Positions 1 to 61,672 of a DNA stretch of 61,672 nucleotides are shown piece by piece. Within the stretch, counting starts at the first letter, position 1; every line of letters begins with the position of its first letter. The stretch is taken from IMG/VR virus record IMGVR_UViG_3300028027_000003; one strand, written 5' to 3'. This DNA is from a virus. The translations under genes were made by a program, and so were the position numbers. The notes under the pieces are model-generated. The model saw nothing but the letters and a program-made list of their open reading frames with translations, was not told where the DNA came from and did no database searches.

Positions 1-126
1 TTCCGATAAGGTCACTTGCAAAAGTAAGTTTAACTGATGCGCTATGAGTTGCATTCTTGTTGCGAATACAGTAGCGGAGAAGTGTGTCCCACGATTCATT
101 TACAAACCTTTCTAAGTCATATTCCC
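1..126. repeat. Exact 126-bp copy of 61547..61672: assembly overlap closing a circular or circularly permuted ~61,546-bp genome
   Basis: Read directly: bases 1-126 (ttccgataaggtcacttgc...ctaagtcatattccc) equal 61547-61672; the repeat lies inside one continuous reading frame. Confidence 0.95.
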
Positions 127-229
127 ACGTTGGATGATGTGCTAATAGTCGAGCACCTTCATTATAAATCTTATCTGAGTTGACTACGACTTTAGCTACT
201 CGTTCAGATAAGTATTGTACTGGATTCAT
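1..229 (-). CDS. N-terminal part of the compact single-subunit RNA polymerase (same gene as 59574..61672, joined through the 126-bp overlap)
   Basis: ATG at 229 (MNPVQYLSERVAKVV...); the frame runs off the window start and is in frame with the sequence upstream of the TTG listed at 61451; joined product about 733 aa. Confidence 0.8.
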   Translation of the reverse strand, partial: MNPVQYLSERVAKVVVNSDKIYNEGARLLAHHPTWEYDLERFVNESWDTLLRYCIRNKNATHSASVKLTFASDLIG

Positions 230-238
230 GTATTCCTT

Positions 239-1843
239 TTATTGAAAGTCTACGAATGTGTTTTGATGTAGACGTCCTGTGTTAGCATCGTATTTAGTAG
301 TACCACAGTCACCTGTAAGACCTGTAAATCGAGACTTCAATACACGAAGACGAATAGTATTACGCATTGCTTCTGTTTCAGCAATCATATTACGAGCAAA
401 AGCAATAATATCAAATGAAATCTGTTTAATAGAACCAGAACCTTTGATGTCATCAATAGTAGGTAGGTTACCTTCTTCAAAAGGCTTTTCACCTTTACGC
501 AAGTGAGATACAACACCTAACCATACATTATGTTTCTTAGCAATCTTTAATAGGTCAGACATAACAGAGTCAACTGCTTCATTACCTGTCTTACCTTTAG
601 CACCTTCAGATACAGCAATAGTGATGTGATCAAGAATAATATATTTACAACCCATTAATGCTAGGTGTTCCATCTTATCAATGAGTGACTCATCACTTAC
701 AGAGCCTTGATGATCTAGAAGGATTAATCGTTCATCACCAAAGACCTTTTGAAATGCTTCATATTGTTCTTGTTCAGATACAACATCTAAGTTAAGGTTC
801 TTTTGTAGTTGCATACTAATAAACTTCTGAGCGGTATCACCTACTGATTCTTCAAGAGATACCATACCAACCATATCAGTTGTTTTATTTAGTACTTCAA
901 ATACAATTTCTTTAATTACAGTTGATTTACCTGAGCCAGTACCCGAAGTAAACAATACAATTTCACCTTGACGCATACCATATAGCTTATCATTTAAACC
1001 ATCTAGGCATTGAGGATAAGGAACAGATACAGTAGATTGCCTACGTTGATATTGTTCCCAGATTTCTTCACCCTTAACTACACCTGCTGGGCTATATGTA
1101 CGTGCATTAAAGATACACTTCATTAACTCATCCGATCCATGTTTAATTAATACATCACATGGGTCTTTCTCAGGTAACTCAGCTACTTTAATCTTATCAT
1201 AGCCAATAATTTTAGCTGCTTGTTGAGTAGCTTTACGACCAGGTTCATCCATATCAAACATGAGTACTACTTCATCAAAGCTCCGTAAGTACTCACGTTG
1301 ATTAAGGATTAACGCCATTGCCGAGGCCGAAGGGATTGCAACTGACGGGTAGAATTTAGAATATTTATTGTGTTGGGCCTGTGCCACTGCAAGCGCATCC
1401 AGTTCGCCTTCAGTAATAATAATACGTTTACCACCTGTGGAAACATTCTGGCCAAACAATTCAGTGTCTTTAAAGTCACCATGAATAAGGAATGTCTTAG
1501 GTAGTTTACGTTCTTTATAGGCAACAACGACACCGCCTTTAGTATATGGATAGAAGTGGCTACTAATAGTTCCATCTTCAGCATACGATACCTTAACTCC
1601 ATAGTGAGATGCAACCACTTTTGTGATAGCTCTTTCTTGAAAACCTCTAGTGTCATAGTCTTTGATTTCCTCTAGTGTGTGCATATTGTAATTCTCTTTG
1701 TGATATACAGTTGGTTTAAAGTTAGGGTCTATAGGTGAAGACTTTTGACAGCTAAAACAAAAGCCAAAGTCATCATTTTCTTTGTAGCTAAATGCATCTG
1801 ATGATGAACATTTAGGGCATGGTGCATGTACCCATCTACTCAT
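239..1843 (-). CDS. Bifunctional DNA primase/helicase (T7 gp4-like)
   Basis: N-terminal Cys4 zinc finger CPKC..CFSC, TOPRIM-like ITEGELDALAV and FDMDEPG, Walker A GTGSGKST, Walker B IILDHI. Confidence 0.9.
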   Translation of the reverse strand: MSRWVHAPCPKCSSSDAFSYKENDDFGFCFSCQKSSPIDPNFKPTVYHKENYNMHTLEEIKDYDTRGFQERAITKVVASHYGVKVSYAEDGTISSHFYPYTKGGVVVAYKERKLPKTFLIHGDFKDTELFGQNVSTGGKRIIITEGELDALAVAQAQHNKYSKFYPSVAIPSASAMALILNQREYLRSFDEVVLMFDMDEPGRKATQQAAKIIGYDKIKVAELPEKDPCDVLIKHGSDELMKCIFNARTYSPAGVVKGEEIWEQYQRRQSTVSVPYPQCLDGLNDKLYGMRQGEIVLFTSGTGSGKSTVIKEIVFEVLNKTTDMVGMVSLEESVGDTAQKFISMQLQKNLNLDVVSEQEQYEAFQKVFGDERLILLDHQGSVSDESLIDKMEHLALMGCKYIILDHITIAVSEGAKGKTGNEAVDSVMSDLLKIAKKHNVWLGVVSHLRKGEKPFEEGNLPTIDDIKGSGSIKQISFDIIAFARNMIAETEAMRNTIRLRVLKSRFTGLTGDCGTTKYDANTGRLHQNTFVDFQ

Positions 1844-1988
1844 AGTCTCTTTCTTCTTTAAGTTCTCGGATAAACTTACGGCGTTCCTTAGCTTCTTTTT
1901 GTGTAGATTTCTTTTTATGAAATTGATTCTTGAAATCTTCTTTAAGGCTAATGTATTCTTTTAGAGGTTCAGGTTTTTTATTCTTCAT
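1836..1988 (-). CDS. Small Lys-rich hypothetical protein (50 aa, below ORF-track cutoff)
   Basis: Hand translation MKNKKPEPLKEYISLKEDFKNQFHKKK...; ATGA overlap with upstream stop at 1985 and overlap with the primase start. Confidence 0.35.
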   Translation of the reverse strand: MKNKKPEPLKEYISLKEDFKNQFHKKKSTQKEAKERRKFIRELKEERDYE

Positions 1989-2425
1989 AGCTTTGGTTTA
2001 AGAAATTTTACTGCCCCAATGTTCCCATTGTAGTAAAGGCGCTCTCCATCAGGTGTTTCAGCTCTCGAAAGAACTTCACATTCCCACTGCTCTTGGACTT
2101 CCCTATACGTAAGCATTCCTTTTCCGAATACCCACTCGTAGATAACAAAAGTAAATGAATTAAATCCGTAGTACTCAATATCATCAAGGAGTTCTCTGCA
2201 CGAGGATTTATAATCTCTCCAATCACTTTCTCTTCGAGTGATGGTTCTTCGTTTAGATCCAGGTAGTAGTCGTTTTGATTCACTTATTAATTGCTTTCTT
2301 CCAATGTATCGTCTTCCTGTTTGGAGGTTTTCGATATAGTAGATGAATCCAAAGGCTCCGTCTGGTCTGTCTGTGAGGGGGTGCCAATGTCCGTATGACT
2401 CAGCACTGAGGCATTGCTGTTCCAT
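1985..2425 (-). CDS. GIY-YIG family endonuclease (free-standing homing-endonuclease-like)
   Basis: GFIYYIENLQTGRRYIGRK matches the GIY-x10-YIG signature; locally higher GC; overlaps the 3' end of the FEN ORF by about 139 nt. Confidence 0.7.
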   Translation of the reverse strand: MEQQCLSAESYGHWHPLTDRPDGAFGFIYYIENLQTGRRYIGRKQLISESKRLLPGSKRRTITRRESDWRDYKSSCRELLDDIEYYGFNSFTFVIYEWVFGKGMLTYREVQEQWECEVLSRAETPDGERLYYNGNIGAVKFLKPKL

Positions 2426-3165
2426 GTTAATCTTTCTTTGAGTTCTTCAAAAGTTAGGGGACGCAAGTCTGATTCAAATTCCCTAATGTAAATACAGTTA
2501 GCGCATCTCACAAAGTTATTATACCACAAGTCACCTTGTTTTGCTTTCCAGATTTCAATAACCTTATTCCACAGTTGGGTATTAGGTGTATCTTTAATTA
2601 GCTTTTCAGCTGTCTTAGTTCCTACACCACGTAACCCTTGGATGTTATCTGTAGCATCTCCTGTCAGGATTTGAGTCATCAAGAAACGATAAGCCTCTGC
2701 GTCATCCATGAAGTATATTTCACCTGTTCTAAAGTTATGATGCCATCCAGGAATAGCATTCAAGTCTTTATCAATGTGAGATACAATATACAACTGACCT
2801 TCATCAAGAGCTTTCTTAGCGGTAATACCACATAGATCATCTGCTTCACCGTTGTCACTAAGAACACAGAAGTCTTTAGCGTATTCATATAGCATATCAA
2901 TACGATCTTTTACTTCAGGTTCAATAGTGTCTTTACGGTTTCCCTTGTAAGCAATATCAACTTCATATCTAAAGTTGTTAGCACCCTTAATAAACACCAC
3001 TCCATTAGAAGCATTTACGTTCTCCATAATCTCTTTTAGTTTATTATCGAGTGCTTTCTTACATTTAGCTGGAGATGGTTCAACGAAAGCAATCTGATAC
3101 ATGATACTATCTGCATCTATGATTGCCAGATTAAACTGAATATCATTATCAGTGTACTTCTGCAT
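2287..3165 (-). CDS. 5'-3' exonuclease / flap endonuclease (Pol I 5'-nuclease / T4 RNase H family)
   Basis: IIDADSIMYQ acidic site and H3TH-like LTGDATDNIQGLRGVGTKTAEKLI; the ORF track extends to 3240 but ATG at 3165 (MQKYTDND) avoids a long overlap with the polymerase. Confidence 0.85.
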   Translation of the reverse strand: MQKYTDNDIQFNLAIIDADSIMYQIAFVEPSPAKCKKALDNKLKEIMENVNASNGVVFIKGANNFRYEVDIAYKGNRKDTIEPEVKDRIDMLYEYAKDFCVLSDNGEADDLCGITAKKALDEGQLYIVSHIDKDLNAIPGWHHNFRTGEIYFMDDAEAYRFLMTQILTGDATDNIQGLRGVGTKTAEKLIKDTPNTQLWNKVIEIWKAKQGDLWYNNFVRCANCIYIREFESDLRPLTFEELKERLTWNSNASVLSHTDIGTPSQTDQTEPLDSSTISKTSKQEDDTLEESN

Positions 3166-5008
3166 ATGTCTTTCCAATGTGAGCATCACCGCCCATACAA
3201 TTAATGCCAAACCATTTAGGCGCTTCAGTGAATGCTTCAATGGCTAACTCTTTAACTTCTTCTGCGTATTCATCTTTAACTACAACAGCTAGTTCATCAT
3301 GATAATGAATAGAGAAGTAGAATTGTATACCACGCTCTTGTAGCTTACGTTTAAGATAAACAATAGCTGCTTTACAAGTAACACCTTCAGCTGTCTGTAG
3401 TAGGTAGTTTAATACTTGATGACCAGAGCTAACAAAGATTAATCTACCATCAATACCACGGATGAAAGCTTTATCCTTACCAAACGCATTAGATGTTCTT
3501 TCAAACATACCATTGAGTTTGTCTTTAAGTTCTTTTAATCCTGGAATAGCACTTTCAAACTTATCTTGAGAGGCTTTACCAATGACAGCATCACGTTTAC
3601 CTGTAAGAATTAAACCAGATTTACCTGCACCTGCACCAAACAGATATGCGTATAGCCATGGTTTAGCTGTCTTACGAGAGCAAGGATAGATGGTACTTAG
3701 AATGTTAGCATTCTTTGTATGGACATCTCCATTAATTACTTCATTAGTGAATTCGTCATTACCAATATAATGGCATAAACCACGCATCTGGTTACCAGCA
3801 GAATCGGCTCCAACGATTGAGGTACCAGATTCGCATATGAGAAGACTTCGCATCTCTTTTCCGTATACTGAATCCACACTAGGCAGATTAGCAACAAGCT
3901 CATGCCTACAACGGAAAGTTGGTGTACCAATAGTCCACATACGACCATGAAGACGATTATCACGGGATCCTTTAACAGCTTCAATCCAACCCTCCAAGAT
4001 ACCTTTCCTTGATCTGATTGTATAGTATTCACTAACCAGCATAGCATCAGGGCCAAGCCGTTCAAGAGATGACTCGGTAATCTTAGGACTTTTATTAACA
4101 AACTTCCCATTGATTTTCTCCACATTCCATTCATCAGGTACCCAGCCAAGACTATACAACCAGTCTTTAACTACTTCAATACTACCTACTTTGCCTTGTT
4201 CAAAAGCAATACGACAATATGCACCATCAATAGGTCTATCTTCTTTACCTGACTCTTGTGTATATCCAAAATGTTTTACTGTTGCTACAGTATAGCATCC
4301 ATCCTTACGCCATGCAGGTTCTTTATACTCATCTGCTTTATCCATCTTTAAACAACGCATACCAATTCGAGGCTCAAGTACAGCTTCAATAGCATCAAGC
4401 TTATTATTGATCTGCATCAATAGCGTTTGAGCAGCAGCCATATCAAACATCCAACCTTTTTGTTGTATCTCTGATTCAATCTGAGCAAATTCCATCTCAA
4501 CATCCATACCTGTTTTGTACATAGGATGTTTGTTGATGATCTTAGTTGCTTCTTCTGTAAGTACCTTATAAACCTTTACATTAAGCTCTACATCTCGGAT
4601 ACAATATGTAAGCATTTCTTTACTGTATTTATCAAAGGTATTGAATTCTAATTTAGGAAACCCTAATTTAGAACCCCATCCTTCAAGACCATGCTTATGA
4701 TCTCGTTTATATTGATTAAGCTGAGACAATACCCAGGTATCAATTACCTTGGTGGTACTAGCAGGAGTCCATCCAGTGATATATTTGAGTACAGTAAAAT
4801 CATAGCCAATAATGTTGTGACCGTAAATAATGTCAGCAGTTTTAAGAAACTCAAGACCTTCTTGTAGAGATGGCAGTTCATTATCATAATCAGAAAAAGA
4901 ATAAATAGTTCCAGTATCAGAATCAATAGCTACCATTAGCCAAATAGTATCTACATTAGGCATAAGCCCGTTTGTTTCTATGTCTACACATAGCCTTAAT
5001 TTTTTCAT
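3149..5008 (-). CDS. Family A DNA polymerase with 3'-5' exonuclease domain (T7 gp5-like)
   Basis: ExoI CVDIETNGL, ExoII HNIIGYDFTVL, motif A GADSAGNQMRGL, motif B RKTAKPWLYAYLFGAG, motif C HYHDELAV. Confidence 0.9.
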   Translation of the reverse strand: MKKLRLCVDIETNGLMPNVDTIWLMVAIDSDTGTIYSFSDYDNELPSLQEGLEFLKTADIIYGHNIIGYDFTVLKYITGWTPASTTKVIDTWVLSQLNQYKRDHKHGLEGWGSKLGFPKLEFNTFDKYSKEMLTYCIRDVELNVKVYKVLTEEATKIINKHPMYKTGMDVEMEFAQIESEIQQKGWMFDMAAAQTLLMQINNKLDAIEAVLEPRIGMRCLKMDKADEYKEPAWRKDGCYTVATVKHFGYTQESGKEDRPIDGAYCRIAFEQGKVGSIEVVKDWLYSLGWVPDEWNVEKINGKFVNKSPKITESSLERLGPDAMLVSEYYTIRSRKGILEGWIEAVKGSRDNRLHGRMWTIGTPTFRCRHELVANLPSVDSVYGKEMRSLLICESGTSIVGADSAGNQMRGLCHYIGNDEFTNEVINGDVHTKNANILSTIYPCSRKTAKPWLYAYLFGAGAGKSGLILTGKRDAVIGKASQDKFESAIPGLKELKDKLNGMFERTSNAFGKDKAFIRGIDGRLIFVSSGHQVLNYLLQTAEGVTCKAAIVYLKRKLQERGIQFYFSIHYHDELAVVVKDEYAEEVKELAIEAFTEAPKWFGINCMGGDAHIGKTYAEVH

Positions 5009-5490
5009 AGTAATCTATATCCATAATAAGTAGCGTATGGGGCTTCTAAAACCCTTGCTTCTATTTCTTCAGGATCAAAGAAGTATTTTTCTTGTTCATC
5101 TTTTTTGTTAACAGTATGATTAGGAATTTTAAATCCTTTTCTTCCTGTTACGTATTGGCATACATGAACAATCTCATGACATAGTACATGTATAAACATT
5201 AACATAGCGTATTCACTATACTCTTCTCCAGCAAGGAATGGGTCTTTAACTTGAACTAAGATTCTGTTTTCAAAATCATTAAACAATGTAAGACCTAACT
5301 CATTACCATCAGGTGGATAGTCTACTGCGCATATGCTTACTTTTAAAGGTACTTTAATAACAGGTAGATTAAACCTTATTACGTAATCCATAAGACAATC
5401 CCAAAATAGTTTACCTATTTCCTTTTCACAGTCAGGTAAGCAAGCTACTTCTAGTGTAATACCTGGGAATAATTTATTTTTCACGTTCAA
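5005..5490 (-). CDS. Hypothetical protein with HExxH zinc-metallopeptidase motif
   Basis: Single LCHEIVHVCQY motif; no further family recognised. Confidence 0.45.
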   Translation of the reverse strand: MNVKNKLFPGITLEVACLPDCEKEIGKLFWDCLMDYVIRFNLPVIKVPLKVSICAVDYPPDGNELGLTLFNDFENRILVQVKDPFLAGEEYSEYAMLMFIHVLCHEIVHVCQYVTGRKGFKIPNHTVNKKDEQEKYFFDPEEIEARVLEAPYATYYGYRLL

Positions 5491-5659
5491 CTACCTTTAC
5501 GTTAGGAGAACCTAACTCTTGTAGTTCTTCAGCCATACCTAAAACGAGGTCATTATACGAATTAATTTGTTCTTCTAGCTCTTGAATACGATTACTCATT
5601 ATCCAATTATATACACCCAGAATTATAATTAATCCTGACAGCAATAAAATATCTACCAT
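5474..5659 (-). CDS. Small membrane protein
   Basis: N-terminal hydrophobic helix ILLLSGLIIILGVYNWI; tiled with neighbours. Confidence 0.5.
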   Translation of the reverse strand: MVDILLLSGLIIILGVYNWIMSNRIQELEEQINSYNDLVLGMAEELQELGSPNVKVVEREK

Positions 5660-6120
5660 TGTAGTCCTGTTCTAGCCAACCATTCTTTAGAGGCTAATTT
5701 AGTTGTTGAGTATTCTTCATTGACTAAAACGTTATTAGCTTTTAAGAATTCAATACCATCTTTACATTTATATTCATCAATATAAACTAATCGTTTGATA
5801 CCTACTTCACTAATAAGCTTTGCACAATCAATACAAGGGCTAAGGGTACAGTAGATAGTAGCATTATCACTAGATAAGGTTGACTTAGCCAACTTAGCAA
5901 TAGCTTGAGCTTCAGCATGTAAAACCATTGATTTAGTTTTACCATCATCTGTTTGAGTTTCATTGTCCCATCCTCTAGGTGTTCCATTATAAGAGAAAGA
6001 AATGATGTTATCATTCTTTACAATGACAGCACCTACTTTACGATCTTTAGCATAGCTTTGTTGCGCTACTAACTGGGCTACCTTCAGATAAAACTGATCC
6101 CAATCTGTCTGGGTTTTCAT
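5653..6120 (-). CDS. dCMP deaminase (ComEB/Cd-like zinc deaminase)
   Basis: HAEAQAI and PCIDCAKLI zinc-binding/catalytic motifs; ~155 aa size typical of the family. Confidence 0.85.
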   Translation of the reverse strand: MKTQTDWDQFYLKVAQLVAQQSYAKDRKVGAVIVKNDNIISFSYNGTPRGWDNETQTDDGKTKSMVLHAEAQAIAKLAKSTLSSDNATIYCTLSPCIDCAKLISEVGIKRLVYIDEYKCKDGIEFLKANNVLVNEEYSTTKLASKEWLARTGLQW

Positions 6121-6265
6121 ATTGTATTACTAGCTCCTGTAGTTTTTTACATACTTCAGTTAGATGCCATAGCTCTGTTTGATCTTTAGGCGGTCTAACC
6201 ATAAACAAAATAGTTACAATATCACCATGGTCTTCAATTAGCATATTGCTTATCCCATAGATCAT
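6047..6265 (-). CDS. Doubtful small ORF bridging the MazG-like and deaminase genes
   Basis: ORF track only; overlaps the deaminase N-terminus by 74 nt; would otherwise leave a 113-nt gap. Confidence 0.25.
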   Translation of the reverse strand: MIYGISNMLIEDHGDIVTILFMVRPPKDQTELWHLTEVCKKLQELVIQYENPDRLGSVLSEGSPVSSATKLC

Positions 6266-6509
6266 AGTTTTTATATTTCTTTTCGTATGCTTCTGTTACC
6301 TTTTCTCTGTCTAACTTCCAATCATTAGCCATTAGTTGCATCATAGCTAATAGCTGACCAACTTCTTCTTCAAGATGAGCCTTGTTAGTTATGTTTGTAA
6401 CAGGAGACATATGATCTATACCAAAACGAAGTGCTTTAGATATAGCTTGAATCACTTCAGCACATTCTTCTTGTGTGATACGTGCGATTAAATTATTCTT
6501 CAATGACAT
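6234..6509 (-). CDS. MazG-like all-alpha NTP pyrophosphohydrolase
   Basis: ITQEECAEVIQAISKALRFG and HLEEEVGQLLAMMQLM resemble the EExxE/helix pattern of MazG-type enzymes; likely start MSLKNN at 6509. Confidence 0.55.
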   Translation of the reverse strand: MSLKNNLIARITQEECAEVIQAISKALRFGIDHMSPVTNITNKAHLEEEVGQLLAMMQLMANDWKLDREKVTEAYEKKYKNYDLWDKQYAN

Positions 6510-6642
6510 CGATTTCCACCACGTTATATGTTTCGTTAGTATTAAGGGTTTCACCTATCATATAATCAATAGCATTTCGAATTGTATCTTCTTCGTGTTC
6601 ACCATCAAACTCGATGACAACTGTTGCGATTGTTTTTTTCAT
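6493..6642 (-). CDS. Small acidic hypothetical protein (49 aa, below cutoff)
   Basis: Hand translation MKKTIATVVIEFDGEHEEDTIRNAIDYMIGE...; first ORF downstream of the promoter at 6651-6672. Confidence 0.4.
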   Translation of the reverse strand: MKKTIATVVIEFDGEHEEDTIRNAIDYMIGETLNTNETYNVVEIDVIEE

Positions 6643-6650
6643 TTTGCACA

Positions 6651-6672
6651 CTCCTATTAGGGGACAACTGCG
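6651..6672 (-). promoter_or_regulatory. Phage RNAP promoter candidate (CCCCTAATAG family)
   Basis: Minus strand reads CGCAGTTGTCCCCTAATAGGAG; intergenic between 6675..6932 and 6493..6642. Confidence 0.65.
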
Positions 6673-6674
6673 GT

Positions 6675-6932
6675 TTAAGGTTGAAACTCTTCAGCATCAA
6701 TATAGTTACGGCTACTTAATTCCCTGATGACTTCTCCTGGTAATTCATACACACCATCATAGTCAATCAAGAACATACATTCATCAAACCACAAACCACC
6801 AGCACAATCTTCTCCTAGTAGTTTGTGTTCAAAGAATCCATATTTAGCATCAAGATCAATACAGATTTGGAAGTTGCGTGTATCGATTGTTTGATTATAG
6901 TTAAAAGTTTTGAAACACTCTTGTGTAGACAT
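6675..6932 (-). CDS. Hypothetical protein
   Basis: ORF track; same-strand tiling; no family recognised. Confidence 0.55.
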   Translation of the reverse strand: MSTQECFKTFNYNQTIDTRNFQICIDLDAKYGFFEHKLLGEDCAGGLWFDECMFLIDYDGVYELPGEVIRELSSRNYIDAEEFQP

Positions 6933-6933
6933 G

Positions 6934-7539
6934 TTAATCTTTCCTTAGGTTGTTACTCAAATTATAAAACAATTCTGACTTAGAAGCTTTAAGCTGTAAC
7001 AATAGCATTGTCTCTAACTCATGCATCTCTTGATCAGTACCATACGCTAAGATTGTTCTGATGAACCGTGAGGGACAATCATTGTATTCCTCAAGCATCG
7101 ATTCAGAACTGCAGACATATCCATCATCTGTTGTTCCCTTGTGCTTTCCAATGTACTTTCTATCGGTGTCTTTATTGACCCAAAGATACACAAATGACTC
7201 ACCGCTTGGGCTGTAAGCGTCAGATTCACTGGACACCTCTCCATCATTTACTCCATTAAGATGATTCTGCCATAGTTCCTTCAGATATGCCAACATAGGC
7301 TTACCCTTAGGTGCTCTCCACATGACCACAAAGGATGGTGATCCTTCATTTTCGCATAGATACTCATAGACCCATTTGTTATATAATCCTGAGTATTCTA
7401 CTTCATTAACCTTAATACGAATCATGGATTTACCTGAGTCAGATGTATAAGACTCAACCTCATCAACAGTACATTCGTAGATATCAAAGTATTTATCAGT
7501 ACCTGTAACAAACTTCTTAATTGTCTTTATTAAGTTCAT
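6934..7539 (-). CDS. Protein with C-terminal GIY-YIG-like nuclease domain
   Basis: FVYLWVNKDTDRKYIGKHKG...DDGYVCSS matches a GIY-YIG/Seg-like signature in the C-terminal half. Confidence 0.55.
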   Translation of the reverse strand: MNLIKTIKKFVTGTDKYFDIYECTVDEVESYTSDSGKSMIRIKVNEVEYSGLYNKWVYEYLCENEGSPSFVVMWRAPKGKPMLAYLKELWQNHLNGVNDGEVSSESDAYSPSGESFVYLWVNKDTDRKYIGKHKGTTDDGYVCSSESMLEEYNDCPSRFIRTILAYGTDQEMHELETMLLLQLKASKSELFYNLSNNLRKD

Positions 7540-7726
7540 TTAGTTTCCATTTGATAGCATCATGCCACATACCTAATGCGTCCATTATAGATGTGTATTC
7601 ATATGAGTAATTAAAATTCTCATCTGATTCATATCGAGCAACAAACTCTGCTACAATACTATCATTATGGTGAGCAACATTATTACTATATGCTTTTACA
7701 AAAGCTTTTTGTTCATCAATATTCAT
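7517..7726 (-). CDS. Hypothetical protein
   Basis: ORF track; tiled. Confidence 0.5.
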   Translation of the reverse strand: MNIDEQKAFVKAYSNNVAHHNDSIVAEFVARYESDENFNYSYEYTSIMDALGMWHDAIKWKLNELNKDN

Positions 7727-7866
7727 TTTGCTAACATATATAAGCCTACGTTACCGAAGGCATATCCAAAGTAACAGATAGACATTCCTATATTACCTTT
7801 AACACCTTGCTCGATAGCAATGTAAAGGTATATAAGCCCTACAAGGATAATAAGCCAGCTACTCAT
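7723..7866 (-). CDS. Small membrane protein (47 aa, below cutoff)
   Basis: Hand translation MSSWLIILVGLIYLYIAIEQG...; ATGA overlaps at both ends. Confidence 0.45.
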   Translation of the reverse strand: MSSWLIILVGLIYLYIAIEQGVKGNIGMSICYFGYAFGNVGLYMLAK

Positions 7867-8030
7867 TTGCTTTTAACACACTCATGTGAGTTACCTTGTT
7901 GTTTAGTTTCAAAGAATTTTTTGCAGTTAATGCACTCATATAGTTTTGATTGGACTATATAAGTGCTTCTATCTCCATGCAAACCACGTAGTCTACCAAA
8001 GAAAGTATTAATTTCCTTTAGGTAACTCAT
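7863..8030 (-). CDS. Small Cys/His zinc-finger-like protein (55 aa, below cutoff)
   Basis: Hand translation MSYLKEINTFFGRLRG...YECINCKKFFETKQQGNSHECV. Confidence 0.45.
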   Translation of the reverse strand: MSYLKEINTFFGRLRGLHGDRSTYIVQSKLYECINCKKFFETKQQGNSHECVKSK

Positions 8031-8154
8031 TAACAAATTCTTTAATTAACCTTTGAAGAGCAAATTCAACTAATTGTTTTGTTTCTTCAGGAGTAATATC
8101 AAATTGAACTGTGGCACTACCATCTTCATGTTCTTTAACTTCAATTACTTTCAT
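8008..8154 (-). CDS. Small hypothetical protein (48 aa, below cutoff)
   Basis: Hand translation MKVIEVKEHEDGSATVQFDITPEETKQLVEF...; TAATG overlap with the upstream stop. Confidence 0.4.
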   Translation of the reverse strand: MKVIEVKEHEDGSATVQFDITPEETKQLVEFALQRLIKEFVNELPKGN

Positions 8155-8387
8155 TATGATTCCTTATGTACATGTTCGTCAATACTATAGATAGAATAAA
8201 AGTCATGAACTCTTTTAAAAGATTTTAAAAGTTTCTTGACTGCTTTACGATCTTTTTTAATTCCTATATGATATAAACTTTGATGTTCGTTGTTATCATA
8301 TTTCTTTTTAAAAGACCAATAATTATCTTTTAAACTTTGAGCTACTGCTTCTGCAAAAATTTCATTATCAAGAATTTCTATTTTCAT
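8154..8387 (-). CDS. Hypothetical protein
   Basis: ORF track; tiled. Confidence 0.5.
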   Translation of the reverse strand: MKIEILDNEIFAEAVAQSLKDNYWSFKKKYDNNEHQSLYHIGIKKDRKAVKKLLKSFKRVHDFYSIYSIDEHVHKES

Positions 8388-8824
8388 AGCACAATACCTT
8401 CTTTTTTGTATTTAATAAGAGCATTTAAGTACCATAAAGCTTTTTCTAACTCTTGTACTTCTTCATCTTTATTACCACAACGCATTAGGTATTTGTATAC
8501 TTGACCAAATAAATGAGCTTCTACACCTGACTTACCATCAAGCATATCAACCATTAACTCCATGTATTGCTTACCTGCAGCTACATTTTTGTAGTGCTTA
8601 GGGTTAATGATTGCATCTAAGTTTTGTTGTCCAGAGAACTTAGCATCTAGCATAGCTTCTTTAGCTTTGGCTTCATCATAATCGATTTCTTTGTTATAAG
8701 CTTTAGCAAAGCTACTAGGCCACAATTGCTTTTTAGACCATTCATCATAGAAGTCTGATTTGTAGGAGTCATCACGAGGGTCTTTTGTTTTAGACCATAG
8801 AGCATTATCGTCATCAATGTTCAT
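8384..8824 (-). CDS. Hypothetical protein, possibly DUF3310-like
   Basis: INPKHYK and VYKYLMRCGNKD resemble, from memory, the NPxHY / KYLxR pattern of that phage family. Confidence 0.55.
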   Translation of the reverse strand: MNIDDDNALWSKTKDPRDDSYKSDFYDEWSKKQLWPSSFAKAYNKEIDYDEAKAKEAMLDAKFSGQQNLDAIINPKHYKNVAAGKQYMELMVDMLDGKSGVEAHLFGQVYKYLMRCGNKDEEVQELEKALWYLNALIKYKKEGIVL

Positions 8825-9056
8825 TTTGTTCCTTAAATGGTATGTAAATAGTGTTTAATGTTTCAAAACTACCATCATCAAATTTATATTTTATTAATGA
8901 TGTACGTACTTTATCTTCATCCCATATAGGATGATTAAGGGCATTTACATAAGCAATTTCACCTGTTAAGTTTTGATTAGTATTCCAATCAAAGTATTCT
9001 ATTATTTTGAATACAGGTTTATTAATAAAATGTACTTTAGGCTTTTGCGTAGACAT
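8814..9056 (-). CDS. Hypothetical protein
   Basis: ORF track; tiled. Confidence 0.5.
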
Positions 9057-9306
9057 CCCCGTTCTCTTTCATTTTAAGATCTTCATATGGTGCAGCAATA
9101 CGGCGATACAACTCTAATTTAGCGCCTTCTAATGCACCCATGCAGTCATTAATGTTTTGATAACTTTTACCGTTTGATAATAGGTATTCATTAATAATGC
9201 GTGTGAATAGATAATTCATTTCACCTGCATTACTTGTACCTACATTAGAGATAGTATCAGTAATGTATTCTAAACGATCACGATCAATACTATGGATATA
9301 TGGCAT
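9037..9306 (-). CDS. Hypothetical protein
   Basis: ORF track (to 9339); [11 protein letters not shown] at 9306 sits just after the upstream stop. Confidence 0.5.
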
Positions 9307-9307
9307 A

Positions 9308-9817
9308 TTAACCTCCTGAGTGTGTTGGTTGATGGTCAAATTTGTTGATTAGAAAGTATGTTGTAATACGTTCATCTTGTTTTTCATAGTAGTCATCATC
9401 TTCATAATGATATGAACCACCATTAAGTGGCTCAACTACAAATTTGCTATCACGATAATAACCGATGAAGTCGCAACCTTGTTCACAGAATGTAGCTTCA
9501 ACAGTATATCCTTGATCAGTCATTTTATAGTAGAAAGCTTCAGGTGGACTCCATGCGGTATCAAATGTTACATGAATATAGTCTTTTCCGTTATCGTCTT
9601 CAAGGATTAATTCTGCAGCATCCCATTTAGTACCCCATGTAACAATGTTAGCGTCATACCAGTCATCATCTTTAGATGATGGAACGAAGTATTCAAAGAA
9701 ACCACTTAAGAATGTTTCATCACCGCTATTTAGTCGGTTGATTAGTTCAGTTAATTTAGCGGCGTGTTCAGGTGTATTTGCAGTGATTTTTAAGCTGTTA
9801 GCTGTCCAGTTTGGCAT
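9308..9817 (-). CDS. Hypothetical acidic protein
   Basis: ORF track; 169 aa; no secure family. Confidence 0.55.
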
Positions 9818-9818
9818 A

Positions 9819-9983
9819 TTAGTTTCTTTTGAATTGGATTAGTATGTTTGGTTTATTTGTTAGTAATACACTTATTAGATACAAAGATAAGCCTAACACT
9901 AATGTGTATAAGATATAGAACCAGAAACTTGCTACACACGCAATAAATATTGCTGTTAGCATTAAGTTTATGAAGTTACTCAC
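9819..9983 (-). CDS. Small two-helix membrane protein (54 aa, GTG start, below cutoff)
   Basis: Hand translation SNFINLMLTAIFIACVASFWFYILYTLVLGLSLYLISVLL; GTGA overlap with the upstream stop. Confidence 0.35.
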   Translation of the reverse strand: MSNFINLMLTAIFIACVASFWFYILYTLVLGLSLYLISVLLTNKPNILIQFKRN

Positions 9984-10390
9984 AAATATTCCTCGATAAT
10001 AGTTTTACAAGCTTTATCTACAGTTGAACGCCATTCAGTGACAAGGGACTCAAAGAATGGATGGATAGTTGAGGCATCTGCTTTGAATGCAACAACAGGT
10101 TTACGTAGTACATAAGAAGCATAGAATACTTCCATAGCTGTACCATGTTTAGCGATTGTTGGATTATCAAGATTGACAAGGATAATGTCAGATTCTTGGA
10201 TGTCACGTAGGTCTAACTCAAAGATACGTTTCATGTATCGTTGTTCGAAGTTATGGATACGTCTGCATGGGTTAAGGGTTTTGACATCAGCAAAGTTTAG
10301 GATAGCTTCTGCTGATGTACGCCAACCGATAGCATCTTCTTTAGATACATGTTCCATTGGACCAGCTAAATAGATTGTTCTTTGTTTCAT
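9980..10390 (-). CDS. Nucleoside 2-deoxyribosyltransferase-like protein
   Basis: TIYLAGPM near the N-terminus plus GTAMEVFYA, typical of the NDT/Rcl fold; likely start MKQRTIYLAGPM at 10390. Confidence 0.55.
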   Translation of the reverse strand: MKQRTIYLAGPMEHVSKEDAIGWRTSAEAILNFADVKTLNPCRRIHNFEQRYMKRIFELDLRDIQESDIILVNLDNPTIAKHGTAMEVFYASYVLRKPVVAFKADASTIHPFFESLVTEWRSTVDKACKTIIEEYL

Positions 10391-10692
10391 AGTTCTTGAA
10401 GGATAGTTAGTTTGTTTGCTGTATACCACAATCCACCTTGATTAGCTGGACGCATATGTTCTGTGTAGTCATCGATAATAACTAGACACCATACACGATC
10501 TTTCTTTGATAGATGTGGCGCATCAGGTGCTGCACAACAGTGCCACCCTGGGCGATGAGCATAACCTTTTGTTTTGTGATCTTCTGCTGTGTATGTTATA
10601 CCTTGTTCAAGCTTTTGTTTACGGTTAATAAAGAGTGGTCCATATGTACCATCTTTACGTTTACGAAAGAGTTTATAGGCTATTACTGTCAT
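10387..10692 (-). CDS. Hypothetical protein
   Basis: ORF track; tiled. Confidence 0.55.
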   Translation of the reverse strand: MTVIAYKLFRKRKDGTYGPLFINRKQKLEQGITYTAEDHKTKGYAHRPGWHCCAAPDAPHLSKKDRVWCLVIIDDYTEHMRPANQGGLWYTANKLTILQEL

Positions 10693-10882
10693 ATGGTTCT
10701 ACTTCAGTCCATGCTGCAAAATGATATACATTGTTGAATGCATCGGTTACATATGAGTACATACCATCAATGTTGCGTAGTTTGTAGATTATGTTAGGGA
10801 TTCCTTCATATGCGTCTGGAGGAACTTTAGGGCTTTCAGACAGTACAAATAAGGAGTGGTTAGGTAGTTCGTATAGTTTCAT
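10673..10882 (-). CDS. Hypothetical protein
   Basis: ORF track; tiled. Confidence 0.5.
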   Translation of the reverse strand: MKLYELPNHSLFVLSESPKVPPDAYEGIPNIIYKLRNIDGMYSYVTDAFNNVYHFAAWTEVEPYDSNSL

Positions 10883-10920
10883 TTGTTTTTAAGTTTGGCA
10901 ACACTCATCGGAAAGTTGCA

Positions 10921-11253
10921 TTAAGTGTTACTTTCCGATAAGTCTTTCATTTGGTAAGGACGGTTTGTATATAGATTACATTTTTGGTTAGAGCATTTAG
11001 CTACTTCTTGAATGCTACCACCTACACAGTCAACACAGAAAGCTTTGATAGCCATTAATGGTGTAACTTTACGATTAGCTTTCTTTTCTGCTTCTTTAAG
11101 AAGCCATTTCTCAAGGGTTTTACCACCTTTTTTAATAGCAATAGAACGTTCTTTACGCCATTTAGCTAAGGCTAATGCACCTTTAGCTTGCATTTCAGGT
11201 GTTAGGTGTGATCCTGGTTTTGTCTTTGAAACGTTTGTTGAGAGTTTCTGCAT
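10921..11253 (-). CDS. Hypothetical Cys-rich protein (zinc-ribbon-like)
   Basis: FCVDCVGG...KCSNQKCNLY; an alternative start at 11193 would remove the overlap with 11195..11392. Confidence 0.5.
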   Translation of the reverse strand: MQKLSTNVSKTKPGSHLTPEMQAKGALALAKWRKERSIAIKKGGKTLEKWLLKEAEKKANRKVTPLMAIKAFCVDCVGGSIQEVAKCSNQKCNLYTNRPYQMKDLSESNT

Positions 11254-11392
11254 GGTGTTCTGCTTCCTCTTTAGTTAAGAACATTATTGCGTCTGTGAAA
11301 GATATTTCTCTACCTGCTACACCGTAGTACATACGATCATAGCCTTGTTTAGAAAATACGAAATAGTCAATAGTAGTTACTTTCTTGTTCAT
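11195..11392 (-). CDS. Hypothetical protein
   Basis: ORF track. Confidence 0.45.
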   Translation of the reverse strand: MNKKVTTIDYFVFSKQGYDRMYYGVAGREISFTDAIMFLTKEEAEHHAETLNKRFKDKTRITPNT

Positions 11393-11648
11393 CTTTGATA
11401 TATTGCTCCCAATGTTTATTTACTTCTGCTTCAACAAGATTCCAGTCTCTGAGAGACAGTTCATCTTGTACTTCACGAATGAAGTGACCTTTGACGTACA
11501 TATATACAGACCAATTAAATGAGTCAGGTAGACCTGAGTGTGGATCACCTTCATCAAACTCGTATTCACAAATTAAATTTACCTCAACACCATTAGGAAT
11601 GTTATCGAAGTCGAAATCTTCTAGAAAATCAACATTAAATTCGTTCAT
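11367..11648 (-). CDS. Acidic hypothetical protein
   Basis: The ORF track starts at a TTG (11678); ATG MNEFNVDF at 11648 forms an ATGA overlap with the upstream ORF. Confidence 0.5.
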   Translation of the reverse strand: MNEFNVDFLEDFDFDNIPNGVEVNLICEYEFDEGDPHSGLPDSFNWSVYMYVKGHFIREVQDELSLRDWNLVEAEVNKHWEQYIKDEQESNYY

Positions 11649-11824
11649 GTGTTTTTCTCTTTGCGTTTTGGTGAACAATTTACATATTTAAAATTTTCTT
11701 TACCTTGTTGGCGATACAAAGCGTCCATTGCTTTGTAGCATTGTTCTTCTGTAGGGTATTCAATTTCTCTTATAATTCCGCAAAGACCCCAAGCGGCTGT
11801 GCAAATAGTCAGTATCCATGTCAT
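11645..11824 (-). CDS. Small protein with N-terminal hydrophobic segment (59 aa, below cutoff)
   Basis: Hand translation MTWILTICTAAWGLCGIIREIEYPTEEQCYKAMDALYRQQGK... Confidence 0.45.
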   Translation of the reverse strand: MTWILTICTAAWGLCGIIREIEYPTEEQCYKAMDALYRQQGKENFKYVNCSPKRKEKNT

Positions 11825-11835
11825 GTGTTCTTCTC

Positions 11836-12423
11836 CTAGGCAAAGTTGTTCTTCTGCTTGAGTTTGGCTTCAATGGCTGTTGCAAAGAATTTAGGAACCC
11901 CGTGCAAATCCAGCGTAGCTGCTTCAATTGCATTGCGCTCCTCATCCGTCAGCCTTACCCATGTGCGCTGTGGTGGGTGGGTGTAATACGCAATAGCTTC
12001 TAATCCCATTTCATAAGCTTCTTCTGGATAAATTGCGGGTTCGTCAATTTGTTTTTCATAGTCAGCAATTATTTTTGCTTGACTTTGTATGACTTCACGC
12101 AGTTTGCTAACTTCTTCGCTGCCATAAGTTGGCAATGATTCTTTATGGCATTGTTGGCAAAATTCTGGCCCTGCCTCACAATGCGCTACAGGCTCTTGCT
12201 CAATCTCTTGACCCAACCTCTGCACTTCATACATGGCGTGTTCTCTGATGGCTTCTTTGATGGCGGTGATGGCTTGTTTGGCTTTGCAGCTTTCAGAGTG
12301 CGGATTGTAAGAAAGCACATCGCAACAAGCCCTGCGCCCAATGTCATCTTGTTCATTGTCGTACTTGATAACGTCTACAAAATCTTCCAACGCCTCAAGC
12401 GCCTGTTTTATTGCTTCAATCAT
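11836..12423 (-). CDS. Hypothetical protein in a GC-rich islet
   Basis: ORF track; local GC clearly above flanks. Confidence 0.6.
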   Translation of the reverse strand: MIEAIKQALEALEDFVDVIKYDNEQDDIGRRACCDVLSYNPHSESCKAKQAITAIKEAIREHAMYEVQRLGQEIEQEPVAHCEAGPEFCQQCHKESLPTYGSEEVSKLREVIQSQAKIIADYEKQIDEPAIYPEEAYEMGLEAIAYYTHPPQRTWVRLTDEERNAIEAATLDLHGVPKFFATAIEAKLKQKNNFA

Positions 12424-12635
12424 GCTTGTTCTCCTCTGGCTTTGATGGCGTCAATCACATCAGCTTGAAAACAATCATCAAATAATGTTTCTTTGATGAT
12501 TTGTATGATGTCTTCTTGTTCTTTGGCGGCTACCAGTTTGACAAAGGCTTCAAGAAAAGGCAACAAACTAAATTCGTCATTCACAACGATCATACCCGCC
12601 TTTTCAGCCATCTCAATGATTTCATTTTGTGTCAT
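12420..12635 (-). CDS. Hypothetical protein in a GC-rich islet
   Basis: ORF track; ATGA-type overlap with 11836..12423. Confidence 0.55.
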   Translation of the reverse strand: MTQNEIIEMAEKAGMIVVNDEFSLLPFLEAFVKLVAAKEQEDIIQIIKETLFDDCFQADVIDAIKARGEQA

Positions 12636-12769
12636 TGTAACACCTGTAGAATCATATTAATAGCTTGTATTAAGATCATTTGTTCTTGTGGATGAAGTTC
12701 ATTCCAAGGACGACTTGGTTGAGGCCACTTTTTACGGATAGCTTCATAGAATTGTTCAACATCAGACAT
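12632..12769 (-). CDS. Small hypothetical protein (45 aa, below cutoff)
   Basis: Hand translation MSDVEQFYEAIRKKWPQPSRPWNELHPQEQMILIQ...; ATGA overlap downstream. Confidence 0.4.
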   Translation of the reverse strand: MSDVEQFYEAIRKKWPQPSRPWNELHPQEQMILIQAINMILQVLQ

Positions 12770-12974
12770 ATATACCCCATTTGTTGCATTTAGCTTTGGT
12801 GCTTGGTTTAAGTTTCTTTTTATGACATACTTTAAGTTTAGAAGACATTTTAGCTTTTAGACTTAATTGGTGGGATGTCATTGGTGTGGGTGACTTGGGT
12901 AACAAGATTGCTAATCCTGTGTACCCAAAGCATAATGCAAAGATAATAAGTTTTAACTTATTTAAGGTTTGCAA
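12762..12974 (-). CDS. Doubtful basic protein with N-terminal hydrophobic segment (TTG start)
   Basis: ORF track only; no ATG near the N-terminus. Confidence 0.3.
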   Translation of the reverse strand: MQTLNKLKLIIFALCFGYTGLAILLPKSPTPMTSHQLSLKAKMSSKLKVCHKKKLKPSTKAKCNKWGIYV

Positions 12975-13170
12975 CTTCTTCTCTTACTGCTTTTAGAAAG
13001 TTGATTAGTTCATCGATGTCTTCAGCACAGAAGTAGTAGTCATTAATTGTGATTTGAACGTCAGTGCTATTGAATTTATATTCGATGTCAGCAGAGTTAT
13101 CAAAGGTATGTGTACCTTTTGGGTAATCAAGGTTTACTACTGTATTTGTGTTAAAGTTATATTTTTTCAT
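12958..13170 (-). CDS. Hypothetical protein
   Basis: ORF track; tiled. Confidence 0.5.
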   Translation of the reverse strand: MKKYNFNTNTVVNLDYPKGTHTFDNSADIEYKFNSTDVQITINDYYFCAEDIDELINFLKAVREEVANLK

Positions 13171-13556
13171 TATAGGCTTTCAATCATTTCTAGGACTTCA
13201 GAAGCATCATCTGCTAAGTATAGTTTGTCTTCGATAGCAGTACGTTGTTTATCAATATCTTCACGTAATTTAGTTAGTAGTGCTTGATGCTGTTTGTATT
13301 CATCCATGAAACCTACATTATCTTCAATTAATTCACGAATACCATTAGAAAAGTAGTAACCATTGTCATATTTCTTTTTGAATGTTTCAAAAGACATAAC
13401 TTCACCTGAGTACAATGCTTTATATACTTTTTCAGCATCATATCGAGGGTCTTTTACTTCAGGAATACTGTTTTGTAGATTATTAAGTTTTTCATCTAGT
13501 TTGTTATTAGCACGTTTAACAGCGTATTTGACTTGATCTTTGTTTAGTTTAGCCAT
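13170..13556 (-). CDS. Hypothetical protein
   Basis: ORF track; tiled. Confidence 0.55.
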   Translation of the reverse strand: MAKLNKDQVKYAVKRANNKLDEKLNNLQNSIPEVKDPRYDAEKVYKALYSGEVMSFETFKKKYDNGYYFSNGIRELIEDNVGFMDEYKQHQALLTKLREDIDKQRTAIEDKLYLADDASEVLEMIESL

Positions 13557-13582
13557 GATATTACCTTTGATTATGAGCGAAT

Positions 13583-13620
13583 AAAAACCCCTTAAAGAGG
13601 ATTCCTTAAGGGGTTATTTA
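13583..13620 (-). terminator. Hairpin plus U-run terminator downstream of the SSB gene
   Basis: Minus strand reads aaccccttaaggaatcctctttaaggggtttttatt; shares a 17-nt arm (tccttaaggggttattt) with the 54.4-kb terminator. Confidence 0.65.
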
Positions 13621-13624
13621 TCAT

Positions 13625-14134
13625 TTAGAATGGTGAATCATCAGAAGATGATGAAGATGTATCATCAGACTCGGTAGCATCAAAGTCTACAAAGTTTTCA
13701 TTATTACGTTCATATTTAACAAGTTTAGTTACTTGAACAGCAGTGAGCATGTTGGAGATACCTGACTTAGTAACTTTACCATTAGGTGCTTTGATTTCAT
13801 AAGGTTTCTGCATAACCATTACGTTACCGATAGAACCATTACCAATGAGCTTAGAGTCAAGAGGATTCTTAGCATTATCTACAACACGTACTTTAACAGC
13901 ATCAGTTCCATCAGCTTTAAGAGCTTTCTTCTTGAGGTTAATAGAGATTTTACCACCATCAATAGACTTAACTTTACCGAAAGCAGATAATTCTTTTTCA
14001 CGTTTCTTGGGAGCTTGGATTTGTAGTTCATACTGTAGAGTACCGAATGGATCAACTGGCTTGTCTAATTTAGCCCAATGTAATTCTACATCTTTGATGA
14101 TTACGTTTACTGTGTCATTGATTGCTGTTGTCAT
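13625..14134 (-). CDS. ssDNA-binding protein (T7 gp2.5-like)
   Basis: Size, position among replication genes, and an acidic C-terminal tail ending in aromatic F (DFDATESDDTSSSSSDDSPF), the hallmark of gp2.5-type SSBs. Confidence 0.6.
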   Translation of the reverse strand: MTTAINDTVNVIIKDVELHWAKLDKPVDPFGTLQYELQIQAPKKREKELSAFGKVKSIDGGKISINLKKKALKADGTDAVKVRVVDNAKNPLDSKLIGNGSIGNVMVMQKPYEIKAPNGKVTKSGISNMLTAVQVTKLVKYERNNENFVDFDATESDDTSSSSSDDSPF

Positions 14135-14164
14135 GATATATTTTTCCTATGGATTTAAGTGTGT

Positions 14165-14186
14165 AAGAGTAGTCCCCTAATAGAGA
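14165..14186 (+). promoter_or_regulatory. Phage RNAP promoter candidate (CCCCTAATAG family)
   Basis: AAGAGTAGTCCCCTAATAGAGA, identical 22-mer to the one at 18551-18572; about 50 nt upstream of 14236 with SD aaggagag. Confidence 0.7.
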
Positions 14187-14235
14187 TAGCGTAGTTATCA
14201 CTACTCTATAGGAGACATTATATGAAGGAGAGATT

Positions 14236-14616
14236 ATGCCTAGAAGCATACACCCAAATTCATTAGCTAATTTGAAGGTTATTACGTCTGAGACTGCAAG
14301 AGCTGCTCAATTAAAGAGTGCTGCATCAAAGTCATTAAACCACAAAATGGCTGAAGAATTTAAGATTTCAGCTAAAGCTTTTCAGAAAGCTCTAGTAGAT
14401 TTACCACAAGTATCATCATTAGATGTACTTAGAATGGCAATGTTCAAAGCCCTTCAAGAAGATAACTTTGAAGATGCAGCAAGATACGCTAATATGATAG
14501 CAGAGTATGAGAATCCTAAGCTAGCTCGGATTGAACAGACTAATACTAACAAGACAGTGGATCTTACTGATGAAGAACTTAAGAAGATTATCTCTGAAGA
14601 AGGTCTTCAAGAATAG
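14236..14616 (+). CDS. Lone plus-strand gene inside the minus arm; possible DNA-binding / small-terminase-like protein
   Basis: Own promoter, strong SD and own terminator; N-terminal HPNSLANLK motif that I associate with small phage DNA-binding/TerS-like proteins (memory only). Confidence 0.6.
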   Translation: MPRSIHPNSLANLKVITSETARAAQLKSAASKSLNHKMAEEFKISAKAFQKALVDLPQVSSLDVLRMAMFKALQEDNFEDAARYANMIAEYENPKLARIEQTNTNKTVDLTDEELKKIISEEGLQE

Positions 14617-14623
14617 TAATCAA

Positions 14624-14670
14624 GAGAACAGTATTTAAGGATATATCCTTATTTATTGTTCTCTTTTTTA
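14624..14670 (+). terminator. Rho-independent-type terminator of 14236..14616
   Basis: Imperfect long hairpin gagaacagtatttaagga-tata-tccttatttattgttctc followed by tttttt. Confidence 0.6.
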
Positions 14671-14730
14671 TTTATCTTTAATTAAGTTCTTTTATCAATA
14701 ATATACTTTAAATAATATATTAAAGATGAA
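14671..14730. other. Very AT-rich tract downstream of a minus-strand phage promoter (candidate replication origin)
   Basis: tttatctttaattaagttcttttatcaataatatactttaaataatatattaaagatgaa; the arrangement resembles the T7 primary origin (promoter plus AT-rich segment). Confidence 0.3.
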
Positions 14731-14753
14731 CTCCCTATTAGGGGACAACTAAA
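14731..14753 (-). promoter_or_regulatory. Phage RNAP promoter candidate (CCCCTAATAG family)
   Basis: Minus strand reads TTTAGTTGTCCCCTAATAGGGAG; fires toward the AT-rich tract, antisense to 14236..14616, and on to the SSB gene. Confidence 0.65.
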
Positions 14754-14763
14754 TTGGGAATCT

Positions 14764-14934
14764 TTAACGTTGTACTAAAGTATACGTATAACGAGTTGGA
14801 TTAACTAGGTCATAGAAGTCACAATCATCAATCTCAACACTTGACTCTTGGTCATGTAGAGATTCATAGGCTTCTTCAATAGTCTCACCGATACCCATTA
14901 AAGAGAAGTCATCACGAAGGATAGCTAAGAACAT
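14764..14934 (-). CDS. Small acidic hypothetical protein (56 aa, below cutoff)
   Basis: Hand translation MFLAILRDDFSLMGIGETIEEAYESLHDQESSVEIDDCDFYDLV... Confidence 0.45.
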   Translation of the reverse strand: MFLAILRDDFSLMGIGETIEEAYESLHDQESSVEIDDCDFYDLVNPTRYTYTLVQR

Positions 14935-14935
14935 T

Positions 14936-15241
14936 TTAAGTACTCCATTCTATAGATTTGATATTTACTGACTTGATAGCAGACATACATATAGCACATG
15001 GTTTAGCATACATTTGTCTGCCTTCTTTGTTTGTTCTGATAACGAGCATTTTGTATGCTTTTGATATATCAGAACATTTCACAATAGCTGAAACTTCAGC
15101 ATGTAAAAAGATTCTCTCAGGCATATTCTGTTTCTTTGCATGTAATGCCTGAAAAGGATGTGTCTTGGTATAACTGTTTTTACCTATACTTAAGATCTTT
15201 CCTTTCTTGTCATAGATTATTGCTGTTAGGTTTTGTTCCAT
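14936..15241 (-). CDS. Minimal cytidine/deoxycytidylate-deaminase-fold protein (101 aa)
   Basis: HAEVSAI and PCAICMSAI zinc motifs; second deaminase-fold gene in the genome. Confidence 0.65.
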   Translation of the reverse strand: MEQNLTAIIYDKKGKILSIGKNSYTKTHPFQALHAKKQNMPERIFLHAEVSAIVKCSDISKAYKMLVIRTNKEGRQMYAKPCAICMSAIKSVNIKSIEWST

Positions 15242-15392
15242 TGGATACCTTGTTTACTTTCAATAATTTACCTTTAAGAAAATGTTTTTGGATACCAGTT
15301 TCAGGGTCATACACAATGGTTGTGTCAGCTTTGACCTTAGCTTTGATACGTTTGATCAGATCGAAGTAGATTTCAGCGGCTTGATGAGCCAT
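15210..15392 (-). CDS. Hypothetical protein
   Basis: ORF track; tiled. Confidence 0.45.
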   Translation of the reverse strand: MAHQAAEIYFDLIKRIKAKVKADTTIVYDPETGIQKHFLKGKLLKVNKVSNGTKPNSNNL

Positions 15393-15558
15393 TATTTGAT
15401 TCCTTCCTTACCATAAGCTCATTGTGTTGTTTAGCTTTCTTTGAGTATTCTTTAGCCATATTTGTTTGATCAACGTCATTAAGATATTGATTCAGCATAT
15501 ATGATAAAAGAATTAGTAGGATTATCAGTACAATTACCATTACTAGAGCGACCATCAT
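15373..15558 (-). CDS. Small membrane protein
   Basis: N-terminal hydrophobic helix MMVALVMVIVLIILLILLSYML. Confidence 0.5.
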   Translation of the reverse strand: MMVALVMVIVLIILLILLSYMLNQYLNDVDQTNMAKEYSKKAKQHNELMVRKESNNGSSSR

Positions 15559-15809
15559 TCTGGATCCTTAGCTTTAATTATACCTTGAAATAATGTATCT
15601 TCAGGACAAACTAGAGGATCATTATTTTGGCTACTGTATCTGAATAATGTTTGATAGATTTCATCACATTCATTCCTGACTTTATTTTCCCCTGAGACTC
15701 TACCTACAAGTTCACAGACTATGTCTAACTGTAGTTGGTTTAGTGTTAGTGTGTAGTATGTTTCTTTTTCAAGAAGAATACCATTGTCTTTAACTCTTGT
15801 TGTCTTCAT
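15555..15809 (-). CDS. Hypothetical protein
   Basis: ORF track; 4-nt overlaps. Confidence 0.5.
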   Translation of the reverse strand: MKTTRVKDNGILLEKETYYTLTLNQLQLDIVCELVGRVSGENKVRNECDEIYQTLFRYSSQNNDPLVCPEDTLFQGIIKAKDPE

Positions 15810-16225
15810 AATTGCTCCTCGATTAAGTCAGCTAGTTCGTTGAAGGTGTATGCAAAGTTATCGTTTAACTCTGCTAACGTTATTAGTGAGTCTTCTCTGA
15901 TTATATTTTTATATCCTTCCTTAATGTTCTTTTCATTCATTTTTATTTTTGGATTTTCACTTTCTAGCTTAGCCCATTTCATTACTGGATAAGGTAATTC
16001 TGAGTCTTCATTCCAACGTTCTTCGAATGAGTTATCATACCAGAAGGTGTAACCCATGTGTTCTTTTGAACGATCATATTTACCGATACTTTCTTTTTCG
16101 GCTAGGTCACATAGTACACCTAGACAACAGTATGTATCTTCATTGGGTCTTAACAGGTTTTTACCTTGATGGTATTTACCTGACCTGAGAGCAGATACCC
16201 ATTGGGCTTTAACTTTGGGATTCAT
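15806..16225 (-). CDS. Hypothetical protein
   Basis: ORF track; WVSALRSGKY..YCCLGVLCDL motif seen in phage proteins of unknown function (memory only). Confidence 0.55.
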   Translation of the reverse strand: MNPKVKAQWVSALRSGKYHQGKNLLRPNEDTYCCLGVLCDLAEKESIGKYDRSKEHMGYTFWYDNSFEERWNEDSELPYPVMKWAKLESENPKIKMNEKNIKEGYKNIIREDSLITLAELNDNFAYTFNELADLIEEQL

Positions 16226-16557
16226 TAGGTTACTCCATTGATGATGAGGCTATGATAAGAGACAATTTTGTTTCCTTGGTAGGTTAAGATGATGCTACCG
16301 ATTTCTTCATATGATGGATGTACTTTACCGATACCCCTTTCTTCGAACTTTTGAGCTATGTGTTGAACACTGTTAATGTATATCTTACGAGTGGTGTATG
16401 TGATGACTTCTTCACTGGGTTTTACTCGGTATGATTTATCGTCATACCACATTGGTTTCTCGGAGTCGTACCATGTGCTTGTATCTTCGTTGAAACACTG
16501 GATTTTAGCACCAGATGCCCATTCTGTGATGAGGTCGTAGTGGATGTGTTTGGTCAT
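16225..16557 (-). CDS. Hypothetical protein
   Basis: ORF track; tiled. Confidence 0.55.
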   Translation of the reverse strand: MTKHIHYDLITEWASGAKIQCFNEDTSTWYDSEKPMWYDDKSYRVKPSEEVITYTTRKIYINSVQHIAQKFEERGIGKVHPSYEEIGSIILTYQGNKIVSYHSLIINGVT

Positions 16558-16733
16558 TTGTTTTCTTTTTCTATTGCTTTATCGAACATTTCATGGGCGA
16601 GATTCATGGTTATCGTTGCTATGAATAATGCTATAGCACGATCACTGTCTGTATATCTTCCACAATATTCGAGGAGTTCATCGACTGATCTAGGTGTTAC
16701 GAAGAACCCTGAGTATGGAAACGGGTTGTTCAT
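16554..16733 (-). CDS. Small hypothetical protein (59 aa, below cutoff)
   Basis: Hand translation MNNPFPYSGFFVTPRSVDELLEYCGRYTDSDRAIALF...; ATGA overlaps at both ends. Confidence 0.45.
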   Translation of the reverse strand: MNNPFPYSGFFVTPRSVDELLEYCGRYTDSDRAIALFIATITMNLAHEMFDKAIEKENK

Positions 16734-16963
16734 TTGAATGCTCCTTTTGATTCACTTTGTTTCACTTCTGACACACAAAAACGATTTTCTACAAAAACTG
16801 TCTTCTCGCTACTTCTCTGCGGTACTTCCTCCCAAGAACAGTCTGCCCAATGTATTCTTTCATTATCTTTCAAGGCTAGTTGGAGCTGTTTTGTCCTTAG
16901 GTATACCCTACCCATCATTTTCTGTTTGATGTCTTCTAGGTATTGTTCTATAGTAATGTTCAT
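16730..16963 (-). CDS. Hypothetical early protein
   Basis: The ORF track extends to 17038; ATG MNITIEQYLEDIK at 16963 forms a TAATG overlap with the upstream stop. Confidence 0.5.
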   Translation of the reverse strand: MNITIEQYLEDIKQKMMGRVYLRTKQLQLALKDNERIHWADCSWEEVPQRSSEKTVFVENRFCVSEVKQSESKGAFK

Positions 16964-17211
16964 TATATGACTCTTACTAGTTGATCGTATACAGAAGTAT
17001 ACTCGAGTACTGTCCCTTCGATATCTACCTGAGAGCACAGTCCTTCGAGTGCTGTCTTGGTGTTTGCCATGATGAATGCTACTGTTCCTCCTGTGATTGT
17101 TGTTGACATTAAGATGTCACATCCAAACTCTTGTGTTGCCTCCCTGATTTCCTCGTAGGTGTCTAGGCAGAAGTCTGCTGGTGTTACTGGTGTTAAGAGT
17201 ATGTACTTCAT
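16963..17211 (-). CDS. Hypothetical early protein
   Basis: ORF track; preceded by a conserved element. Confidence 0.55.
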   Translation of the reverse strand: MKYILLTPVTPADFCLDTYEEIREATQEFGCDILMSTTITGGTVAFIMANTKTALEGLCSQVDIEGTVLEYTSVYDQLVRVI

Positions 17212-17242
17212 GTTTATCCCCTTGTGGTGAGTGTGTTATGTA

Positions 17243-17290
17243 AACTTGGTACCTACCCCAAGTGGTCTCACTTTTATTTAGCCGTGAAGA
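17243..17290 (-). promoter_or_regulatory. Conserved early-region element copy A (hairpin-containing; candidate early promoter/operator)
   Basis: Contains cttggtacctaccccaagtggtctcactt; near-identical ~30-nt core at 17623-17666; stem CTTGG/CCAAG. Confidence 0.45.
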
Positions 17291-17302
17291 CTGTCTTACA
17301 GG

Positions 17303-17593
17303 TTATGCTTCAACTACTTCATTGAACCATACATTACCATCCCATCCTTGTGTGACACCGAAGTGTACCTTCTTACCTACCAATGCACGAGCAGTCTTAT
17401 ATTCCTTACGAGCATGGTCTACATCACGAGTGATGGACATCTTACGGATAACTTGTTGGTCATCCACTGCATACCAGTAACGGTTCTCTTTGTCTACAAA
17501 GACTGCCATCAAGACAGATGGATGAGCTGTGTAAGCTGTTGTGGTTGTGTCGCCCTTGATTGCAAAGGCTGGTTTGATTGCTTGGGTTTCCAT
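17303..17593 (-). CDS. Hypothetical early protein
   Basis: ORF track; preceded by a conserved element. Confidence 0.55.
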   Translation of the reverse strand: METQAIKPAFAIKGDTTTTAYTAHPSVLMAVFVDKENRYWYAVDDQQVIRKMSITRDVDHARKEYKTARALVGKKVHFGVTQGWDGNVWFNEVVEA

Positions 17594-17622
17594 GATGTTT
17601 CCTTTCAGGTTGATGATAACTT

Positions 17623-17666
17623 ACCTTGGTACTTACCCCAAGTGGTCTCACTTATACTCGTGAAGA
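17623..17666 (-). promoter_or_regulatory. Conserved early-region element copy B
   Basis: Contains cttggtacttaccccaagtggtctcactt; 30-73 nt upstream of the ATG at 17593. Confidence 0.45.
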
Positions 17667-17674
17667 GTTAAACC

Positions 17675-17782
17675 TTAGTACGTTACTACCTCATAGTACT
17701 GTGGATCGTACTCATTGAGGATAGTTACTGATGATGTCTTGCACATCAATACTCGAGTGAGTCTATGATAGACGTAATACAT
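17675..17782 (-). CDS. Very small ORF (35 aa, below cutoff)
   Basis: Hand translation MYYVYHRLTRVLMCKTSSVTILNEYDPQYYEVVTY; TAATG overlap and AAGGAG SD embedded in the upstream gene. Confidence 0.35.
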   Translation of the reverse strand: MYYVYHRLTRVLMCKTSSVTILNEYDPQYYEVVTY

Positions 17783-17979
17783 TATAATACTCCTTCGTTG
17801 TGTTTGTCTTCAATGTTACGGATGAGATCAATTGCTTGCATACCAGCTAAGACAGCAGATGCGATCAGGATAACAATAACAAGGATAGCATTGTTGTCAT
17901 GTGTGTAGATCTGATCAACAGACCAAGAGGCAGCAGAGTACCACATCAAAGCGGTAAGGACGTTGAGGATTGTGTACAT
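17782..17979 (-). CDS. First early gene: small two-helix membrane protein
   Basis: ORF track; hydrophobic segments LNVLTALMWYSAASW and AILVIVILIASAVLAGM; SD aaggag upstream. Confidence 0.55.
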   Translation of the reverse strand: MYTILNVLTALMWYSAASWSVDQIYTHDNNAILVIVILIASAVLAGMQAIDLIRNIEDKHNEGVL

Positions 17980-18007
17980 GTTAATCTCCTTGAGTTATGT
18001 ACTAACA

Positions 18008-18046
18008 AGAGCAAGATCGCTCTCCATTGGGTTGTTACACCCAATA
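18008..18046 (-). promoter_or_regulatory. Two adjacent hairpins upstream of the first early gene
   Basis: agagc-aagatc-gctct (18008-18025) and attgggt-tgttac-acccaat (18027-18046), read directly. Confidence 0.4.
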
Positions 18047-18056
18047 GGCAGAGATC

Positions 18057-18521
18057 TTAGGCACGAATAGCAACCAACAGTGCCTCAAGAGCAGCAGCAC
18101 GAGAGTTGTCACCATTAACCTTCCAGTCAGCAACAAACTTAGAGTTGCATTCATCGTCCTCCTCAAAAGCCAAAGACACAATGGCAGGCCACACAGCAGC
18201 AACAACAGGCGGCAAAGCAAAGTCAACAAACGCCTGACCAGACCCGTAAGAACAGACAGACACAGACAAAGCACCGTCCAACGCAACCTCCGACAAGAAC
18301 CGAACAGCAGCGCCAAAGGAAGGAGCAAACGAAGACAGAGACACAGAGACAACAGGAGAAGAAGAAGAAAAAGAGACCACGGAACACCTCCAAGAGAGAA
18401 GACAGGGCAACAGCGCCCAACGAGACCCGACCAGCAGCACGACACCCCAGCACGAGACAGGGGGGTCACACGACACAGAAGGGGGAGAACAAACAAACAC
18501 ATGATTCTTTTTCACACACAA
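18057..18521 (-). CDS. Questionable ORF running through the A-free (minus strand) block
   Basis: TTG start, no SD; the C-terminal 37 codons (18057-18170) have normal composition and NNT-rich codons like the capsid gene; the rest is open only because no stop can form. Confidence 0.2.
   Translation of the reverse strand: MCVKKNHVFVCSPPSVSCDPPVSCWGVVLLVGSRWALLPCLLSWRCSVVSFSSSSPVVSVSLSSFAPSFGAAVRFLSEVALDGALSVSVCSYGSGQAFVDFALPPVVAAVWPAIVSLAFEEDDECNSKFVADWKVNGDNSRAAALEALLVAIRA
18170..18500. other. Extreme strand-asymmetric block: plus strand almost devoid of T
   Basis: My count is 8 T in 331 nt; T-free runs at 18290-18388 and 18390-18465; A>C>G; sits between the divergent arms. Confidence 0.9.
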
Positions 18522-18550
18522 AGACTAAGGGGGTTATAGAAAAAATAACA

Positions 18551-18572
18551 AAGAGTAGTCCCCTAATAGAGA
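18551..18572 (+). promoter_or_regulatory. Phage RNAP promoter candidate driving the late/structural arm
   Basis: AAGAGTAGTCCCCTAATAGAGA, 18 nt upstream of the TerL ATG. Confidence 0.7.
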
Positions 18573-18589
18573 AACTATAACGAAAGCAT

Positions 18590-20230
18590 ATGTCTAACAT
18601 CTCAAACACCCGCAAGCTAGAGGCTTTAAGGGAACTAAAGCGAAGAGAAAAACTCGCAGAATACCAAAATAACTTTGAACTCTTTGCGAAAGAGCAGATA
18701 AAGATTCTACCCAAAGACTCCCGACTAGGATTCCAACCCTTTCTCTTTAATGACGCCCAGAAGATTGTTAATGATGCGATCGAGGGGCAACTAAAGGAAA
18801 CGGGCAAAGTCAGGGCTATTATTTTAAAAGCCCGTCAGATGGGTCTTTCTACATATACTACTGGTAGAGTATTCTGGAAGTCTTATTTCAATGCTTTTAA
18901 CAAGTCAGTTGTCATGGCTCATGATGCTGCAACCTCAGACGCTCTCTTTACTATGTCCAGGAATATTATTTCTAATATGCCTGAGCAGTTCTCACCCACA
19001 TTAAAGCGGTCTAATGCAAAAGAGATTATGTTTGAACATAATGATTCTGGTTATAGATTGTATACAGCTGGTTCTCCTGAGGCAGGTAGGGGTATTACAC
19101 CAACAATCGCACATCTTTCAGAAGTTTCTTTCTGGCTCCATGATGAAAAGATTTTAGCGGGATTATTCCAGGGGATCTCCCAAGCAGATGGTACAGAGGT
19201 TATTCTCGAGAGTACGGCTAATGGGGTAGGTAACTCTTTTCATAGGTTATGGACAGATGCTGTAGCAGGTAAAAATGAGTATGTTCCTATATTCGTACCT
19301 TGGTTCCTTATGTCTGAATACCAGAGGAAGACACCTGAGGGGTTTGAGAGGACAGATGAGGAAGAGTTACTTGTTACAAGGTTTAGCTTAACTGATGAAC
19401 AGTTATACTGGAGAAGATTAAAGATTGCTGAGAGTGGTATTGATAAATTCAAACAAGAATACCCAGCTACTCCTGAAGAAGCCTTTATTGTATCTGGCTC
19501 TAATGTATTTAATATTGAAAAGTTAAATAGGTTAATACCACAACCAATCCTAGCTCAAAGAGAATTTAACTTTGAGAGTATGATGATGGAGGATGCCCGA
19601 CAGGGGTCTATTGAAATATTTAAGTATCCTTCTTTTGATCAATCTTTTGTTATAGCTGCTGATGTATCCTTAGGGGTAGGCAAAGATCATTCTGCCGCAG
19701 TAGTTATGAATGCAGAAAAAGAAGTATGTGCCACGTATAGAAATAATATGATTGATCCCAGTAAGTTTGGGGATCTATTGTTTTATTTAGGTAGGTACTA
19801 TAATAATGCTTTAATGGCTGTAGAGTCAAATAGTATGGGTATTGCTACTCTGAATAGACTAGTTCAGATGGGTTATGTCAATATGTACTATCAGACTAAG
19901 ATGGCTAATGTATCTAAGGAAGAGGGTATGCGGATGGGTTGGAGAACAACAACATCATCTAAACCAGCTATCATTGGATTTCTTAAGAGTGCTATTGAAC
20001 AAGAGGAAATATGGATACCTTCAAGGACTATTATTGGGGAGTTAATGAATTATGTGGCTGATGACAATGGTAGGACAAATGCTATTGTTGGTCACAATGA
20101 TGATACCGTTATCGCTCTTGCTATTGCTCTCGAAGTAATAAGGACACACGGAGATAAACTAACAACAACTAATGTACCCTTCACACAGAAGATGGGTTCA
20201 TTCCAACAAATAGAAACAACATGGTTGTAA
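18590..20230 (+). CDS. terL: Terminase large subunit
   Basis: ATPase-like ILKARQMGLSTY segment, C-terminal RNaseH-like nuclease acidic motifs (IAADVSLGVGKDHSAAVVM, VESNSMG, GHNDDTV); first gene of the structural arm. Confidence 0.8.
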   Translation: MSNISNTRKLEALRELKRREKLAEYQNNFELFAKEQIKILPKDSRLGFQPFLFNDAQKIVNDAIEGQLKETGKVRAIILKARQMGLSTYTTGRVFWKSYFNAFNKSVVMAHDAATSDALFTMSRNIISNMPEQFSPTLKRSNAKEIMFEHNDSGYRLYTAGSPEAGRGITPTIAHLSEVSFWLHDEKILAGLFQGISQADGTEVILESTANGVGNSFHRLWTDAVAGKNEYVPIFVPWFLMSEYQRKTPEGFERTDEEELLVTRFSLTDEQLYWRRLKIAESGIDKFKQEYPATPEEAFIVSGSNVFNIEKLNRLIPQPILAQREFNFESMMMEDARQGSIEIFKYPSFDQSFVIAADVSLGVGKDHSAAVVMNAEKEVCATYRNNMIDPSKFGDLLFYLGRYYNNALMAVESNSMGIATLNRLVQMGYVNMYYQTKMANVSKEEGMRMGWRTTTSSKPAIIGFLKSAIEQEEIWIPSRTIIGELMNYVADDNGRTNAIVGHNDDTVIALAIALEVIRTHGDKLTTTNVPFTQKMGSFQQIETTWL

Positions 20231-20239
20231 AGGAATATA

Positions 20240-20500
20240 ATGGCAAAAGATCCAAGGTTAGAGAGAGCTGGAGTATCAGGGTTTAATAAACCTAAGAGAA
20301 CACCCAGTCATCCAACAAAGAGTCATGTGGTAGTAGCTAAGAGTGGTGACACTGTTAAGACTATCAGGTTTGGTGAACAAGGTACTCAAGGGAGTCCTGA
20401 TGGTTCAAAAAGGAATGAAGCTTTTAAAGCCAGACACGCAAGTAATATTGCCAAAGGGCCACTATCAGCGGCATATTGGGCTAACAAAGTAAAGTGGTAA
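20240..20500 (+). CDS. Conserved small basic phage protein
   Basis: ORF track; GFNKPKRTPSHPTKSHVV..IRFGEQG pattern recalled from marine phage genomes (memory only). Confidence 0.55.
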   Translation: MAKDPRLERAGVSGFNKPKRTPSHPTKSHVVVAKSGDTVKTIRFGEQGTQGSPDGSKRNEAFKARHASNIAKGPLSAAYWANKVKW

Positions 20501-20506
20501 AATAAT

Positions 20507-20665
20507 ATGGCTATTGATTTAAGCTTACGTGGTAAAGAAAAGGAACAATTAAAGTCCTTAATTAAACCACAACAACCAAATAAACTAGTAAATCCTAAAC
20601 AGGATAGTAAACTAAAAGAATCTGATGGTCGATTTATGGCTATCAGAGGACAACAATACAAATAG
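20507..20665 (+). CDS. Small hypothetical protein (52 aa, below cutoff)
   Basis: Hand translation MAIDLSLRGKEKEQLKSLIKPQQPNKLVNPKQDSKLKESDGRFMAIRGQQYK. Confidence 0.35.
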   Translation: MAIDLSLRGKEKEQLKSLIKPQQPNKLVNPKQDSKLKESDGRFMAIRGQQYK

Positions 20666-20811
20666 ATACAAAGTTCCCTTGTGTCCAACCTTGTTGGCTA
20701 CTCATGGGGAAGGAACAAAGTAGTAGCACTAATTAATAGGTCATTGTTGACCTTGACTGATTGACAGATAGTAGTGGCGTAGACACGACCACTTACCCAG
20801 AAAGGTTAACA

Positions 20812-23064
20812 ATGGCAGACAATACAAATACTCCTATCAGAATTACTGACAGGTATAAAGAGCCAGTAGGTGATAATGAACTATTAGCTATGATTGAACA
20901 GGGTGTAATGAACTCTGTTGGTGACTTCTTAAATAGTTCTGACTTAGCTCGTGAAAGACAGAAGGCTACCTACGAATATGGTATGATGCCTCAGTACCAT
21001 TTGACTCCTCAAGGGGTGTCACAGATTGTTTCTTCAGATACTGTAGAGGCAGTTGAGGGTTATACAGCTATTATTGCTGAATTAATGTTTAACAACAATA
21101 AACTAGCTCGTTTTCTACCTGCTGGACCCACTCCCACAGACTATCACCATGCAAAAGTAGCTTCTGACCTCACTAATTATGCTATTTTTAAGCAGAATCC
21201 TGGTTGGGAAATCTTAAATACATGGGTTAAATCTGCTCTTTTGTGGAAGAATAGTATTGTTCGGTGGGAGTTTATTGAGGATTTTGACTATTCTTTTGAA
21301 GAATATGAGTCAATCTCTCAAGAAAATCTAGATTTAGTTTTATCTGACTCTGATGTAGAAATTATAGGTAACTTAAACTATGATCAAGAGTTAGGTATGA
21401 ATCCTGATGGTAACTCAGAGTACCAAATGATTTATAAAGATGTTCGTTTAAAACGTAAAACAAATAAGACACGAGTTCTTATTAAGAACGTACATCCAGA
21501 ATGTTTTAGGATTACACGAGATGCACATTCATTAGATGATGCTGCTTTCGTAGGTATCCAAATTGACATGACCCGATCAGAGGTCAGAAAGTTTTTCCCT
21601 GATATAGCAGAGAACATTGATTGGGACGCGATTGGTGATGGGTCATATGATTGGGCCACCAAGTACACCGAAGAGCAAGCTGCTCGTAAGCGTTTAGTCG
21701 GTGAAGAGTACTGGCTAGGGGGAAATTCAAGGGAGCTATTCCCTTCTGAAGCTAACAGACAGCTAACTGTTATCGAGTGTTGGTTAAGAGTAGACAGAGA
21801 TGGTGATGGTATTGCTGAATTAAAGCATTTCATTATTGCTGGATCAACAATTCTTCTTGAAGAAGATTGTGATATGATTCCATTAGCAACTCTTTGTCCT
21901 TTTGAAGTACCTCACGAATTCTTTGGTATGAGTGTTGCAGATATGGTTCGTCCAGCTACACTTGCTACTACTGCTATTATGCGTGGATTCGTAGAGAATG
22001 TATACTTAACTAACTATGCACCTAAATTAGCTGATCCTAATGTAGTAGACTTTAGTGCTCTTCAGAATATGAAGCCTAAACAGATTATTGCTACTAATGG
22101 AAACCCACAGACTGCTGTGTCCTCTATGACTCCTGACGCTATTAGTGCAGGAACTGTACCTATCCTTGAGATGTTACAGGTTCATAAAGAACAAGCTACT
22201 GGTATGGGTAAAGCTGCTCAAGGTTTAAATGATACATTATATGTGTCAGGTAACAGTGAAGAAAAGATGCAGAAAGCTATGTCTGCTGCCCAAGTACGTA
22301 TTCAGTTTATGGCACGTAGATTTGCTGAGACTGGTTTTAAACGTCTTTGTGATGGTGTATACCGTACCATGAGAACTAAACTCCGTGGTAAAGTAATTAA
22401 GTACACTGATCAGAATGATATCTTTAAGTCAGTTGACCCATCAACATTACCAAACAATATGCTCATGTATATTGATGCGGATGTAGGTGAGAATGGCAAC
22501 AGCAATATTGTTAAGAAGATGACTATGGTTGGTCAGCAGTTACTACCTGCATTAATGCAAGCGGGGGCTGGTGCATCAATTAATCCTGAAGCAGCTGTAC
22601 GTATTGCTTGTAAAACTTTAGAAGCATTAGACATGGATCCTTTAGATTTCCTTGTTGACTATACTTCACCTGAGTTTAAACAACAGGCTATTCAGTCAAG
22701 AGAGAATGAACAAAAGGCTGGTGAAAAGCTTAAACAATTAGAAGAACAAGTTAAGATGTTAGACTTAGCTCAAAGACAAGCTACTATTGACTTGACTAAT
22801 GTACAAGCTCGTAATGCACTTCAAGATAATACAAAACAACTGATGGTTGCTCTAGATAAATCCTATCAAGAGTGGGGTAAGTTGTATATTATGGCGGCTA
22901 AAGAAGGTGTTACACCTCCACAGCAACCTGATATTACTAAGCTACTAGAGATGGCTAAACAGTTTATTGATACAGATATTAATACTAATGCATCTAAGCT
23001 GGATAATGGTGCTCAAATACCTCAGGTACAAGGGCCAGCAGCAGAGATGCCACAACAACAGTAA
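20812..23064 (+). CDS. Portal protein
   Basis: About 750 aa, position after TerL, acidic/Gln-rich C-terminus; the ORF track starts at a TTG (20761), ATG MADNTNTP at 20812 has an SD. Confidence 0.7.
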   Translation: MADNTNTPIRITDRYKEPVGDNELLAMIEQGVMNSVGDFLNSSDLARERQKATYEYGMMPQYHLTPQGVSQIVSSDTVEAVEGYTAIIAELMFNNNKLARFLPAGPTPTDYHHAKVASDLTNYAIFKQNPGWEILNTWVKSALLWKNSIVRWEFIEDFDYSFEEYESISQENLDLVLSDSDVEIIGNLNYDQELGMNPDGNSEYQMIYKDVRLKRKTNKTRVLIKNVHPECFRITRDAHSLDDAAFVGIQIDMTRSEVRKFFPDIAENIDWDAIGDGSYDWATKYTEEQAARKRLVGEEYWLGGNSRELFPSEANRQLTVIECWLRVDRDGDGIAELKHFIIAGSTILLEEDCDMIPLATLCPFEVPHEFFGMSVADMVRPATLATTAIMRGFVENVYLTNYAPKLADPNVVDFSALQNMKPKQIIATNGNPQTAVSSMTPDAISAGTVPILEMLQVHKEQATGMGKAAQGLNDTLYVSGNSEEKMQKAMSAAQVRIQFMARRFAETGFKRLCDGVYRTMRTKLRGKVIKYTDQNDIFKSVDPSTLPNNMLMYIDADVGENGNSNIVKKMTMVGQQLLPALMQAGAGASINPEAAVRIACKTLEALDMDPLDFLVDYTSPEFKQQAIQSRENEQKAGEKLKQLEEQVKMLDLAQRQATIDLTNVQARNALQDNTKQLMVALDKSYQEWGKLYIMAAKEGVTPPQQPDITKLLEMAKQFIDTDINTNASKLDNGAQIPQVQGPAAEMPQQQ

Positions 23065-23077
23065 ATAAAGAAAGCTT

Positions 23078-23440
23078 ATGGATAAATACAAAGGCGGCTT
23101 CGAGAAGAGAGTGAAGCCCAAAATGAACCATGAGACAGGCGAATATAAAGTAGAACCTTTCCGAGACTCCCAAGTGGCTCTCGGGAAGGCTGAGTTTGCC
23201 AGTCGTGAGAGGGAACAATTCTTTGGTGATGCATATGGAGAGATTTTATCTGATCTCTTTGTTACATGGTTAAAGACTGAACCCCATTGTGCTAAGGAAC
23301 GGGAATACCTATACCATACAGCTATGGCGTTAGGCTCCGTGAAAGAAAAGCTTATTGGTATCGAGCGTTTCGGTGCTAACATGCAATTCTTAAATAAACA
23401 AAAACAGGAATCCCAAGAAGGGGAAAATGAGAATGAGTAA
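23078..23440 (+). CDS. Hypothetical head-module protein
   Basis: ORF track; between portal and scaffold. Confidence 0.5.
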   Translation: MDKYKGGFEKRVKPKMNHETGEYKVEPFRDSQVALGKAEFASREREQFFGDAYGEILSDLFVTWLKTEPHCAKEREYLYHTAMALGSVKEKLIGIERFGANMQFLNKQKQESQEGENENE

Positions 23441-23693
23441 ATATTCAACAGTAAAGCAAGTATTATTACGTTCCAGAGAAGAGATCCTACGTGAACTCTC
23501 ACGAGCTGGAGAGAATGGCGGTACGGGTTTAGCCCAACGCTATGCACCCATCTTAGTAAGTCTTCAAGGTGCTATTGAGGTTATTGATCGTATTGATGAT
23601 CAACCCACAGTAACTACTAAAGCGGCTGGCAAAGAATTTGCCGAAAAGATGGCGGCAGCTAAGGCTGCTAAGAAGACTGCTGTTGCAGTTTAA
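23427..23693 (+). CDS. Hypothetical head-module protein
   Basis: ORF track. Confidence 0.5.
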   Translation: MRMSKYSTVKQVLLRSREEILRELSRAGENGGTGLAQRYAPILVSLQGAIEVIDRIDDQPTVTTKAAGKEFAEKMAAAKAAKKTAVAV

Positions 23694-23716
23694 TTGGACA
23701 CAAAGGTAAATAATTT

Positions 23717-24856
23717 ATGAATCTACAACATCTCTCTACCAACACTCCTGCCTCCAACGTGAGTAGTCAGGACTTTGATGACGGAAGTTATAGTGCAGAT
23801 TTGGAAGCAAAGGGTCTTGATGACATTCTTCGTAACTCACCAGCAGCAAAACTGCTTGGGTTAAAGGAAGAATCTCTACCAACAGAAGACTTAGGCGTCC
23901 CAAATCCAGATGAATCATCGGCAGAAGAAGCCCAAGAAGAGAACGATGAGGAGTCTGCAACTGACCTAGATGAAGAGGAAGAATCAACAGAAGACAAAGA
24001 AGAAAGTAAAGATGAGGATGATACGTCTACCCAAAACTCTGAACTACCTTCTGAAGAAGATATTGATTGGGAATATAAAGTACCTGTAACCGTTGACGGT
24101 AAAACAGAGTACGTTACCCTAGAAGAAATCCGTAAGGGTTATTCTACTGATAAACATCTATCTCAAAAGGGGCGTGAACTAGGCGAACTGAAGAAACAGG
24201 TCGAACTAGAAAGAAATGAAAAGTTACAAGAAATTGTACAATTAGGTACGGTAATTAATGAAGAATTAACTGCTGTTGAAACTAATCTTGCCAAAGAGTA
24301 TCACAAAGTTAAGGCTGAAATTGATAAAGCACGAGAAGATGGGGATACCTATACTGCTCGTGAATTAAAAGATCAATTAGAAACAGTGCAAGAAAAGTAT
24401 TGGAAGGCACGATCTAATCGTGAAGCCAAGACAACAGCTATCGTAGAACAATTACAGGCTCAACAAGCTGAGTATCAACAACAACAACTTAAGAACTATG
24501 AAGAGAAGATTACGGAATTTATTCCTGACTACTCTGAAAAAGTTGCTACAAGTATTCGTGAGTTTGCCCTTAAAGAAGGCTTACCTGAAGAGTTGTTGAA
24601 TCAAGTATATGACCCCGTAGTTGTTAAATTTATTAATGATTATCGTAAATTAAAAACCGCAAAGGAAACTGGCGAAGTGAAACGTAAAGCAGCACCATCT
24701 GTAAAATCGATACCCTCTAAAAAGGGAAATTCGATCTCCCAGAAGGAACAACAAAGTAACACTAACAACCGTTCCCGAGTTCTTTCTGGTCAAGGATCAA
24801 AACAAGACGAATTAGATTTTCTAAAACGTATTTCTTCGGTGAGCAAAAAACTTTGA
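23717..24856 (+). CDS. Scaffolding protein
   Basis: Highly acidic N-terminal third, long predicted coiled coil, immediately upstream of the capsid gene. Confidence 0.6.
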   Translation: MNLQHLSTNTPASNVSSQDFDDGSYSADLEAKGLDDILRNSPAAKLLGLKEESLPTEDLGVPNPDESSAEEAQEENDEESATDLDEEEESTEDKEESKDEDDTSTQNSELPSEEDIDWEYKVPVTVDGKTEYVTLEEIRKGYSTDKHLSQKGRELGELKKQVELERNEKLQEIVQLGTVINEELTAVETNLAKEYHKVKAEIDKAREDGDTYTARELKDQLETVQEKYWKARSNREAKTTAIVEQLQAQQAEYQQQQLKNYEEKITEFIPDYSEKVATSIREFALKEGLPEELLNQVYDPVVVKFINDYRKLKTAKETGEVKRKAAPSVKSIPSKKGNSISQKEQQSNTNNRSRVLSGQGSKQDELDFLKRISSVSKKL

Positions 24857-24888
24857 TTTAAATTTCTCACTATTAAGGAAAAAACAAA

Positions 24889-26004
24889 ATGGCAATTCAA
24901 ACTTTCGCTACTGGCGGCCCTAAGGCTGCTGCACGTAGCTCTGCCGCTACAGGTAACGCAGTTAACGCTGGTGAACGCGAAGACCTAGCAAACTTTATCT
25001 CTATGATTTCTAGAGATGAAACCCCTTTCATGTCATCTATTGGTAAGACTAAAGCTACTGCTGTGTTCCATGAATGGCAAACTGACGAGTTAGCTGCACC
25101 TGCATCTACTCCTGTTGCTGAAGGTATCTCTTATGCTACCCAAGCTGCTGCTCAAGCTACTGAGCCTTACCGTACTCGTTTAGGTAATTACACACAGATC
25201 AACAGCAAGTCTGTTACTGTTACTGGTACTAAACGTGCTGTTGACCAAGCTGGTGTTGCTGACGAATACGCATATCAACTTAAAAAGCGTGGTACCGAAC
25301 TACGTCGTGACGTTGAGTTCGACTTAGTTAACAGCTGGAATAGCTCTAACGGTTCTGGTACTCGTACCTTTGGTGGCTACCAAGCATGGGTTAACTACAC
25401 TGCTGCTACCACTACTCCTGCCACTGCTCTAAACATTTTAACGACTGGTTCTGAGTACACTGCTCCTACCAATCCAGGCGGTGGTATTGCTGGTACTTTC
25501 ACTACTGTTACTTCTGCTGATAAAAACAGCTTAGCACTATCACACATTGATACTGTTATGCAAGCTATCTACGAAAACGGTGGTAAAGCTACTAAGCTAA
25601 TGTTGTCTCCTGCTAACCGCCGTGTATTCTCTGCTAAGGCACAGTCTGCTGGCTCTAGCTCAAGCAATGCTGGTGATGGTAACGTTCGCCGTAACATCGA
25701 CCAAGATGGTAAACTACGTCAATCAGTAGAAATCTACATGTCTGACTTCGGTGACATCATGGTTGTTCCTAACTACGTAATGGGTATTTCTAATACCACC
25801 GTATCTGGCTTAGATAACACTGCTAACTTCAGTGCATTCTTATATGACCCAATGTGGTTCAGCTACGCTTCTTTACGTCCTCTACAAGAAGTTGACTTAG
25901 GTCAGCTCGGTGACTCTATCATCGGTCAGATCGTTGAAGAAGGTACATTAGAGTGCCGTAATCCTAAGGGTTGCGGTCTAATCTTCGGTTTATCTGGCGC
26001 TTAA
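24889..26004 (+). CDS. Major capsid protein
   Basis: 371 aa, strong SD (aaggaaaaaacaaaATG), optimal-looking codon usage, followed by a terminator, canonical position. Confidence 0.75.
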   Translation: MAIQTFATGGPKAAARSSAATGNAVNAGEREDLANFISMISRDETPFMSSIGKTKATAVFHEWQTDELAAPASTPVAEGISYATQAAAQATEPYRTRLGNYTQINSKSVTVTGTKRAVDQAGVADEYAYQLKKRGTELRRDVEFDLVNSWNSSNGSGTRTFGGYQAWVNYTAATTTPATALNILTTGSEYTAPTNPGGGIAGTFTTVTSADKNSLALSHIDTVMQAIYENGGKATKLMLSPANRRVFSAKAQSAGSSSSNAGDGNVRRNIDQDGKLRQSVEIYMSDFGDIMVVPNYVMGISNTTVSGLDNTANFSAFLYDPMWFSYASLRPLQEVDLGQLGDSIIGQIVEEGTLECRNPKGCGLIFGLSGA

Positions 26005-26022
26005 TCGTCAAGTAACCTAAAT

Positions 26023-26054
26023 AAGGAGGGAGAGAAATCTTCCTCCTTTTTTAT
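26023..26054 (+). terminator. Hairpin plus T-run terminator after the capsid gene
   Basis: aaggagg-gagagaaatctt-cctcctt followed by ttttatt. Confidence 0.6.
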
Positions 26055-26068
26055 TATAAGGAACACAA

Positions 26069-26356
26069 ATGGAATTTCTAAGAATTACAGCAACAGACGG
26101 TACTCGCCAATATATTCCTGATAATTATGTAGCTAATATTGCAACTACTGCAGATGGTACAGATGCTGGTTCAGCCTATAGAGCACCTAATGTAACTCGT
26201 GGACGTATTAGTCAAGTTAAATATTATGATGGCGCTAATGGTACAGCTGGCGCATTAGTAGTAACTGCAGTTAGCGCATATGCGTCTGGCGGTATTCTAT
26301 ATGAGTATGGTTGTTTTACTATTGATGGCGCTTTTTCAGTAGCATTACGTAACTAA
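26069..26356 (+). CDS. Hypothetical virion-module protein
   Basis: ORF track. Confidence 0.5.
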   Translation: MEFLRITATDGTRQYIPDNYVANIATTADGTDAGSAYRAPNVTRGRISQVKYYDGANGTAGALVVTAVSAYASGGILYEYGCFTIDGAFSVALRN

Positions 26357-26368
26357 TCAAGAGGACAC

Positions 26369-26692
26369 ATGGGATTTTTATCACAAGAAAACAATGCTAA
26401 AAGCTTTGTTGTTAAAACAGACGAAAAGAATTTTCAATTAGAACAAGATGTGAACGCATACAAAGAGTATGCTGCACAGCAAAGGGAACTAGATTCATTT
26501 GCCGCAAATGGTAGAACATACAGATCATTTGCTATTATCCCTGATATTGTTGCTATTGATATGTTAACTAAACATGGATTAGATGTACACTCTCCTGAGT
26601 TTATGCAGGATCCAGCTAATCTAAGAAAATTAAAACAAGTTATTGAATCAGATTATCCATTACTAAAAACTAGTAATGTGAGAGCTTTATAA
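26369..26692 (+). CDS. Hypothetical virion-module protein
   Basis: ORF track. Confidence 0.5.
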   Translation: MGFLSQENNAKSFVVKTDEKNFQLEQDVNAYKEYAAQQRELDSFAANGRTYRSFAIIPDIVAIDMLTKHGLDVHSPEFMQDPANLRKLKQVIESDYPLLKTSNVRAL

Positions 26693-26701
26693 GGAAAATA
26701 A

Positions 26702-27616
26702 ATGGCAACACCTAGATTTGACGCTTTAGTCGCTAAAGTAAGAGACTGGAGTAATAAACCTGAGATCAACACTATTCCCGACAGCGTCATTCAGGATTGC
26801 TTATCATACAGCGCTGATGAATGCTATCGACAACTACGTATTCCACCATTAGAAGCAACAACAATCTACACAGTTGCTGCTGAAGATAACTCAGGAGAAA
26901 ATAGTTTAGGACTACCTTATGGTAATGCCTACACTTCTTTTGATATTCCAGAAGATTTAACACAATTCGTTTATATACGGACATTAGCTCAAGAAAATCT
27001 TGGTACAGCATACTCTACTTTCCCTTCTAATGTAAGTAAAGTATTTAATGAAGTAACTGATACACGTACTTTCTTTGATTTATACAGTGAAAAATACTCT
27101 GTATATAACTGGATGTGGAAAGATGGTAAGATTTATATTCATCCACAATTAGCTGTTGGTGCTGAGGTAGAGATTCATTATTACAGACGTTTGCCTGCTT
27201 TAAATGCTACATACAGTGTTACTCCTATTAACTATTTAATTGGTTTATCAGATGCTGAGCAACCATACCTATCTCTTACAGGTGTTAGCACAGATACTCC
27301 TTTGTATTTTTCAACAGCATCATCTGTAATGAAATGTTTTGCTACATATGCTGAAGCTGCCGCATACAATCCAACTGTAACTACTAAATATTATATTGGT
27401 AAAGAAGTATCTAATTGGTTAAGAGACAATAATGAAAGATTAGTTGTGTGGGGTGGATTATACAACTTAGGTGCATATTTATTTGATGAGACTATGGAGA
27501 AACGTTATGAAAAACGTTTTAATGAAACATTATTCTCACTTAACAAAGAAGAAAAATGGCGTAGAGCTTCAGGCGGTAACGTACAAGTTAATTTTAATAC
27601 TAACGGTTTAATTTAA
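26702..27616 (+). CDS. Virion structural protein (possible head-tail adaptor)
   Basis: ORF track; position between the head and fibre genes. Confidence 0.45.
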   Translation: MATPRFDALVAKVRDWSNKPEINTIPDSVIQDCLSYSADECYRQLRIPPLEATTIYTVAAEDNSGENSLGLPYGNAYTSFDIPEDLTQFVYIRTLAQENLGTAYSTFPSNVSKVFNEVTDTRTFFDLYSEKYSVYNWMWKDGKIYIHPQLAVGAEVEIHYYRRLPALNATYSVTPINYLIGLSDAEQPYLSLTGVSTDTPLYFSTASSVMKCFATYAEAAAYNPTVTTKYYIGKEVSNWLRDNNERLVVWGGLYNLGAYLFDETMEKRYEKRFNETLFSLNKEEKWRRASGGNVQVNFNTNGLI

Positions 27617-27627
27617 AGGGGAGTTAA

Positions 27628-29334
27628 ATGGGATACCAACAACAACCTGGAATGACTGGTAGTATTTCTGCTGGTGGTGAATACGATAATTTAGATAACG
27701 TAACATCAGTACAATATACTAATTTGGCCGCAGAAGATGCTGCTGCAGCCGCATTAAGTGCTGAAGAAGCTGCTGCCTCTGCATTAGCTGCTGCTGGTTC
27801 TGCTAGTAGTGCGTCTACCAGTGCAGGTACCGCTACTACTCAAGCGGGTATAGCTACAACACAAGCAGGAATTGCCACTACACAGGCAGGTATTGCGACT
27901 ACTCAAGCGGGTAATGCCGCTACTAGTGCAAGTACTGCTACTACACAAGCTGGAATAGCTACTACACAGGCAGGTATAGCAACTACTCAAGCTGGGATAG
28001 CTACTACTCAAGCGGGTATTGCAACTACTCAAGCAAGTAATGCAGCCACATCAGCCGCAGACGCATTAACTTCTCAAACTGCTGCTGCGGCATCTGCTGC
28101 ACAAGCATTAGCTGCATTTGATAACTTTGATGACAAATATCTTGGTGAAAAGAATGCTGACCCCACAGTAGATAATGATGGTAATCCCCTCCAAACAGGT
28201 GCATTATACTTTAATACAGTAACTAACACCATGAAGGTGTATTCTGGTACTATCTGGATAGAGGCTTATGCTGATGGAGCATCATTCCTTGCAAAAGCAA
28301 ATAATTTATCAGACTTAAATAACGTAGCTACTGCACGTACTAATCTTGGATTAGGTACAGCAGCAACAACTAATAGTACAGATTATGCTACTGCTGCCCA
28401 AGGTGCTAAAGCAGATACAGCGTTACAAACAATTACTTCTGTTGATGGTAGTGTGACTATTGCTACAACAGGTACTACAAGCGATTTAAGTGTTGCTGTT
28501 GCTGCCGCTTCTACAAACGTTATTGCTCAAGTACGTAATACAACTGGAGCAACATTAACTAAAGGAACTGCAGTATATATCTCAGGTGCTACAGGTCAAT
28601 TACCTACAGTATCTAAAGCATTAGCTACATCTGATGCTACTTCAGCTCAAACACTAGGTTTAATAACTGCTGACCTAGCTAATAATTCTAACGGTTATGT
28701 TACTGTTATTGGTTTAATTACTAATATTAACACATCAGCTTATACAGATGGTGAACAATTATATTTAAGTTCTACAACTGCAGGAACATTAACAGCTACT
28801 AAGCCTTATGCACCTCAACATCTTGTTTATGTAGCTGTTGTTGAACATGCACATGCAACTCAAGGTAAGTTGTTTGTTAAAGTACAAAACGGTTACGAAA
28901 TGGATGAGCTACATGATGTGTCTGCTCAGAACCCTACTAATGGTCAAGTATTAATCTATAATGAAACAACTTCATTATGGGAAAAACATACATTAACTGA
29001 TGGTACTGGTATTAATATTACTGAGGGTGCTGGTTCTATTACCGTTAATTTAGCATCTAACTATGGTGATACATTAAACCCTTATGATTCTAAAACAGCT
29101 AACTATGTATTAGCAGCACCTAATGGGACAGCTGGAGTACCTACATTCAGGGCTATTAATGCAGCTGATATTCCAACATTAAATCAGAATACAACAGGTA
29201 CTGCTAATAACGTGACAGGTATTGTGGCGTTAGCTAATGGTGGTACAGGCGCAGACAATGTAGCTTCTGCTCAAACAAATCTTCAAGTCGATCCAGCAGG
29301 AACTGCAGTAGCTTTAGCGATTGCTCTTGGTTAA
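27628..29334 (+). CDS. Tail fibre protein with heptad tandem repeats
   Basis: ATTQAGI repeated about 9 times; NLSDLNNVATARTNLGLG and GGTGA..AQTNLQV fibre-type motifs. Confidence 0.7.
   Translation: MGYQQQPGMTGSISAGGEYDNLDNVTSVQYTNLAAEDAAAAALSAEEAAASALAAAGSASSASTSAGTATTQAGIATTQAGIATTQAGIATTQAGNAATSASTATTQAGIATTQAGIATTQAGIATTQAGIATTQASNAATSAADALTSQTAAAASAAQALAAFDNFDDKYLGEKNADPTVDNDGNPLQTGALYFNTVTNTMKVYSGTIWIEAYADGASFLAKANNLSDLNNVATARTNLGLGTAATTNSTDYATAAQGAKADTALQTITSVDGSVTIATTGTTSDLSVAVAAASTNVIAQVRNTTGATLTKGTAVYISGATGQLPTVSKALATSDATSAQTLGLITADLANNSNGYVTVIGLITNINTSAYTDGEQLYLSSTTAGTLTATKPYAPQHLVYVAVVEHAHATQGKLFVKVQNGYEMDELHDVSAQNPTNGQVLIYNETTSLWEKHTLTDGTGINITEGAGSITVNLASNYGDTLNPYDSKTANYVLAAPNGTAGVPTFRAINAADIPTLNQNTTGTANNVTGIVALANGGTGADNVASAQTNLQVDPAGTAVALAIALG
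27832..28062 (+). repeat. About eleven tandem 21-nt (7-codon) repeat units inside the fibre gene
   Basis: Units gct act act caa gcg ggt ata etc.; read directly. Confidence 0.9.
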
Positions 29335-29347
29335 TAAAGGAAAATAA

Positions 29348-29674
29348 ATGGCAAATACATTTACATCTTACGGCAATAAATCCGTGGGAACATCTGCGGC
29401 AACAGTCGCTACTATTGGAGCATCAACGCAGACTACTGTAATTGGAATGTCTTGTGCTAACACAACTACTTCACCTGTTACTGTTGATGCTTATTTTACA
29501 CGTTCTGCAGTAGACTATTACTTAATTAAAGGTGCAGTAGTACCTGTAGGTGGTGCATTAGTTATTGTTGGTGGTGATCAAAAAGTAGTTCTTATTACAG
29601 ATGATGTACTTAAAGTAGTATCATCTGTTGCATCATCTATTGACGTTGTTACATCAGTATTAAATATTACGTAA
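29348..29674 (+). CDS. Small structural protein in the fibre module
   Basis: ORF track; Thr/Val/Ser-rich beta-type sequence. Confidence 0.5.
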   Translation: MANTFTSYGNKSVGTSAATVATIGASTQTTVIGMSCANTTTSPVTVDAYFTRSAVDYYLIKGAVVPVGGALVIVGGDQKVVLITDDVLKVVSSVASSIDVVTSVLNIT

Positions 29675-29683
29675 GGAGTATAT

Positions 29684-30877
29684 ATGTCATATATTGGTAG
29701 TACTCCTACTCAACAATCATTTGTTCCTTCATTAGATTATTTTAGTGGTAATGGATCAACTGTAGCATTTACATTATCTAGACCAGTAGCCTCTGTTGCT
29801 CAAGTACAAGTTAATATTTCTAATGTAGCACAGAATCCAAGCAGTGCATACTCAGTTAATGGTAATGTTATTACGTTCACCTCTGCTCCACCAAGCGGTA
29901 CAAACAACATCTATGTGTACTACACCAGCCCGATTACTCAGGTGATTGCACCGGGGCAGGGAACGGTTACATCAGAGAGCTTTGGAACTATCACCAACTT
30001 CACCACCACAGGCAACACTGTCCTTGGTGACGCATCTACTGACACACTGAATGTCGGTAATGGAGGCTTGGTCAAGGATGCCAGCGGTAATGTGGGTATT
30101 GGTACTGCTTCGCCAGCTTATAAATTACAAGCAAATGCTGGCGGTTCAAACAACAACAATGACGCAAATACTATTGTAGCCACAGGAACGAACCACGTTC
30201 GATTGAAGGTGCACACGCCAACTACGGGCGGGTTTCGAGCGTCTTTGGTTCTTTCGTCTGACGAGGCCGTTACAGCAACGGGCAACGAGGTCAGCATTTC
30301 CACAACTGGCTCTGATGAAATGCAGTTTGCTACTGGCGGCTCAGAACGTGCCCGTATCGACTCCAGCGGTAACTTGCTGGTGGGGACTACGAGTAATGGA
30401 CGAACTGACTCAAACGGAACTGCGATTGACCCAACTGGTGTTGTTTACCAAAATCATATAACTGGTACAGCTTCAGGAAGTTTTTACACCCGTTTTTCTC
30501 TTGCAGGCACTCAAATTGGCTCTATTTCTCAGAGTGGAACTACTGCTGTTGCATATACCACATCATCCGACTACCGCTTAAAGAATACTATCGCCCCAAT
30601 GACAGGAGCACTGGCGAAGGTTCAACAACTCAAGCCAGTCACATATAAGTGGAACGCTGACGGCTCAGACAGCCAAGGCTTTATTGCACATGAATTACAA
30701 GAAGTAGTACCGGATTGTGTGCATGGGGAAAAAGACGCAGTGGACGCTGATGGCAATCCGCAGTATCAAGGCATCGACACCAGCTTCTTGGTTGCCACAC
30801 TGACAGCCGCAATCCAAGAACAACAAGCCCTCATCACCACCCTAACTAACCGCATCACAGCACTGGAGAATAAATAA
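29684..30877 (+). CDS. Tail fibre/spike with C-terminal intramolecular chaperone (peptidase S74-like) domain
   Basis: TSSDYRLKNTIAPMTGALAKVQQLKPVTYKWN..GFIAHELQEVVPDCV..QGIDTSFLVATLTAAIQEQ; N-terminus MSYIGSTPT paralogous to 31980 gene. Confidence 0.75.
   Translation: MSYIGSTPTQQSFVPSLDYFSGNGSTVAFTLSRPVASVAQVQVNISNVAQNPSSAYSVNGNVITFTSAPPSGTNNIYVYYTSPITQVIAPGQGTVTSESFGTITNFTTTGNTVLGDASTDTLNVGNGGLVKDASGNVGIGTASPAYKLQANAGGSNNNNDANTIVATGTNHVRLKVHTPTTGGFRASLVLSSDEAVTATGNEVSISTTGSDEMQFATGGSERARIDSSGNLLVGTTSNGRTDSNGTAIDPTGVVYQNHITGTASGSFYTRFSLAGTQIGSISQSGTTAVAYTTSSDYRLKNTIAPMTGALAKVQQLKPVTYKWNADGSDSQGFIAHELQEVVPDCVHGEKDAVDADGNPQYQGIDTSFLVATLTAAIQEQQALITTLTNRITALENK
30363..30395 (+). repeat. 33-nt segment identical to 33010..33042
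   Basis: ccagcggtaacttgctggtggggactacgagta read in both fibre genes. Confidence 0.85.
30767..30819 (+). repeat. 53-nt segment identical to 33385..33437
   Basis: caaggcatcgacaccagcttcttggttgccacactgacagccgcaatccaaga read in both fibre genes. Confidence 0.85.
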
Positions 30878-31983
30878 TGCCAATCAGTACTATTAACTCA
30901 GCGGGGTTGACAAGCCCTTTAACGGGTGCGGCTATAACCTCCACAGGCGGTGGTTCTGTTGCCACCAACACTGCGTTTGGTTCAAGTGCTTTGGCTTCTA
31001 ACACGACAGGTGCTGGGAATGTCGCTATCGGCTATCAAGCTGTGGCTACCAGCACAACAGGCAATTACAACGCCGCAGTTGGTCAACAGGCCATGCAAAA
31101 CGGAGATGGCGCAACAGGAAATGCCGCTTTGGGATACCAAGCGCTCAGAGCAAGTACAGGAACATACAACACAGGTATTGGGTTTGCTACTGGCCAATCC
31201 ATTACATCTGGCAACTACAATACTGCAATTGGAAGTCAAGCGCTCAACAGTAACACCACAGCCTCCAACAACACTGCTGTAGGTTATCAGGCGGGGTATA
31301 GCAATACCACAAGCATTGAAAGCACTTACATCGGCCATGTTGCGGGCTATTCCACTACAGGTGCTAGCAATACATTTATCGGACAAGGCGCTGGCTACTC
31401 TGTAACCTCTGGTGCAAAAAACACCATTCTTGGCAAATTCACAGGCAACTCAGGCGGCTTAAACATCACTACAGCAAGCAACTACATCGTGCTGTCTGAT
31501 GGGGATGGAAATCCAAGGGGTCAGTTTAACAATGGTACTGCGTTTGCTTTGCAAGGTGCTGGAAATGCCGCAAATCCATACATAACTAGTTTTGATTCTT
31601 CTCTTTATGCCTATGGAAGGATTGCATCTAGTTCGGGCGTTTACCTTGCAAATAACGCAACAAGCTGGGCAAGCACTTCTGACGAACGCCGTAAAGACAT
31701 CATTGAACCAATTACAAACGCCACAGAAAAACTTTTAACACTGCGGACGGTGATTGGAAAATTTAAAGTTGATGAAGATGGAACACGCAGACCATTCTTG
31801 ATTGCCCAAGACGTGCTGGCTGTTTTCCCAGAGGCTGTAAACCATCAAGAAGACGAAGATGGTGAATTTTTGGGTATGTCTTATACGGACATGATTCCAC
31901 TGCTTGTAGCCGCAATCAAAGAACTCAAAGCAGACCTTGACGCAACAAAAGCAGAACTTGCCGCATTGAAAGGTACATTATGA
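30877..31983 (+). CDS. Fibre/adhesin-like protein with NTA(I/V)G repeats and divergent S74-like C-terminus
   Basis: Repeated N-T-A-I/V-G-x-x-A units (YadA-head/Hep_Hag-like), C-terminal TSDERRKDIIEPI..FLIAQDVLAVFPEAV..LLVAAIKELK. Confidence 0.65.
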   Translation: MPISTINSAGLTSPLTGAAITSTGGGSVATNTAFGSSALASNTTGAGNVAIGYQAVATSTTGNYNAAVGQQAMQNGDGATGNAALGYQALRASTGTYNTGIGFATGQSITSGNYNTAIGSQALNSNTTASNNTAVGYQAGYSNTTSIESTYIGHVAGYSTTGASNTFIGQGAGYSVTSGAKNTILGKFTGNSGGLNITTASNYIVLSDGDGNPRGQFNNGTAFALQGAGNAANPYITSFDSSLYAYGRIASSSGVYLANNATSWASTSDERRKDIIEPITNATEKLLTLRTVIGKFKVDEDGTRRPFLIAQDVLAVFPEAVNHQEDEDGEFLGMSYTDMIPLLVAAIKELKADLDATKAELAALKGTL

Positions 31984-33518
31984 GCTATATAGGTAATACA
32001 CCTACAACAGCAGCCTTTCTAACTGATCAATTCAGTGGGAATGGCTCAACCACTACATATACAATGTCAGTGGCTCCTGCCACTACATCCTCTATTATTG
32101 TGGCTATTACAGGGGTAGTACAAGACCCCTCAACATATTCTGTTAATGGTACATCATTAACATTTTCAGCAGCACCTCCAGCAGGAACAGGTAATATTTC
32201 TATACGTTATCTTGGTATCCCTGCTTCAGGTGTAGCTACTACTGCATACAGAACTATTACCGATAGTACAGCTACTGCAGGACAAACAACGTTTACTATT
32301 CCATCATATACTGTAGGATATTTAAATGTATATCGTAATGGAGTAAGATTAGCTACGGCAGACTATACTGCAAGTAACGGTACATCTGTTGTATTAACTA
32401 ATAGTGCGTCTGCTGGTGACACTATCACTACTGAGTCGTTCTATGTGTCTTCCGTGTTGAATGCTTTCCCAACAACAGGCGGGACACTCAGCGGTCAGTT
32501 GGCAGTCAACAGTGCCACAGGACAGAAGCCCTTGATCGCACAGGTCAACGGTACTGAGGTGTTTGAAGTTGATGCAAGTGGGCGAGTTGGTATAGCCACT
32601 TCGTCTCCACAAAACCTGCTGAACATCGTCAAGGACTCAGCCAACTCGTCTGCGGCGGCCAATGCTGGCGTTGCCATCCAGTCTGATTCTGGTGCAACCT
32701 ATACCGCAGGATTGCATTTTGGTACAGATAAAACAGGCGTTCTTTCCTATATCCAGTCTGATAGCTCGGCGTCGTACTCAGCAGTGCCTCTTGTGATTAA
32801 CCCACTTGGCGGTAATGTGGGGATTGGTACGAGTTCGCCAAGTTACAAGTTGGATGTGTCTGGAGCTATAAGTTGGTTGCCGGGAGTTACAGGCGCTCCA
32901 AGAGGTTATATGAGCGGCGCAAGTGCAGACCAATCTGTTGAGATTGGCACAAATACAAATAGTCCTCTTGGGTTTGCAACCAATGCTATAAGAAGGATGG
33001 CTATCGACACCAGCGGTAACTTGCTGGTGGGGACTACGAGTACAGATAGTGGAAGAATGTGTGTTGAAGCCCAAACAAATGGATATGCTATTTCATTCCG
33101 CAGAAACACAGGTGTTTATGGTTCAAACACAAAAGTCGGTCAAATTTCTTGTGATTCATCATCTACTGTATACACCACATCATCTGATTATCGTCTAAAA
33201 GAAAATATTGCACCTATGACAGGTGCTTTGAATAAAGTTACTCAGCTTAAACCTGTGACATATACATGGAAAGAGTCTGGAGAAGCAACGCAAGGTTTTA
33301 TTGCCCACGAACTTCAAGCTGTCGTGCCTGATGCTGTTGTTGGTGAAAAAGACGCAGTAGACGCTGAAGGCAATCCTGTCTACCAAGGCATCGACACCAG
33401 CTTCTTGGTTGCCACACTGACAGCCGCAATCCAAGAGATGAAGACAATCATCGACACCCAAGCCAGCACCATCACTCAATTACAGGCAGACGTAGCCGCA
33501 TTGAAAGGAACAGCATGA
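31980..33518 (+). CDS. Tail fibre/spike with C-terminal S74-like chaperone domain (paralogue of 29684..30877)
   Basis: MSYIGNTPT N-terminal anchor, TSSDYRLKENIAPMTGALNKVTQLKPVTYTWK..GFIAHELQAVVPDAV. Confidence 0.75.
   Translation: MSYIGNTPTTAAFLTDQFSGNGSTTTYTMSVAPATTSSIIVAITGVVQDPSTYSVNGTSLTFSAAPPAGTGNISIRYLGIPASGVATTAYRTITDSTATAGQTTFTIPSYTVGYLNVYRNGVRLATADYTASNGTSVVLTNSASAGDTITTESFYVSSVLNAFPTTGGTLSGQLAVNSATGQKPLIAQVNGTEVFEVDASGRVGIATSSPQNLLNIVKDSANSSAAANAGVAIQSDSGATYTAGLHFGTDKTGVLSYIQSDSSASYSAVPLVINPLGGNVGIGTSSPSYKLDVSGAISWLPGVTGAPRGYMSGASADQSVEIGTNTNSPLGFATNAIRRMAIDTSGNLLVGTTSTDSGRMCVEAQTNGYAISFRRNTGVYGSNTKVGQISCDSSSTVYTTSSDYRLKENIAPMTGALNKVTQLKPVTYTWKESGEATQGFIAHELQAVVPDAVVGEKDAVDAEGNPVYQGIDTSFLVATLTAAIQEMKTIIDTQASTITQLQADVAALKGTA
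33010..33042 (+). repeat. 33-nt segment identical to 30363..30395
   Basis: Read directly. Confidence 0.85.
33385..33437 (+). repeat. 53-nt segment identical to 30767..30819
   Basis: Read directly. Confidence 0.85.
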
Positions 33519-34621
33519 CTAATGCAGTTGATATAGCCCAATCAGGGTCAAACAATGTAACGATGCGCAATCGGATCATCAATGGCGGGATGGCTATAGA
33601 TCAGAGGAAATCAGGCGCAATTGTTGCAACAACAACGACAGGTGCGTTTTCTTATACAGTAGACCGATGGGCCTACTTTGTTGATGCCGCTTCAAAATTT
33701 ACAGTCCAGCAAACTCCAAGTGCCACAGAAACTGGGTATGCAACTCGTGTTGGAGCAGGGTTTACAAACTATCTTGCAATGACTTCAACGTCTGCTTACA
33801 CCGCTGGGTCATCAGAAATACTTGTGATGTCCCAACCTATTGAAGGATTTAATTTTTCTGACATGGCTTGGGGAACCGCAAACGCCAAAACTGTTACGTT
33901 GTCATTTTGGGCGTACTCAAGCTTGACTGGAACTCATAGCGGGTCAATTGGAAATGGAGTTGGATATTCATACCCATTTTCTTTCTCAATTCCAACAGCA
34001 AATACATGGACGCAGATAAGCGTAACAATTGCTGGCCCGACAACCAGCACATGGCCGACAAATAACACGGCAAACGCATATTTGTTTTTTAATATGGGTT
34101 GCGGAAGTGCAAGACTGAGCACTGCTGGAGCTTGGACTGCGACAGCTTCTTACGGCGCAACTGGCTCAGTCTCCCTTGTCGGAACAAACGGAGCCACCTT
34201 CTACATCACAGGCGTACAGTTGGAAAAAGGCTCTACCGCCACACCGTTTGAACAGCGTTTGTATGGCACTGAGTTGGCGCTGTGTCAGCGGTATTACTAT
34301 AAACAACAATCAACCGGAGCTGCTTCATATTTTGGAGTAGGAACTGTCAATAGTTCCACACTCGTTGTCGCACTTATAAAATTTCCTGTTGCGCTTAGGA
34401 CAGCGCCTTCAGCATTAGAGCAAGACGGAACTGCTGGAGATTATAGAGTTACTGTTGGTGCTACTTCAACAAACTGCAGTAGTGTTCCTGTATTTAACTC
34501 AGGTGATGTTTGGGGGGCTACAGTTCAGTTTACCGTTGCTTCTGGCTTAACAATAGCACAATCCGCTTTACTTCGTTCTGTCAACTCAACCGCTTATCTA
34601 GGATGGAGTGCTGAATTATGA
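33515..34621 (+). CDS. Additional receptor-binding/fibre-like protein
   Basis: NRIINGGMAIDQR..DRW N-terminus and GVQLEKGSTATPFEQR..ELALCQRYY motif recalled from phage fibre proteins; GC-rich. Confidence 0.55.
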   Translation: MTNAVDIAQSGSNNVTMRNRIINGGMAIDQRKSGAIVATTTTGAFSYTVDRWAYFVDAASKFTVQQTPSATETGYATRVGAGFTNYLAMTSTSAYTAGSSEILVMSQPIEGFNFSDMAWGTANAKTVTLSFWAYSSLTGTHSGSIGNGVGYSYPFSFSIPTANTWTQISVTIAGPTTSTWPTNNTANAYLFFNMGCGSARLSTAGAWTATASYGATGSVSLVGTNGATFYITGVQLEKGSTATPFEQRLYGTELALCQRYYYKQQSTGAASYFGVGTVNSSTLVVALIKFPVALRTAPSALEQDGTAGDYRVTVGATSTNCSSVPVFNSGDVWGATVQFTVASGLTIAQSALLRSVNSTAYLGWSAEL

Positions 34622-34782
34622 TTTTCAAAATTCATTCAACCAACATGGATGGTCAAGTCATCTATGCTCGTATTGACGATGATGGCAAATGTCGCCTGAC
34701 TTGCACCGAAGACTACCCAGAGTTCAAGGCTTGGATTGAGGCTGGCAACACACCAGAGCCAGCTAATGAGGAAACACAATGA
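34618..34782 (+). CDS. Small hypothetical protein (54 aa, below cutoff) at the end of the GC-rich fibre cassette
   Basis: Hand translation MIFKIHSTNMDGQVIYARIDDDGKCRLTCTEDYPEFKAWIEAGNTPEPANEETQ; ATGA overlaps. Confidence 0.45.
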   Translation: MIFKIHSTNMDGQVIYARIDDDGKCRLTCTEDYPEFKAWIEAGNTPEPANEETQ

Positions 34783-34925
34783 ACGAAATTAAATTATCAA
34801 CTAACCTAGTAAACGCAGTATTACAATATCTGGGAACTAAACCTTATGCTGAAGTATTTCAGCTAATAGAAGTAATCCAGAAAGAAGCTAAAGATCAAAA
34901 TCAACCTGATATAACACCATCATGA
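34779..34925 (+). CDS. Small hypothetical protein (48 aa, below cutoff)
   Basis: Hand translation MNEIKLSTNLVNAVLQYLGTKPYAEVFQLIEVIQKEAKDQNQPDITPS; ATGA overlaps at both ends. Confidence 0.45.
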   Translation: MNEIKLSTNLVNAVLQYLGTKPYAEVFQLIEVIQKEAKDQNQPDITPS

Positions 34926-35131
34926 CAGAACGATTATTAACAGAAACAGAGGCACGACTAAACAGCCACGAACAAGTGTGTGCTGAACGTTATGCAGCCA
35001 TATCAAATAGTCTTGAGGCAGCAAGTATGCGTATTACTAAGATTGAATACTTACTCTATGGGGTAATGTTATGTGTATTACTTGGTCCAGGTACTGCTGC
35101 TGAATTCTTTAAACACTTAATAGGAATGTGA
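34922..35131 (+). CDS. Small protein with C-terminal transmembrane helix (lysis-cassette member, holin-like?)
   Basis: YLLYGVMLCVLLGPGTAA hydrophobic segment. Confidence 0.45.
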   Translation: MTERLLTETEARLNSHEQVCAERYAAISNSLEAASMRITKIEYLLYGVMLCVLLGPGTAAEFFKHLIGM

Positions 35132-35156
35132 AATTGAACCAATCAGTCTTTTACTT

Positions 35157-35837
35157 ATGGGTGCGTACCAATGTGTCAACGCTATCAAAGAAGGTTGTGA
35201 GTTATATAAGCAAACTAAAGAATCTTTTGTCGAAATAAAAGAATCTTATGACGAAGTAGCGGGAGATGTAGAGGAAATTAAAGGTATCTTTTTATTCCTC
35301 ATAACATTCTTTCGTGAAAAGTTATTAGGCAAACCAGTTGTTGTTACTCCTAAACCTAAAGCTAAACAAAAACAAAAAGCTAAGTATGTTACTGTAGATG
35401 AAACTAAAGTAAGAGCAGGTGTTATAGCTAATCTTACTGAGTTCTTAACTATACAAGAAAAGATGGCATCTATAATCCGTGAAATGGAATATAAGAGTAG
35501 TCATGTATATGATAAAGATCAGAATCATATGAAGGCAGCTCTTGAAAGAGTAGATGCCTTAGATCAAATGGCTGCTCTTGAAGTAACAATTAGAGAAACT
35601 ATGGTGTATCAATCTCCCCCTGAAATGGGTGCTCTTTATTCTAAAGTATTTGAGATGAGAGATATCATCAGAGAAGAACAAGAGCAAGCTAGGTTAGCTG
35701 AAGAACAGCAGGAGAGGGCTAGGCTATGGCAACTAAGGCAACAGGAAACAAAAAGAAAAATAACAATATATCTAGTAATAGCAACCCTGTTCCTAGCTGG
35801 ATACCTCCACCTGTGGCTCCTGTATCTCAGCATGTAG
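35157..35837 (+). CDS. Coiled-coil protein with C-terminal membrane anchor
   Basis: ITIYLVIATLFLAGYLHLWLLYL at the C-terminus. Confidence 0.5.
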   Translation: MGAYQCVNAIKEGCELYKQTKESFVEIKESYDEVAGDVEEIKGIFLFLITFFREKLLGKPVVVTPKPKAKQKQKAKYVTVDETKVRAGVIANLTEFLTIQEKMASIIREMEYKSSHVYDKDQNHMKAALERVDALDQMAALEVTIRETMVYQSPPEMGALYSKVFEMRDIIREEQEQARLAEEQQERARLWQLRQQETKRKITIYLVIATLFLAGYLHLWLLYLSM

Positions 35838-35848
35838 AGGAGTCTAAT

Positions 35849-36046
35849 ATGCACTACTTAGGATGGATAGCCGCATGTGTTCTTGTTGCAATACTATTAC
35901 CTCTTTCAGGTATAGTACTCACAAGGATGTATAGTACTGAAATAAAGACAGAAGCACTCAATATAGAAACTAAACAAACTCTTAGGCAAATTGAAAAGTT
36001 AAAACAAGAGATAGAACAAAAGGGAAATAATGAAACAACTAGATAA
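35849..36046 (+). CDS. Small single-pass membrane protein
   Basis: ATG MHYLGWIAACVLVAILLPLSGIVL preceded by GAGGAG; the ORF track's longer form (35726) overlaps the previous gene. Confidence 0.5.
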   Translation: MHYLGWIAACVLVAILLPLSGIVLTRMYSTEIKTEALNIETKQTLRQIEKLKQEIEQKGNNETTR

Positions 36047-36353
36047 AGATTCAGCATACAACCAATTTGATACTAATAATGATGGTACTGTAAGTGATGA
36101 AGAGTTATCACGTTCTGAACGAATGATGATGATTGAGAACATGGATAAGATGGCTGATCAACAACGTATCATGGCATGGTTTGCTCTGGGTTTACCTGTT
36201 GTACTCACTATTCTATTTGGCTCTGATTTTATTTCATTAGAAAAAGTAGCTGCATTAACTGGTTTACTAACTACGTATTGTGCAGGTATGACTACTATTG
36301 TTGTTGCATTTATGGCAGCACAAGCATATACTCGTGGAAAGATGAATGAGTAA
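36030..36353 (+). CDS. Membrane protein with N-terminal canonical EF-hand loop (holin-like position)
   Basis: DTNNDGTVSDEE fits D-x-N-x-D-G-x-V-x-x-x-E; two hydrophobic helices follow. Confidence 0.55.
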   Translation: MKQLDKDSAYNQFDTNNDGTVSDEELSRSERMMMIENMDKMADQQRIMAWFALGLPVVLTILFGSDFISLEKVAALTGLLTTYCAGMTTIVVAFMAAQAYTRGKMNE

Positions 36354-36817
36354 TGAAATCTGCTATAGCATATCTTTTATTTGGTATACTATTATTTTCA
36401 GTAGGTTACTACAAAGGTAATCGTGATGAGTATGAAGAACAACAAATAGAAGTTCAAAGATTAAACAAACAATCAAAAGAAGCAGAAGATAGGTTAGCCA
36501 CAGTAGCAACTACTTATGCTCAAACTTTAAGGAAAGCAGATAATGTTGCTAAAGTTAAACAGAATAAGCTTATTGCTGATATTAAGTCTGGCGAGCGTAA
36601 GCTGTTCTTTCCTGCCCAGCAAACCCAGAGCAGTATTTCAACTACCGACAATACCAGAACTACCAGCGGAAATACAGAAACAGGAACCGAACTTGACGGA
36701 CGAACTGCTGAAGCTCTTATCACCATCACCTCCAGAGGCGACAAAGCAATAAGAGATTTAAATGTTTGTGTAGATCAATACAACAATGTTAAAAAAGAAA
36801 TTGAAGGAATTAAATGA
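36353..36817 (+). CDS. i-spanin (Rz-like)
   Basis: N-terminal TM helix, coiled-coil periplasmic domain, located just before the endolysin, contains an embedded +1-frame lipoprotein ORF. Confidence 0.7.
   Translation: MKSAIAYLLFGILLFSVGYYKGNRDEYEEQQIEVQRLNKQSKEAEDRLATVATTYAQTLRKADNVAKVKQNKLIADIKSGERKLFFPAQQTQSSISTTDNTRTTSGNTETGTELDGRTAEALITITSRGDKAIRDLNVCVDQYNNVKKEIEGIK
36543..36752 (+). CDS. o-spanin (Rz1-like) embedded in the i-spanin gene
   Basis: Signal-like LLLILSLASVSC with lipobox-like Cys, then a Pro-rich mature part (LPSKPRAVFQLPTIPELPAE...SPSPPE). Confidence 0.6.
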   Translation: MLLKLNRISLLLILSLASVSCSFLPSKPRAVFQLPTIPELPAEIQKQEPNLTDELLKLLSPSPPEATKQ

Positions 36818-37278
36818 CACAACTAAGTACTAACTTTAGTTTAAAAGAATTTACTAAATCAGAAACTGCCACTCGATTAGGTCTTGATAATACACCTAAT
36901 GAAGAAGTAATTGGTAGACTTAAAACATTAGTTGAAACCATTATTCAACCTGTAAGAGATCATTTTGGTAAGACTACAATTAACAGCGGTTATCGTTCTC
37001 CTGAATCTAATGCTGCTGTAGGTGGTTCTAAAACATCAGATCATTGTAAAGGTTTTGCTGCTGACATTGAAGTCCCTGGAGTAGCTAATGGTGACTTAGC
37101 TGAATACATTAAAGCTAACTTTAAATTCACTCAATTAATCTTAGAATTTTATACTCAAGGAATTCCTGATAGTGGCTGGGTACATGTGTCATATGACCCA
37201 TCTAACCTCAAATGTGAATGTTTAACCGCTGTAAAACAGAATGGTAAAACAGTGTATTTAAAAGGTATTCAAGCCTAA
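36814..37278 (+). CDS. Endolysin, peptidase M15 family (L-Ala-D-Glu / D-Ala-D-Ala peptidase type)
   Basis: FSLKEFTKSETA..INSGYRSPESN..SDHCKGFAADIEV..WVHVSY zinc-ligand pattern. Confidence 0.8.
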   Translation: MTQLSTNFSLKEFTKSETATRLGLDNTPNEEVIGRLKTLVETIIQPVRDHFGKTTINSGYRSPESNAAVGGSKTSDHCKGFAADIEVPGVANGDLAEYIKANFKFTQLILEFYTQGIPDSGWVHVSYDPSNLKCECLTAVKQNGKTVYLKGIQA

Positions 37279-37279
37279 C

Positions 37280-37300
37280 ACAGACGACCCCTAATAGAGA
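37280..37300 (+). promoter_or_regulatory. Phage RNAP promoter candidate
   Basis: ACAGACGACCCCTAATAGAGA directly after the endolysin stop; near-identical to the minus-strand copy at 56916-56937. Confidence 0.65.
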
Positions 37301-37330
37301 AAGACTCCTTTGAAAAGAAAAGCCAAACAA

Positions 37331-37990
37331 ATGACTGAGCGTCTTCAAACACCTCGGTTATTTCACATTCAACCAAAGACTCTCAATCAACAAATATTGT
37401 TAGATGCAATAGAGGACTTTGAAATTACAGTAGCTTTAGGACCAGCAGGTACTGGTAAAACCTTTTGTAGTGCAAGTAAAGTAGCCCAACTATATTTAAA
37501 GGGCGGGTATGATCATATTATTTTAAGTAGAGCTAACGTACCCACAGGAAAGTCTTTAGGGGCTTTTCCTGGTACAGTAGAAGATAAATTAAGTCCTTGG
37601 TTATTACCTATTACTACGGTATTAGAGAAACAGTTTGGCGTTTCTAAGTACCAATATTTATATAATAAAAAAATAATTCAAATGCAACCACTTGAAACTA
37701 TTCGTGGTAGATCATTTGAAAACTCATTAGTTATTGTTGATGAAAGTCAGAACTTAACATTTGATGAAATTAAAGCTATTACAACTCGTTTAGGTGAGAA
37801 TTCTAAAATGATTCTATCAGGTGACTCATCTCAATCTGACGTATCTAATGGTAATGGTATTATTAAATTTGTAAATATGTGTGAGAAACATAATATTCAA
37901 ATTCCTATTGTTGAATTTACAACCAATGATGTTGTAAGATCTGATATTGTTGGGGCATTAGTAAAAATGTTTGTAAAAGAAAAAGTTTAA
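37331..37990 (+). CDS. phoH: PhoH-like ATPase
   Basis: Walker A GPAGTGKTF, IVDESQN Walker B, GDSSQSD; the ORF track begins at a TTG (37310). Confidence 0.85.
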   Translation: MTERLQTPRLFHIQPKTLNQQILLDAIEDFEITVALGPAGTGKTFCSASKVAQLYLKGGYDHIILSRANVPTGKSLGAFPGTVEDKLSPWLLPITTVLEKQFGVSKYQYLYNKKIIQMQPLETIRGRSFENSLVIVDESQNLTFDEIKAITTRLGENSKMILSGDSSQSDVSNGNGIIKFVNMCEKHNIQIPIVEFTTNDVVRSDIVGALVKMFVKEKV

Positions 37991-38001
37991 AGGAATGAAA
38001 T

Positions 38002-39543
38002 ATGGCTGAACAGATAAAAGAGTTAGGTAAGGGAGGTTGGAATTCTGACATTCCTTCTATGATCGTACCTATGAACACTTTCACAGACGTACTTAATGTA
38101 AGGTTTGACGATGAGGCTGTTCAGACAACCACAGGAGAGACTACATACAGAGTAGTATCAACATCTCCTGACTATGGTATTCATTGGAGACGTCCTGATC
38201 AAGGATATAACATTTTTGCTAAGAATGGTAATATTAAAAGGGTAGATGCAGCAGGTAATATATCTGATATGCTAGTATCCTCTGACCCTGTGTATGCTAA
38301 TAGCGATTGGCAAGGTACATTATTTAATGGGGGATATGCTATTGTTATTAACAATGGTACATCTACCCCATTATATTGTTTGTATGGAAGTTCTACAGCT
38401 GGCTCAAGCTTTCAACCGCTTCCAGGATGGAATTATGTTTCAGGTTTAACTGTATATGCTAAAGTAGTTAGATCACTTAACTATTCTTTAATTGCAGCTA
38501 ACTTAACATTAAATCAAAGTGGTACTATCACTTATGCGCCATCTACAGTAAGAGTATCTGTACAAGCTACTACAGGTGGTATTCCTTCTGTATGGCAACC
38601 AGGATTAACTACAGATACTGCTGATGAATTTGAATTAAACTCTACATCTCCTGTTCTTGATATGCAAGAACTAAGAGGGAATATGTTTATATATTCTTCT
38701 GATAGTATTTCTATTCTTACTATTGGAACAACTACTAGAGTATCTCCTTACAGTAAGTCTTATGGTATCTTAAGTACAGATTGTGTAGTAGAGTTTGATG
38801 GTAAACATTTTGTTGTTGATCGTAATGACATCTATCTTCACACTGGTTCTGGTGCTATTGAATCAATAGCTGACTTCAGAATTAAAAAATATTTCTTTAG
38901 TAATCTTAATAAGAATGCTATTAATAAAGTTCATGTAGTTAAAAACCCATTTTACAAAGAGATATGGATTAATTACCCTAAAGGTGTATCTACTGTTTGT
39001 AATGAAGCTTTAGTATTTAACTATAAAAATAATACATGGTCTAAAAGACAATTACCTTCAGCTACATATTTGTTTAATGGCCCTGCTAACGTATCTAGTA
39101 CATTCCAATATGGAAAAGAAGTATTGTATATGTGTACAAATTCTACACAAACATTAGTTACTGATGATAATTATTTAATGTGGACTGGTTCTGCGTTAGC
39201 ATCATATACTTCTTATATTGAGAAAAAGAAACTTAATACAGGTGATATTACTGGTAGCTCACTTATATCTGCATTGTATACTGTATTTGATAAGGTACCT
39301 ACGGATACAAACATTACTATCAGAGTTGTAGGACAAAATAATTATTTAGATGATGTTGATTTATCTGTAGATGATCCTAATTTAAAAGATACATTTACTT
39401 CCCTTCCAAGTAATGACAAGTCACAAGGTTACAAAGTAGATCCACGAGTTAATGGTAGGATATTAAACTATAGAATTACATCAGGTAATCGATGGAGATT
39501 AGCCTTAATGGGTATTGATCTTAAACAAGCTGACAGGAGATAA
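38002..39543 (+). CDS. Virion structural protein (tail tube/nozzle candidate)
   Basis: ORF track; 513 aa; position only. Confidence 0.45.
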   Translation: MAEQIKELGKGGWNSDIPSMIVPMNTFTDVLNVRFDDEAVQTTTGETTYRVVSTSPDYGIHWRRPDQGYNIFAKNGNIKRVDAAGNISDMLVSSDPVYANSDWQGTLFNGGYAIVINNGTSTPLYCLYGSSTAGSSFQPLPGWNYVSGLTVYAKVVRSLNYSLIAANLTLNQSGTITYAPSTVRVSVQATTGGIPSVWQPGLTTDTADEFELNSTSPVLDMQELRGNMFIYSSDSISILTIGTTTRVSPYSKSYGILSTDCVVEFDGKHFVVDRNDIYLHTGSGAIESIADFRIKKYFFSNLNKNAINKVHVVKNPFYKEIWINYPKGVSTVCNEALVFNYKNNTWSKRQLPSATYLFNGPANVSSTFQYGKEVLYMCTNSTQTLVTDDNYLMWTGSALASYTSYIEKKKLNTGDITGSSLISALYTVFDKVPTDTNITIRVVGQNNYLDDVDLSVDDPNLKDTFTSLPSNDKSQGYKVDPRVNGRILNYRITSGNRWRLALMGIDLKQADRR

Positions 39544-39545
39544 TT

Positions 39546-40406
39546 ATGCTTAACCCTCCAATAACAGGTAATGAAGAACTAGATTCATATCTTTATCAGA
39601 TTCACCTAGGAGGTGTTTCAGGAGATGGCTCATCAGGATTAACAGTTAATACTGGTAATGGGCAAATCTATGATCCAGCTACGGGAACAGTTGTATCTTA
39701 TCTTTATAGATATATGCATGTTAAATATGCTGATAGTAACGTTGGTGCTGGGTTCTCTAATACCCCTACTAATAAAAGTTACTTTGGTTTGTTTAATAGT
39801 AGTTCTTCTACTGAATCAACTAATCCAGCAGACTACACATGGTATGAGGTATCAGGTGGATTTGGTACTACTAAATATTTCTGGTATATATCTACTGGTG
39901 GTAGACAAATTAATTATTCAGTAGGTACTTCTGCTCCAAGTAGTACTTACACAATAGACACTGGTTCTGCTATTGATTTGGATACTATTACAGGTTCTGA
40001 TGGTTCTTCTGCACGTATATGTTATGCTAAAGCTAACGTAACTACTTTAAGTTCTACTCCAGCAACAGTTACTACTGTTGGCCCTACTTCTTTTCCACCA
40101 TATAACAGTTGGGGTGGCTCAGAAACATGGCAAGGAACACCTTATGCCCTTGGTACTGGTGAAGCATTATTCCAATCAGATGGTATCTATAGTCCAGCAA
40201 CAGGTTTAACAATATGGAATAATCCTTATTTGTCTAATCTTAAAGTAGGTTCTTTAAGTGCTATTAGTGCTAACTTAGGTAGTATTACTGCAGGTACAGC
40301 TACTTTTGCTACTGATGCAAACAATTATATTATTATTGATGGTAACAATCAATGTATTAAAGTATATAGTGGTGGTGTTCTTAGAGTTAAACTAGGTAAA
40401 TTATGA
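39546..40406 (+). CDS. Virion structural protein
   Basis: ORF track; YMHVKYADS..GFS..P motif reminiscent of tail/host-specificity proteins. Confidence 0.45.
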   Translation: MLNPPITGNEELDSYLYQIHLGGVSGDGSSGLTVNTGNGQIYDPATGTVVSYLYRYMHVKYADSNVGAGFSNTPTNKSYFGLFNSSSSTESTNPADYTWYEVSGGFGTTKYFWYISTGGRQINYSVGTSAPSSTYTIDTGSAIDLDTITGSDGSSARICYAKANVTTLSSTPATVTTVGPTSFPPYNSWGGSETWQGTPYALGTGEALFQSDGIYSPATGLTIWNNPYLSNLKVGSLSAISANLGSITAGTATFATDANNYIIIDGNNQCIKVYSGGVLRVKLGKL

Positions 40407-40723
40407 GTTATGGTTTTGAAATATACAACGGTTCAGGAACTAAAGTATTTTCTGATGCCGATCTTTCTTATGTAATCTTAGATACATTCCAAGTTAGTCC
40501 TACCGCTACTGGTAGTAAGACTTATACTGATATGGGTAATTACCAGTTCTTACTAACCCAAACAGCAGTAGAACCTACTACAACTACTATTGCACAATTA
40601 ATGTCTTTCAATACAACAACCTTAACTTGGTCATCTTCAGGTACTAATAGAACAGTCTATTGGGCTCCAGGAAAACAACTAGGTACTTTATACAACGTAC
40701 AGGTGTACGTGCTAGGATATTAA
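40403..40723 (+). CDS. Hypothetical virion-module protein
   Basis: ORF track. Confidence 0.5.
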   Translation: MSYGFEIYNGSGTKVFSDADLSYVILDTFQVSPTATGSKTYTDMGNYQFLLTQTAVEPTTTTIAQLMSFNTTTLTWSSSGTNRTVYWAPGKQLGTLYNVQVYVLGY

Positions 40724-41725
40724 ATGGCGTATGGTCTTTTAGTTACAGGACATAACAACACTGTATGTTTAAATTCAGATGTTAAATCTATGGTGTACAT
40801 GGGTAAAGCTACCAGAATTACTGGTACTAACTTAACATTATTTCCTGCTGATCTTACTGGTAATCGTGTAGAATACATTTTTTGGTTAAATAGAACTACT
40901 AATTATCCAGCTGCAGCAGGTCATAGAGATATAACTTGTACAGGTTATTGTAATAGTGGTAACTCAGTTAATACCTTGCCTAATGATAATGGTTGTTATA
41001 CATACAGTATTGAATCCTATAGTTATCCTCAAGTGTTTGTTAATACTACTAATTACAATGTTACAGGTATTGTTTTAGCAATAGTTGATACAGGAACTAC
41101 TGGCCCTCAAGGATGGCCTATTTGGTATATTAAATTAGGGGTATCATATCCAGTAGGTTGGAGAGATACAGCGTTACCATACTTATCTCTTTATTGTTTC
41201 TCACCTATTCCTCCAACAACTTCAACAAATTATGGTATAGCAACATACGATTCTGCTGGTAATATAACTTTCTCTAATGCAACTAAGCCATTAAGAATTA
41301 AAGATATTATTTCAGTTAATTCTATTTCGTTTTCTGATCCAAATAACTTAACTACTATTTCTATTAATCATACTCGAATGGCAAACCCAGTTGTGTCAGT
41401 ATATGATATGACTAAACCTTCATTCTTAAATATTGACTTTGCAAGGTATCAATGGTTACGATCATTTAACTTAGGAAACATTGCTTATGGCTACAATGAC
41501 TATTGGGGCTATTGCGAAGATTATGCGCCTACTTATGGTTACCTTAATCAAACATTTTTGATTGGCGGCTTAAGACCTAACTTAACTGATACCGATATTG
41601 CTTTTAACTTATTAGGGCTAGATACAACAGCCTATGGTTGTTTAAGAAATCCTGCGTCTTCATTAGGTAAATATGAACAGTTACCCTCTTATGTTCCTGT
41701 TATAGATGGAGCCGATTATGATTGA
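40724..41725 (+). CDS. Hypothetical virion-module protein
   Basis: ORF track. Confidence 0.5.
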   Translation: MAYGLLVTGHNNTVCLNSDVKSMVYMGKATRITGTNLTLFPADLTGNRVEYIFWLNRTTNYPAAAGHRDITCTGYCNSGNSVNTLPNDNGCYTYSIESYSYPQVFVNTTNYNVTGIVLAIVDTGTTGPQGWPIWYIKLGVSYPVGWRDTALPYLSLYCFSPIPPTTSTNYGIATYDSAGNITFSNATKPLRIKDIISVNSISFSDPNNLTTISINHTRMANPVVSVYDMTKPSFLNIDFARYQWLRSFNLGNIAYGYNDYWGYCEDYAPTYGYLNQTFLIGGLRPNLTDTDIAFNLLGLDTTAYGCLRNPASSLGKYEQLPSYVPVIDGADYD

Positions 41726-42425
41726 TAAAATTGAATGGGAACCTGAAACAACTACAACTCCAGTAAGTTTCTTTAGTAATGTATCTAATATTGAGCTTGT
41801 GCGTCATGAACCTGAAGCTCCTTTAGTGTCAGAGCAATATGTAGGTAGCAATGGAGAACAAAGGGTTTTAGTTAGTTCTTGTACTCAACAAGGTAAAGAT
41901 ATTATTTATAAAGCTATGGAAGTGTTTGGAGATGACTTCTTTGATTCTCTTAATACTAGCGTAGTAGGATTACTAGAATCTGAAAATGTTGTAACATCTA
42001 ATTTAAAGTATCCTAACAATACTATAACTGAATTAAAACTTTATTTAAACACTTGTGAAGCTGCTGTAAAAGAAGTAAATGTGTACGATGGCGATACGTC
42101 TTCTTTCCCTATTCCTTCTTCGGCTAAAGTAATTTTTGTAGGCACATACACAAACTACAAAGATCTTAATTTTCCTGAATCATTAAACAATATTATTGAT
42201 GTATATTTTAGTTGTAATCATAGTGATGTTTGTGATTACTATAAATTTAATTTCCCTGAAGGTTCTTTAAGAACATACTATGGTGTGTCTTTTAATAAAG
42301 ATACCAAAGAAATTAGAAGATCTAAATCTTATACTTACTCTGTTGATAGCCCTCAATCTAATTGGGATTTAATAGAAGAGAACTACAGGAAAAGAAAAAA
42401 TGAAAATAATCCCATTAGCTCCTGA
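41706..42425 (+). CDS. Hypothetical virion-module protein
   Basis: ORF track. Confidence 0.5.
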   Translation: MEPIMIDKIEWEPETTTTPVSFFSNVSNIELVRHEPEAPLVSEQYVGSNGEQRVLVSSCTQQGKDIIYKAMEVFGDDFFDSLNTSVVGLLESENVVTSNLKYPNNTITELKLYLNTCEAAVKEVNVYDGDTSSFPIPSSAKVIFVGTYTNYKDLNFPESLNNIIDVYFSCNHSDVCDYYKFNFPEGSLRTYYGVSFNKDTKEIRRSKSYTYSVDSPQSNWDLIEENYRKRKNENNPISS

Positions 42426-42819
42426 TATTGTAATTAAACACTGGAATACACTATCTAAGTATATTGCTGAAGCATTAGAACATGGGCAAGGTGAATCAAC
42501 CTTAACAGATTACTTACGTAGAATTCTTAACAACGAAGTGCATTGTTGGGCTGTAGCTGAGGGTGAAAATAATAATATTGTTGGTGCTGGATTAACACAA
42601 GTACTCCAATATGCTCAACATAGTACATTACATATTATTGTTTTTTCAGGTAGTAATTTTGAAGAACAATCTAAAGTATTCCCTACTGTAGAACAATTTG
42701 CAAAAGATTTAGGCTGTAAAGCTATTGAACAATGGGGTAGACCAGGATGGGCTAAAACCCTACCTAAGTACGTACCTGGCTTTAAACAAGCCTACGTGGT
42801 TATGAGAAAAGACTTATAA
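42400..42819 (+). CDS. Hypothetical protein
   Basis: ORF track. Confidence 0.5.
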   Translation: MKIIPLAPDIVIKHWNTLSKYIAEALEHGQGESTLTDYLRRILNNEVHCWAVAEGENNNIVGAGLTQVLQYAQHSTLHIIVFSGSNFEEQSKVFPTVEQFAKDLGCKAIEQWGRPGWAKTLPKYVPGFKQAYVVMRKDL

Positions 42820-42829
42820 GGAAACACAA

Positions 42830-43501
42830 ATGAGTAAATGGAAATTAAACAAGATTACCCGTAGGTACAAAGGTGGTGGCGGTGGTGGAAACCAAACAGT
42901 AGAATCTATTCCTTCATGGCTTAGACCTGCTTATGAAAATGTAACTGGTACTGCCAAGTCTCAATACGATTCAGGTAATTTAAGTAAGGTAGCTGAGGCA
43001 TCTGGTCTACAAGAAGAAGCTTGGACTTCTGGTATTGGTGGTGTAAGAGATGTATCTAAAGCTAACCAAGAAATGTTTGGTGATCAAGCAAGCCGTATAA
43101 CTGAAATGGCTAAGACAGGTGGAGCTAATGAGCTTAAAGACGCATTAGCATTAGACATTGGTATGGGTGAATCTAGCCTTGGAAATCAATTTGGTAGCTC
43201 AGGTACATTAGGTTCTTATCGCCATAACTTAGCTTCAGCTACAAGTGGTGATGCTGCTAAAGCTAAATTTGCACAACAAGTTATTGCTAATAAAGCAGGT
43301 GCTGAAGAAGCCCTTGGAAGAAGTGCTTCAGGTGCTTCTGCTGATGCAACTAACTTGCTTAAATCTCTTGAAGCAACTGGTGCTGGTGAACGTGCTGTTG
43401 ATCAATCTCAATTAGATGCTAATTGGCAAGGTCTACAACGTTATGCTTCTACTATTTATGGTAATCCTGCAAGACAACAACAAGCTCAAGGGGGTAAATA
43501 A
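42830..43501 (+). CDS. Internal virion/ejection-protein candidate
   Basis: Gly-rich N-terminus (KGGGGGGNQ), position before the giant ORFs. Confidence 0.45.
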   Translation: MSKWKLNKITRRYKGGGGGGNQTVESIPSWLRPAYENVTGTAKSQYDSGNLSKVAEASGLQEEAWTSGIGGVRDVSKANQEMFGDQASRITEMAKTGGANELKDALALDIGMGESSLGNQFGSSGTLGSYRHNLASATSGDAAKAKFAQQVIANKAGAEEALGRSASGASADATNLLKSLEATGAGERAVDQSQLDANWQGLQRYASTIYGNPARQQQAQGGK

Positions 43502-43950
43502 TGAATAATGACCCTTGGGATTGGGCTAAACAAAGTCAACAACAAGTTGTAAACCAACCACAGGTAAGTAACGTTATTGCACCATTAGGTGGTGGTAGTC
43601 AAGAGTCAATGCCTTCAGCTCCTGCAAAACAAAGTGATCCATTAGAAGGTGCTTTAACAAGTGCTGCTATAGGTAAAACAATTGGTGGCGCTGAAACAGC
43701 TTTAACTGCTGGTAAAGCCGCATATACTGCTGCTAATGCTGCACCACTAGCTGGAGCAACTCAAGCCGCTACTGGCTTTTTAGGTAGCGCATTACCCGCT
43801 GGTGCTGGCGGTGCTGCTACTGCTACAGCAGGTGGATTAGGTGCTAGCTTAGGTGCAGGTTTAAGTGCAGGATTAACTGCTGCCGCTCCTATTGCATTAC
43901 CCGCATTAGGTATGTATGCTGCATATAAGGCAGTAAAAGGAGGAAAATAA
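43501..43950 (+). CDS. Gly/Ala-rich hydrophobic protein (membrane-active ejection protein candidate)
   Basis: Long A/G/L tract AAPLAGATQAATGFLGSALPAGAGGAATATAGGLGASLGAGLSAGLTAAAPIALPALGMYAAY. Confidence 0.5.
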   Translation: MNNDPWDWAKQSQQQVVNQPQVSNVIAPLGGGSQESMPSAPAKQSDPLEGALTSAAIGKTIGGAETALTAGKAAYTAANAAPLAGATQAATGFLGSALPAGAGGAATATAGGLGASLGAGLSAGLTAAAPIALPALGMYAAYKAVKGGK

Positions 43951-46524
43951 ATGGGACCACTATCTGCTAAACAGCATAGAGAATACCTAAAGTTTGCCGC
44001 ACAAGAAGCCAGAGAAACATCTAAGATGGAACGAGAGGAATCTCGTAAGCAAGAATTACATGAATTAAAACTCATGGAAGCTGCTGGTAAAGCTAATCAA
44101 TCATTAGGCCATAAAGAACAAGTTCACGAATACAAGATGGGTACTATGAGTGCTCCATTAAGTAAAGTTAAAAAGCCTAACCCATTAGCTGGCGCTGGTT
44201 TATTTAGCCGTGGTCAACACATGCTGCCATACCAAGTGGAAGATGCTGCTAAGGCACGTAAAGCAGCTAAACAAACTACAGACACTATTCCCGCAATGTT
44301 AACTCCTGGGGAAGCAGTTATTCCTGAACCAGCTGCACAAGACCCTAAGAATAAACCTATCATTAAACAAATGGTACAAGAAGGTAGAAAAGCTAATCGC
44401 AGAAAACAACGTGGTTATCGTGATGGCTCAGTTAATATTGTTAACTCAGATGTTATTCCTACAAGAGTACAACAAGCTGCAGGCTATAATGAAGGTACTA
44501 TTCAAGTACCTGTACCCTCATTAGCATACGAGCATAGTGATGTTCCTGGCTCTTCATTTGAAGATGGTACTGAGAGAGTATATGATTTTAAAAGGGGTAG
44601 TTCTGCTGATTATCACTTTGAAGACGGTATTGAAGAAGTTCCTAATCCTATTCAGGCAGCTGTTGAAGCTAACAAATTAAGAATAGCAGAAGAAGTTCCA
44701 GCTCCTGCAGTAATACCTGTTGAACAACCAGCTTCTGTAGCAAGTAATGCTACGCCTGTAGCGCCTGAATTACAAGTTGATCCAATTCAAAACGCTGTTA
44801 AAGAAAATAATGCAAGAGTAATTTCTGAAAGAACAATTGAAGCAGTACCTGTTGTTGACCCTATTAATACTAATGTAGTTAATGCTATAACAACTAATAC
44901 GCCGCAAGTACCTCAAGCTCAAAATAGATTCCAAGCATTAGAACCAGTACCCGCTACTGCTGTTGCTGTAGGTGGTAATGAATCTACTGTTAATATTGAT
45001 GTACCTAAGCCTGTAACAGAAGGAATTGTTGCTCCTGATATCGTTCCTAAGCCTGTTCTTAAAGCTGAAGATGATGACACTAAACCTGAATATTGGATTA
45101 AACACTTAAGAGGCACTCAAGGAGATGTTGATAAAGCTATTGCTGGTAAAACAGATGAAGATGCTATTAAATCTCTTAAAGATGTTTTCACCTTAAAAGG
45201 TTTTAAAAGTATTTTAGGTTTAAATGATCAAGAACTAATGCGGTTAGCTGTTACTACTATTGGTGGTAGAGCTATGGGGTATGATACTGCAAAATCATTA
45301 TCATATGCTGGTAAACAAGCTTTTGATAGTTCTTTAAAACGTCAGGCTCAAGAGGCCCAAGATAAACGCCAAGATAAACAGCTTAAAGCTCAACAACAAC
45401 GTGATGATACTAGGTTTGCTATTACTATGGCTAGCCAATCCAAAGCAGAAAAGAAAGCTGAAGCTGATAGAGAGTTAACTACAAGAAGATTAGATTTAGC
45501 TGAAAGAAAAGCGGAAGCAGTAGAACTTGCAAGAGATGCTGACAGAAAGTTTCAACAACTTAAAGAAGATAATAAGTGGACTATTGAACAAAATAGAGCA
45601 GTTCAATCTAGACATCAACATCTTCAAGATAAATTCCAAACTCATTTAGCTATGGATGTTCCTAGTAACGTTAGAAAATCAGCTTTAGATATGGTTTATA
45701 AATCTAAAACACCTGAAGATTGGTTGTCTAATATGGAATCAGCTACTATTTTATTAGCAGCTAACACTCGCCATAAAGACCCTAATGCAGGAGCTAATAG
45801 CTATAAGCCTCATTGGTCAACTTATGTAATGGGTAACGGCGATACAATTCAAGCATCACGTAGACCTGATGGTAATTTAGATGTTGTTACTCCTAAAGGT
45901 GTTGTAGTTGCTCCCCCTAATTATGCTGTTAACTATGGTGAAAAGAAAGACAATGAAAACTCTGTTAGAGCTATTGTTGAAAACAGAGCTAAAGGTATTA
46001 AGGGACTTACCGAAGGTCAAGTAAGCAAAATGAAAGAAGATGCTGTGTTAATGTCTCAGCAATTCCAACATATTAATCCTACTCAATTTGCTTCTGCTTT
46101 AGAAAAGACATTTAGTAACCTTAAAGAGCAAGGCGAAGGTTTGTCTAGTGGTGCTTTTCAAAAAGCATTTACAACTACAGCCATTGTTGAGCTTAATCCC
46201 TCTTCTTCCCATTTATATAGTGGAACAGATAAAGAAGGTAAATTAGGTTATTTATCAGATAAAGCACAGATTGATATGGGTGATGCTTATCAAAAATTAT
46301 CTAAACAAAAAGGCAGTTTAGATAAAGCCGATTTAGATACCAAACAAAAATGGAATAGCTTATCCCAAGAACAAAGAGAAACTATGCACCGTATTGGTAG
46401 CAATGGTAAAGGCCAAGATGTTGGAACACGTAGAGAAGGTTATTCAGCATATAGCGAATTCGTTATTGAAATGGCTAAACCACCAGAGCAACGCAAATAT
46501 AAATGGTTGCAATCAATTAAATAA
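43951..46524 (+). CDS. Large internal virion protein (857 aa)
   Basis: Size, charged coiled-coil segments, MLTPGEAVIP motif common in phage internal/tape-measure-like proteins. Confidence 0.55.
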   Translation: MGPLSAKQHREYLKFAAQEARETSKMEREESRKQELHELKLMEAAGKANQSLGHKEQVHEYKMGTMSAPLSKVKKPNPLAGAGLFSRGQHMLPYQVEDAAKARKAAKQTTDTIPAMLTPGEAVIPEPAAQDPKNKPIIKQMVQEGRKANRRKQRGYRDGSVNIVNSDVIPTRVQQAAGYNEGTIQVPVPSLAYEHSDVPGSSFEDGTERVYDFKRGSSADYHFEDGIEEVPNPIQAAVEANKLRIAEEVPAPAVIPVEQPASVASNATPVAPELQVDPIQNAVKENNARVISERTIEAVPVVDPINTNVVNAITTNTPQVPQAQNRFQALEPVPATAVAVGGNESTVNIDVPKPVTEGIVAPDIVPKPVLKAEDDDTKPEYWIKHLRGTQGDVDKAIAGKTDEDAIKSLKDVFTLKGFKSILGLNDQELMRLAVTTIGGRAMGYDTAKSLSYAGKQAFDSSLKRQAQEAQDKRQDKQLKAQQQRDDTRFAITMASQSKAEKKAEADRELTTRRLDLAERKAEAVELARDADRKFQQLKEDNKWTIEQNRAVQSRHQHLQDKFQTHLAMDVPSNVRKSALDMVYKSKTPEDWLSNMESATILLAANTRHKDPNAGANSYKPHWSTYVMGNGDTIQASRRPDGNLDVVTPKGVVVAPPNYAVNYGEKKDNENSVRAIVENRAKGIKGLTEGQVSKMKEDAVLMSQQFQHINPTQFASALEKTFSNLKEQGEGLSSGAFQKAFTTTAIVELNPSSSHLYSGTDKEGKLGYLSDKAQIDMGDAYQKLSKQKGSLDKADLDTKQKWNSLSQEQRETMHRIGSNGKGQDVGTRREGYSAYSEFVIEMAKPPEQRKYKWLQSIK

Positions 46525-46541
46525 AATAAAGGAGTGAGTGT

Positions 46542-49500
46542 ATGAAACCAACTGACTTAGCACCAATAGAAGAAGATAGTAGTATACTCCCTCCAACCAA
46601 TGCAACTGCTAATTGGTTAGACCCTGATACTTTTAAATCTAAAACCACAGGTAAATCAAATCGTGTTCAAGGTTTAAATGCACCTGAAGTTAGTCATATT
46701 AAATCCGATAGAATAATTCCTGGACAATATCAAGGTGAATCTGCTTTAATACCTGAAGCAGCTCGTATATCTGGGTTTACTCAAGATGAAGTTGTGGGTA
46801 CTGACAAATATACACGAGATATTAATAAGGTTGTTAATCCAGCAACAGGTGAAAACTTAGGTAATTTTGCAACACGTACTGGATTAGTTGCTCCTAATCC
46901 TTTTACAAATGAAAAAGCAATATCAGATAAAAGTTATCTTAACGCATTTTCTACATTGTATCCTTCATTAGCTAGCCAAGATCCTGTGCTTGCTGCTGCA
47001 AAGGAATCTAAAAAAGCTAAACAAAAAGCCTTAGCACAACAAGGGTTACCTGAATACATCTTAGGTTTAAATGCCCCTAATGAAGCTGCATTTGCTTATC
47101 AAAAGAATGCTGTGGGTACTGGCGCTCAAACTAGAATCCTAGATAGGATGAAAGAGATTGATGCGGACTTAGCTACGTATGGTGGTTCCACTACCATATA
47201 CGACCCTATGACTGGTCTACCTCAAGGGGAAACTACTGCTGGTATTACAGACTCTCAAAGGGCTATGTTGCTTAAAGAAAAAGCACAATTATCTAATGAC
47301 CTTCAGTATGCTGCTATGGCTCCTGATGTATATACTGGTGTTGATGTAAGATCAAAAGACCGTACTATGATGAATAAATCCAAGAGTAATCTTGGAACTA
47401 TGTATGATAGTATGTGGTTAGGATTGTACGAAAACACTTATGGTCTTGGTCAATTAGCGGGTGATGTTACGGGATGGGAAGCTCTTAGTAAAGCTGCATC
47501 TAAAAATGTTAAGCTTAACCAAATGGAAAAAGGTAATTTACCTGAAGGACTTTCTTTTAAAGATGTCACTAACGCTAATAGTACTTGGGATACTATTTCT
47601 ACAGGTGCTTCATTTATTGGTGGTCAATTAATTAACTCATTACCTTATATTGCTGCCATTACTGGTGCTGAAATAGCTACTGCTGGTATGGCTAGTCCTC
47701 TTATTGCTGGAACATTAGCTACTATGCCTGTATCAGCAATGTATGCAGGTCAATTTTATGCTGAACAACCTGATAATAAAAAAGACCCTATGCTAGCGGT
47801 TATGACTGCTATTGGGTCAGGTGTGTTAGATAAGTTTGGTTTAGATATTGCTTTAGGTGCTAACTTATTTACTAAAGTAGGTGAAAAACAAGCTATTGAA
47901 GCTATGATACGTAATAGCGGTGGTGCTTTAGGAAAAGCAGAGGCAAGACATTTACTTCATACAGAAGCTAAAAGTGAAATTCTTAAACTAACAGGTTTTT
48001 CAAATGACTTTGCTATGAAACAAATTAAATCGGCTGAAGCTATTGCTAAACGAACAGCTGATTTAACCCTTAGAGCAAGTGCAGAATCAGGTACTGAAAC
48101 ATTACAACAAGAATTAGAAATGTTAGGCCAATCAGGCCAACGTAATTTAAATTATCGTTATACACCTGAATATAAACATCAGCTAATGGAAGCTGCGGGT
48201 GGTGGCTTTTTAGTTGGTGGTGCATTTGGTAGTGTTCATCATGGTATTGATATGGCAGGATGGCATGGCGCTGCTGACTTAATGGCTCTTAATGAAAAGA
48301 TGTTAGGTGATGCACAAAGATTTCAAGCAGAAAATGAATCAGCATTATTAAATGGTACTGGTGGTTATAGGACTGTTCAAGAGATGTCAAGATCTGAAAG
48401 TAGATCTGCACAACAAAGCAATTCTCCTGGATTAGATAGTATACCTACACATACAGGTTTCTTTAAAGAGACCCTTATTCCAATGTTAACTAGACCATTG
48501 TCTCATTTAAGACAGTTAGCTACTGATGCTATCCCATCTATTACAAATGAAGATGGTAGCTTTAAAACTAATTTAGCAAAAATTAAAGCTATTATGGGTG
48601 GCTATGGTATTCTTCCTGGAGAACATGCTTCAGGATTCAGACAAAGATTACTAGGTAAATGGACTGAGGGTATTTCTCTTGATGATTTAGCCGCTGACTT
48701 AGGTGTTAGTAGAGAAAAAGCTAAAGAATACGTTCAACACGCATTTGAAAATGTATGGAGCCAAGGTATAAAAGCTACTGGCGATATAGGTTATAAAATT
48801 CAAGCTTGGAAAGATAAGCTAGATATTGCTCATCAAAATATGATTGATTTAGGTAGAGTGGCGGGTGTAGATGTTACTTCTATTGATTCACCTAACGCAT
48901 TATTTAATGCTGCCGAAGTGGATCCTGCTCAATGGGCTGCTAATAAACTAAATATCTTAACTGAAATGGTTAATGCAGGAGCTGATCAAGGTTCTGCTAG
49001 AGCTGCAATTAATAACCTTACTTCTAAAAATAAACAAGAAGCTAATTTAGCAAGGGATTATTTAAATCAATACGGTTTATTTACTAATCCTAATTTAAGC
49101 CATTTGTTTAAACAAGGTGTCTTTGATAATATAGAACACCATAAAGACAGAATAGCTAATGCTATTATGGCTAATACTTATTTTGGAAAGAATGGTCAAG
49201 TCCTAGCTAAATTATTAAAACAAGCCTATGATAATAATGAGTTTGAAAATGAAGCTGACTACAAAAATACTGCAACTAAAGTAAAAGCTTTTTATGATAT
49301 TATGAATAATAATTATCATATGCCTAAAGAAGAAAGCTTATTACATAAAACAATAGGTTGGGCTACAACAATGTCTATGCTAGCTTATTTAGGTAAAGCA
49401 GCAGTATCATCTCAAGCAGAAGCTGCAATAGCATTATTAGGAACCCCTGGACATTTAATTAGCAAACAATTAGGTACATACTTTAAATCTTATTTTAAGG

Positions 49501-50780
49501 AAGCAAAAGCAGACATAAATATGGGTGTATCTTATGCAGCATCTCGTGCTGGTATTGATATGCTAAGATCAATTCCAAGTACTACGCTACAACAAAGGCT
49601 AGATGCTCTTGTTTCATTACAACAAAAACCTGGTTTATCTTTAAAAGAACATGAAGAGATTGAACAAGAAGTTAATCAATTAACTAAACAGTACTTTCAT
49701 GAAAGTTTAATATCTAGATTAGGATACACAGAAACAGGTGCTGGTGCAGCATTAAGATATGATTATGCTAATACATCTGCTGGTATTCAAAGAAAAGTTA
49801 TGGGTATATTTGCTAAGGCAATTTCTTTAAGAGCACAAACTGATGCTAATCGTATTGCTGTATTAACAGTAGGTTCAGATATTATGGCTACGCAACTAAG
49901 ATCGTTAGCTATGATTCCCGCTGCTAATAGAGCAGCTATGTTTGAATCTGGTATGGGTTTAACTAAAGAACAAGCACAATCTTTAACTGAGTTACAAGCT
50001 TATGGCTTAGATGTAAATGGCTTCTTAACCTTAATGGATAAAATGCCTGATTTAAATCCATTTTCTAATGACTTTATGAGCTTAGAAGCTAATAGTCCTG
50101 AAGCACAACACCTACAAGATAACGTAGCTACTGCCCTTGGCAATATGGTTGATTCAAGAATTGTTAACCCACAAGCGTTTAATACACCATTAATATTTAA
50201 CGACCCTAGATTTAGATTGTTAACCGCTATGGGTAGATTTATGGCTACAGCTCAAGCAGTTGTATTACCTAGATTGTATAAACAATATTTATTAGAAGGT
50301 AATATGGCTATGAAATACAGTGCATTTACTACTATAGGTATGGCTATTATTGCTGGTCAATTAGTTAATATGCTTAAGAACAGTTTGTCTTATGGTGATG
50401 ATGATAGTCCTTACGTTAAATCTTCTGTTAAGAAAGCACAAAGAGTTTTATATAGTTCTGGTTTATTAGGACAAGGTGAAAGATTGATTGAACAAATAAG
50501 TCCCTTATATGATTTCAATAGAGCACCTAACTTCTTTGATAAGACAACTGCTAAAGGGAAAGTTATTGAAGGTAAACCTGGAGAATGGGCTTATGAAAAA
50601 GTCAAAGGGTTATCTCCTCAAGCATCTTGGGCAGCTAGCGTAGGAGAAGGTATGTATAAATTAAGTGAGGGTAACACAGAAAAGGGTGTTAAACAACTTG
50701 CCAAAGCAGCACCTGTAATGGGTAGCTTCCCAATAACTCAGCAGGAGTTTGCTAACATGTTTAAGAAAGAAGGTAAATAA
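46542..50780 (+). CDS. Giant internal virion protein (1412 aa) with N-terminal staphylococcal-nuclease-like domain
   Basis: aa ~24-125: LDPDTFK, RVQGLNAPE, YQGESA, GTDKYTRD..TRTGLV align by eye with SNase IDGDTVK, RLLLVDTPE, YGPEAS, RTDKYGRG..VRQGLA. Confidence 0.6.
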   Translation: MKPTDLAPIEEDSSILPPTNATANWLDPDTFKSKTTGKSNRVQGLNAPEVSHIKSDRIIPGQYQGESALIPEAARISGFTQDEVVGTDKYTRDINKVVNPATGENLGNFATRTGLVAPNPFTNEKAISDKSYLNAFSTLYPSLASQDPVLAAAKESKKAKQKALAQQGLPEYILGLNAPNEAAFAYQKNAVGTGAQTRILDRMKEIDADLATYGGSTTIYDPMTGLPQGETTAGITDSQRAMLLKEKAQLSNDLQYAAMAPDVYTGVDVRSKDRTMMNKSKSNLGTMYDSMWLGLYENTYGLGQLAGDVTGWEALSKAASKNVKLNQMEKGNLPEGLSFKDVTNANSTWDTISTGASFIGGQLINSLPYIAAITGAEIATAGMASPLIAGTLATMPVSAMYAGQFYAEQPDNKKDPMLAVMTAIGSGVLDKFGLDIALGANLFTKVGEKQAIEAMIRNSGGALGKAEARHLLHTEAKSEILKLTGFSNDFAMKQIKSAEAIAKRTADLTLRASAESGTETLQQELEMLGQSGQRNLNYRYTPEYKHQLMEAAGGGFLVGGAFGSVHHGIDMAGWHGAADLMALNEKMLGDAQRFQAENESALLNGTGGYRTVQEMSRSESRSAQQSNSPGLDSIPTHTGFFKETLIPMLTRPLSHLRQLATDAIPSITNEDGSFKTNLAKIKAIMGGYGILPGEHASGFRQRLLGKWTEGISLDDLAADLGVSREKAKEYVQHAFENVWSQGIKATGDIGYKIQAWKDKLDIAHQNMIDLGRVAGVDVTSIDSPNALFNAAEVDPAQWAANKLNILTEMVNAGADQGSARAAINNLTSKNKQEANLARDYLNQYGLFTNPNLSHLFKQGVFDNIEHHKDRIANAIMANTYFGKNGQVLAKLLKQAYDNNEFENEADYKNTATKVKAFYDIMNNNYHMPKEESLLHKTIGWATTMSMLAYLGKAAVSSQAEAAIALLGTPGHLISKQLGTYFKSYFKEAKADINMGVSYAASRAGIDMLRSIPSTTLQQRLDALVSLQQKPGLSLKEHEEIEQEVNQLTKQYFHESLISRLGYTETGAGAALRYDYANTSAGIQRKVMGIFAKAISLRAQTDANRIAVLTVGSDIMATQLRSLAMIPAANRAAMFESGMGLTKEQAQSLTELQAYGLDVNGFLTLMDKMPDLNPFSNDFMSLEANSPEAQHLQDNVATALGNMVDSRIVNPQAFNTPLIFNDPRFRLLTAMGRFMATAQAVVLPRLYKQYLLEGNMAMKYSAFTTIGMAIIAGQLVNMLKNSLSYGDDDSPYVKSSVKKAQRVLYSSGLLGQGERLIEQISPLYDFNRAPNFFDKTTAKGKVIEGKPGEWAYEKVKGLSPQASWAASVGEGMYKLSEGNTEKGVKQLAKAAPVMGSFPITQQEFANMFKKEGK

Positions 50781-53700
50781 TGGTTGGAAAAGTTTCAACA
50801 CCATCTACAACCAATGTAAATGCTCCTATAGGCGGCAAACTATCGGTTCAAGATTTAATGAACCAAGCGGTAGATCGTTATGGTCAGGCATCTACCCCAG
50901 CAATTCCTGGATCAGAAGCTGCGGCTAAAGGTATTAGTGAATACAATCCTGTTCCCTTAGTCCCTTCACCATTACCAGCCCCTGGAATGAAAGGGGTTGT
51001 AGAGTCAAATAGAATTACCGCTGAGTCTTCTCCTCAAGCATTAGCAGATGTTACCCAGTCTCCTCTTGCTAGTATACCTAGAGTAGAACCTGTATTCAAT
51101 GAAAGAGGTATGGCGGTTATTGATCCTAATACTGGTGAGTATGCTACTCAACAAATCCCTATGGAAAGATTTGGTGAAGAGCAGGAAGCTCAATTAGATT
51201 CAGTACCTAACTTTGATCCTGCGTTAATGGAAGATAACTCTGTAGAAATGGCTAAGGCTATTCTAATTACTAACAACAAAGGCGACTTTGATGAAGTAAC
51301 TATTAGTAGGCTTGCTGATAAAATGGCTCCTACCCTACAGACAATAGCTAATAACACTGAACACGATTTGTTTAATCCAACAGAAGCTACTATTGGTAGT
51401 ACCCAACTAGGATATGAGAATGTTCCTGTAGGTATTCAAATACAACATCAATTTAATATTCCACAAGAACAAGTAAAACCATTATCAACTATTATGGGTA
51501 TTGCTCATGTGTTAGCAACTAATGAAACTAATCAGTTTAAAGAAAGCCCTAATACTGGTTACACAAAAGAAGATGGTTTAATCTTAGATTCTAGTGGCGC
51601 AGTAATTGAAGATGCCGTTCCTCAAGTTAATTTAATTAACTCAATGATTCATTCTGCTCAAAATGCTTTAGAAAGAGTTGGTATTGATCTACCAGTAGAG
51701 GCTGTAAGACAATTAGCAGAAGCTAAAGTACAAGCAGAAATCTATAATGGTAATCATCGTTTAATGCAAGATAAAAACGGTAGATGGGTTCTTGGTTCTA
51801 CTCCTAGAGTTAAAGACTATGCCAGAGAACTTAAGTATTTATCTGAAGCATTAGCAGGGGATATGCGTAGATCTCCCCCATCTAAAGTACCTCAATTATC
51901 AGGCTCTAACTTTTTAAAACCAGGAAGTCAAACTAGTAGAAATACTATGAAAGTTCCTGGGATGATTAGTAGAACAGCAGAAGTAGTTAAAGATATCTTT
52001 GGTTCTATAGCAGAAAAGTTTCAAAAGAAAAATGTTATATCTACCTATAAGCAACTTGAAGATATCCGAAACAATATGGTTGATGATGAGTCAGGTTACT
52101 ACTCTACTAGTGTGTTTGCTAAAAGACACAAAATGGATCAGGCAACATACAAGAACTTATTAGCTCGTGTATCTCCTCCTAAAGATTACGATAACAATAA
52201 ACCTGAAGACAGAAGTAAATTGTTTGATGCAAGAATTAGTCATGCAAGAGACCAAATGGATTCAAGAATGAAGGCTCTTGAAAACGATATCAAGAAAGCT
52301 TCTGGATTAAAGGGCTTGTTATATAGCGCATTCATTCATAGTAGTGCTAACCAACGTTTCTTTAGAAACAGTGATGGCACTGATATCATGGCTTCTAAAG
52401 GTGGTGTACGTGAGATGCTTAACTTTGGTGTACAAGGTCATGTTATCTCTACTTCATTATTTAATCCAACAAGGATTAAAGAACTACAACAAAGAGCTGA
52501 AGGTGTATTTAGTAAAGTAGGTCAGGCAAGACAAGATGAGCTAATGAAAATGACACCATTTGACAGAGCTACTCTAGGTCTTATGGAAATGGCTGTTGTT
52601 AACTATTACTCTTTTTCTGCTGATCCTTCTGTTCAAAAGAAAAATATTAAGAAGTATTCTGAGCTAGAATTAGTTCAGATGTATACTCCTGAAATAGGTC
52701 AACACTTAGCTTCGTTAGGTAAAGACTACAATGATTGGTTAAAAGGTGAACTACCTAATGACCATCCTTTTGTTGTAGATCAACTATCTAAAACACCTAG
52801 AGGGGAAGCGCAAGGGTTTCAAAACCTATGGGATGATATGTTCCAGCTAATGTCTGCTTCACTTAATCCTGCTGCAACTAGAACACCTGTAAGATTATCT
52901 GCATTAAATTTTGATGATGGTAATCAAAACGGTATCTTCTTACAAGCATTATATTCAGGTAATACTGACACAGCAACAAGGCTTGGTACATTTAACCCGT
53001 CATTAGCTGACATGCGTGGTCATGCTTTAAATATTATCTATGATCAATTAGATGAATTACTACCTGATCAAGAACAAAAGAAAGAAGCATGGGCTAAATT
53101 CTTTACAGAGGCATATAACAAATTACCTGATAAATTAGCTGCTGATTTATTCAAAGTACCTATGATGCAAAATTCTTATGGTAAAGATGCTGGTATGTTC
53201 TTTGAACATGTCAGGGAATTCTTAGAGGACTCTCAAGAGTATTCAACTATCTATAGTGATGTTATAGCTGAAGCATATAATAACGATATTAATGCAGCAT
53301 CATCTGATTTAGCAAATGCTATGGAAGCTACTTTAAGGAAGACTATTAATCCTAAGTTTGTTGAAGCTTTAAAACGAGTAGGTCGTATGTTTGCTATTAT
53401 GGATACCGTCCCTACTATCCTTGGTACTGCGGGAGATCATTGGGTATTTAGTTCTGTTGACTGTGGGTTTATACCTGATTACAGTAAAAATGCTATTAGC
53501 CAAGCAATAACTCCTGAAGGTCAAGAGTATGTTGAAAAAGTAATTGGTCAAACTACTACAGGTTATATGACACCTGCTGGTCGTGTTGAAGCACCAATGG
53601 CTAGACGAGGTTTAAATCCTAATGCTTCTAAGGGCATACAAAGATTCTTCAATAAGAAAACAAAAGTGTTTGATGTCTTTGAAAATGCAATTGGATCTGC

Positions 53701-54376
53701 TTTATCTAGACAAATGGGTGTTATGCCTATTCAATCTACTGATGGCGACTTGATTAAGCTTATGATGCTTGCTGTTAATTCTAAATTAAAATTACCTATG
53801 CCTGTGTTTACTGTGCATGATGCGTTAATTACTACAGCAGACTCTATGCACCTGTATCGTAATGCTTATAACAACATTGCTATACCACAAGCTATAGGCG
53901 AGATATCTAAATTTGGAATTAAATTAGATGAAGCTTATACTAAAGCTAAAGATAATTTGTTTAAAAAGTTATCAGGAGAACAATACATTGGTATTGGTGA
54001 GAATGGTGATTACCCTTCTCTTGGAGGTGTCTTTGATGAGATCTCTAAAAAGATAGATAGCCCAACTTATAAAGAAGTTTTCTTAAGACGATCACATAAT
54101 GATGAATCAAATTGGAATGATTATGTAGCTAAACAAAAAGAAATATTAAGGAGAGCTACAGAAGCAGGTTGGATTCAAGGTAAACCTAACTTAGCCGTTG
54201 ATGCTAAGTCATTCAGAGAATTATTTAATCTTTCTGAAGAAGTATTTGGTATGGGTGGATCCAATAATAAATTCAAACAATGGGTTAATAACTTTTCAAC
54301 TGATGTAGAACAAGGTTGGAAAGAGTTTAAACGTAATACTGGTAAAGCTGGTATAGCCCAAATGACTCATGCTTAA
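50780..54376 (+). CDS. 1198-aa protein with single-subunit RNA polymerase motifs (candidate virion RNAP)
   Basis: Ordered motifs SSANQRFFRNSDGTDIMASKG (T/DxxGR region), NFDDGNQNGIFLQAL (A), KVPMMQNSYG (B), FTVHDALI (C); last gene of the late arm. Confidence 0.6.
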   Translation: MVGKVSTPSTTNVNAPIGGKLSVQDLMNQAVDRYGQASTPAIPGSEAAAKGISEYNPVPLVPSPLPAPGMKGVVESNRITAESSPQALADVTQSPLASIPRVEPVFNERGMAVIDPNTGEYATQQIPMERFGEEQEAQLDSVPNFDPALMEDNSVEMAKAILITNNKGDFDEVTISRLADKMAPTLQTIANNTEHDLFNPTEATIGSTQLGYENVPVGIQIQHQFNIPQEQVKPLSTIMGIAHVLATNETNQFKESPNTGYTKEDGLILDSSGAVIEDAVPQVNLINSMIHSAQNALERVGIDLPVEAVRQLAEAKVQAEIYNGNHRLMQDKNGRWVLGSTPRVKDYARELKYLSEALAGDMRRSPPSKVPQLSGSNFLKPGSQTSRNTMKVPGMISRTAEVVKDIFGSIAEKFQKKNVISTYKQLEDIRNNMVDDESGYYSTSVFAKRHKMDQATYKNLLARVSPPKDYDNNKPEDRSKLFDARISHARDQMDSRMKALENDIKKASGLKGLLYSAFIHSSANQRFFRNSDGTDIMASKGGVREMLNFGVQGHVISTSLFNPTRIKELQQRAEGVFSKVGQARQDELMKMTPFDRATLGLMEMAVVNYYSFSADPSVQKKNIKKYSELELVQMYTPEIGQHLASLGKDYNDWLKGELPNDHPFVVDQLSKTPRGEAQGFQNLWDDMFQLMSASLNPAATRTPVRLSALNFDDGNQNGIFLQALYSGNTDTATRLGTFNPSLADMRGHALNIIYDQLDELLPDQEQKKEAWAKFFTEAYNKLPDKLAADLFKVPMMQNSYGKDAGMFFEHVREFLEDSQEYSTIYSDVIAEAYNNDINAASSDLANAMEATLRKTINPKFVEALKRVGRMFAIMDTVPTILGTAGDHWVFSSVDCGFIPDYSKNAISQAITPEGQEYVEKVIGQTTTGYMTPAGRVEAPMARRGLNPNASKGIQRFFNKKTKVFDVFENAIGSALSRQMGVMPIQSTDGDLIKLMMLAVNSKLKLPMPVFTVHDALITTADSMHLYRNAYNNIAIPQAIGEISKFGIKLDEAYTKAKDNLFKKLSGEQYIGIGENGDYPSLGGVFDEISKKIDSPTYKEVFLRRSHNDESNWNDYVAKQKEILRRATEAGWIQGKPNLAVDAKSFRELFNLSEEVFGMGGSNNKFKQWVNNFSTDVEQGWKEFKRNTGKAGIAQMTHA

Positions 54377-54382
54377 TTAAAT

Positions 54383-54430
54383 AAAAAACCCCTCAAGGAG
54401 TAATCCTTAAGGGGTTATTTTTTTTTATTT
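54383..54430. terminator. Bidirectional hairpin terminator at the convergence of the two arms
   Basis: aaaaaa-cccctcaagga-gtaa-tccttaagggg-ttattttttttt; A-run and T-run flank the stem. Confidence 0.8.
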
Positions 54431-54685
54431 CTTTGTAAGCTCTTTAATTTGTTTACGAGTATCATTAGCAAGTTTATCTGCTTTAGACAAAGCATTTTCA
54501 GGAGAATAACCTTTAGTAAGGTATCCTTCATAATTTTCTCGATGCATCTTTTTAATTGCTGCTTCATTAATTGCAGGTGTACCCGCTAAATTAGGGTCTA
54601 ATCCCAAACTTTCACACACATCAGCATCAGAGGTTTCTGTATCACCTCTTAAAGCAAAGATGTTATAGTTTTTATATTCATTCAT
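54425..54685 (-). CDS. Hypothetical protein
   Basis: ORF track; last gene of the minus arm. Confidence 0.5.
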   Translation of the reverse strand: MNEYKNYNIFALRGDTETSDADVCESLGLDPNLAGTPAINEAAIKKMHRENYEGYLTKGYSPENALSKADKLANDTRKQIKELTKK

Positions 54686-55161
54686 TTAAAACTCTTTCCA
54701 ATAGTTGCTTTGACTTTCCAATGAAGTTTATTTAAGTCTCTTAGGTAATCACCAATATAAGTATTTAATCCACCATAACCAGCTTCTTCAGATACTTCAA
54801 ATAAACCTTGAGCATTTTGTATTAAGATTTCAAAGTCATTACATAACTCAGTAAACATAGTCTTGCTTGACTCGCCTAATTTATTACACTCAACAATCTC
54901 AGTAATATCTAAGATAGCTTTAAGAGAAGGTAATGCTGGCTTATCTAGCTGACGTAGCTGTTCACCTAAAGAATCATGTTGTGCCCATAAAAAATCATAA
55001 ATCTCGTTTAATAGCTCATGATCTTGAACAAAAGTTGGTCCTTCAACATTGAAATGATAGCCATGAGACTTGTAATATACAGTAAAGTTATCTGCAAAAA
55101 GATTTCGTAATGGTACTAATACTGTTGCAAGACTAGATACCGATAGCGGGGGTGTTGCCAT
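54682..55161 (-). CDS. Dps/ferritin-like protein
   Basis: YYKSHGYHFNVEGPTFVQDHELLNEIY..HDSLGEQLRQL parallels the Dps pattern Y.K..NFHW.V.G..F...H..F.E.Y...D..AERI; likely start MATPPLS at 55161. Confidence 0.7.
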   Translation of the reverse strand: MATPPLSVSSLATVLVPLRNLFADNFTVYYKSHGYHFNVEGPTFVQDHELLNEIYDFLWAQHDSLGEQLRQLDKPALPSLKAILDITEIVECNKLGESSKTMFTELCNDFEILIQNAQGLFEVSEEAGYGGLNTYIGDYLRDLNKLHWKVKATIGKSFK

Positions 55162-55264
55162 TAGGTTGTTCCTTAGTTGGTTGTTTCTTTTTACCAAAGA
55201 TTTGATCGTAGTTATCTTTGTATTTTTGTTCGTCAGTAGGTCTACGACCGCTACCCTTACCCAT
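55133..55264 (-). CDS. Small basic protein (43 aa, below cutoff)
   Basis: Hand translation MGKGSGRRPTDEQKYKDNYDQIFGKKKQ...; G-x-GRRP..KY..NYD.IFG pattern recalled from many phages. Confidence 0.5.
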   Translation of the reverse strand: MGKGSGRRPTDEQKYKDNYDQIFGKKKQPTKEQPNGNTPAIGI

Positions 55265-55502
55265 TAGCTTCTTCCCATTCATTAAAAACAGGGGAGTCTT
55301 CTACAAAATCTAAATGAGTACCTGCTGGAGGATAATAACCCATAGCACGTAAGAATCGTTCAAACTGTTCTACTACCTCAGAGATGTGTACATGGGCAGA
55401 CATCTCCATACGAGTTGCTAAATGTGGTGTGGTGTATTTAGATTCAAAGACAATAACATCTTTGTTCTCACACATATCTTCAATATCATACTCATTAATC
55501 AT
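55257..55502 (-). CDS. Hypothetical protein
   Basis: ORF track. Confidence 0.5.
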   Translation of the reverse strand: MINEYDIEDMCENKDVIVFESKYTTPHLATRMEMSAHVHISEVVEQFERFLRAMGYYPPAGTHLDFVEDSPVFNEWEEANG

Positions 55503-55833
55503 TTAACAATTCCTCTAGTGTTACTGTTTTATTTGCTAACTTACGTTCTTTGTTTTGTTCTGTTTTCCTTTTATTAAATTCAGGAAAGTGTTTTTCCATA
55601 AGGCTACGATAAGCAGATAATTCTTCAATAAGAATACTGATCTTACCAAGCTTATTTGCAAAGTCTTTAGAATCAAATACATGAAAGTCTAAATTAATAT
55701 TCCTATTACAATCAGAAATAATGATATCACCACCCATAGACCATGACCCAGACTGAAAGTCAGTTTGAATAGCAGCTAATCCTTCTTTTTTATTTAAGAA
55801 CTTACGAGTAGTACGTTGGAAATCTTTTTTCAT
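55495..55833 (-). CDS. Hypothetical protein
   Basis: ORF track. Confidence 0.5.
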   Translation of the reverse strand: MKKDFQRTTRKFLNKKEGLAAIQTDFQSGSWSMGGDIIISDCNRNINLDFHVFDSKDFANKLGKISILIEELSAYRSLMEKHFPEFNKRKTEQNKERKLANKTVTLEELLND

Positions 55834-55834
55834 A

Positions 55835-56188
55835 TTACGTTAATACCTTCATAGATTTAACAATAGCACAGAAAATATAATCTTTAGCTTTTTGTTCTAC
55901 AGGTAATTCATCATAAGGTACCATACAAGGGTGCTTTTTATTCTCAACATCTTTAACTTCACCGTATAACCAACCATCTAATTCTTTTTCTTGATACCAA
56001 GAATTATGGCTAGCTTCAGGACCAGCATTATGATTATTGTAATGGAATACAACTCCATTGTACGCCGATTGTTTCTGCCAATCAGGTGCTTCTTCCCATG
56101 ATAATTGGGAATCATCTCCTAAAGATAAACAGTAAGCACGATTAGCTTCATGACATACTTTAGCAATGTTTTCTAATGTTGGTTTCAT
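55835..56188 (-). CDS. RyR-domain-like protein
   Basis: CHEANRAYC..SWEEAPDWQK..GWLYGEVKDVENKKHPCMVPYDELPVEQKAKD resembles the RyR domain pattern (HE.W...GW.YG.....K.HP.LVPY.ELP...K). Confidence 0.55.
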   Translation of the reverse strand: MKPTLENIAKVCHEANRAYCLSLGDDSQLSWEEAPDWQKQSAYNGVVFHYNNHNAGPEASHNSWYQEKELDGWLYGEVKDVENKKHPCMVPYDELPVEQKAKDYIFCAIVKSMKVLT

Positions 56189-56203
56189 TTGTGTCCTTAA
56201 TTA

Positions 56204-56278
56204 TGGTAGGTCATACAGGAATCGAACCTGTATTGATGGCTTAGAAGGCCATTGTTCTGTCCATTGAACTAATGACCT
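56204..56278 (-). tRNA. trnR(UCU): tRNA-Arg (anticodon UCU), CCA encoded
   Basis: Hand-folded cloverleaf: acceptor AGGTCAT/ATGACCT, anticodon arm ATGGC-CTTCTAA-GCCAT, T arm ACAGG-TTCGATT-CCTGT. Confidence 0.85.
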
Positions 56279-56283
56279 ATGTA

Positions 56284-56370
56284 TGGTGGATTTTCTAGGA
56301 GTCGAACCTAGTTGCCCCTAAGGGCTACAGATTTACAGTCTGCTGCAGTCGCCAATGCTGCTCAAAATCC
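56284..56370 (-). tRNA. trnY(GUA): tRNA-Tyr (anticodon GUA), long variable arm, CCA encoded
   Basis: Acceptor GGATTTT/AAAATCC, loop CTGTAAA, 87 nt with a class II extra arm, T arm CTAGG-TTCGACT-CCTAG. Confidence 0.85.
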
Positions 56371-56673
56371 TTGTTGTTTAGTTGTTGGTGGCTCCAATTT
56401 GCCTTGCCCCGCTAAGGTAAGCACACGCAGAGTCTTGTCTCAACCAAGGATTGCGTTTCCTTTGGCATAGCCACAGCGTCCTGTAGCGTTACGAACTTCA
56501 CACCAACACGGCTGGGGACTGTTCAGGTGGTCTAGGGCTTCTTCTCTCCCCACCTACGGCGTAGCATCCTTTCGGTCTAGCCCTCAGCCGCAATCCCCAT
56601 GCGTCTTGATGTTAAAGAAACACCCCCATAAAGAGGGTGTCGGGCCACAGATACGATCTTGTGGGGAATTAAA
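56371..56673 (-). ncRNA. Unclassified ~300-nt GC-rich structured RNA embedded in the tRNA array
   Basis: No ORF; GC far above genome; multiple hairpins and an 8-bp long-range pairing (56448-56455 with 56589-56596); co-oriented with the tRNAs downstream of the promoter at 56937. Confidence 0.5.
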
Positions 56674-56748
56674 TGGTTGCGGAGGAAGGATTCGCACCTT
56701 CGACTTCTGGATTATGAGTCCAGCACTCTACTACTGAGCTACTCCGCT
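56674..56748 (-). tRNA. trnM(CAU): tRNA with CAU anticodon (Met, fMet or Ile2), A1xA72 mismatch
   Basis: Anticodon arm CTGGA-CTCATAA-TCCAG, T arm GAAGG-TGCGAAT-CCTTC, CCA encoded. Confidence 0.8.
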
Positions 56749-56756
56749 ATATTCAT

Positions 56757-56831
56757 TGGTTGCGGAAACTGGATTCGAACCAGTAACCAAGGGATTATGA
56801 GTCCCCTGCTCTACCTTTAAGCTATCCCGCA
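56757..56831 (-). tRNA. trnM(CAU): Second, different tRNA with CAU anticodon
   Basis: Acceptor TGCGGGA/TTCCGCA, anticodon arm GGGGA-CTCATAA-TCCCT, T arm ACTGG-TTCGAAT-CCAGT, CCA encoded. Confidence 0.8.
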
Positions 56832-56839
56832 TTATGCAT

Positions 56840-56912
56840 TGGGTACTCGGTAATGGATTTAAACCATTATCTCTCAATTAATCGTTGATTGCTTTACTTA
56901 AGCTAACCGAGC
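56840..56912 (-). tRNA. Degenerate tRNA-like element (cloverleaf folds, non-canonical loops)
   Basis: Acceptor GCTCGGT/ACCGAGT, T arm AATGG-TTTAAAT-CCATT, anticodon loop CGATTAA with G33; anticodon assignment unreliable. Confidence 0.35.
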
Positions 56913-56915
56913 TTG

Positions 56916-56937
56916 TTCTCTATTAGGGGACGTCTGT
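56916..56937 (-). promoter_or_regulatory. Phage RNAP promoter candidate driving the tRNA/ncRNA array
   Basis: Minus strand reads ACAGACGTCCCCTAATAGAGAA; overlaps the thioredoxin stop codon. Confidence 0.65.
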
Positions 56938-57192
56938 ACTTGTAATAAAAATATCTAACTCCTGTAATGAAATAGAACCATTAATCTTTCTGATCATATT
57001 ATCATTGTCATCGGTCAATACAAACGTAGGTACAGTCTTGATACCGTATAGTGCAGCCTTATCTGGATCTTTATGAGCATTAATATTATTTAATACAACA
57101 CCATAGTCCAACATAAAGTCTACGTCTTTAATTCGTTCTGACATTTGTTTACAAGGAACACAAGTGTCAGTATAAAATTTATATAAGTTCAT
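56923..57192 (-). CDS. Thioredoxin-like protein
   Basis: CVPC active site in FYTDTCVPCKQM and cis-Pro motif KTVPTFVL. Confidence 0.8.
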   Translation of the reverse strand: MNLYKFYTDTCVPCKQMSERIKDVDFMLDYGVVLNNINAHKDPDKAALYGIKTVPTFVLTDDNDNMIRKINGSISLQELDIFITSTDVP

Positions 57193-57607
57193 TTTTTGTT
57201 GGTATTAAAAACCATTCTCCATTTGTTTTATATTCTGAAAATATTTCATGATATGTAGATTCCATATAGCCTTCATTAATACCTTCATACAACACATGTA
57301 AAGGATAAGGATTAGACACTTCTAAATTTTTTAATCTGTCTGCTAAATTATCTGTAGAACCTATTTTAACATATTCTCCACAACCAATCATATACAAATG
57401 ATTTTTTGATTGAGCATCTAAACCTTTACGTCCATTAATTCTAGTAGCACAAGATTTACATTGAGTAGATTTACCTGTTCTTAAGTTAGAATCTTTTACA
57501 ATACCCTCTTTACCGCAATCACAAATACACTTGTACTTTGAATTATAATTCTTTGTTTTAGAATCAAATTCAAGTACAAGCCACTTATTAAACCTCTGAC
57601 CAATCAT
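57179..57607 (-). CDS. Homing-endonuclease-like protein (N-terminal Cys-rich DNA-binding region plus T5orf172/GIY-YIG-like domain)
   Basis: CICDCG..CKSC then HLYMIGCGEYVKIGSTDNLADRLKNLEVSNPYPL..GEWF; the ORF track start (57694) overlaps RNR, ATG MIGQRF at 57607 has AGGAGG. Confidence 0.65.
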   Translation of the reverse strand: MIGQRFNKWLVLEFDSKTKNYNSKYKCICDCGKEGIVKDSNLRTGKSTQCKSCATRINGRKGLDAQSKNHLYMIGCGEYVKIGSTDNLADRLKNLEVSNPYPLHVLYEGINEGYMESTYHEIFSEYKTNGEWFLIPTKNELI

Positions 57608-57617
57608 AATAGTTACC

Positions 57618-57639
57618 CTCCTATTAGGGGCCAACTGGC
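57618..57639 (-). promoter_or_regulatory. Phage RNAP promoter candidate
   Basis: Minus strand reads GCCAGTTGGCCCCTAATAGGAG, its 3' AGGAGG doubling as the SD of 57607 gene. Confidence 0.6.
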
Positions 57640-57650
57640 CAGTAGTTGAG

Positions 57651-59525
57651 TTATATTTCACATCCCCCAGCAGCGCAACTAAGTGTCTGTACACCCTCTA
57701 CATTATCACGATCTTCAATAAAGTTTTCCCAATCAATAGTTGGTAGTGTATCTTTTAAACGATGGTATACAGACAAGTCAATATCTTCATATGGAGCCTG
57801 ACGATAAGTACCACCATCATCAGGTAAGAAGCTGATACCAGTACACTCATCAAAGTGTTCATATACCCATGCACCTACTTCAACCCACTCATGTTCTTTA
57901 ACAGAGATAGTTACAGAAGGTTTATGTTCGCACCAGTAACGCTGATACATTAACCAGATATTTAAATGATCAATAGCGGTTAAGTCTTTGCGAGTAAACC
58001 CAGGAGCATGTTGAGGGAAACTAAACACAGTAGTTTGGTCAGGCTTCATTACACAGTCTTCATTAGGTAAACCTTGTTCAACTAGGAACTGTGTTAATGG
58101 GTCTTTCTTATCTTGACGAATACGTCTAATATAGTATGGAGCATGTCCTGCATGGATACCACTACTTGTTTGTGTTAACTGAGATACAGTACCCTCAGGT
58201 TTAACGCAAGTAATAGCAGTAGATTCTGGTACACCTAAGATTTCAGCCCATTCTTTATTAGTCTCACGAGCAACATCACGTAGCTTTTGGAGTACAACTT
58301 CTAAGTCATAACCATCACCACGGAGAATAGCATTGTCTAAGATACCAGTCATAGATACACCTAATAAGCGTTCTGCTTCAGTGTTAGTACGCCAGATATC
58401 ACGTAGATAAGGGAAGTATGTTAGGGTGGATTGCATGGTTCCCATAATAGTAGCAACTCTAACTTTGTGCTTAAGGGATTCAAGTGTATCCTTCGGTGAC
58501 ACGACAACGGTGGATAGGTTACAAAATTGGTATGGCTTAAGGATGATTTCTGAACAGGGATTAGTTCCGTAATCAGTATCCGCTGATCGTCTTCCCCATT
58601 TAGCTGCTTGTTTTTGTGATGCTTCACGATTAAAGATTCCTCGTTCACCTGAATGACTGTTGTAGATATCTAACCATTCCTTCATGAACTCACCTACAGA
58701 AGGTTTGCTGTTATACACAGCTGAGTTATTAGCTAAGGCACGTTCACCATGTTGTTCCCACCATGTACCTGTCTTAGCAGTAGCATGGTCATAGTCACCT
58801 AAGTCACCTAAGCTAATCATAGCACTACGGCGTACACCACCTACAACAACTACTTCACCAATCTTACACATGATATCATGGCACTCGATAGGTTTTAATT
58901 GGCGGTCTTGAGCATTAGTAAATTTATTAACTGTGTAGCTGAATAGATCAATCAATGGGCCAGGACCAGAAGCACGACCACCAAAGGTTTTTAATGGAGC
59001 ACCAGCAGGGCGTACTAAGGATGTATCCCATAATGGAATAATACCTTTGTATAATAAATCAATTAAGATACGATAAGCATCACACCAACCTTCTTTGCTA
59101 TCTTGAACTTGGATAGTGATAGCATTATCTTGTACTAGTGGGGGTACAATCGGTAACTGATTTGTATATTGTTGTTCAGCCGAGAAGCCCACTCCAGTGC
59201 CACATAGTAGGATGTACATGGCTTCATCAAAACAACGAGGATTATCGACAGGTAAGTAAGAACAATTATATGCTGCTACGTTAGTACGGCGTAAAGCCTC
59301 TCCAGCAGTCATAATAGAACGCATTGAAGGTAATGTAGACAAACTATTAATTTCTTTACGTAGGATTCCCCAGATACTATCGTCTGGTTTTAATTTATTC
59401 TTTAATTCCTTTTGAAAGAAAGTTACCCAGCGATCTGCTGTTTCACCCCAATTTTCTCTACGTTTTTTCTCAGGTAAGTAACGAGCATAACGGGATTTAG
59501 CAATAAGTTGTTGATAAGAGTTCAT
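57651..59525 (-). CDS. nrdJ: Ribonucleotide reductase, class II (monomeric, B12-dependent type)
   Basis: GTNPCSEI and FCNLS active-site motifs, Cys-containing C-terminal tail SCAAGGCEI, no small-subunit gene in the genome. Confidence 0.75.
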   Translation of the reverse strand: MNSYQQLIAKSRYARYLPEKKRRENWGETADRWVTFFQKELKNKLKPDDSIWGILRKEINSLSTLPSMRSIMTAGEALRRTNVAAYNCSYLPVDNPRCFDEAMYILLCGTGVGFSAEQQYTNQLPIVPPLVQDNAITIQVQDSKEGWCDAYRILIDLLYKGIIPLWDTSLVRPAGAPLKTFGGRASGPGPLIDLFSYTVNKFTNAQDRQLKPIECHDIMCKIGEVVVVGGVRRSAMISLGDLGDYDHATAKTGTWWEQHGERALANNSAVYNSKPSVGEFMKEWLDIYNSHSGERGIFNREASQKQAAKWGRRSADTDYGTNPCSEIILKPYQFCNLSTVVVSPKDTLESLKHKVRVATIMGTMQSTLTYFPYLRDIWRTNTEAERLLGVSMTGILDNAILRGDGYDLEVVLQKLRDVARETNKEWAEILGVPESTAITCVKPEGTVSQLTQTSSGIHAGHAPYYIRRIRQDKKDPLTQFLVEQGLPNEDCVMKPDQTTVFSFPQHAPGFTRKDLTAIDHLNIWLMYQRYWCEHKPSVTISVKEHEWVEVGAWVYEHFDECTGISFLPDDGGTYRQAPYEDIDLSVYHRLKDTLPTIDWENFIEDRDNVEGVQTLSCAAGGCEI

Positions 59526-59554
59526 GATTTCCTTGTATTATTATGGGTGTTGTT

Positions 59555-59578
59555 CTTCGGTATTAGGGGCCATCTAAC
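59555..59578 (-). promoter_or_regulatory. Variant phage RNAP promoter candidate upstream of the RNR gene
   Basis: Minus strand reads GTTAGATGGCCCCTAATACCGAAG; overlaps the RNAP stop codon; diverges after CCCCTAATA. Confidence 0.5.
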
Positions 59579-61672
59579 AGAAAAAGTATTTAGAATCATA
59601 GACTTGTTTCAAATCTAGATCACCTTCTTCTGGAGGAGGATAATTAAAGCTTTCTTTATTAAGCATTAAGGTATCCATAAGATTACTAAAGAAGTCTTCA
59701 ATATCATATTGAGCTATGAAGGTCATCTTAGTTACTTCTTGTAGAAAATCAACTTCGCTAGCATGAGTGCTAAAGCTATCATGGACAGCACCAAAATTAC
59801 CGTTGAAAATGGAGATAACATTAGCCATATGAGCCGCATCATAACTATGAACGACATTAGGACTAATCCCAGAAGCAAAAGATCTACGGCAGGGGACTTT
59901 TTCACCTGTTTCTTTATTGAGGACATCCACTTTGATGACATGTCGGATCCTTCCTTTAGGGTTACCAGCAATACCTTTAATAGTACCTCTGTGTTTACGT
60001 TCATGTTGTAAGAATGCCTTGTATACTACAGGGAATCCTGAAGGGGTATGCCATGACAATTGGTTACGACCAGAATTAAGCTCATGTTCAGCAATTTTCT
60101 GTAAAAACTTAGTAGTCTTTAATGGGCCAGAGCATACAGTGTTAATAGCTTTAATTAAGTTACCTGCTAACTCTCCACATTCAGACTCAGTAATACCATA
60201 CTTAACAGTGAAACCTTCTACGTGGCAGTCATCATACATATTTTTAGCAATACGTTGTTTGCCTGCTGAGTACGCACGAGTCATAGAACCTCGTTTAGCA
60301 ATACCTTTTCGGATGTCTTTCATAGGCATCTTTTTATTTTCAAAGTAGTCAGGCATTAAGCCAATAAGTTCTTTAGCTACTGCTACATAGAAGTCTTTCT
60401 GGATAGGTGTAGGTACTAATGATACTAGTGTACCTGCTTGTTTGTCTCTAGACATAGCTGCTAAATGCTGCCATCCGTTATTACTACCATCAATAGGAAT
60501 AGGAAAGCCAGACATATAAGGTTTACCTTTAAGCTTTGATTGAATATAGTTTTTTATTTCTAAACAACAAGCAAGGAAGCTATAGGGTTTCTCAGCAGAG
60601 ATATCAATAGCATTATGTTTAGATACACTTGCTATTAACTCTAGATTGTTATCTACCCATGTAGCTCTATCTTCAAGAGTCATTTTATCTAAAGAAATAG
60701 TATCAAGACCCTCTTCTTTAAGATATGTTTTGTAGTCAGTTGTAAAATAGCTTGGTAGCTTATTAGCATTAAATGATTTGTTATAGCATCCTGCTGTATG
60801 AACCTTTAACCAAAAGTATCCACGATCATCTACGTGTTTTTTATCAGCAAATAAAAAGAGACTACGAGCTAAGTCACTACCCTGAAACTCTAAGAAAGAT
60901 TCAGCATAATATACTCGACCACGATAGTCACATGATACTTCTTGATAGAAGGTTTGATCACCAATTAATTCTGCCTTCTTTACTACTTGATTGTATTCAA
61001 AGTATTTACTTAGCATACGTTGTAGCTTAGGGTCTTTCTTACCAAGAAAGGTAGTACCATCCATATGCTTAAGCTTCTTAGGTAAGTTTAGGTTTTCATA
61101 ATGAATATTATATTCATAAATAACACTATCACTATCAGTTAAAGACAATACCTCTGTTGGTTTAGCCTTAAGCATACCTTGTAAGACTCCTTGATTAAGT
61201 ACCCAAGGCTGTTGGCGTAATGTCTCAAGTGATTTGACAAAAGGTTTATCAAGGTATTCATGAAATAGTTTGCTGTTAGTCCATCCCTTAATAAAAGGTT
61301 CTTTAGTAAGGTTACTATACAGTCCAGCAATAGGTAACAATGGTTCAAATGAAGTACCTATTAATGTTGGTTTAATATTGTCAGGCATATTGACAATACG
61401 TACCATGTATGGGGCTTTAAACCCTTCATACTCACGGAAGATATCAATCAATCCATCTTGGAGAAACGTTTCGAGTAAAACATCTCCAAGAGCGAGAGTT
61501 GATTTGATGTTGTGTTCATCAGTTCCAATAGCTCTTGCGATTCGCTTTCCGATAAGGTCACTTGCAAAAGTAAGTTTAACTGATGCGCTATGAGTTGCAT
61601 TCTTGTTGCGAATACAGTAGCGGAGAAGTGTGTCCCACGATTCATTTACAAACCTTTCTAAGTCATATTCCC
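59574..61672 (-). CDS. Compact single-subunit (T7-type) RNA polymerase, main part; continues at 1..229
   Basis: CDYRGRVYYAE (DxxGR), PIPIDGSNNGWQHLAAM (motif A), RKGIAKRGSMTRAYSAG (motif B), AVHDSFSTH (motif C); the frame stays open upstream of the TTG at 61451 to the window end. Confidence 0.9.
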   Translation of the reverse strand, partial: EYDLERFVNESWDTLLRYCIRNKNATHSASVKLTFASDLIGKRIARAIGTDEHNIKSTLALGDVLLETFLQDGLIDIFREYEGFKAPYMVRIVNMPDNIKPTLIGTSFEPLLPIAGLYSNLTKEPFIKGWTNSKLFHEYLDKPFVKSLETLRQQPWVLNQGVLQGMLKAKPTEVLSLTDSDSVIYEYNIHYENLNLPKKLKHMDGTTFLGKKDPKLQRMLSKYFEYNQVVKKAELIGDQTFYQEVSCDYRGRVYYAESFLEFQGSDLARSLFLFADKKHVDDRGYFWLKVHTAGCYNKSFNANKLPSYFTTDYKTYLKEEGLDTISLDKMTLEDRATWVDNNLELIASVSKHNAIDISAEKPYSFLACCLEIKNYIQSKLKGKPYMSGFPIPIDGSNNGWQHLAAMSRDKQAGTLVSLVPTPIQKDFYVAVAKELIGLMPDYFENKKMPMKDIRKGIAKRGSMTRAYSAGKQRIAKNMYDDCHVEGFTVKYGITESECGELAGNLIKAINTVCSGPLKTTKFLQKIAEHELNSGRNQLSWHTPSGFPVVYKAFLQHERKHRGTIKGIAGNPKGRIRHVIKVDVLNKETGEKVPCRRSFASGISPNVVHSYDAAHMANVISIFNGNFGAVHDSFSTHASEVDFLQEVTKMTFIAQYDIEDFFSNLMDTLMLNKESFNYPPPEEGDLDLKQVYDSKYFFC
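61547..61672. repeat. Exact 126-bp copy of 1..126
   Basis: Read directly. Confidence 0.95.

Follow-up and report, generated by a model that had tools for sequence, protein, structure and literature searches.

The DNA analysed here is a 61,672-nt stretch of viral sequence (IMG/VR record IMGVR_UViG_3300028027_000003; "the window" below means this whole stretch), in which a block with very little thymine on one strand lies at the divergence of the early and late arms. The features in and around this block are as follows.

17303..17593, minus strand: small early gene of an OB-fold family, of ordinary composition; copies inside the zone in relatives are recoded without A.
17782..17979, minus strand: next early gene, which has an AAGGAG and ATG of its own; the product is a hydrophobic protein of 65 aa.
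18008..18058, minus strand: 3' boundary element, a long covarying stem-loop plus an invariant small hairpin, GAGC-GATCTT-GCTC.
18057..18380, minus strand: first early ORF, GTG start at 18380, 107 codons plus stop.
18164..18501: adenine-excluded zone; the minus strand is sense (about 2% A) and the plus strand is the T-poor template; it covers the leader and the first two-thirds of the first ORF.
18381..18501, minus strand: untranslated leader of 121 nt (T47, G38, C34, A2).
18387..18391, minus strand: Shine-Dalgarno GGAGG, 6 nt 5' of the GTG start; TTGGAGGTG is enriched and conserved across relatives.
18405..18418, minus strand: leader hairpin GGGCGCTGTTGCCC of terminator-like form, with a U-rich tract after it.
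18502..18525, minus strand: conserved element GTCTTTGTGTGTGAAAAAGAATCA, bordering the zone on its upstream side and occurring once in the window.
18556..18575, plus strand: phage-type promoter-like motif TAGTCCCCTAATAGAGAAAC facing TerL (18590-20230), the divergent partner of the early operon.

Composition and coding strand of the block

Over the 331 nt from 18170 to 18500 the plus strand holds 142 A, 98 C, 83 G and 8 T, the T count being that of an earlier description made from the letters alone (the sequence-only reading), and the two long T-free runs reported there, 18290-18388 (99 nt) and 18390-18465 (76 nt), were recovered at the same coordinates. Two shorter T-free runs occupy 18183-18222 (40 nt) and 18467-18501 (35 nt), and the longest elsewhere in the window is 31 nt. 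A 331-nt stretch contains 103 ± 17 T on average, each of the other bases occurs at least 30 times in every such stretch of the whole window, and with T at 31%, about 6e−12 T-free runs of 99 nt would be expected per 61.7 kb. The same description had given the local GC as far above that of the genome (0.51-0.555 in the block and 0.376 in the window), had noted three overlapping minus-strand ORFs (18035-18502, 18057-18521 and 18223-18453), and had placed the block between the first early gene (minus-strand ATG at 17979) and a promoter 5' of TerL (the promoter-like motif at 18556-18575), all of which we found to be correct. The motif GCAGCACGA, said to occur three times, has two exact copies, the third site reading only CAGCACGA.

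We are highly confident that the T-poor block serves as template for the start of a minus-strand early operon, a stretch that comprises a leader and then the first ORF, that ends near a covarying hairpin beyond which the next early gene begins, and in which selection acts at the nucleotide level. A conserved GGAGG, 6 nt of spacing and an in-frame GTG on the minus strand bear out the suggestion of an A-free minus-sense transcript, and the further suggestion of a genuine A-avoiding gene gained support from the residual As of the sense-strand ORF, which are spaced by multiples of three, and from distant homologues of the first ORF in relatives L064, L067 and L069. The idea of a plus-sense, U-free RNA that binds Hfq- or Crc-type proteins did not survive: all evidence of coding and of signals comes from the minus strand, Rfam 15 returned only tRNAs at gathering thresholds across the window and nothing at E ≤ 1 in 17900-18620, and the folding energy did not differ from that of shuffled sequences (z about −0.65 on both strands). 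The plus strand was rejected as the functional strand altogether, since the Shine-Dalgarno sequence, start codon, codon phase and conserved protein termini and domains all belong to the minus strand.

Codons 1-66 of the first ORF have 0, 5 and 0 As at codon positions 1, 2 and 3, respectively, and the last 41 codons are of ordinary composition. A is absent at 49 third positions of four-fold families (P ~10^−8.8 given the amino-acid sequence and the codon usage of the genome). Proteins encoded in the zone consist almost wholly of F, L, S, C, W, P, R, V, A and G; no functional match for them came from Pfam, PHROGs, tblastn or AlphaFold, they show no resemblance to known anti-restriction proteins, including Ocr, and the single-sequence AlphaFold model of the first-ORF protein was uninformative (pLDDT 44). 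This amino-acid repertoire might point to a cause in translation or in the proteins themselves, such as a need for first proteins without Lys, Asn, Ile, Thr and the like, the use of tRNAs without anticodon U (escape from anticodon nucleases), or the impossibility of stops in all frames, and the tRNAs of the phage (Arg-TCT, Tyr-GTA and Met) do cover A-containing codons. Such a cause is very hard to credit, however, because the untranslated leader is the strictest A-free part, A is missing from third positions even where the amino acid would be unaffected, and codons for Asp, Glu and Tyr do appear where they are needed. That the non-coding leader is equally A-free means that protein composition cannot be the cause, a point overlooked in the sequence-only reading.

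One of the two As of the leader sits inside the Shine-Dalgarno GGAGG, and the alignment of relatives shows an invariant CCCCC run together with the conserved TTGGAGGTG. The element at its upstream edge is found in about 70 of 80 related loci with conserved alignment columns; its TTAG.TCTTTGT portion also occurs in Roseobacter phage CRP-7, and weak TCTTT...AAAGA pairing is possible within 18502-18525. The element is probably part of the early promoter or of the transcript 5' end. A search upstream of the zone for the sigma-70 consensus gave no good match in the window or in CRP-7, TAG..T-type candidates being visible by eye only, and in CRP-7 the last A before the zone falls in a possible −10 sequence, TAGGTT. 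The pairing of the leader hairpin is kept in L070 and L075 as GGAC...GTCC and has an analogue in CRP-7 (GGGGGCTCCCCCC plus TCTTTCTT), and this hairpin may serve as an attenuator; the leader as a whole has no conserved global fold (RNAalifold, −1.3 kcal/mol).

The stem at the downstream boundary is formed by a 20-nt inverted repeat (18013-18032 / 18039-18058) that is conserved in relatives, with compensatory changes in 8 of its 13 predicted pairs; in form it is like an RNase III site or a stabiliser of 3' ends, and it may have a role in processing. The 65-aa gene beyond it is of ordinary composition and conserved in the clade, with no Pfam or PHROG match for its protein, and the protein encoded at 17303-17593 was modelled by AlphaFold with a pLDDT of 86 and gave weak Foldseek matches to OB folds. 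On the other side of the block, the core of the promoter-like motif, CCCCTAATAG(A/G)GA, has about seven copies on both strands of the genome.

Distribution among relatives and the nature of the constraint

TerL of the window phage is 58% identical to that of CRP-7 and 81-97% identical to those of 80 IMG/VR loci, and the replication module and RNAP correspond between the window and CRP-7; the shared TerL and a genome architecture with T7-like RNAP place the phage among the CRP-7-type podoviruses. A depleted block is present in nearly all of the 80 related loci having upstream DNA. Homologous zones in 60 distinct relatives span 74-854 nt with 1-5% A, and the base shares of T, G and C rise from.31,.19 and.19 to.41,.29 and.27 in the zones, A thus being replaced about equally. 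The sequence-only reading had proposed asking whether relatives keep a depleted block at the homologous locus; these 60 relatives and CRP-7 do. The CRP-7 zone consists of A-free runs of 224, 168, 104 and 62 nt directly 5' of gp01, and five contigs of the CRP-7 clade also have a zone, whereas two more distant relatives lack an A-free leader: clade L129, whose TerL is about 60% identical to that of CRP-7, and MW202692, whose TerL shares 34% identity with that of the window. The GenBank annotation of the CRP-7 zone is on the wrong strand, and gp72, whose translation is of low complexity with K, E, R, Q, T and P only, is probably spurious.

Exclusion of A is strictest in the leader, which is also the one part that all relatives have; in L021 and L070 the zone is a leader of about 100 nt with no gene inside. 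The end of the zone differs from the hairpin in some genomes, including the window (18183 and 18058, respectively), L005, L013 and L026. In CRP-7, 3 kb and ten annotated genes (gp63-gp72) separate the zone from TerL, whereas in the clade of the window the two adjoin.

This last difference bears on whether the block might be a DNA structural element at a genome end, such as a terminal repeat, packaging site or replication origin with incidental ORFs, in which strand purity would serve the annealing of resected ends, terminase recognition, or R-loop or primase loading. Its position beside TerL, where the arms diverge in this clade, its highly variable length, the G-run repeats upstream of the zone in relatives and the intrinsic poverty of both strands in secondary structure would suit such an element. 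We nevertheless regard it as improbable: the CRP-7 zone lies far from TerL, the signs of translation are clear (Shine-Dalgarno sequence, start, codon-phase As, conserved protein termini and domains), the folding energy equals that of shuffles, no repeated or Chi-like motif was found apart from elements conserved by descent, and the recoding of protein domains would be left unexplained. The physical termini could not be taken from the contig ends, which are arbitrary, the 126-nt repeat at the ends of the window being an assembly overlap by the RNAP gene, about 18 kb from the block.

Selection acts on the nucleotide itself, sense-strand A being lost wherever it is dispensable. The As that are retained lie in GGAGG, in start and stop codons and as the middle base of Asp, Glu, Tyr and Gln codons. 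One domain family has 2-5% A when encoded in the zone and 25-31% in paralogues 1-2 kb downstream, both sometimes in one genome (L038 and L028), with K>R, I/M>V/L and T/N>S/A replacements in the in-zone copies. Since the same domain is A-poor in the zone and ordinary downstream, the constraint is on nucleotides and depends on position. The pressure against A peaks at the start of the operon and fades over 0.1-1.2 kb, with a gradual rise of A in many relatives, and the commonest contexts of the remaining As are GA and UA, with no motif-specific avoidance.

A mutational origin, in which strand- or position-specific hypermutation aimed at A (a DGR-like A-to-N process or another linked to transcription) left only the selected As, would account for the roughly equal replacement of A by T, G and C, as A-to-N would give, and for the gradient with distance. 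The position of the zone 5' of a conserved hairpin also recalls diversity-generating retroelements, in which the variable region lies 5' of the IMH and a hairpin and adenine is the sole affected base. However, the tract here is A-less and not variable at A positions, the scan of about 56 ORFs against Pfam or PHROGs turned up no reverse transcriptase, no template-repeat-like second copy of the zone exists (best blastn E 0.18 over 26 nt), and leaders are well conserved among close relatives and not hypervariable. A DGR was rejected for want of a reverse transcriptase and a template repeat, and we hold a mutational origin in general to be quite improbable.

Genome entry and host attack as possible causes of the exclusion of A

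The window encodes a T7-like single-subunit RNAP (PF00940, 2e−56), a gp2.5-like SSB, a primase-helicase (Toprim-DnaB), PolA and a 5'-3' exonuclease. The sequence-only reading had assumed an N4-like layout, which these T7-type proteins contradict. N4-like phages package a giant virion RNAP of about 3500 aa and have hairpin early promoters near terminal repeats, and divergent early and late arms are what the window shares with them; neither profile searches nor PDB sequence searches detected a giant virion RNAP, the largest ORF (1412 aa) having no match. Three large virion ORFs gave no PHROG or significant PDB sequence match and did not reveal the ejection type; the six matches that a PDB search with one of them returned, at E 0.11-0.81, were to chains of T-cell receptors and Bem1, which are unrelated.

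Phages of the T7 type inject the early-promoter end of the genome first, and transcription then reels in the rest. Our preferred reading, held tentatively, is that the zone serves as a leading segment free of targets, which gets past host nucleases before any counter-defence has been made. A duplex with one T-less strand can contain no palindrome that includes A or T. Sites needing adenine on both strands, as in type I and most type II systems, are impossible in such a duplex, as are head-to-head pairs of asymmetric type III sites with A but no T (EcoP15I CAGCAG, EcoP1 AGACC), and the GC-only palindromes that could still occur are purged as well. If the early-promoter end of this phage likewise enters first and entry is coupled to transcription, the segment and its first gene or genes would survive host nucleases, the presumed selective agent, and be expressed before the later-entering DNA is exposed, and the early products may protect the rest of the genome.

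The restriction-proof leader of the sequence-only reading has some support. Among the 16 GC-only tetramers, CCGG, GGCC and CGCG show the strongest depletion in the zones, at 0.12, 0.17 and 0.19 of Markov-1 expectation, and 6-mer GC palindromes occur there twice against 43-89 expected. CGCG and CCGG are also avoided throughout the window (2 against 22 and 4 against 31 expected) and CGCG in CRP-7 (1 against 28), so only GGCC, at 0.17 in zones and 0.66 genome-wide, is independent zone-specific evidence. Against the target-free segment, A/T-containing palindromes (GTAC and GGTATACC) are conserved in the leader, 60% of leader As fall in 4-mer palindromes, and As of the coding part avoid palindromes weakly (20% against 29% expected); in CRP-7, A and T occur on both strands just 5' of the promoter, in DNA that would enter earlier. 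The leader-only zones of L021 and L070 mean that a protected anti-defence gene cannot be the universal rationale. Site avoidance alone would also put a tiny cost on any single A, which fits poorly with amino-acid-changing recoding.

A cost per A would explain that recoding if the transcript were what is protected, an A-free early mRNA with its 5' element and 3' hairpin escaping adenine-dependent RNA targeting or modification while the first proteins are still made; candidate agents would be an abortive-infection or HEPN-type RNase, an RNA ADP-ribosyltransferase or the phage's own injected host-shutoff enzyme. The zone begins at the promoter, as the possible −10 sequence of CRP-7 suggests, it often ends at the covarying hairpin, the ribosome-free leader, strictest in A exclusion, is the sole part shared by every relative, and an in-zone paralogue beside a normal copy looks like an expressible backup. 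This explanation is unlikely in our judgement, as the zone does not always end at a hairpin, the depletion of GGCC is left unexplained and the GA and UA contexts of residual As show no motif-specific avoidance. RNase E-type sites are still possible in U-rich RNA, and a general bacterial RNase or modifier that is specific for single adenines and acts so early is not known to us. The nearest comparison is with ACA-less mRNAs, natural or in the single-protein-production system, which escape the MazF endoribonuclease: there too a coding sequence without the nuclease target stays expressible, but the target is a trinucleotide, whereas here it would be a mononucleotide for which no cognate A-specific nuclease is known.

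Protection might instead concern the template, if dU or a modified T in virion DNA were attacked by host glycosylases or nucleases; a T-less template would stay undamaged and transcribable, and damage confined to one strand would not lead to double-strand breaks. The T-free strand is indeed the template strand, the A gradient would fit protection that builds up during DNA entry, and a dCMP deaminase adjoins a MazG-like NTP pyrophosphohydrolase in a genome that also encodes a nucleoside deoxyribosyltransferase / N-hydrolase-like protein, with no thymidylate synthase or dUTPase detected among the ORFs scanned. This gene set would only permit base modification, however, and ordinary marine phages commonly carry a deaminase together with MazG. 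Standard metagenomes yielded more than 250 related contigs, and leader-only relatives have no protected gene, so that this explanation too has a low probability. CRP-7 was sequenced without reported difficulty (PMC6918029), whereas a dU-containing roseophage failed standard library preparation (PMC8323127). Points in common with U-DNA phages (PBS2 with Ugi; roseophages DSS3_VP1 and DSS3_PM1) are a roseophage context and a deaminase with a pyrophosphohydrolase but no thymidylate synthase, and cytosine deaminase and (pyro)phosphatase were proposed as a pair in the dU-containing roseophages (PMC8323127); the same paper reports no such composition block for U-DNA phages.

Several other candidates were rejected. 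A template proof against UV dimers does not agree with purine-flanked template Ts at 136 against 172 expected, a template that keeps 29% C and a sense strand enriched in G. A Z-genome (2-aminoadenine) is contradicted by an A-rich template strand and the lack of a PurZ-size ORF, and thymidine hypermodification via hmdU by the lack of a thymidylate-synthase-size ORF. ATP-independent transcription under ATP depletion was ruled out on principle, as translation and phage replication need ATP.

Relation to known systems and significance

The left end of T7, where an early operon transcribed by host RNAP has gene 0.3 (Ocr) first, resembles this locus in the accompanying RNAP, SSB, primase-helicase, PolA and exonuclease, in a first cistron with a long leader in front and a conserved stem-loop at its end (RNase III hairpins in T7), and in the proposed logic of expression before the remaining DNA is exposed. 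It differs in that the late genes here are on the opposite strand and the first genes vary, none being like Ocr; the T7 leader and gene 0.3 are of ordinary four-letter composition. Restriction-site avoidance in phages, including the one-orientation bias of EcoP15I sites in T7, has its likeness in the genome-wide lack of CGCG and CCGG and in the loss of GGCC and 6-mers in the zone, and a T-free strand likewise forces A-containing, T-less asymmetric sites into one orientation. Known site avoidance removes particular words, however, whereas here a whole nucleotide is missing from one strand over 0.1-0.85 kb with amino-acid changes, and some A/T-containing palindromes remain in the leader. A full-text literature search found no described counterpart, and both the CRP-7 paper and a 2025 roseophage paper citing CRP-7 are silent on the A-free zone; exclusion of one nucleotide from one strand across a leader and genes is apparently undescribed.

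The constraint is strong enough to rewrite proteins and has been kept across two sister clades of podoviruses abundant in marine and other environments. Exclusion of A must report on an event that meets the first infecting DNA or RNA, be it restriction, RNA targeting, base modification or genome entry, and with CRP-7 and its host in culture direct testing is possible. For annotation, such zones lead gene callers to the wrong strand, gp72 of CRP-7 being an example. An A-free sequence cannot hold stop codons and is in that respect a natural cradle for new ORFs.

If the restriction reading holds, the zone would represent an extreme, generic form of site avoidance and not a new mechanism. It is also possible, though we would not count on it, that the zone is a three-letter "safe" expression unit, with an A-less transcript and a T-less template, that works under base-specific attack in the first moments of infection, the attack being adenine-dependent RNA targeting or shutoff, or a glycosylase or nuclease acting on a T-substituted virion genome. 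Were this true, the exclusion of a whole nucleotide would be a new principle of counter-defence, and it would imply an unrecognised attack system specific for a single base in abundant aquatic bacteria or phages.

The T-poor block and the early operon

Base counts across 18170-18500 on the plus strand (A142 C98 G83 T8) bore out the ~330-nt T-poor block described in a sequence-only reading of this DNA, including its T-free runs of 99 and 76 nt and a local GC far above that of the genome (0.51-0.555 vs 0.376 window-wide). Outside the block, T-free runs in the window reached at most 31 nt, no base other than T dropped below 30 in any 331-nt window of a window-wide scan, and a 99-nt T-free run at 31% T is arithmetically expected ~6e-12 times per window. 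The three overlapping minus-strand ORFs pointed out by the same reading were present, a trivial consequence of composition because an A-less strand has no stop codons; GCAGCACGA, said to occur three times, was counted only twice. The minus strand is the sense strand of the block, and the following features were located.

18290-18388, plus: T-free run, 99 nt
18390-18465, plus: T-free run, 76 nt
18183-18222, plus: T-free run, 40 nt
18467-18501, plus: T-free run, 35 nt
18525-18502, minus: conserved element GTCTTTGTGTGTGAAAAAGAATCA, single copy in the window, found in ~70/80 related loci
18381-18501, minus: untranslated leader of 121 nt with only two As, at 18466 and 18389, the latter inside GGAGG
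18380 (GTG) to 18057, minus: first ORF, 107 codons, in frame, 6 nt past GGAGG
18008-18058, minus: boundary hairpins, an inverted repeat with 20-bp arms plus the invariant small hairpin GAGC-N6-GCTC
17979 (ATG), minus: next gene after the hairpins, preceded by AAGGAG, encoding a conserved 65-aa hydrophobic protein

The boundary inverted repeat and hairpin lay directly 3' of the first ORF, and compensatory changes were seen among relatives in 8 of the 13 predicted pairs of the stem. A occurred at positions 1/2/3 of ORF codons 1-66 in a 0/5/0 pattern, all five As being second bases that Glu, Asp, Tyr and Gln codons require. The lack of any third-position A in 49 four-fold-family codons had P ~10^-8.8, conditioned on the amino-acid sequence and on genome codon usage (four-fold families 17-44% A-ending), and the final 41 codons were of ordinary composition. 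Since the untranslated leader was at least as strictly A-less as the ORF, protein composition is not the cause, and translation-level or protein-level causes are extremely unlikely.

Assembly of the window was circular, at ~61.5 kb; an exact 126-nt repeat (1-126 and 61547-61672, adjoining the RNAP gene) reflects overlap of the assembled ends of a circular or concatemeric map and is no evidence for physical termini. That the block serves as a terminal repeat or origin is improbable. Minus-strand genes ran from ~18.5 kb downward, through the record origin, to 54.7 kb, beginning with small early ORFs, a gp2.5-like SSB, a MazG-like pyrophosphohydrolase and dCMP deaminase, continuing with PolA, a 5'-3' exonuclease and primase-helicase, and closing with a T7-like single-subunit RNAP (PF00940, 2e-56), class II RNR, tRNAs and a ferritin-like protein. 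The plus arm carried TerL (18590), portal, scaffold, capsid, tail fibres, PhoH and three large unknown proteins, ending at 54376. A promoter-like motif of ~15 nt, (G)TCCCCTAATAG(A/G)GA with core CCCCTAATAG(A/G)GA, stood before gene blocks in ~7 copies and probably serves as promoter for the single-subunit RNAP that the phage itself encodes.

6648-6670, 14170-14189, 14729-14751, 18556-18575, 37284-37303, 56917-56946 and 57615-57637, both strands: promoter-like motif copies

The copy at 18556-18575 faced TerL, and the early leader had no clean upstream copy, only CCCCCTTAGTCT. Gene order, RNAP and promoter-like motif therefore indicate a T7-RNAP-type podovirus layout rather than the N4-like one assumed earlier. 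The sole cultured relative, Roseobacter phage CRP-7 (TerL 58% identical), was presented by its authors as the first member of a new group, carrying a distant T7-like RNAP (PMC6918029). We conclude with high confidence that the block templates the A-excluded 5' part of a CRP-7-type podovirus early operon, comprising the leader and one or more first ORFs.

Further observations were made elsewhere in the window. The RNAP ORF (59574-61451, minus) encoded 625 aa from a TTG start, vs 819 aa in CRP-7, which may reflect a truncated, split or mis-started N-terminal domain. A 126-aa ORF (14236-14616, plus) lay inside the minus-strand early arm, directly 3' of the plus-oriented promoter-like copy at 14170, from which transcription would run antisense to early genes, toward the block. 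A 568-aa tail-fibre-like gene contained 9-10 tandem 21-nt (7-aa) repeats (27768-28061, plus). Neighbouring tail-fibre genes shared near-identical segments (30355-30819 and 33002-33436, plus; ≤98% over 41 nt, 84% over 146 nt), one at the 3' end of a 397-aa ORF (29684-30877) and the other in the C-terminal part of ORF 31980-33518, with a Peptidase_S74 chaperone domain, a pattern that suggests duplication or cassette exchange. A fifth tRNA-like sequence (56844-56912, minus; Rfam 47.7 bits), missed by ARAGORN, adjoined Arg-TCT, Tyr-GTA and two Met-CAT tRNAs.

Conservation and positional pressure

We collected 80 IMG/VR loci (L-numbers below) via TerL at 81-97% identity, and nearly all that include upstream DNA kept the depleted block at the same place, its T-free runs reaching 259 nt. 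Among 60 distinct sequences the A-excluded zone spanned 74-854 nt (median 250) at a steady composition (A 1-5%, T.41, G.29, C.27). Leaders retained a run of 5-6 Cs, local hairpins and TTGGAGGTG, and comparison of the relatives' leaders gave no conserved global fold. The cargo varied: the zones of L021 and L070 contained no gene, and other zones held small fully A-free hydrophobic ORFs, the window's own ORF type, a "type 1" protein of 117-149 aa or a "type 2" protein of 212-240 aa, the few As of longer zones being spaced at multiples of three. In five IMG/VR contigs of the CRP-7 clade, the equivalent position held T-free runs of 113-226 nt; the zone was absent from two more distant relatives, clade L129, whose TerL shares ~60% identity with that of CRP-7, and MW202692, whose TerL shares 34% identity with that of the window.

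Just upstream of the zone, the same strand was almost C-free and carried repeated G-runs in 3-4 copies of GGGGnAAnGTC-like units, mostly lost in the closest members of the window clade; candidate roles are as activator sites, as iterons or as DNA that forms a G-quadruplex.

L001 (CRP-7 record) ~733-795 (CRP-7 57312-57374), L021 5797-5997, and L027, L033, L070-L075 and L079, zone strand: C-poor G-run DNA

In CRP-7, A-free runs of 224, 168, 104 and 62 nt lay within 57384-58069 on the sense strand of gp01-gp32. Its A-free leader of 224 nt preceded an unannotated, SD-less ORF of ~128 aa (ATG 57608 to ~57993, MSSSFSFALPSV...), whose N- and C-termini matched the in-zone type 2 protein of L041, a member of the window clade; a hairpin, AAAGGAG and the gp01 ATG followed. 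GenBank gp72 (L001:141-836; MK613349.1 57271-57966, minus) lies on the opposite, T-free strand and translates into a K/E/R/Q/T/P-only sequence; it is probably spurious, and looks like a mis-annotation arising because T-free/A-free DNA has no stop codons there.

The type 1 domain (...GDRV.V.CSDGR.R.C...VD.V...L..RVG..V.F.....D.WF.) provided a natural experiment: in-zone copies contained 2-5% A (e.g. 0/11/1 by codon position) vs 25-31% in paralogues 1-2 kb downstream, both forms occurring within one genome in L038 and L028. In-zone copies showed K to R, I/M to V/L and T/N to S/A replacements; L018 and L048 were intermediate (~9% A). What matters is therefore position: the pressure targets the nucleotide itself, with enough strength to alter amino acids. 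It also weakened with distance; in many relatives (L005, L013, L015, L018 and L003) the number of As per 60 nt rose gradually over several hundred nt to a plateau, and in L040, L041, L078 and CRP-7 it rose stepwise. We hold with high confidence that position-dependent selection on the nucleotide maintains the A-excluded segment.

The window's ORF 17303-17593 (minus) falls in the ordinary-composition branch of the type 1 family, with a confident predicted structure (small OB fold, pLDDT 86) and weak structural matches to AB5 B-subunits, cold-shock/IF1/S1 domains and RPA. Its family of small early proteins (~90-130 aa), without a Pfam or PHROG match, was expanded, several copies per genome being possible.

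L015, L021, L023, L028, L038, L057 and L070-L075: paralogues of 17303-17593

Candidate causes of adenine exclusion

One T-free strand excludes all A/T-containing palindromes and all sites needing adenine on both strands. Of the 16 GC-only tetramers, none was more depleted in the zones than CCGG (10 vs 82 expected), GGCC (17 vs 100) and CGCG (15 vs 79), and 6-base GC palindromes there numbered 2 vs 43-89 expected. CGCG and CCGG were also avoided throughout the window (2 vs 22 and 4 vs 31 expected), as was CGCG in CRP-7 (1 vs 28), the remaining 4-mer palindromes being near expectation genome-wide; this restriction-avoidance signature hints at the hosts' RM repertoire. Only GGCC depletion was zone-specific (0.17 vs 0.66 genome-wide), and As left in coding parts avoided palindromes no more than mildly (20% vs 29% expected). 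It is possible, though far from assured, that a target-free leading DNA segment would escape host nucleases until early functions act, by analogy T7 logic pushed to an extreme. The palindrome purge, the A gradient with distance and the genomes' restriction signature favour such a segment; however, palindromes persist in the leader, where conserved hairpins hold GTAC or GGTATACC, promoter DNA is unprotected, and leader-only relatives exist.

Another candidate is an A-free mRNA bounded by a hairpin and resistant to some adenine-dependent activity that targets RNA. It would best account for the strictness of the leader, the cost attached to each base and the "backup" paralogue, but we know of no agent of the required kind, and this explanation is doubtful. 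Folding of either strand resembled that of shuffles (z ~-0.65), no Rfam family matched the zone, and no repeated motifs such as Chi were found.

The window also encodes a nucleotide-metabolism set.

5653-6120, 6234-6554, 9980-10429 and 14936-15241, minus: dCMP deaminase, adjacent MazG-like NTP pyrophosphohydrolase, nucleoside 2-deoxyribosyltransferase/N-hydrolase-like protein, second deaminase-like fragment

Neither thymidylate synthase nor dUTPase was detected among the ORFs scanned, and a similar deaminase and (pyro)phosphatase pair has been proposed for dU-containing roseophages (PMC8323127). The set is compatible with altered thymidine content, and the zone would then be a lesion-proof template in DNA that carries dU or modified T, but these phages are easily recovered from metagenomes, which argues against dU, and such a template is unlikely. 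A UV-proof template was unsupported by zone composition and the sequence context of the remaining As. The lost A was redistributed evenly to T, G and C, compatible with A-specific, DGR-like hypermutation and equally with selection; with no RT among the ORFs scanned and no template repeat in the genome, DGR-like mutagenesis was rejected and A-specific hypermutation is very unlikely.

Relation to known systems

The T7 leading-end early region with Ocr, restriction-site avoidance, ACA-less MazF-resistant mRNAs, DGR adenine mutagenesis and U-DNA phages each have one aspect in common with the zone. In none of them is a whole nucleotide missing from one strand along both leader and genes. Full-text literature searches aimed at such a feature, and roseophage papers including the CRP-7 paper (PMC6918029), yielded no description of it. 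We therefore regard the zone as new in kind as a sequence phenomenon; should the restriction model hold, it would rather amount to site avoidance of the known sort taken to an extreme. As CRP-7 and its host are in culture, the competing models are decidable by experiment.

Follow-up and report, generated by a model that had tools for sequence, protein, structure and literature searches.

Does the last gene of a marine phage's structural arm encode a second RNA polymerase, and could that enzyme travel in the virion as the virion RNA polymerase (vRNAP) of phage N4 does? The gene lies in IMG/VR record IMGVR_UViG_3300028027_000003, a stretch of 61,672 nucleotides that we call the window. The original prediction proposed such a polymerase from four short motifs in a 1198-aa open reading frame.

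A cryptic gene at the end of the structural arm

The predicted open reading frame is present at its proposed position and begins with ATG. The ORF map also agrees that no gene follows it in the plus-strand arm and that two large genes come before it. At the junction with the preceding gene, TAA and ATG share one base (TAATG, 50778-50782).

50780..54376, plus strand: predicted cryptic single-subunit RNA polymerase gene, vRNAP-like (ORF, hhalign, AF2 model, Foldseek)
46542..50780, plus strand: 1412-aa protein, conserved partner and putative ejection or membrane protein (synteny, NTD-module matches)
43951..46524, plus strand: 857-aa protein, variable, candidate large virion or ejection protein (synteny, orthologue domain)
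54387..54416, no strand: strong GC-rich hairpin with T runs on both strands, directly 3' of the polymerase gene, a putative bidirectional terminator between the converging arms (13-bp stem, terminator scan)

Searches of Pfam, PHROGs and PDB sequences with the 1198-aa protein gave no significant match. PHROGs returned nothing, phrog_2206 included, and neither did PF00940. The sole Pfam match is to DNA_pol_A (E 0.0032, aa 974-1022), and its 16.9 bits are below the Pfam threshold of 34.3 bits. HMM searches of the protein family against PDB sequences were not significant either; the only polymerase among the weak matches was 6dt7_B, the gp16 chain of N4 RNAPII. Judged by its sequence, the 1198-aa RNAP is a distinct, deeply diverged clade that ordinary searches miss.

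Fold

Profile-profile comparison with hhalign places the family among the single-subunit RNAPs. The family profile (95 sequences) matches a 9-sequence profile of N4-like vRNAP Pol domains with probability 95.3, P 2e-8 and score 85.3; positions 93-1161 align to mini-vRNAP 52-1101, which leaves little of either protein uncovered. The comparison with a T7-like profile of 10 sequences gave P 1.2e-5 and a score of 59.6 (175-1074 on T7 74-874, colinear). These significant, colinear alignments extend over about 700-880 columns. Reversed and column-shuffled targets reached scores of 13-18 (P 0.5-0.96), which excludes chance, and the known N4-T7 pair scores 93 by the same method.

The AlphaFold (AF2) model of the protein is confident (pLDDT 89.3, pTM 0.89), and its best 50 PDB matches in Foldseek are single-subunit RNAPs without exception (E 8e-15 to 3e-10). 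Among them are yeast mtRNAP (E 8e-15), T7 RNAP (E 2.3e-12, TMt up to 0.53) and N4 vRNAP (E 1.9e-10 and 3e-10). In BFVD, T7-like RNAPs and N4-like vRNAP segments come out on top, and DNA polymerases enter the list only at rank 49 (E 2.7e-4). Profile and structure comparisons hence both bear out the polymerase assignment, and each catalytic residue named at the outset falls on a T7 and an N4 equivalent. By homology and fold, the 1198-aa protein is almost certainly a single-subunit RNAP of the T7/mitochondrial/N4 right-hand superfamily.

Catalytic motifs and their conservation

52340..52411, plus strand: T/DxxGR-type motif region, aa 521-544, SSANQR526FF...K540..R544 (conservation, hhalign map)
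52904..52933, plus strand: motif A, aa 709-718, LNFDD713GNQNG718 (conservation, hhalign, DSSP)
53141..53185, plus strand: motif B / O-helix, aa 788-802, ADLFK792VPMM796QNSY800GK (conservation, hhalign, helix 786-799)
53729..53836, plus strand: palm helix and motif C, aa 984-1019, IQSTD988GD ... TVH1013D1014ALITT (conservation, hhalign, DSSP)

All four motifs of the original prediction are found at the positions it gave: SSANQRFFRNSDGTDIMASKG (aa 521-541), NFDDGNQNGIFLQAL (aa 710-724), KVPMMQNSYG (aa 792-801) and FTVHDALI (aa 1010-1017). Their key residues are kept across 95 full-length relatives (15-80% identity), so these are not chance matches. In the T/DxxGR region, R526 and R544 are present in all 95 sequences and K540 in 80. 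The hhalign residue map equates R526 with T7 R425 and N4 R424, and K540/R544 with N4 K437/R440. The replacement of G by Q in this motif is not shared by the whole family: at position 525, 35/95 have Q and 27/95 have G, and many members thus have the canonical G-R.

In the model, the strand of motif A (709-714) has the catalytic Asp at its end, and a helix comes next (717-726; DSSP). The original prediction had named D712 and D713 together as residues to substitute. D713 is invariant (95/95) and equivalent to T7 D537 and N4 D559, whereas D712 is variable, with Asp in only 29 of the 95. G718 occupies the motif-A +5 position of T7 G542, and N4 also has Gly there. Pol I has its steric-gate Glu at this position. 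About a third of the family (E at 711 in 29/95) has the ExDGxxxG form of motif A that is typical of N4 (PMC10654107).

In motif B, position 792 is K or R in every sequence and Y800 is kept in 94/95; K792 corresponds to T7 K631 and N4 K670, M796 to T7 M635, and Y800 to T7 Y639 and N4 Y678. Motif C folds in the model as beta-turn-beta with HD at the turn (strands 1009-1012 and 1015-1019). D1014 is invariant (95/95) and H1013 nearly so (91/95); the pair aligns with T7 H811/D812, and D1014 with N4 D951. D988, which is T7 D787 and N4 D929, is invariant as well in a 43-sequence alignment. Of the predicted motif spacings, about 80 aa from A to B is accurate (D713-K792, 79 aa), and about 214 aa from B to C becomes 222 aa (K792-D1014). 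On these residues, the protein is very probably an active DNA-dependent RNA polymerase.

Family and genomic context

Clustering at 50% identity divides the family into 131 clusters, and its sampled members come from CRP-7-type marine podoviruses of ~60 kb. The gene stands last in the structural arm of 40/40 IMG/VR loci, and three distant genomes and the isolate CRP-7 have it at this position too. Two large protein genes precede it at each locus examined, and a T7-like RNAP gene faces it wherever the flanks are long enough. The proposed likeness to the N4 gene order holds too, since gp50 closes the late block of N4 behind gp52 and gp51, both ejection proteins (PMC13434306).

An orthologue of the 1412-aa protein is found in all loci with enough upstream flank and in the distant genomes. 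This family has a ~250-aa module in common with the N-terminal domain (NTD) of N4-type vRNAP. Five of 24 orthologues match phrog_2206 'virion RNA polymerase' at profile positions 208-471 (best E 1.4e-8, others to under 1e-2), a stretch that maps inside the NTD of N4 gp50, and hhalign pairs aa 460-566 of the family with N4 330-443 (P=0.005). The window's own copy has no direct match to phrog_2206.

No domain was detected in a search of the window's 857-aa protein. The p857 HMM matches a distant orthologue, an 818-aa protein of L059 (E 3.8e-20), that carries Pfam SLT (lytic transglycosylase) and the PHROG annotation 'internal virion protein with endolysin domain'. SLT or lysozyme domains are present on proteins upstream of the RNAP gene in some relatives, and such domains are typical of ejected internal virion proteins. 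The 1198-aa RNAP also diverges at the rate of its structural neighbours: the L025 orthologue is 49% identical, compared to 88-90% for RNAP and RNR. The conserved position, the SLT/lysozyme partners and the N4-NTD-like module next door strengthen the case for a candidate virion RNAP. A profile of the C-terminal domain (CTD) of N4 vRNAP, which N4 needs for encapsidation (PMC13492108), has no similarity to the 1198-aa protein in hhalign.

Transcription signals and a possible role

59574..61672, continuing at 127..229, minus strand: conventional T7-like RNAP gene, 733 aa (Pfam RNA_pol 2.1e-56, phrog_414 8e-96)
37288..37297, plus strand: promoter-like copy of CCCCTAATAG, the nearest upstream of the 1198-aa RNAP gene (motif scan)
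17234..17276, minus strand: conserved ~43-nt element, copy 1, candidate early promoter (repeat; ~30 nt upstream of the small ORF start 17211)
17614..17656, minus strand: conserved ~43-nt element, copy 2 (~30 nt upstream of the minus-strand ORF start 17593)

That the 1198-aa protein would be a second polymerase follows from a conventional RNAP at 59574..229, and Pfam RNA_pol (2e-56) confirms this gene. Bases 61547-61672 recur as 1-126 (a 126-nt overlap), so that the gene runs across the junction of the window ends, and relatives have 733-aa orthologues. Its position is far down the early/middle arm, with CCCCTAATAG sites ahead of it. This motif occurs in seven exact copies, each oriented with the local genes, and has the extended consensus agt(t/a)gtCCCCTAATAGaga. 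With up to one mismatch there are 11 matches, compared to 3.0 expected, and none of 100 shuffles reaches 11. The copy at 37288..37297 is a putative T7-like-RNAP promoter for the distal late operon, including the 1198-aa RNAP gene. Between this site and the gene, 10 terminators were counted (10.4 expected), none stronger than in shuffled sequence, and a strong one comes after the gene.

The region 14745-18500 contains no CCCCTAATAG motif; there, the two ~43-nt elements precede the early ORFs. The element is kept in IMG/VR relatives, and two of these have it twice, at a spacing of ~380-400 nt. The arrangement in CRP-7 is alike: no related motif comes before AGTCCCCTATTA at 2017-2044. The original prediction spoke of hairpin elements at 17243-18046, but the repeated elements near 17.2-17.7 kb do not form stable hairpins (z -0.3 to -1.1), which leaves N4-style hairpin promoters unsupported.

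The genomic context suggests that the 1198-aa protein is probably a virion-packaged early RNA polymerase. The polymerase would be produced late from the final structural-operon cistron, its translation coupled to that of the 1412-aa protein. Capsids would then take it up along with the two large proteins encoded just before it, which would act as ejection or internal proteins, and it would be ejected into the host together with the DNA. There it would transcribe the first, promoter-distinct early gene block at the start of the minus-strand arm, and the 733-aa T7-like RNAP would take over later from CCCCTAATAG promoters. Early transcription could also be performed by the host RNAP. Catalytic activity, packaging, ejection and target genes are what we infer for this enzyme.

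Alternative explanations

One could also argue that the polymerase is active but unpackaged, serving inside the cell as a second enzyme for a particular gene class (e.g., very late genes) or for replication priming. An RNAP fold with its catalytic residues fits this reading, the protein has no homologue of the N4 encapsidation domain, and there are phages with several intracellular RNAPs, N4 RNAPII being one such enzyme. However, the gene is the last structural-operon cistron, coupled to a conserved large virion-type protein, and an enzyme required for late genes would from this position be made only alongside them. Invariant synteny with SLT-/lysozyme-bearing proteins and the NTD-like protein, and divergence as fast as that of the structural neighbours, also make a purely intracellular role possible but unlikely.

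It is improbable that we are looking at an ejection or structural protein with an RNAP-derived fold that is mainly mechanical (e.g., part of a trans-envelope channel, or a DNA-pulling motor), with RNA synthesis not its biological output, or that is catalytically dead. The gene does sit among ejection-type protein genes, the sequence has diverged far past HMM-to-sequence detection, and the ejectosome of N4 includes its vRNAP, which couples transcription to DNA entry (PMC13434306, PMC13492108). Yet the two Asp residues, Lys/Arg and Tyr of motif B, the Arg of T/DxxGR and the His before the Asp of motif C are (near-)invariant in 95 sequences, and such conservation of catalytic and NTP-binding residues is not expected of a purely structural relic. 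A DNA motor driven by transcription, moreover, would still be an active RNAP.

A family-A DNA polymerase, another nucleotidyl transferase or chance motif matches can safely be dismissed: the sub-threshold DNA_pol_A match falls on palm motif C, common to Pol A and T7-type RNAPs, the Foldseek E-values of RNAPs are ~10 orders of magnitude better than that of the top-ranked DNA polymerase, the T/DxxGR-type motif, G718 and M796 are RNAP-like, and the genome encodes a separate Pol A, along with a primase-helicase and an exonuclease.

Comparison with known polymerases

T7 and mitochondrial RNAPs (PF00940; PDB 3e3j, 8dh0, 8c5u, 3spa) are the closest structures (E 8e-15 to 1e-10), with a TM that reaches 0.53 when normalised to T7. 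T7 R425, D537, K631, M635, Y639, D787, H811 and D812 are each matched in the 1198-aa profile. The protein is ~315 aa longer than T7 RNAP, with a ~90-aa beta-rich insertion between motifs B and C (strands 879-967) and a ~110-aa additional helical C-terminal extension that ends in a conserved GIAQMTHA. The gene belongs to the structural module and not to the early/replication genes, and a true T7-like RNAP is encoded alongside it in one genome.

The sole cultured relative is Roseobacter phage CRP-7, whose gp33 (MK613349, 'hypothetical protein', 1235 aa) is an orthologue (tblastn E 6e-10; hhalign probability 98.3; 22.6% identity). It retains the four motifs, catalytic residues included. Its gene comes after gp35 and gp34 and faces the T7-like RNAP gene gp30, with the small gp31 and gp32 between them. 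The CRP-7 paper does not discuss gp33 as a polymerase (PMC6918029). The 1198-aa polymerase is previously unrecognised, and gp33 is unannotated in the CRP-7 record.

N4 gp50 (Schitoviridae) is the closest parallel by profile. Its Pol domain, 'mini-vRNAP' (PDB 2po4, 9pnq; 1106 aa compared to 1198 aa here), has the right-hand single-subunit fold in common with the family and is its best profile-profile match, and all catalytic motifs align, the K540/R544 pair included. Both polymerases are encoded by the last late structural gene, after ejection proteins, and both phages encode a second, T7-like RNAP, which is one 733-aa chain here and a gp15/gp16 heterodimer in N4. The differences lie in the architecture. 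The polymerase is free-standing here, whereas N4 has it embedded as the middle domain in a polyprotein of ~3500 aa, about three times the size. The NTD-like module resides in the separate 1412-aa protein instead of within gp50, a counterpart of the N4 CTD is lacking, and stable hairpin promoters were not detected. With ~61.5 kb, the genome is smaller than those of N4-like phages (70-78 kb). BLASTP detects no similarity between the other structural genes of the window and N4-like proteins, and apart from CRP-7 the nearest portal relatives among the matches listed are ~44-50-kb phages of Photobacterium and Pseudomonas. Reference N4-like phage vRNAPs measure 2842-3820 aa, and a survey of N4-like viruses left out vRNAP-like matches below 2500 aa (PMC10654107). 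If our reading is true, this phage would follow the N4 strategy with a free-standing ~1.2-kaa polymerase and the NTD-like module in a separate upstream protein.

Results

The polymerase gene and its family

The original prediction held that the late arm of this phage ends in a cryptic single-subunit RNA polymerase (RNAP). The reading frame is present on the plus strand at 50780..54376 (ATG start, 1198 aa), and the four motif strings read from it lie at the residues named. The label "cryptic" is also accurate, since searches of Pfam, PHROGs and PDB sequences give no significant match, so that standard annotation fails on this gene. Pfam reports nothing but DNA_pol_A, below threshold (E 0.0032; 16.9 bits vs a 34.3-bit cut-off; aa 974-1022), and PF00940 (RNA_pol) does not match at E up to 1, short of its gathering threshold. 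PHROGs contain no match of any kind, phrog_2206 ('virion RNA polymerase') included, and PDB sequences yield nothing significant with phmmer or hmmsearch. Against single T7 and N4 sequences, neither BLASTP nor a shallow 10-sequence profile gives a signal.

A word-indexed search finds nine close homologues (49-79% identity), all metagenomic, and seeding the search with a deep alignment returns the same 10 proteins. An exhaustive profile search brings the family to 131 cluster representatives at 50% identity (E up to 1e-3), 62 of them at E up to 1e-30; lengths are mostly 1150-1480 aa. The sole cultured relative is the Roseobacter phage CRP-7 (MK613349). Its gp33, a 1235-aa 'hypothetical protein', is 22.6% identical to the polymerase over aa 486-1088 and keeps all four motifs. 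The CRP-7 paper names only the T7-like RNAP as a polymerase (PMC6918029), and we found no prior description of the family in the literature searched.

Genome layout and neighbouring genes

Bases 1-126 of the window are identical to 61547-61672, which leaves 61,546 bp of unique sequence in a complete assembly that is closed into a circle (or terminally redundant). Features of the late arm and the T7-like RNAP gene are listed below.

18590, plus strand: terminase gene
43951..46524, plus strand: 857-aa protein
46542..50780, plus strand: 1412-aa protein
50780..54376, plus strand: polymerase, its ATG overlapping the upstream TAA (TAATG)
54387-54416: bidirectional terminator with a 13-bp stem, downstream of the polymerase gene
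59574..61672, minus strand, continuing at 127..229: T7-like RNAP

The conventional T7-like RNAP claimed at 59574 exists; its gene spans the join of the window and encodes 733 aa, not the 625 aa given by the ORF finder. The plus-strand arm runs from terminase through portal, scaffold, capsid, tail-fibre paralogues and several small proteins to the large proteins, and ends with the 857-aa protein, the 1412-aa protein and the polymerase. This confirms the polymerase as the last late-arm gene, in a position like that of gp50, the virion RNAP (vRNAP) of N4. The minus-strand arm (RNR, T7-like RNAP and replication genes) converges on the terminator 3' of the polymerase.

The same layout recurs wherever flanks are long enough to compare: in 40 IMG/VR loci on contigs of up to 58-64 kb, in three distant members (15-18% identity, 59-60.5-kb contigs) and in CRP-7, where gp35-gp34-gp33 face the T7-like RNAP gp30. 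A profile of the 1412-aa family finds all distant orthologues of that protein at E below 1e-90. At such a place, cell-wall-degrading domains in large proteins are characteristic of ejected internal virion proteins (compare T7 gp16-type proteins). We detected no lytic domain in the 857-aa protein of the window. Its family is homologous to an 818-aa protein of a distant relative (L059:3282-5738) that carries an SLT transglycosylase domain, also matches the PHROG 'internal virion protein with endolysin domain' and lies upstream of the 1412-aa orthologue. In the same block of a second distant relative (L063:483-3617) there is a 1044-aa lysozyme-domain protein, further upstream of the 1412-aa orthologue.

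In related loci the polymerase and its two large neighbours have diverged much more rapidly than the replication genes. In one such locus, L025, identity to the window copies is 49% for the polymerase and 42% for the 1412-aa protein, and 88-90% for the T7-like RNAP and RNR. This mosaic divergence recurs in L024, L028 and others (42-49% for polymerase and 1412-aa protein, 88-90% for RNR and T7-like RNAP). Such sequence divergence points to an ejection module that evolves fast or is exchanged.

Two neighbourhoods deserve separate mention. Just downstream of the polymerase, on the minus strand at 54682-55197, a precomputed Pfam annotation from an identical contig with the same polymerase records Ferritin (PF00210); ferritin-like genes are uncommon among phage auxiliary genes. 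At 29684-33518 lie three consecutive tail-fibre-like genes (397, 368 and 512 aa) whose C-terminal PHROG families are common to all three, so they are apparently paralogous receptor-binding proteins.

Relationship to T7 and N4 polymerases

The original prediction proposed profile-profile comparison as a check, and with hhalign it gives a significant, single colinear alignment to both N4-like and T7-like profiles. The query was a 95-sequence profile of the polymerase family and the targets were profiles of 9 N4-like vRNAP Pol domains and 10 T7-like RNAPs. Against the N4-like profile the probability is 95.3, P 2e-8 and the score 85.3 (query 93-1161 vs 52-1101 of mini-vRNAP, the N4 Pol domain). 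Against the T7-like profile the values are 81.4, 1.2e-5 and 59.6 (query 175-1074 vs T7 74-874). Reversed or column-shuffled targets score 13-18 (P 0.5-0.96), and the known N4-T7 pair reaches a score of 93 (P 1e-9) by the same procedure. Given a family-N4 score this close to the N4-T7 score and this far from the controls, profile evidence ties the family to N4 vRNAP about as firmly as it ties N4 vRNAP to T7 RNAP.

Single sequences carry less signal. The family HMM is non-significant against single RNAP sequences, and its local alignments nonetheless fall on the right motifs, as they do with the T7-like RNAP of the window, CRP-7 gp30 and the N4 RNAPII chain 6dt7_B. Even the N4 mini-vRNAP matches the T7-like phrog_414 no better than E 5e-6.

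Residues paired in the colinear hhalign alignment (polymerase; T7 RNAP; N4 mini-vRNAP)
R526; R425; R424
D713; D537; D559
G718; G542; G564
K792; K631; K670
M796; M635; –
Y800-G801; Y639-G640; Y678-G679
D988; D787; D929
H1013-D1014; H811-D812; F950-D951

The catalytic Asp residues of motifs A and C (D713 and D1014) thus occupy superfamily-equivalent positions. Of motif B (K/R-x3-K-x7-YG, on the O-helix), K792 and Y800-G801 align. For the T/DxxGR motif it is the invariant R526 that aligns to T7 R425 and N4 R424; the T/D position itself is unaligned.

Conservation was counted in an alignment of 95 full-length family members. R526, R544, D713 and D1014 are invariant, and position 792 is K or R in all 95. 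Y800 is kept in 94, H1013 in 91 and Q716 in 88. Within a 43-sequence subset (15-52% identity to the window protein), the sole invariant columns besides the initiator are R526, R544, D713, Y800, D988 and D1014. Two details of the original prediction do not survive these counts. It had listed D712 together with D713 for substitution; D712 is D in only 29 of the 95 members, so the catalytic Asp is D713. Nor is Q instead of G a family trait, since position 525 is Q (as in the window protein) in 35 members and G in 27. Position 788 in motif B is K in 61 members and A in the window protein.

Predicted structure

Structure prediction bears out the assignment, giving a confident model with the right-hand fold of a Pol-A-like single-subunit RNAP. 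An AlphaFold (AF2) model built from the 43-sequence alignment reaches pLDDT 89.3 and pTM 0.89, with disorder at residues 1-40 and 253-276 only. An earlier model from 10 close homologues had pLDDT 55 and, as its best Foldseek match, T7 RNAP at E 0.04. With the deeper model, Foldseek finds 72 PDB matches at E up to 1e-3. The best 50 (E 8e-15 to 3e-10) are all single-subunit RNAPs with probability 1.00: yeast mitochondrial RNAP leads (8e-15), T7 RNAP follows at 2.3e-12 (TM up to 0.53 normalised to T7), and human POLRMT and the N4 vRNAP Pol domain (9pnq, 1.9e-10; 2po4, 3e-10) are among them. T7-like RNAPs and N4-like vRNAP segments also dominate the matches to predicted viral structures (BFVD).

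In the model, D713 stands at the end of the motif A strand (709-714), with a helix next at 717-726. Motif B is the O-helix (786-799), ending at Y800, and motif C is a beta-turn-beta with strands 1009-1012 and 1015-1019 and H1013-D1014 at the turn. This predicted secondary structure fits the logic of palm and fingers, and we infer that the catalytic residues cluster in space.

One could also argue that the gene encodes a family A DNA polymerase (PF00476), the only family that Pfam reports. That match (16.9 vs 34.3 bits) covers the motif C region only, and the first DNA polymerase in the BFVD list appears at rank 49 (E 2.7e-4). The motif A +5 position argues against it too: it is Gly (G718), as in T7 and N4, and Pol I has its steric-gate Glu there. 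Marks of the RNAP type are the T/DxxGR-type motif, a superfamily-specific RNAP motif here with an invariant Arg, and a Met at the position of T7 M635. The phage encodes its own family-A DNA polymerase separately, at 3149..5008, alongside a primase-helicase (239..1843) and a 5'-3' exonuclease. By fold and motifs, not by Pfam threshold, the polymerase belongs to the T7/N4/mitochondrial RNAP superfamily. The alignments and the predicted model together show a T7/N4-type RNAP that is conserved and structurally confident, and whose active site, judged by conservation, appears intact.

Promoter-like elements and repeats

Two kinds of repeated element are candidates for promoters.

6654, 14174, 14735, 18560, 37288, 56920, 57621: exact copies of the motif CCCCTAATAG
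59560: copy of CCCCTAATAG with one mismatch
17234-17276 and 17614-17656: 43-nt element (…CTTGGTAC[CT]TACCCCAAGTGGTCTCAC…), each copy preceding a small minus-strand ORF start by about 30 nt

All seven exact copies of CCCCTAATAG are intergenic and oriented with the local genes; copy 18560 precedes the terminase gene and copy 37288 lies within the late arm. Allowing up to one mismatch gives 11 matches where 3.0 are expected, and none of 100 shuffles reaches 11. The extended consensus is agt(t/a)gtCCCCTAATAGaga, and CRP-7 has a related motif, AGTCCCCTATTAAAAGG, at 2017-2044 and 7138-7165 of its locus (L001). These sites are probably promoters of the T7-like RNAP.

No CCCCTAATAG motif occurs between about 14745 and 18500, where the minus-strand arm begins and five small ORFs lie. 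The 43-nt element lies in this region. It is kept in four IMG/VR relatives (L064, L065, L067 and L068), and in L065 and L068 two copies stand about 380-400 nt apart. Could these be N4-style hairpin promoters? N4 early promoters are DNA hairpins with a 5-7-bp stem and a 3-nt loop; the 43-nt element offers a potential 6-bp stem with an 8-nt loop. Because this hairpin is no more stable than those of shuffles (z -0.3 to -1.1), we do not call the repeats at 17.2-17.7 kb hairpin promoters of the N4 type. The element is instead a candidate early promoter that either the virion polymerase or host RNAP would read.

Two further repeats lie nearby. At 18013-18058, between two minus-strand small ORFs and near the divergence point of both arms, there is a long imperfect inverted repeat (20-nt arms, 6 nt between) with a folding energy of -10.9 kcal/mol (z -3.9); none of 200 shuffles folds as well. 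A terminator, an origin and a regulatory site are possible functions. The stretch 18089-18457 is A/C/G-rich, T-poor and repetitive; CAGCAGCACGA and GAAGACAGAGACACAG are examples of its units. A minus-strand ORF of 155 aa (18035..18502), without a Pfam match, encloses the stretch, which may be a real low-complexity protein or else non-coding repeats next to the terminase promoter.

Link to the N4 polyprotein

The N4 virion RNAP gp50 combines NTD, Pol and CTD in one chain. When gp50 is scanned against phrog_2206, a 3406-position profile, its NTD falls on positions 5-912 and its Pol domain on positions 904-2001. Among 24 orthologues of the 1412-aa protein, five match phrog_2206 (best E 1.4e-8), and the three matches that we inspected cover the same stretch, protein aa ~331-598 vs profile 208-471. 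A 9-sequence NTD HMM is too weak a profile and does not detect the module in the 1412-aa family. With hhalign, the 24-sequence family alignment gives a modest P of 0.005 against the 9-sequence NTD profile; the aligned regions, aa 460-566 and N4 330-443, take in a hydrophobic segment rich in Gly. Support for an NTD module emerged only after distant orthologues and PHROG scans were added. The polymerase family itself gives P 0.56 and 0.45 against N4 NTD and CTD profiles.

The order of the 1412-aa protein and the polymerase is colinear with NTD and Pol in gp50. Together with the phrog_2206 matches to the NTD part, this gene order suggests, with moderate confidence, that the two proteins are an unfused or split vRNAP. 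A split of the whole of gp50 into three genes does not fit, as the 857-aa, 1412-aa and 223-aa families show no similarity to the N4 CTD or to gp51-gp55. That the phage is a small Schitovirus is also unconvincing, given that its portal and capsid lack convincing BLASTP similarity to N4 gp59 and gp56.

Discussion

The packaging of T7-type RNAPs in virions counts as a hallmark of the Schitoviridae, and such RNAPs are taken to be giant (~3500-aa) proteins. Here the polymerase is the terminal gene of the virion/ejection block in a lineage whose phages encode a T7-like RNAP as well. The polymerase would be packaged with both large upstream proteins and ejected into the host. There it would transcribe the early block, and the T7-like RNAP would act after it. 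It is quite possible, if somewhat short of probable, that the giant vRNAP of N4 exists unfused in CRP-7-type marine podoviruses, with the 1412-aa protein as membrane/injection module and the polymerase as a separate ~1.2-kaa protein immediately downstream.

If this is true, a free-standing enzyme enters the virion and then the host without the help of any N4-type CTD, and it would be the smallest autonomous virion RNAP of the N4 type. It would read a new, non-hairpin early promoter, the conserved two-copy element at 17.2-17.7 kb, before a handover to the T7-like RNAP. A phage of about 61 kb could in this way run its transcription without host RNAP. The arrangement would also connect T7-like and N4-like phages, either as an intermediate in evolution or as the product of a fission. 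The likely homology of the 1412-aa gene to the NTD module offers a concrete hypothesis, open to testing, of how fusion of genes produced the N4 polyprotein or of how that polyprotein can be split.

The family also marks an annotation blind spot, since Pfam, PHROGs and PDB sequence searches all miss it. In one survey of N4-like viruses, vRNAP-like matches below 2500 aa were discarded (PMC10654107). The marine phage group that carries the family is reported to be widespread and abundant in ocean viromes, and one of its members is a phage of the Roseobacter RCA lineage (PMC6918029). This 1.2-kaa autonomous enzyme is a tractable system, with CRP-7 gp33 as its cultured representative. It could address how an RNAP is packaged and passes through a podovirus tail without the NTD and CTD of N4, and which promoters such enzymes read. 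For biotechnology, the polymerase is a candidate new orthogonal single-subunit RNAP.

How does the polymerase compare with its best-known counterpart? N4 gp50 is a single NTD-Pol-CTD chain of ~2800-3800 aa (reference N4-like vRNAPs have 2842-3820 aa; PMC10654107), whereas the polymerase is free-standing. It falls outside the architectural definition of an N4 vRNAP, with 1198 aa, no CTD and no phrog_2206 match. Like the N4 mini-vRNAP, it has a homologous Pol domain (hhalign P 2e-8; Foldseek ~2e-10). Like gp50, it is the last late structural gene after ejection-type proteins, in the window, the 40 loci, the distant genomes and CRP-7. By analogy, it would also work like the N4 vRNAP.

What the first reader, a model, noticed from the sequence alone, without database searches (positions are those of the whole stretch)
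56371..56673. Unclassified ~300-nt GC-rich structured RNA embedded between phage tRNA genes
A ~300-nt stretch lies between tRNA-Tyr and the first CAU tRNA, on the same strand and downstream of the promoter at 56937. It has no ORF and a GC content far above the ~37-38% genome.

Structures visible by eye (minus strand):
- ccacaagat-cgt-atctgtgg hairpin.
- gacaccc-tctttat-ggggtgt hairpin followed by tttcttt (56615-56641), which looks like an internal attenuator or terminator.
- gctacag-gacg-ctgtggc hairpin.
- An 8-bp long-range pairing, ggattgcg (56589-56596) with cgcaatcc (56448-56455).
- A duplicated CTAGACC motif.
- A 3' end reading ...ttggagccacca.

I could not match it to tmRNA, RNase P RNA, 6S or a group I intron by their hallmark motifs. 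Stable non-tRNA species inside phage tRNA clusters are known from T4 (species 1/2 RNAs), and large ornate RNAs such as ROOL and GOLLD often sit beside phage tRNAs. A new member of that poorly understood class is plausible.
Basis: seen in the sequence. Interest (0 to 1): 0.65.

Follow-up and report, generated by a model that had tools for sequence, protein, structure and literature searches.

The report
Modular tRNA-like phage RNA cassette
The GC-rich gap between this phage's tRNA genes is one copy of a very common but uncatalogued family of freshwater-phage RNAs, in which a fixed hairpin and a fixed tRNA-style stem frame two structured inserts that differ freely from phage to phage.

Summary
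Window 56371-56673 (minus strand) is non-coding, 55% G+C in a ~33% background, and structured. It matches no Rfam family.

It is not one 300-nt RNA. It has a 70-nt lineage-specific 5' part with two hairpins (56610-56664), then a 227-nt unit (56383-56609).

The unit belongs to a family found on several hundred IMG/VR phage contigs. It is almost absent from bacterial genomes and from cultured phages. Each unit has:
- a leader hairpin, ACG/CGU + UGGGGAUUG/CAGUCCCCA, with a variable apical slot;
- a 7-bp tRNA-type acceptor stem, GUUGGUG/CACCAAC plus A, closing a second variable slot.

Both stems covary. The strand GUGUUGG can pair either with an upstream YYAACA or with the downstream CCAACA. Among 104 units, slot contents fall into ~70 sequence classes each and assort independently.

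The most likely reading is a scaffold transcribed with the tRNAs and cut out by tRNA-processing enzymes. This step is inferred, not shown.

Two details are wrong: the 8-bp long-range pairing and the "CCA 3' end".

The parts
56645..56664 (-). 5' hairpin 1 (CCACAAGAU-CGU-AUCUGUGG), lineage-specific
   Evidence: Present in the sequence and in the MFE fold. It is identical in L052, the only relative that has it, so covariation gives no information.
56610..56641 (-). 5' hairpin 2 (GACACCC-UCUUUAU-GGGGGUGU) followed by UUCUUUAACA. It looks like a terminator. It occupies the position where other arrays carry a GC-rich hairpin, or a tRNA 3' end, just before the scaffold.
   Evidence: The terminator-like scan hits it. 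It is identical in L052. Other loci carry an analogous hairpin before the first unit. Its likeness to rrn boxA was rejected.
56602..56609 (-). UCAAGACG: the 5' strand of the base helix of the leader hairpin. ACG pairs with CGU (P1). UCAAG can pair with GUUGG (extended P1, one G-G mismatch in this copy).
   Evidence: The MFE of every unit pairs ACG/CGU. The upstream 6-mer pairs with UGUUGG at 5-6 of 6 positions in 138/142 units. The extended helix is 96.6% paired, with 0/500 shuffles as good.
56591..56599 (-). P2 5' strand, UGGGGAUUG
   Evidence: It pairs with 56513-56521. Three P2 pairs show changes on both sides (GC to AU, CG, UA) across 60 distinct units. Further compensatory variants: UGAAGAUUG/CAGUCUUUA in L105 and UGAGGAUUG/CAGUCCUCA in MW202484.
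56522..56590 (-). Slot 1 (apical insert of the leader hairpin), 69 nt.
   Evidence: The same insert class occurs in L131, L105, L191, L094 and L078. The second sub-hairpin has three pairs with changes on both sides. Across the family this slot is 20-111 nt with no shared sequence.
56513..56521 (-). P2 3' strand, CAGUCCCCA
56501..56512 (-). GC (3' side of the 2x2 internal loop), then CGU|GUUGGUG. This is the shared strand: CGU closes P1, and GUUGGUG is the 5' strand of the acceptor-type stem. U(-1)|G(+1) at 56508|56507 is the inferred RNase P site.
   Evidence: GUGUUGG follows the hairpin in 128/139 units that were selected without reference to it. In L129 the Rfam tRNA match begins exactly at this G. 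The GAUGG variants changed both partners.
56391..56500 (-). Slot 2 (cargo), 110 nt. It contains hairpin H1 at 56470-56487 (loop GACG), hairpin H2 at 56443-56466, and a 3' domain at 56391-56442.
   Evidence: The same cargo class occurs in L059, L137, L150, L068, L074, L095, L115 and L241. H1 and H2 each have several pairs with changes on both sides. No Rfam, tRNA or tmRNA match.
56383..56390 (-). CACCAAC, the 3' strand of the acceptor-type stem, plus A at the discriminator position
   Evidence: The 7-bp stem has three pairs with changes on both sides. One-sided changes are all wobble-preserving transitions on this strand. In tRNA-type cargos the T arm ends directly before it.
56371..56382 (-). 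ACUAAACAACAA spacer to tRNA-Tyr
   Evidence: It is identical at the end of the L052 array, before tRNA-Arg.

Best explanation
**What it is.** The element is a non-coding RNA cassette, co-transcribed with the phage tRNAs. It has two fixed parts, each enclosing a variable slot.

1. A leader hairpin: base helix ACG/CGU, a 2x2 internal loop, and the 9-bp helix UGGGGAUUG/CAGUCCCCA. Its tip carries slot 1.
2. Directly abutting it, a 7-bp tRNA-type acceptor stem (G1-C72 ... G7-C66, discriminator A73, U at -1). This stem closes slot 2, the cargo.

**How it most likely works (inferred).**
- RNase P cuts at U(-1)|G(+1), window 56508|56507.
- The 3' side is trimmed after A73 (56383), and CCA is added.
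- This releases a stable, tRNA-capped small RNA of about 125 nt.
- The leader hairpin stays as the 3' trailer of the upstream RNA.

During transcription the strand GUGUUGG first pairs with the upstream YYAACA (a long leader hairpin). It is later captured by the downstream CCAACA, which closes the cargo.

**Cassette behaviour.** The short fixed segments also act as junctions at which slot contents are exchanged between phages, probably by recombination. The family therefore behaves like a set of swappable RNA cassettes.

What the cargos do is not known. Decoys or binders for host factors are a guess.
For: **Shown here**
- Fold and covariation of both stems: 99.5% of cells paired, 6 pairs with double changes, 0/500 shuffles as good.
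- The alternative extended helix: 96.6% paired.
- In the two GAUGG variants, both the upstream and the downstream partner changed to U.
- G-U pairs lie on the transcribed strand.
- The unit is on the same strand as adjacent tRNAs and as the downstream terminase genes (43 of 44).
- In 6-7 of 103 cargos a canonical D arm starts 2 nt after GUUGGUG and a T arm ends at CACCAAC.
- Rfam's tRNA model matches the cargos of L129 (44 bits, starting at G+1) and L076 (41 bits).
- The largest cargo class has D-like and T-like loops that can kiss (GCUGA/UCAGC). ACUGA/UCAGU variants were seen by eye; this pairing was not formally counted.
- In GenBank MW202484.1 the module starts 0 nt after the CCA of a tRNA-Asn.
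- Slots assort independently: 71 insert classes and 68 cargo classes in 104 units.
- The window and L052 share flanks but differ in both slots. L001 lacks the block, with a clean junction.

**From established knowledge**
- Bacterial RNase P needs a 7-bp acceptor stem and favours U(-1)/G(+1).
- CCA-less phage tRNAs are matured by 3' endonuclease trimming plus the CCA-adding enzyme.
Against: - There are no expression or end-mapping data.
- The window's own cargo has no D or T arm, and neither ARAGORN nor Rfam calls it tRNA-like. ARAGORN calls none of the 103 cargos.
- Nucleotides -1 to -3 are paired in P1, which should hinder RNase P.
- CCA is not encoded.
- Many arrays sit at the start of operons. 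Upstream promoter-like sites occur at 31% of arrays against 7% of control sites. An RBS plus start codon within 60 nt downstream occurs at 17% against 5.5%.
- Some modules have no cargo at all and run straight into an RBS (MW202484). This fits a cis-acting leader as well.
- Partner finding for the acceptor stem required pairing, so its '100% paired' figure is circular. Only the double changes count.
Confidence: 0.42

Rival explanations
1. The conserved hairpin with its GUGUUGG switch is a cis-acting leader. It would be an RNA element at the head of phage operons that controls read-through, processing or stability of the downstream transcript, for example as an RNase III-type site or a protective 5' hairpin. 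On this view the slots are tolerated passengers.
For: - In 44 of 88 loci the array lies just upstream of Sf6-type TerS and Terminase_3 TerL genes on the same strand.
- Promoter-like sites are enriched about 4-fold and terminator-like sites about 5-fold just upstream of arrays. RBS plus start codons are enriched about 3-fold just downstream.
- Modules without cargo run directly into an RBS and ATG in L225, L253, L232, L254 and in MW202484.
- Two mutually exclusive pairings of one strand are typical of RNA switches.
- The extended hairpin is about 19 bp long, the size of an RNase III substrate (established knowledge).
Against: - In the window the element is followed by two tRNAs, not by an mRNA start.
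- Units come in tandem.
- Slot contents are themselves conserved in classes with their own covariation, so they are not junk.
- No regulator protein co-occurs with the units.
Confidence: 0.25
2. This is a DNA-level cassette system resembling integron attC sites. The hairpin, with its inverted CCAAC/GUUGG boxes and variable centre, would be a folded recombination site, and the cargos would be mobile cassettes.
For: - The layout is the same as an attC site: two inverted boxes (RYYAAC ... GTTGGY), a second paired box, a variable centre of 20-111 nt, and arrays of site-cassette-site.
- Slots shuffle independently.
- The whole block is present or absent between close relatives, with a clean junction.
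Against: - GTTGGTG does not fit GTTRRRY at positions 6-7.
- P2 has no extrahelical bases.
- Wobble pairs lie on the transcribed strand, so the complementary strand would carry A-C mismatches.
- No tyrosine recombinase is among the recurrent neighbours within 6 kb.
- D and T arms in register with the stem make sense only in RNA.
- Both junctions of a slot recombine, unlike ORF-attC linkage. This rests on a single informative case.
Confidence: 0.1
3. The leader hairpin is a new self-cleaving ribozyme. It would free the 3' end of the upstream tRNA or the 5' end of the downstream RNA, as theta (HDV-like) ribozymes do next to phage tRNAs.
For: - It sits immediately 3' of a tRNA CCA in MW202484 and immediately 5' of tRNA-like cargos.
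- About 45 nt are strongly conserved.
- Ribozymes next to phage tRNAs are known (PMC10879173, title and abstract seen).
Against: - The helices are simply nested, with no pseudoknot.
- The only internal loop is 2x2, and its 3' side changes from GC to UU or AU in L105 and L191.
- The apical domain is hypervariable.
- No Rfam ribozyme family matches at E<=10.
Confidence: 0.06
4. The element is decayed tRNA genes and spacer sequence with no function of their own.
For: It lies in a tRNA cluster. A close relative does without it (L001).
Against: - Compensatory changes occur in four separate helices.
- The scaffold is conserved across phages with different terminase types.
Confidence: 0.03

Closest known systems
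tRNA-like non-coding RNAs (bacterial and phage YrlA/Y RNAs; the tRNA-like domain of tmRNA)
   Same: - Non-tRNA RNAs that use a tRNA-type acceptor stem or elbow.
- M. smegmatis YrlA is cut by RNase P and receives CCA (PMC4201824).
- Some are phage-encoded.
   Different: - There is no GNCGAA Ro-binding motif (sequence).
- Rfam's YrlA model matches only a flanking tRNA, at 24.6 bits against a cut-off of 69.
- ARAGORN finds no tmRNA.
- Only the acceptor stem is constant here. The body is replaced by about 70 unrelated sequence classes.
Stable RNAs in the phage T4 tRNA cluster (species 1 and 2), and GOLLD/ROOL next to phage tRNAs
   Different: - No match to the GOLLD or ROOL models, or to any other Rfam model.
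- The unit is about 130-300 nt, modular and tandem, with a short constant scaffold rather than a large conserved fold.
- The T4 species were not compared directly, because no sequence was at hand.
Integron attC / gene-cassette arrays
   Same: - A constant folded junction with inverted boxes and a variable centre alternates with unrelated cassettes.
- Contents are shuffled between relatives.
   Different: See the membership test. In short: the core sequence, the extrahelical bases, the folded strand and a neighbouring integrase do not fit. The cassettes are 40-200 nt structured RNAs, not ORFs.
Theta (HDV-like) ribozymes beside phage tRNAs (PMC10879173)
   Same: A small conserved RNA module placed directly at the end of a phage tRNA.
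   Different: It lacks the nested double-pseudoknot fold, has no Rfam HDV-type hit, and its internal loop is variable.
tRNA punctuation of polycistronic transcripts; engineered 'tRNA scaffolds' for expressing RNA
   Same: An RNA of interest is framed by a tRNA acceptor stem, so that tRNA enzymes release and stabilise it (own knowledge).
   Different: This would be a natural, phage-borne version with a dedicated leader hairpin. Processing has not been shown.

Membership tests
tRNA (Rfam RF00005 / ARAGORN) | 7-bp acceptor stem with a discriminator base | tested here: met
   GUUGGUG (56501-56507) pairs with CACCAAC (56384-56390), followed by A56383. Three pairs covary. The register is fixed by D and T arms in L129, L251 and others.
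tRNA (Rfam RF00005 / ARAGORN) | D arm, anticodon arm with a 7-nt loop, and T arm (cloverleaf) | tested here: not met
   There is no tRNA call or model match inside 56371-56673. ARAGORN of 103 family cargos. Only 6-7 of 103 have D and T arms.
tmRNA | tRNA-like domain plus a tag reading frame | tested here: not met
   ARAGORN finds none in the window. There is no Rfam match.
GOLLD, ROOL and other Rfam structured RNAs (RNase P, 6S, group I and II introns, ribozymes, riboswitches) | Match to the family covariance model | tested here: not met
   All 4227 families were searched. Nothing matches on the element at gathering score or at E<=10. Fifteen related loci give only tRNA hits.
YrlA / bacterial Y RNA | GNCGAAN0-1G Ro-binding motif near the 5' end, plus a tRNA-like domain | tested here: not met
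   The motif (PMC4201824) is absent from the sequence. The YrlA model scores 24.6 against a cut-off of 69, and only on a flanking tRNA.
YrlA / bacterial Y RNA | Encoded next to a Ro60 (rsr) gene | not tested
   The window's proteins were not screened for a TROVE domain. The immediate neighbours are a thioredoxin, a class II RNR and a RyR-domain protein.
HDV-like / theta ribozyme | Nested double pseudoknot (P1 and P2 interleaved) with a conserved catalytic C | tested here: not met
   The supported helices are nested or sequential. There is no HDV-type Rfam hit.
HDV-like / theta ribozyme | Self-cleavage | not testable with these tools
   This needs an in vitro assay.
Integron attC site | Core sites RYYYAAC ... 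GTTRRRY | tested here: not met
   The boxes here are RYYAAC and GTTGGTG. GTTGG fits, but positions 6-7 (T, G) do not fit R, Y.
Integron attC site | Extrahelical bases in the L box; the folded strand is the bottom strand | tested here: not met
   P2 is a gap-free 9-bp helix. G-U pairs lie on the strand that carries the tRNAs and downstream genes.
Integron attC site | IntI integrase nearby | tested here: inconclusive
   No recombinase is among the 25 most frequent neighbour clusters within 6 kb. Whole genomes were not examined.
Intrinsic terminator (hairpin 2 only) | GC-rich hairpin followed by a U tract | tested here: met
   The scan hits 56623-56636 plus UGUUUCUUUA. Function is untested.

The most novel reading that the evidence does not exclude
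The family is a phage-borne 'RNA cassette' system. A portable adaptor of about 45 nt (leader hairpin plus acceptor-type stem, with one strand that switches partners) would do two jobs. It would direct expression and release of whatever structured RNA sits in its two slots. It would also supply the short homologies by which phages trade those RNAs. The result would be a hypervariable library of small RNAs, for instance decoys or aptamers against host defence or host enzymes. This is functionally an integron for non-coding RNA, a kind of system not described before.
Probability: 0.25. Interest if true: 0.9.

Novelty: new variant of a known kind. Interest (0 to 1): 0.7.

Why it matters
- If the reading is right, freshwater phages carry a natural equivalent of the engineered 'tRNA scaffold', used to express a very diverse set of small structured RNAs (about 70 sequence classes per slot in about 100 units).
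- That would open a large, unexplored pool of phage RNA effectors.
- It would give a simple handle, a ~45-nt scaffold motif, for finding them in metagenomes.
- The two-partner strand (GUGUUGG) is a clean, testable example of programmed strand exchange in RNA folding or processing.
- Even on the most cautious reading, this is an abundant, covariation-supported RNA family that is missing from Rfam.

Tried and rejected
- **Known RNA families.** Rfam at gathering score and at E<=10 gives nothing on the element.
- **Similarity to cultured phages.** blastn of the 303 nt finds no match. The short scaffold queries find only MW202484.1.
- **tmRNA or a tRNA with an intron.** ARAGORN finds nothing, and no T arm precedes the 3' strand in the window copy.
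- **HDV-like fold.** I tried to map P1 to P4 by hand. The helices are nested, so I rejected it.
- **rrn boxA after hairpin 2** (UCUUUAACA, 56611-56619). It has four mismatches to the 13-mer. Sites with 3 or fewer mismatches are common in the window (54 found, 38.6 expected). Rejected.
- **Likeness to 16S rRNA helix 34** (GCAUGG..CAGCUCGUGUUGUG, recalled from memory). Rfam gives no rRNA hit, and betaproteobacterial 16S differs at these positions (also from memory). Treated as chance.
- **'NCCA' before the module as a general tRNA 3' end.** Only 41% of units have CCA there. It is literal in MW202484 only.
- **A dedicated protein partner.** No window protein recurs in more than 7 of 215 unit-bearing loci.
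- **Linkage of a cargo to the next hairpin** (integron-like). Only 12 tandem pairs were usable, with one informative case, which was unlinked.
- **Literature.** Five keyword searches and one search for the motif strings found no description. The supplement of the IMG/VR csRNA catalogue (PMC10690425) is not held, so an unnamed prior listing cannot be excluded.

Full report
**1. The observation**

On the minus strand, 56371-56673 lies between tRNA-Met(CAU) 56674-56748 and tRNA-Tyr 56284-56370. A second tRNA-Met, a tRNA-Arg and a further Rfam-only tRNA-like match lie nearby.
- G+C reaches 0.565, against 0.28-0.37 around it.
- No minus-strand ORF of 40 aa or more lies inside.
- The minus strand folds better than its shuffles (z = -2.3). 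The plus strand does not (z = 0.0).
- No Rfam 15 family matches the element at gathering score or at E<=10.

**2. Relatives**

blastn against 50,697 phage records finds nothing, and the phage itself has no close cultured relative. Loci fetched through the two flanking genes gave three informative cases.
- L052 has the same 70-nt 5' part, followed by two tandem units with different interiors.
- L001 is equally close but goes straight from the second tRNA to tRNA-Arg. Its junction is CCATTTAAT^AGGGTC.
- The block is therefore an accessory insertion between tRNAs.

Comparing the three units exposed short shared motifs: ACGCAUGG..., ...CAGUnCCCAGCCGUGUUGGUG and ...CACCAACAACUAA.

**3. A large family**

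About 85 of them carry the full upstream motif.
- An independent pattern that fixes only the hairpin (ACGCATGGGGATTG N35-65 CAGTCCCCAGCC) again hit the limit, with mostly new contigs.
- A 21-mer found only four hits in one genome for each of 185,579 bacterial and archaeal species. All four are contigs of 1.8-3.4 kb in lake MAGs: three Burkholderiales and one Flavobacterium.
- Among cultured or deposited phages, only MW202484.1 (Podoviridae sp., Manatee Spring) has it, unannotated.
- No paper in the library contains the motif strings.

**4. Anatomy of a unit**

The layout is: [hairpin or tRNA 3' end]-YYAACA-CG-CA-UGGGGAUUG-[slot 1, 20-111 nt]-CAGUCCCCA-GC-CGU-GUUGGUG-[slot 2, about 40-200 nt]-CACCAAC-A-AC(C/U)UA.

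On a 60-row scaffold alignment (variable slots masked), P1 + P2 + the GUUGGUG/CACCAAC stem are 99.5% paired. Six pairs changed on both sides, and 0 of 500 shuffles reach this.

GUUGGUG/CACCAAC is a tRNA acceptor stem in register.
- In L129, L251, L135 and others, a D arm (UAGCUCAG...) starts two bases after it and a T arm ends directly before CACCAAC.
- Rfam's tRNA model matches the L129 cargo from exactly that G.

Only 6-7 of 103 cargos are of this tRNA type, and ARAGORN calls none. The stem is therefore a tRNA-style cap on mostly non-tRNA bodies.

**5. One strand, two partners**

The six bases before CG (CCAACA, CUAACA, UCAACA, CCAAGA...) pair with UGUUGG at 5-6 of 6 positions in 138 of 142 units. 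This extends the leader hairpin to 8 + 9 bp (96.6% paired). The same GUUGG is the start of the acceptor stem, so the two helices exclude each other.

In the two units where GUUGG became GAUGG (L180, L223), both the upstream and the downstream partner carry the matching U. This argues that both pairings are selected.

Divergent copies (L105, L191) keep the fold but change P2 (UGAAGAUUG/CAGUCUUUA) and the 3' side of the internal loop (GC to UU or AU). The loop is therefore not a fixed catalytic or binding core, and part of the apparent invariance came from my exact search patterns.

**6. The slots**

- Slot 1 has no shared sequence.
- Among 104 units there are 71 slot-1 classes and 68 cargo classes. 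A given class of one slot sits with different classes of the other.
- The window's slot 1 recurs in L131, L105, L191, L094 and L078, and has a covarying sub-hairpin.
- Its cargo recurs in eight other loci, with two covarying hairpins.
- These two sets of loci do not overlap.
- The commonest cargo class has D-like and T-like loops that can kiss (GCUGA/UCAGC, with ACUGA/UCAGU variants). This was read and not formally counted.

**7. Context**

- The unit is always on the strand of adjacent tRNAs.
- In 44 of 88 loci it lies just upstream of Sf6-type small and Terminase_3 large terminase genes, on the same strand in 43 of 44.
- The window phage has a Terminase_6 enzyme 36 kb away. Here the unit sits beside thioredoxin, class II RNR and RyR-domain genes, so the family crosses phage lineages.
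- No window protein recurs near units elsewhere.
- Arrays often begin transcription units. Promoter-like sites lie upstream at 37/121 arrays against 32/436 control sites. Terminator-like hairpins lie upstream at 20/121 against 13/436. An RBS plus start codon lies within 60 nt downstream at 21/121 against 24/436.
- Some modules lack a cargo and run into an RBS.
- In MW202484.1 the module begins directly after the CCA of a tRNA-Asn and precedes the first CDS.

**8. Interpretation**

Shown:
- This is a real, abundant, phage-specific structured element that acts on the transcribed strand.
- It has a two-stem scaffold, a partner-switching strand, and interchangeable structured slots.

Inferred (confidence 0.42):
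- It is made as part of the tRNA transcript and cut out by tRNA enzymes. RNase P would cut at U-1|G+1, followed by 3' trimming after A73 and CCA addition. The cargo would end up as a tRNA-capped small RNA.
- The fixed segments double as recombination junctions.

Rivals:
- a cis-acting operon leader or RNase III-type processing and stability hairpin (0.25);
- an attC-like DNA recombination site (0.10);
- a new self-cleaving ribozyme (0.06);
- decayed tRNAs (0.03).

The cargo's own function is unknown.

**9.

The specifics need correction.
- It is a composite, not one ~300-nt RNA.
- The 8-bp long-range pairing conflicts with two covarying helices.
- The 'CCA end' is half of a stem.
- CTAGACC is not conserved.
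- The 5' 70 nt, including the terminator-like hairpin, is shared only with L052 and remains untested.

**10. Novelty and caveats**

I found no prior description, but three caveats apply.
- The IMG/VR csRNA catalogue (PMC10690425) could list the motif anonymously.
- No transcript data were available.

I rate it a new variant of a known kind (tRNA-like phage RNAs), interest 0.7. A cassette-system reading remains open that would be categorically new.

Noticed in passing
window 56844-56912 (- strand): Rfam's tRNA model matches here at 47.7 bits, but ARAGORN does not call it. The anticodon loop reads CGAUUAA, with no U33. The gene is absent from the relatives L052 and L001.
   Followed up: partly
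window 56915-56931 (- strand); L052 about 4262-4278; L001 about 3728-3744: The motif GTCCCCTAATAG(R)GAAC lies just before the first tRNA and is conserved in all three relatives. In L001 it lies after the thioredoxin stop codon. It loosely resembles a T7-type promoter core (TATAGGGA), a comparison from memory.
   Followed up: partly
window 56674-56748 and 56757-56831 (- strand): There are two CAU tRNAs. The first in transcription order (56757-56831) has GGG/CCC in the anticodon stem, like initiator tRNAs. The second aligns with a tRNA-Ile(GAU) in L001, so it may be a lysidine-type tRNA-Ile rather than tRNA-Met. A CAU tRNA also follows arrays in about 10 other loci.
   Followed up: no
L087, L094, L117, L189, L259, L263, L118, L208 (coordinates): A second recurrent motif...UGACANCCGGAAAGACGGNG..., often lies directly before the first unit. 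It is preceded by GGGNGAAAG. It may be another small structured element or cargo type.
   Followed up: no
L076 8825-8922 (-); L144 6068-6140 (-): ARAGORN reads two slot contents as odd tRNAs. One is a 98-nt tRNA with anticodon UUA (it would read the UAA stop) in slot 2. The other has a 4-base anticodon, CAAG, in slot 1.
   Followed up: no
L096, L226, L261: Some arrays end in a mini-hairpin in place of a cargo, followed by a clear intrinsic terminator (GGGGGUUCGCCCCCUUUUUUUU). This is consistent with the array being a transcript of its own.
   Followed up: partly
many loci, e.g. L078, L093, L108, L111, L122, L147: Units often lie within a few hundred bases of a contig end. The repeated scaffold probably breaks assemblies, so tandem arrays are likely under-counted.
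   Followed up: no
MW202484.1 41496-41762 (L267 1301-1567): This public record has an unannotated tRNA-Asn(GUU) followed at once by a cargo-less module, just before the CDS at position 1 of the circular record.
   Followed up: yes
L094 has one compensatory change (A-U for G-C) and one break. This was not formally tested.
   Followed up: partly
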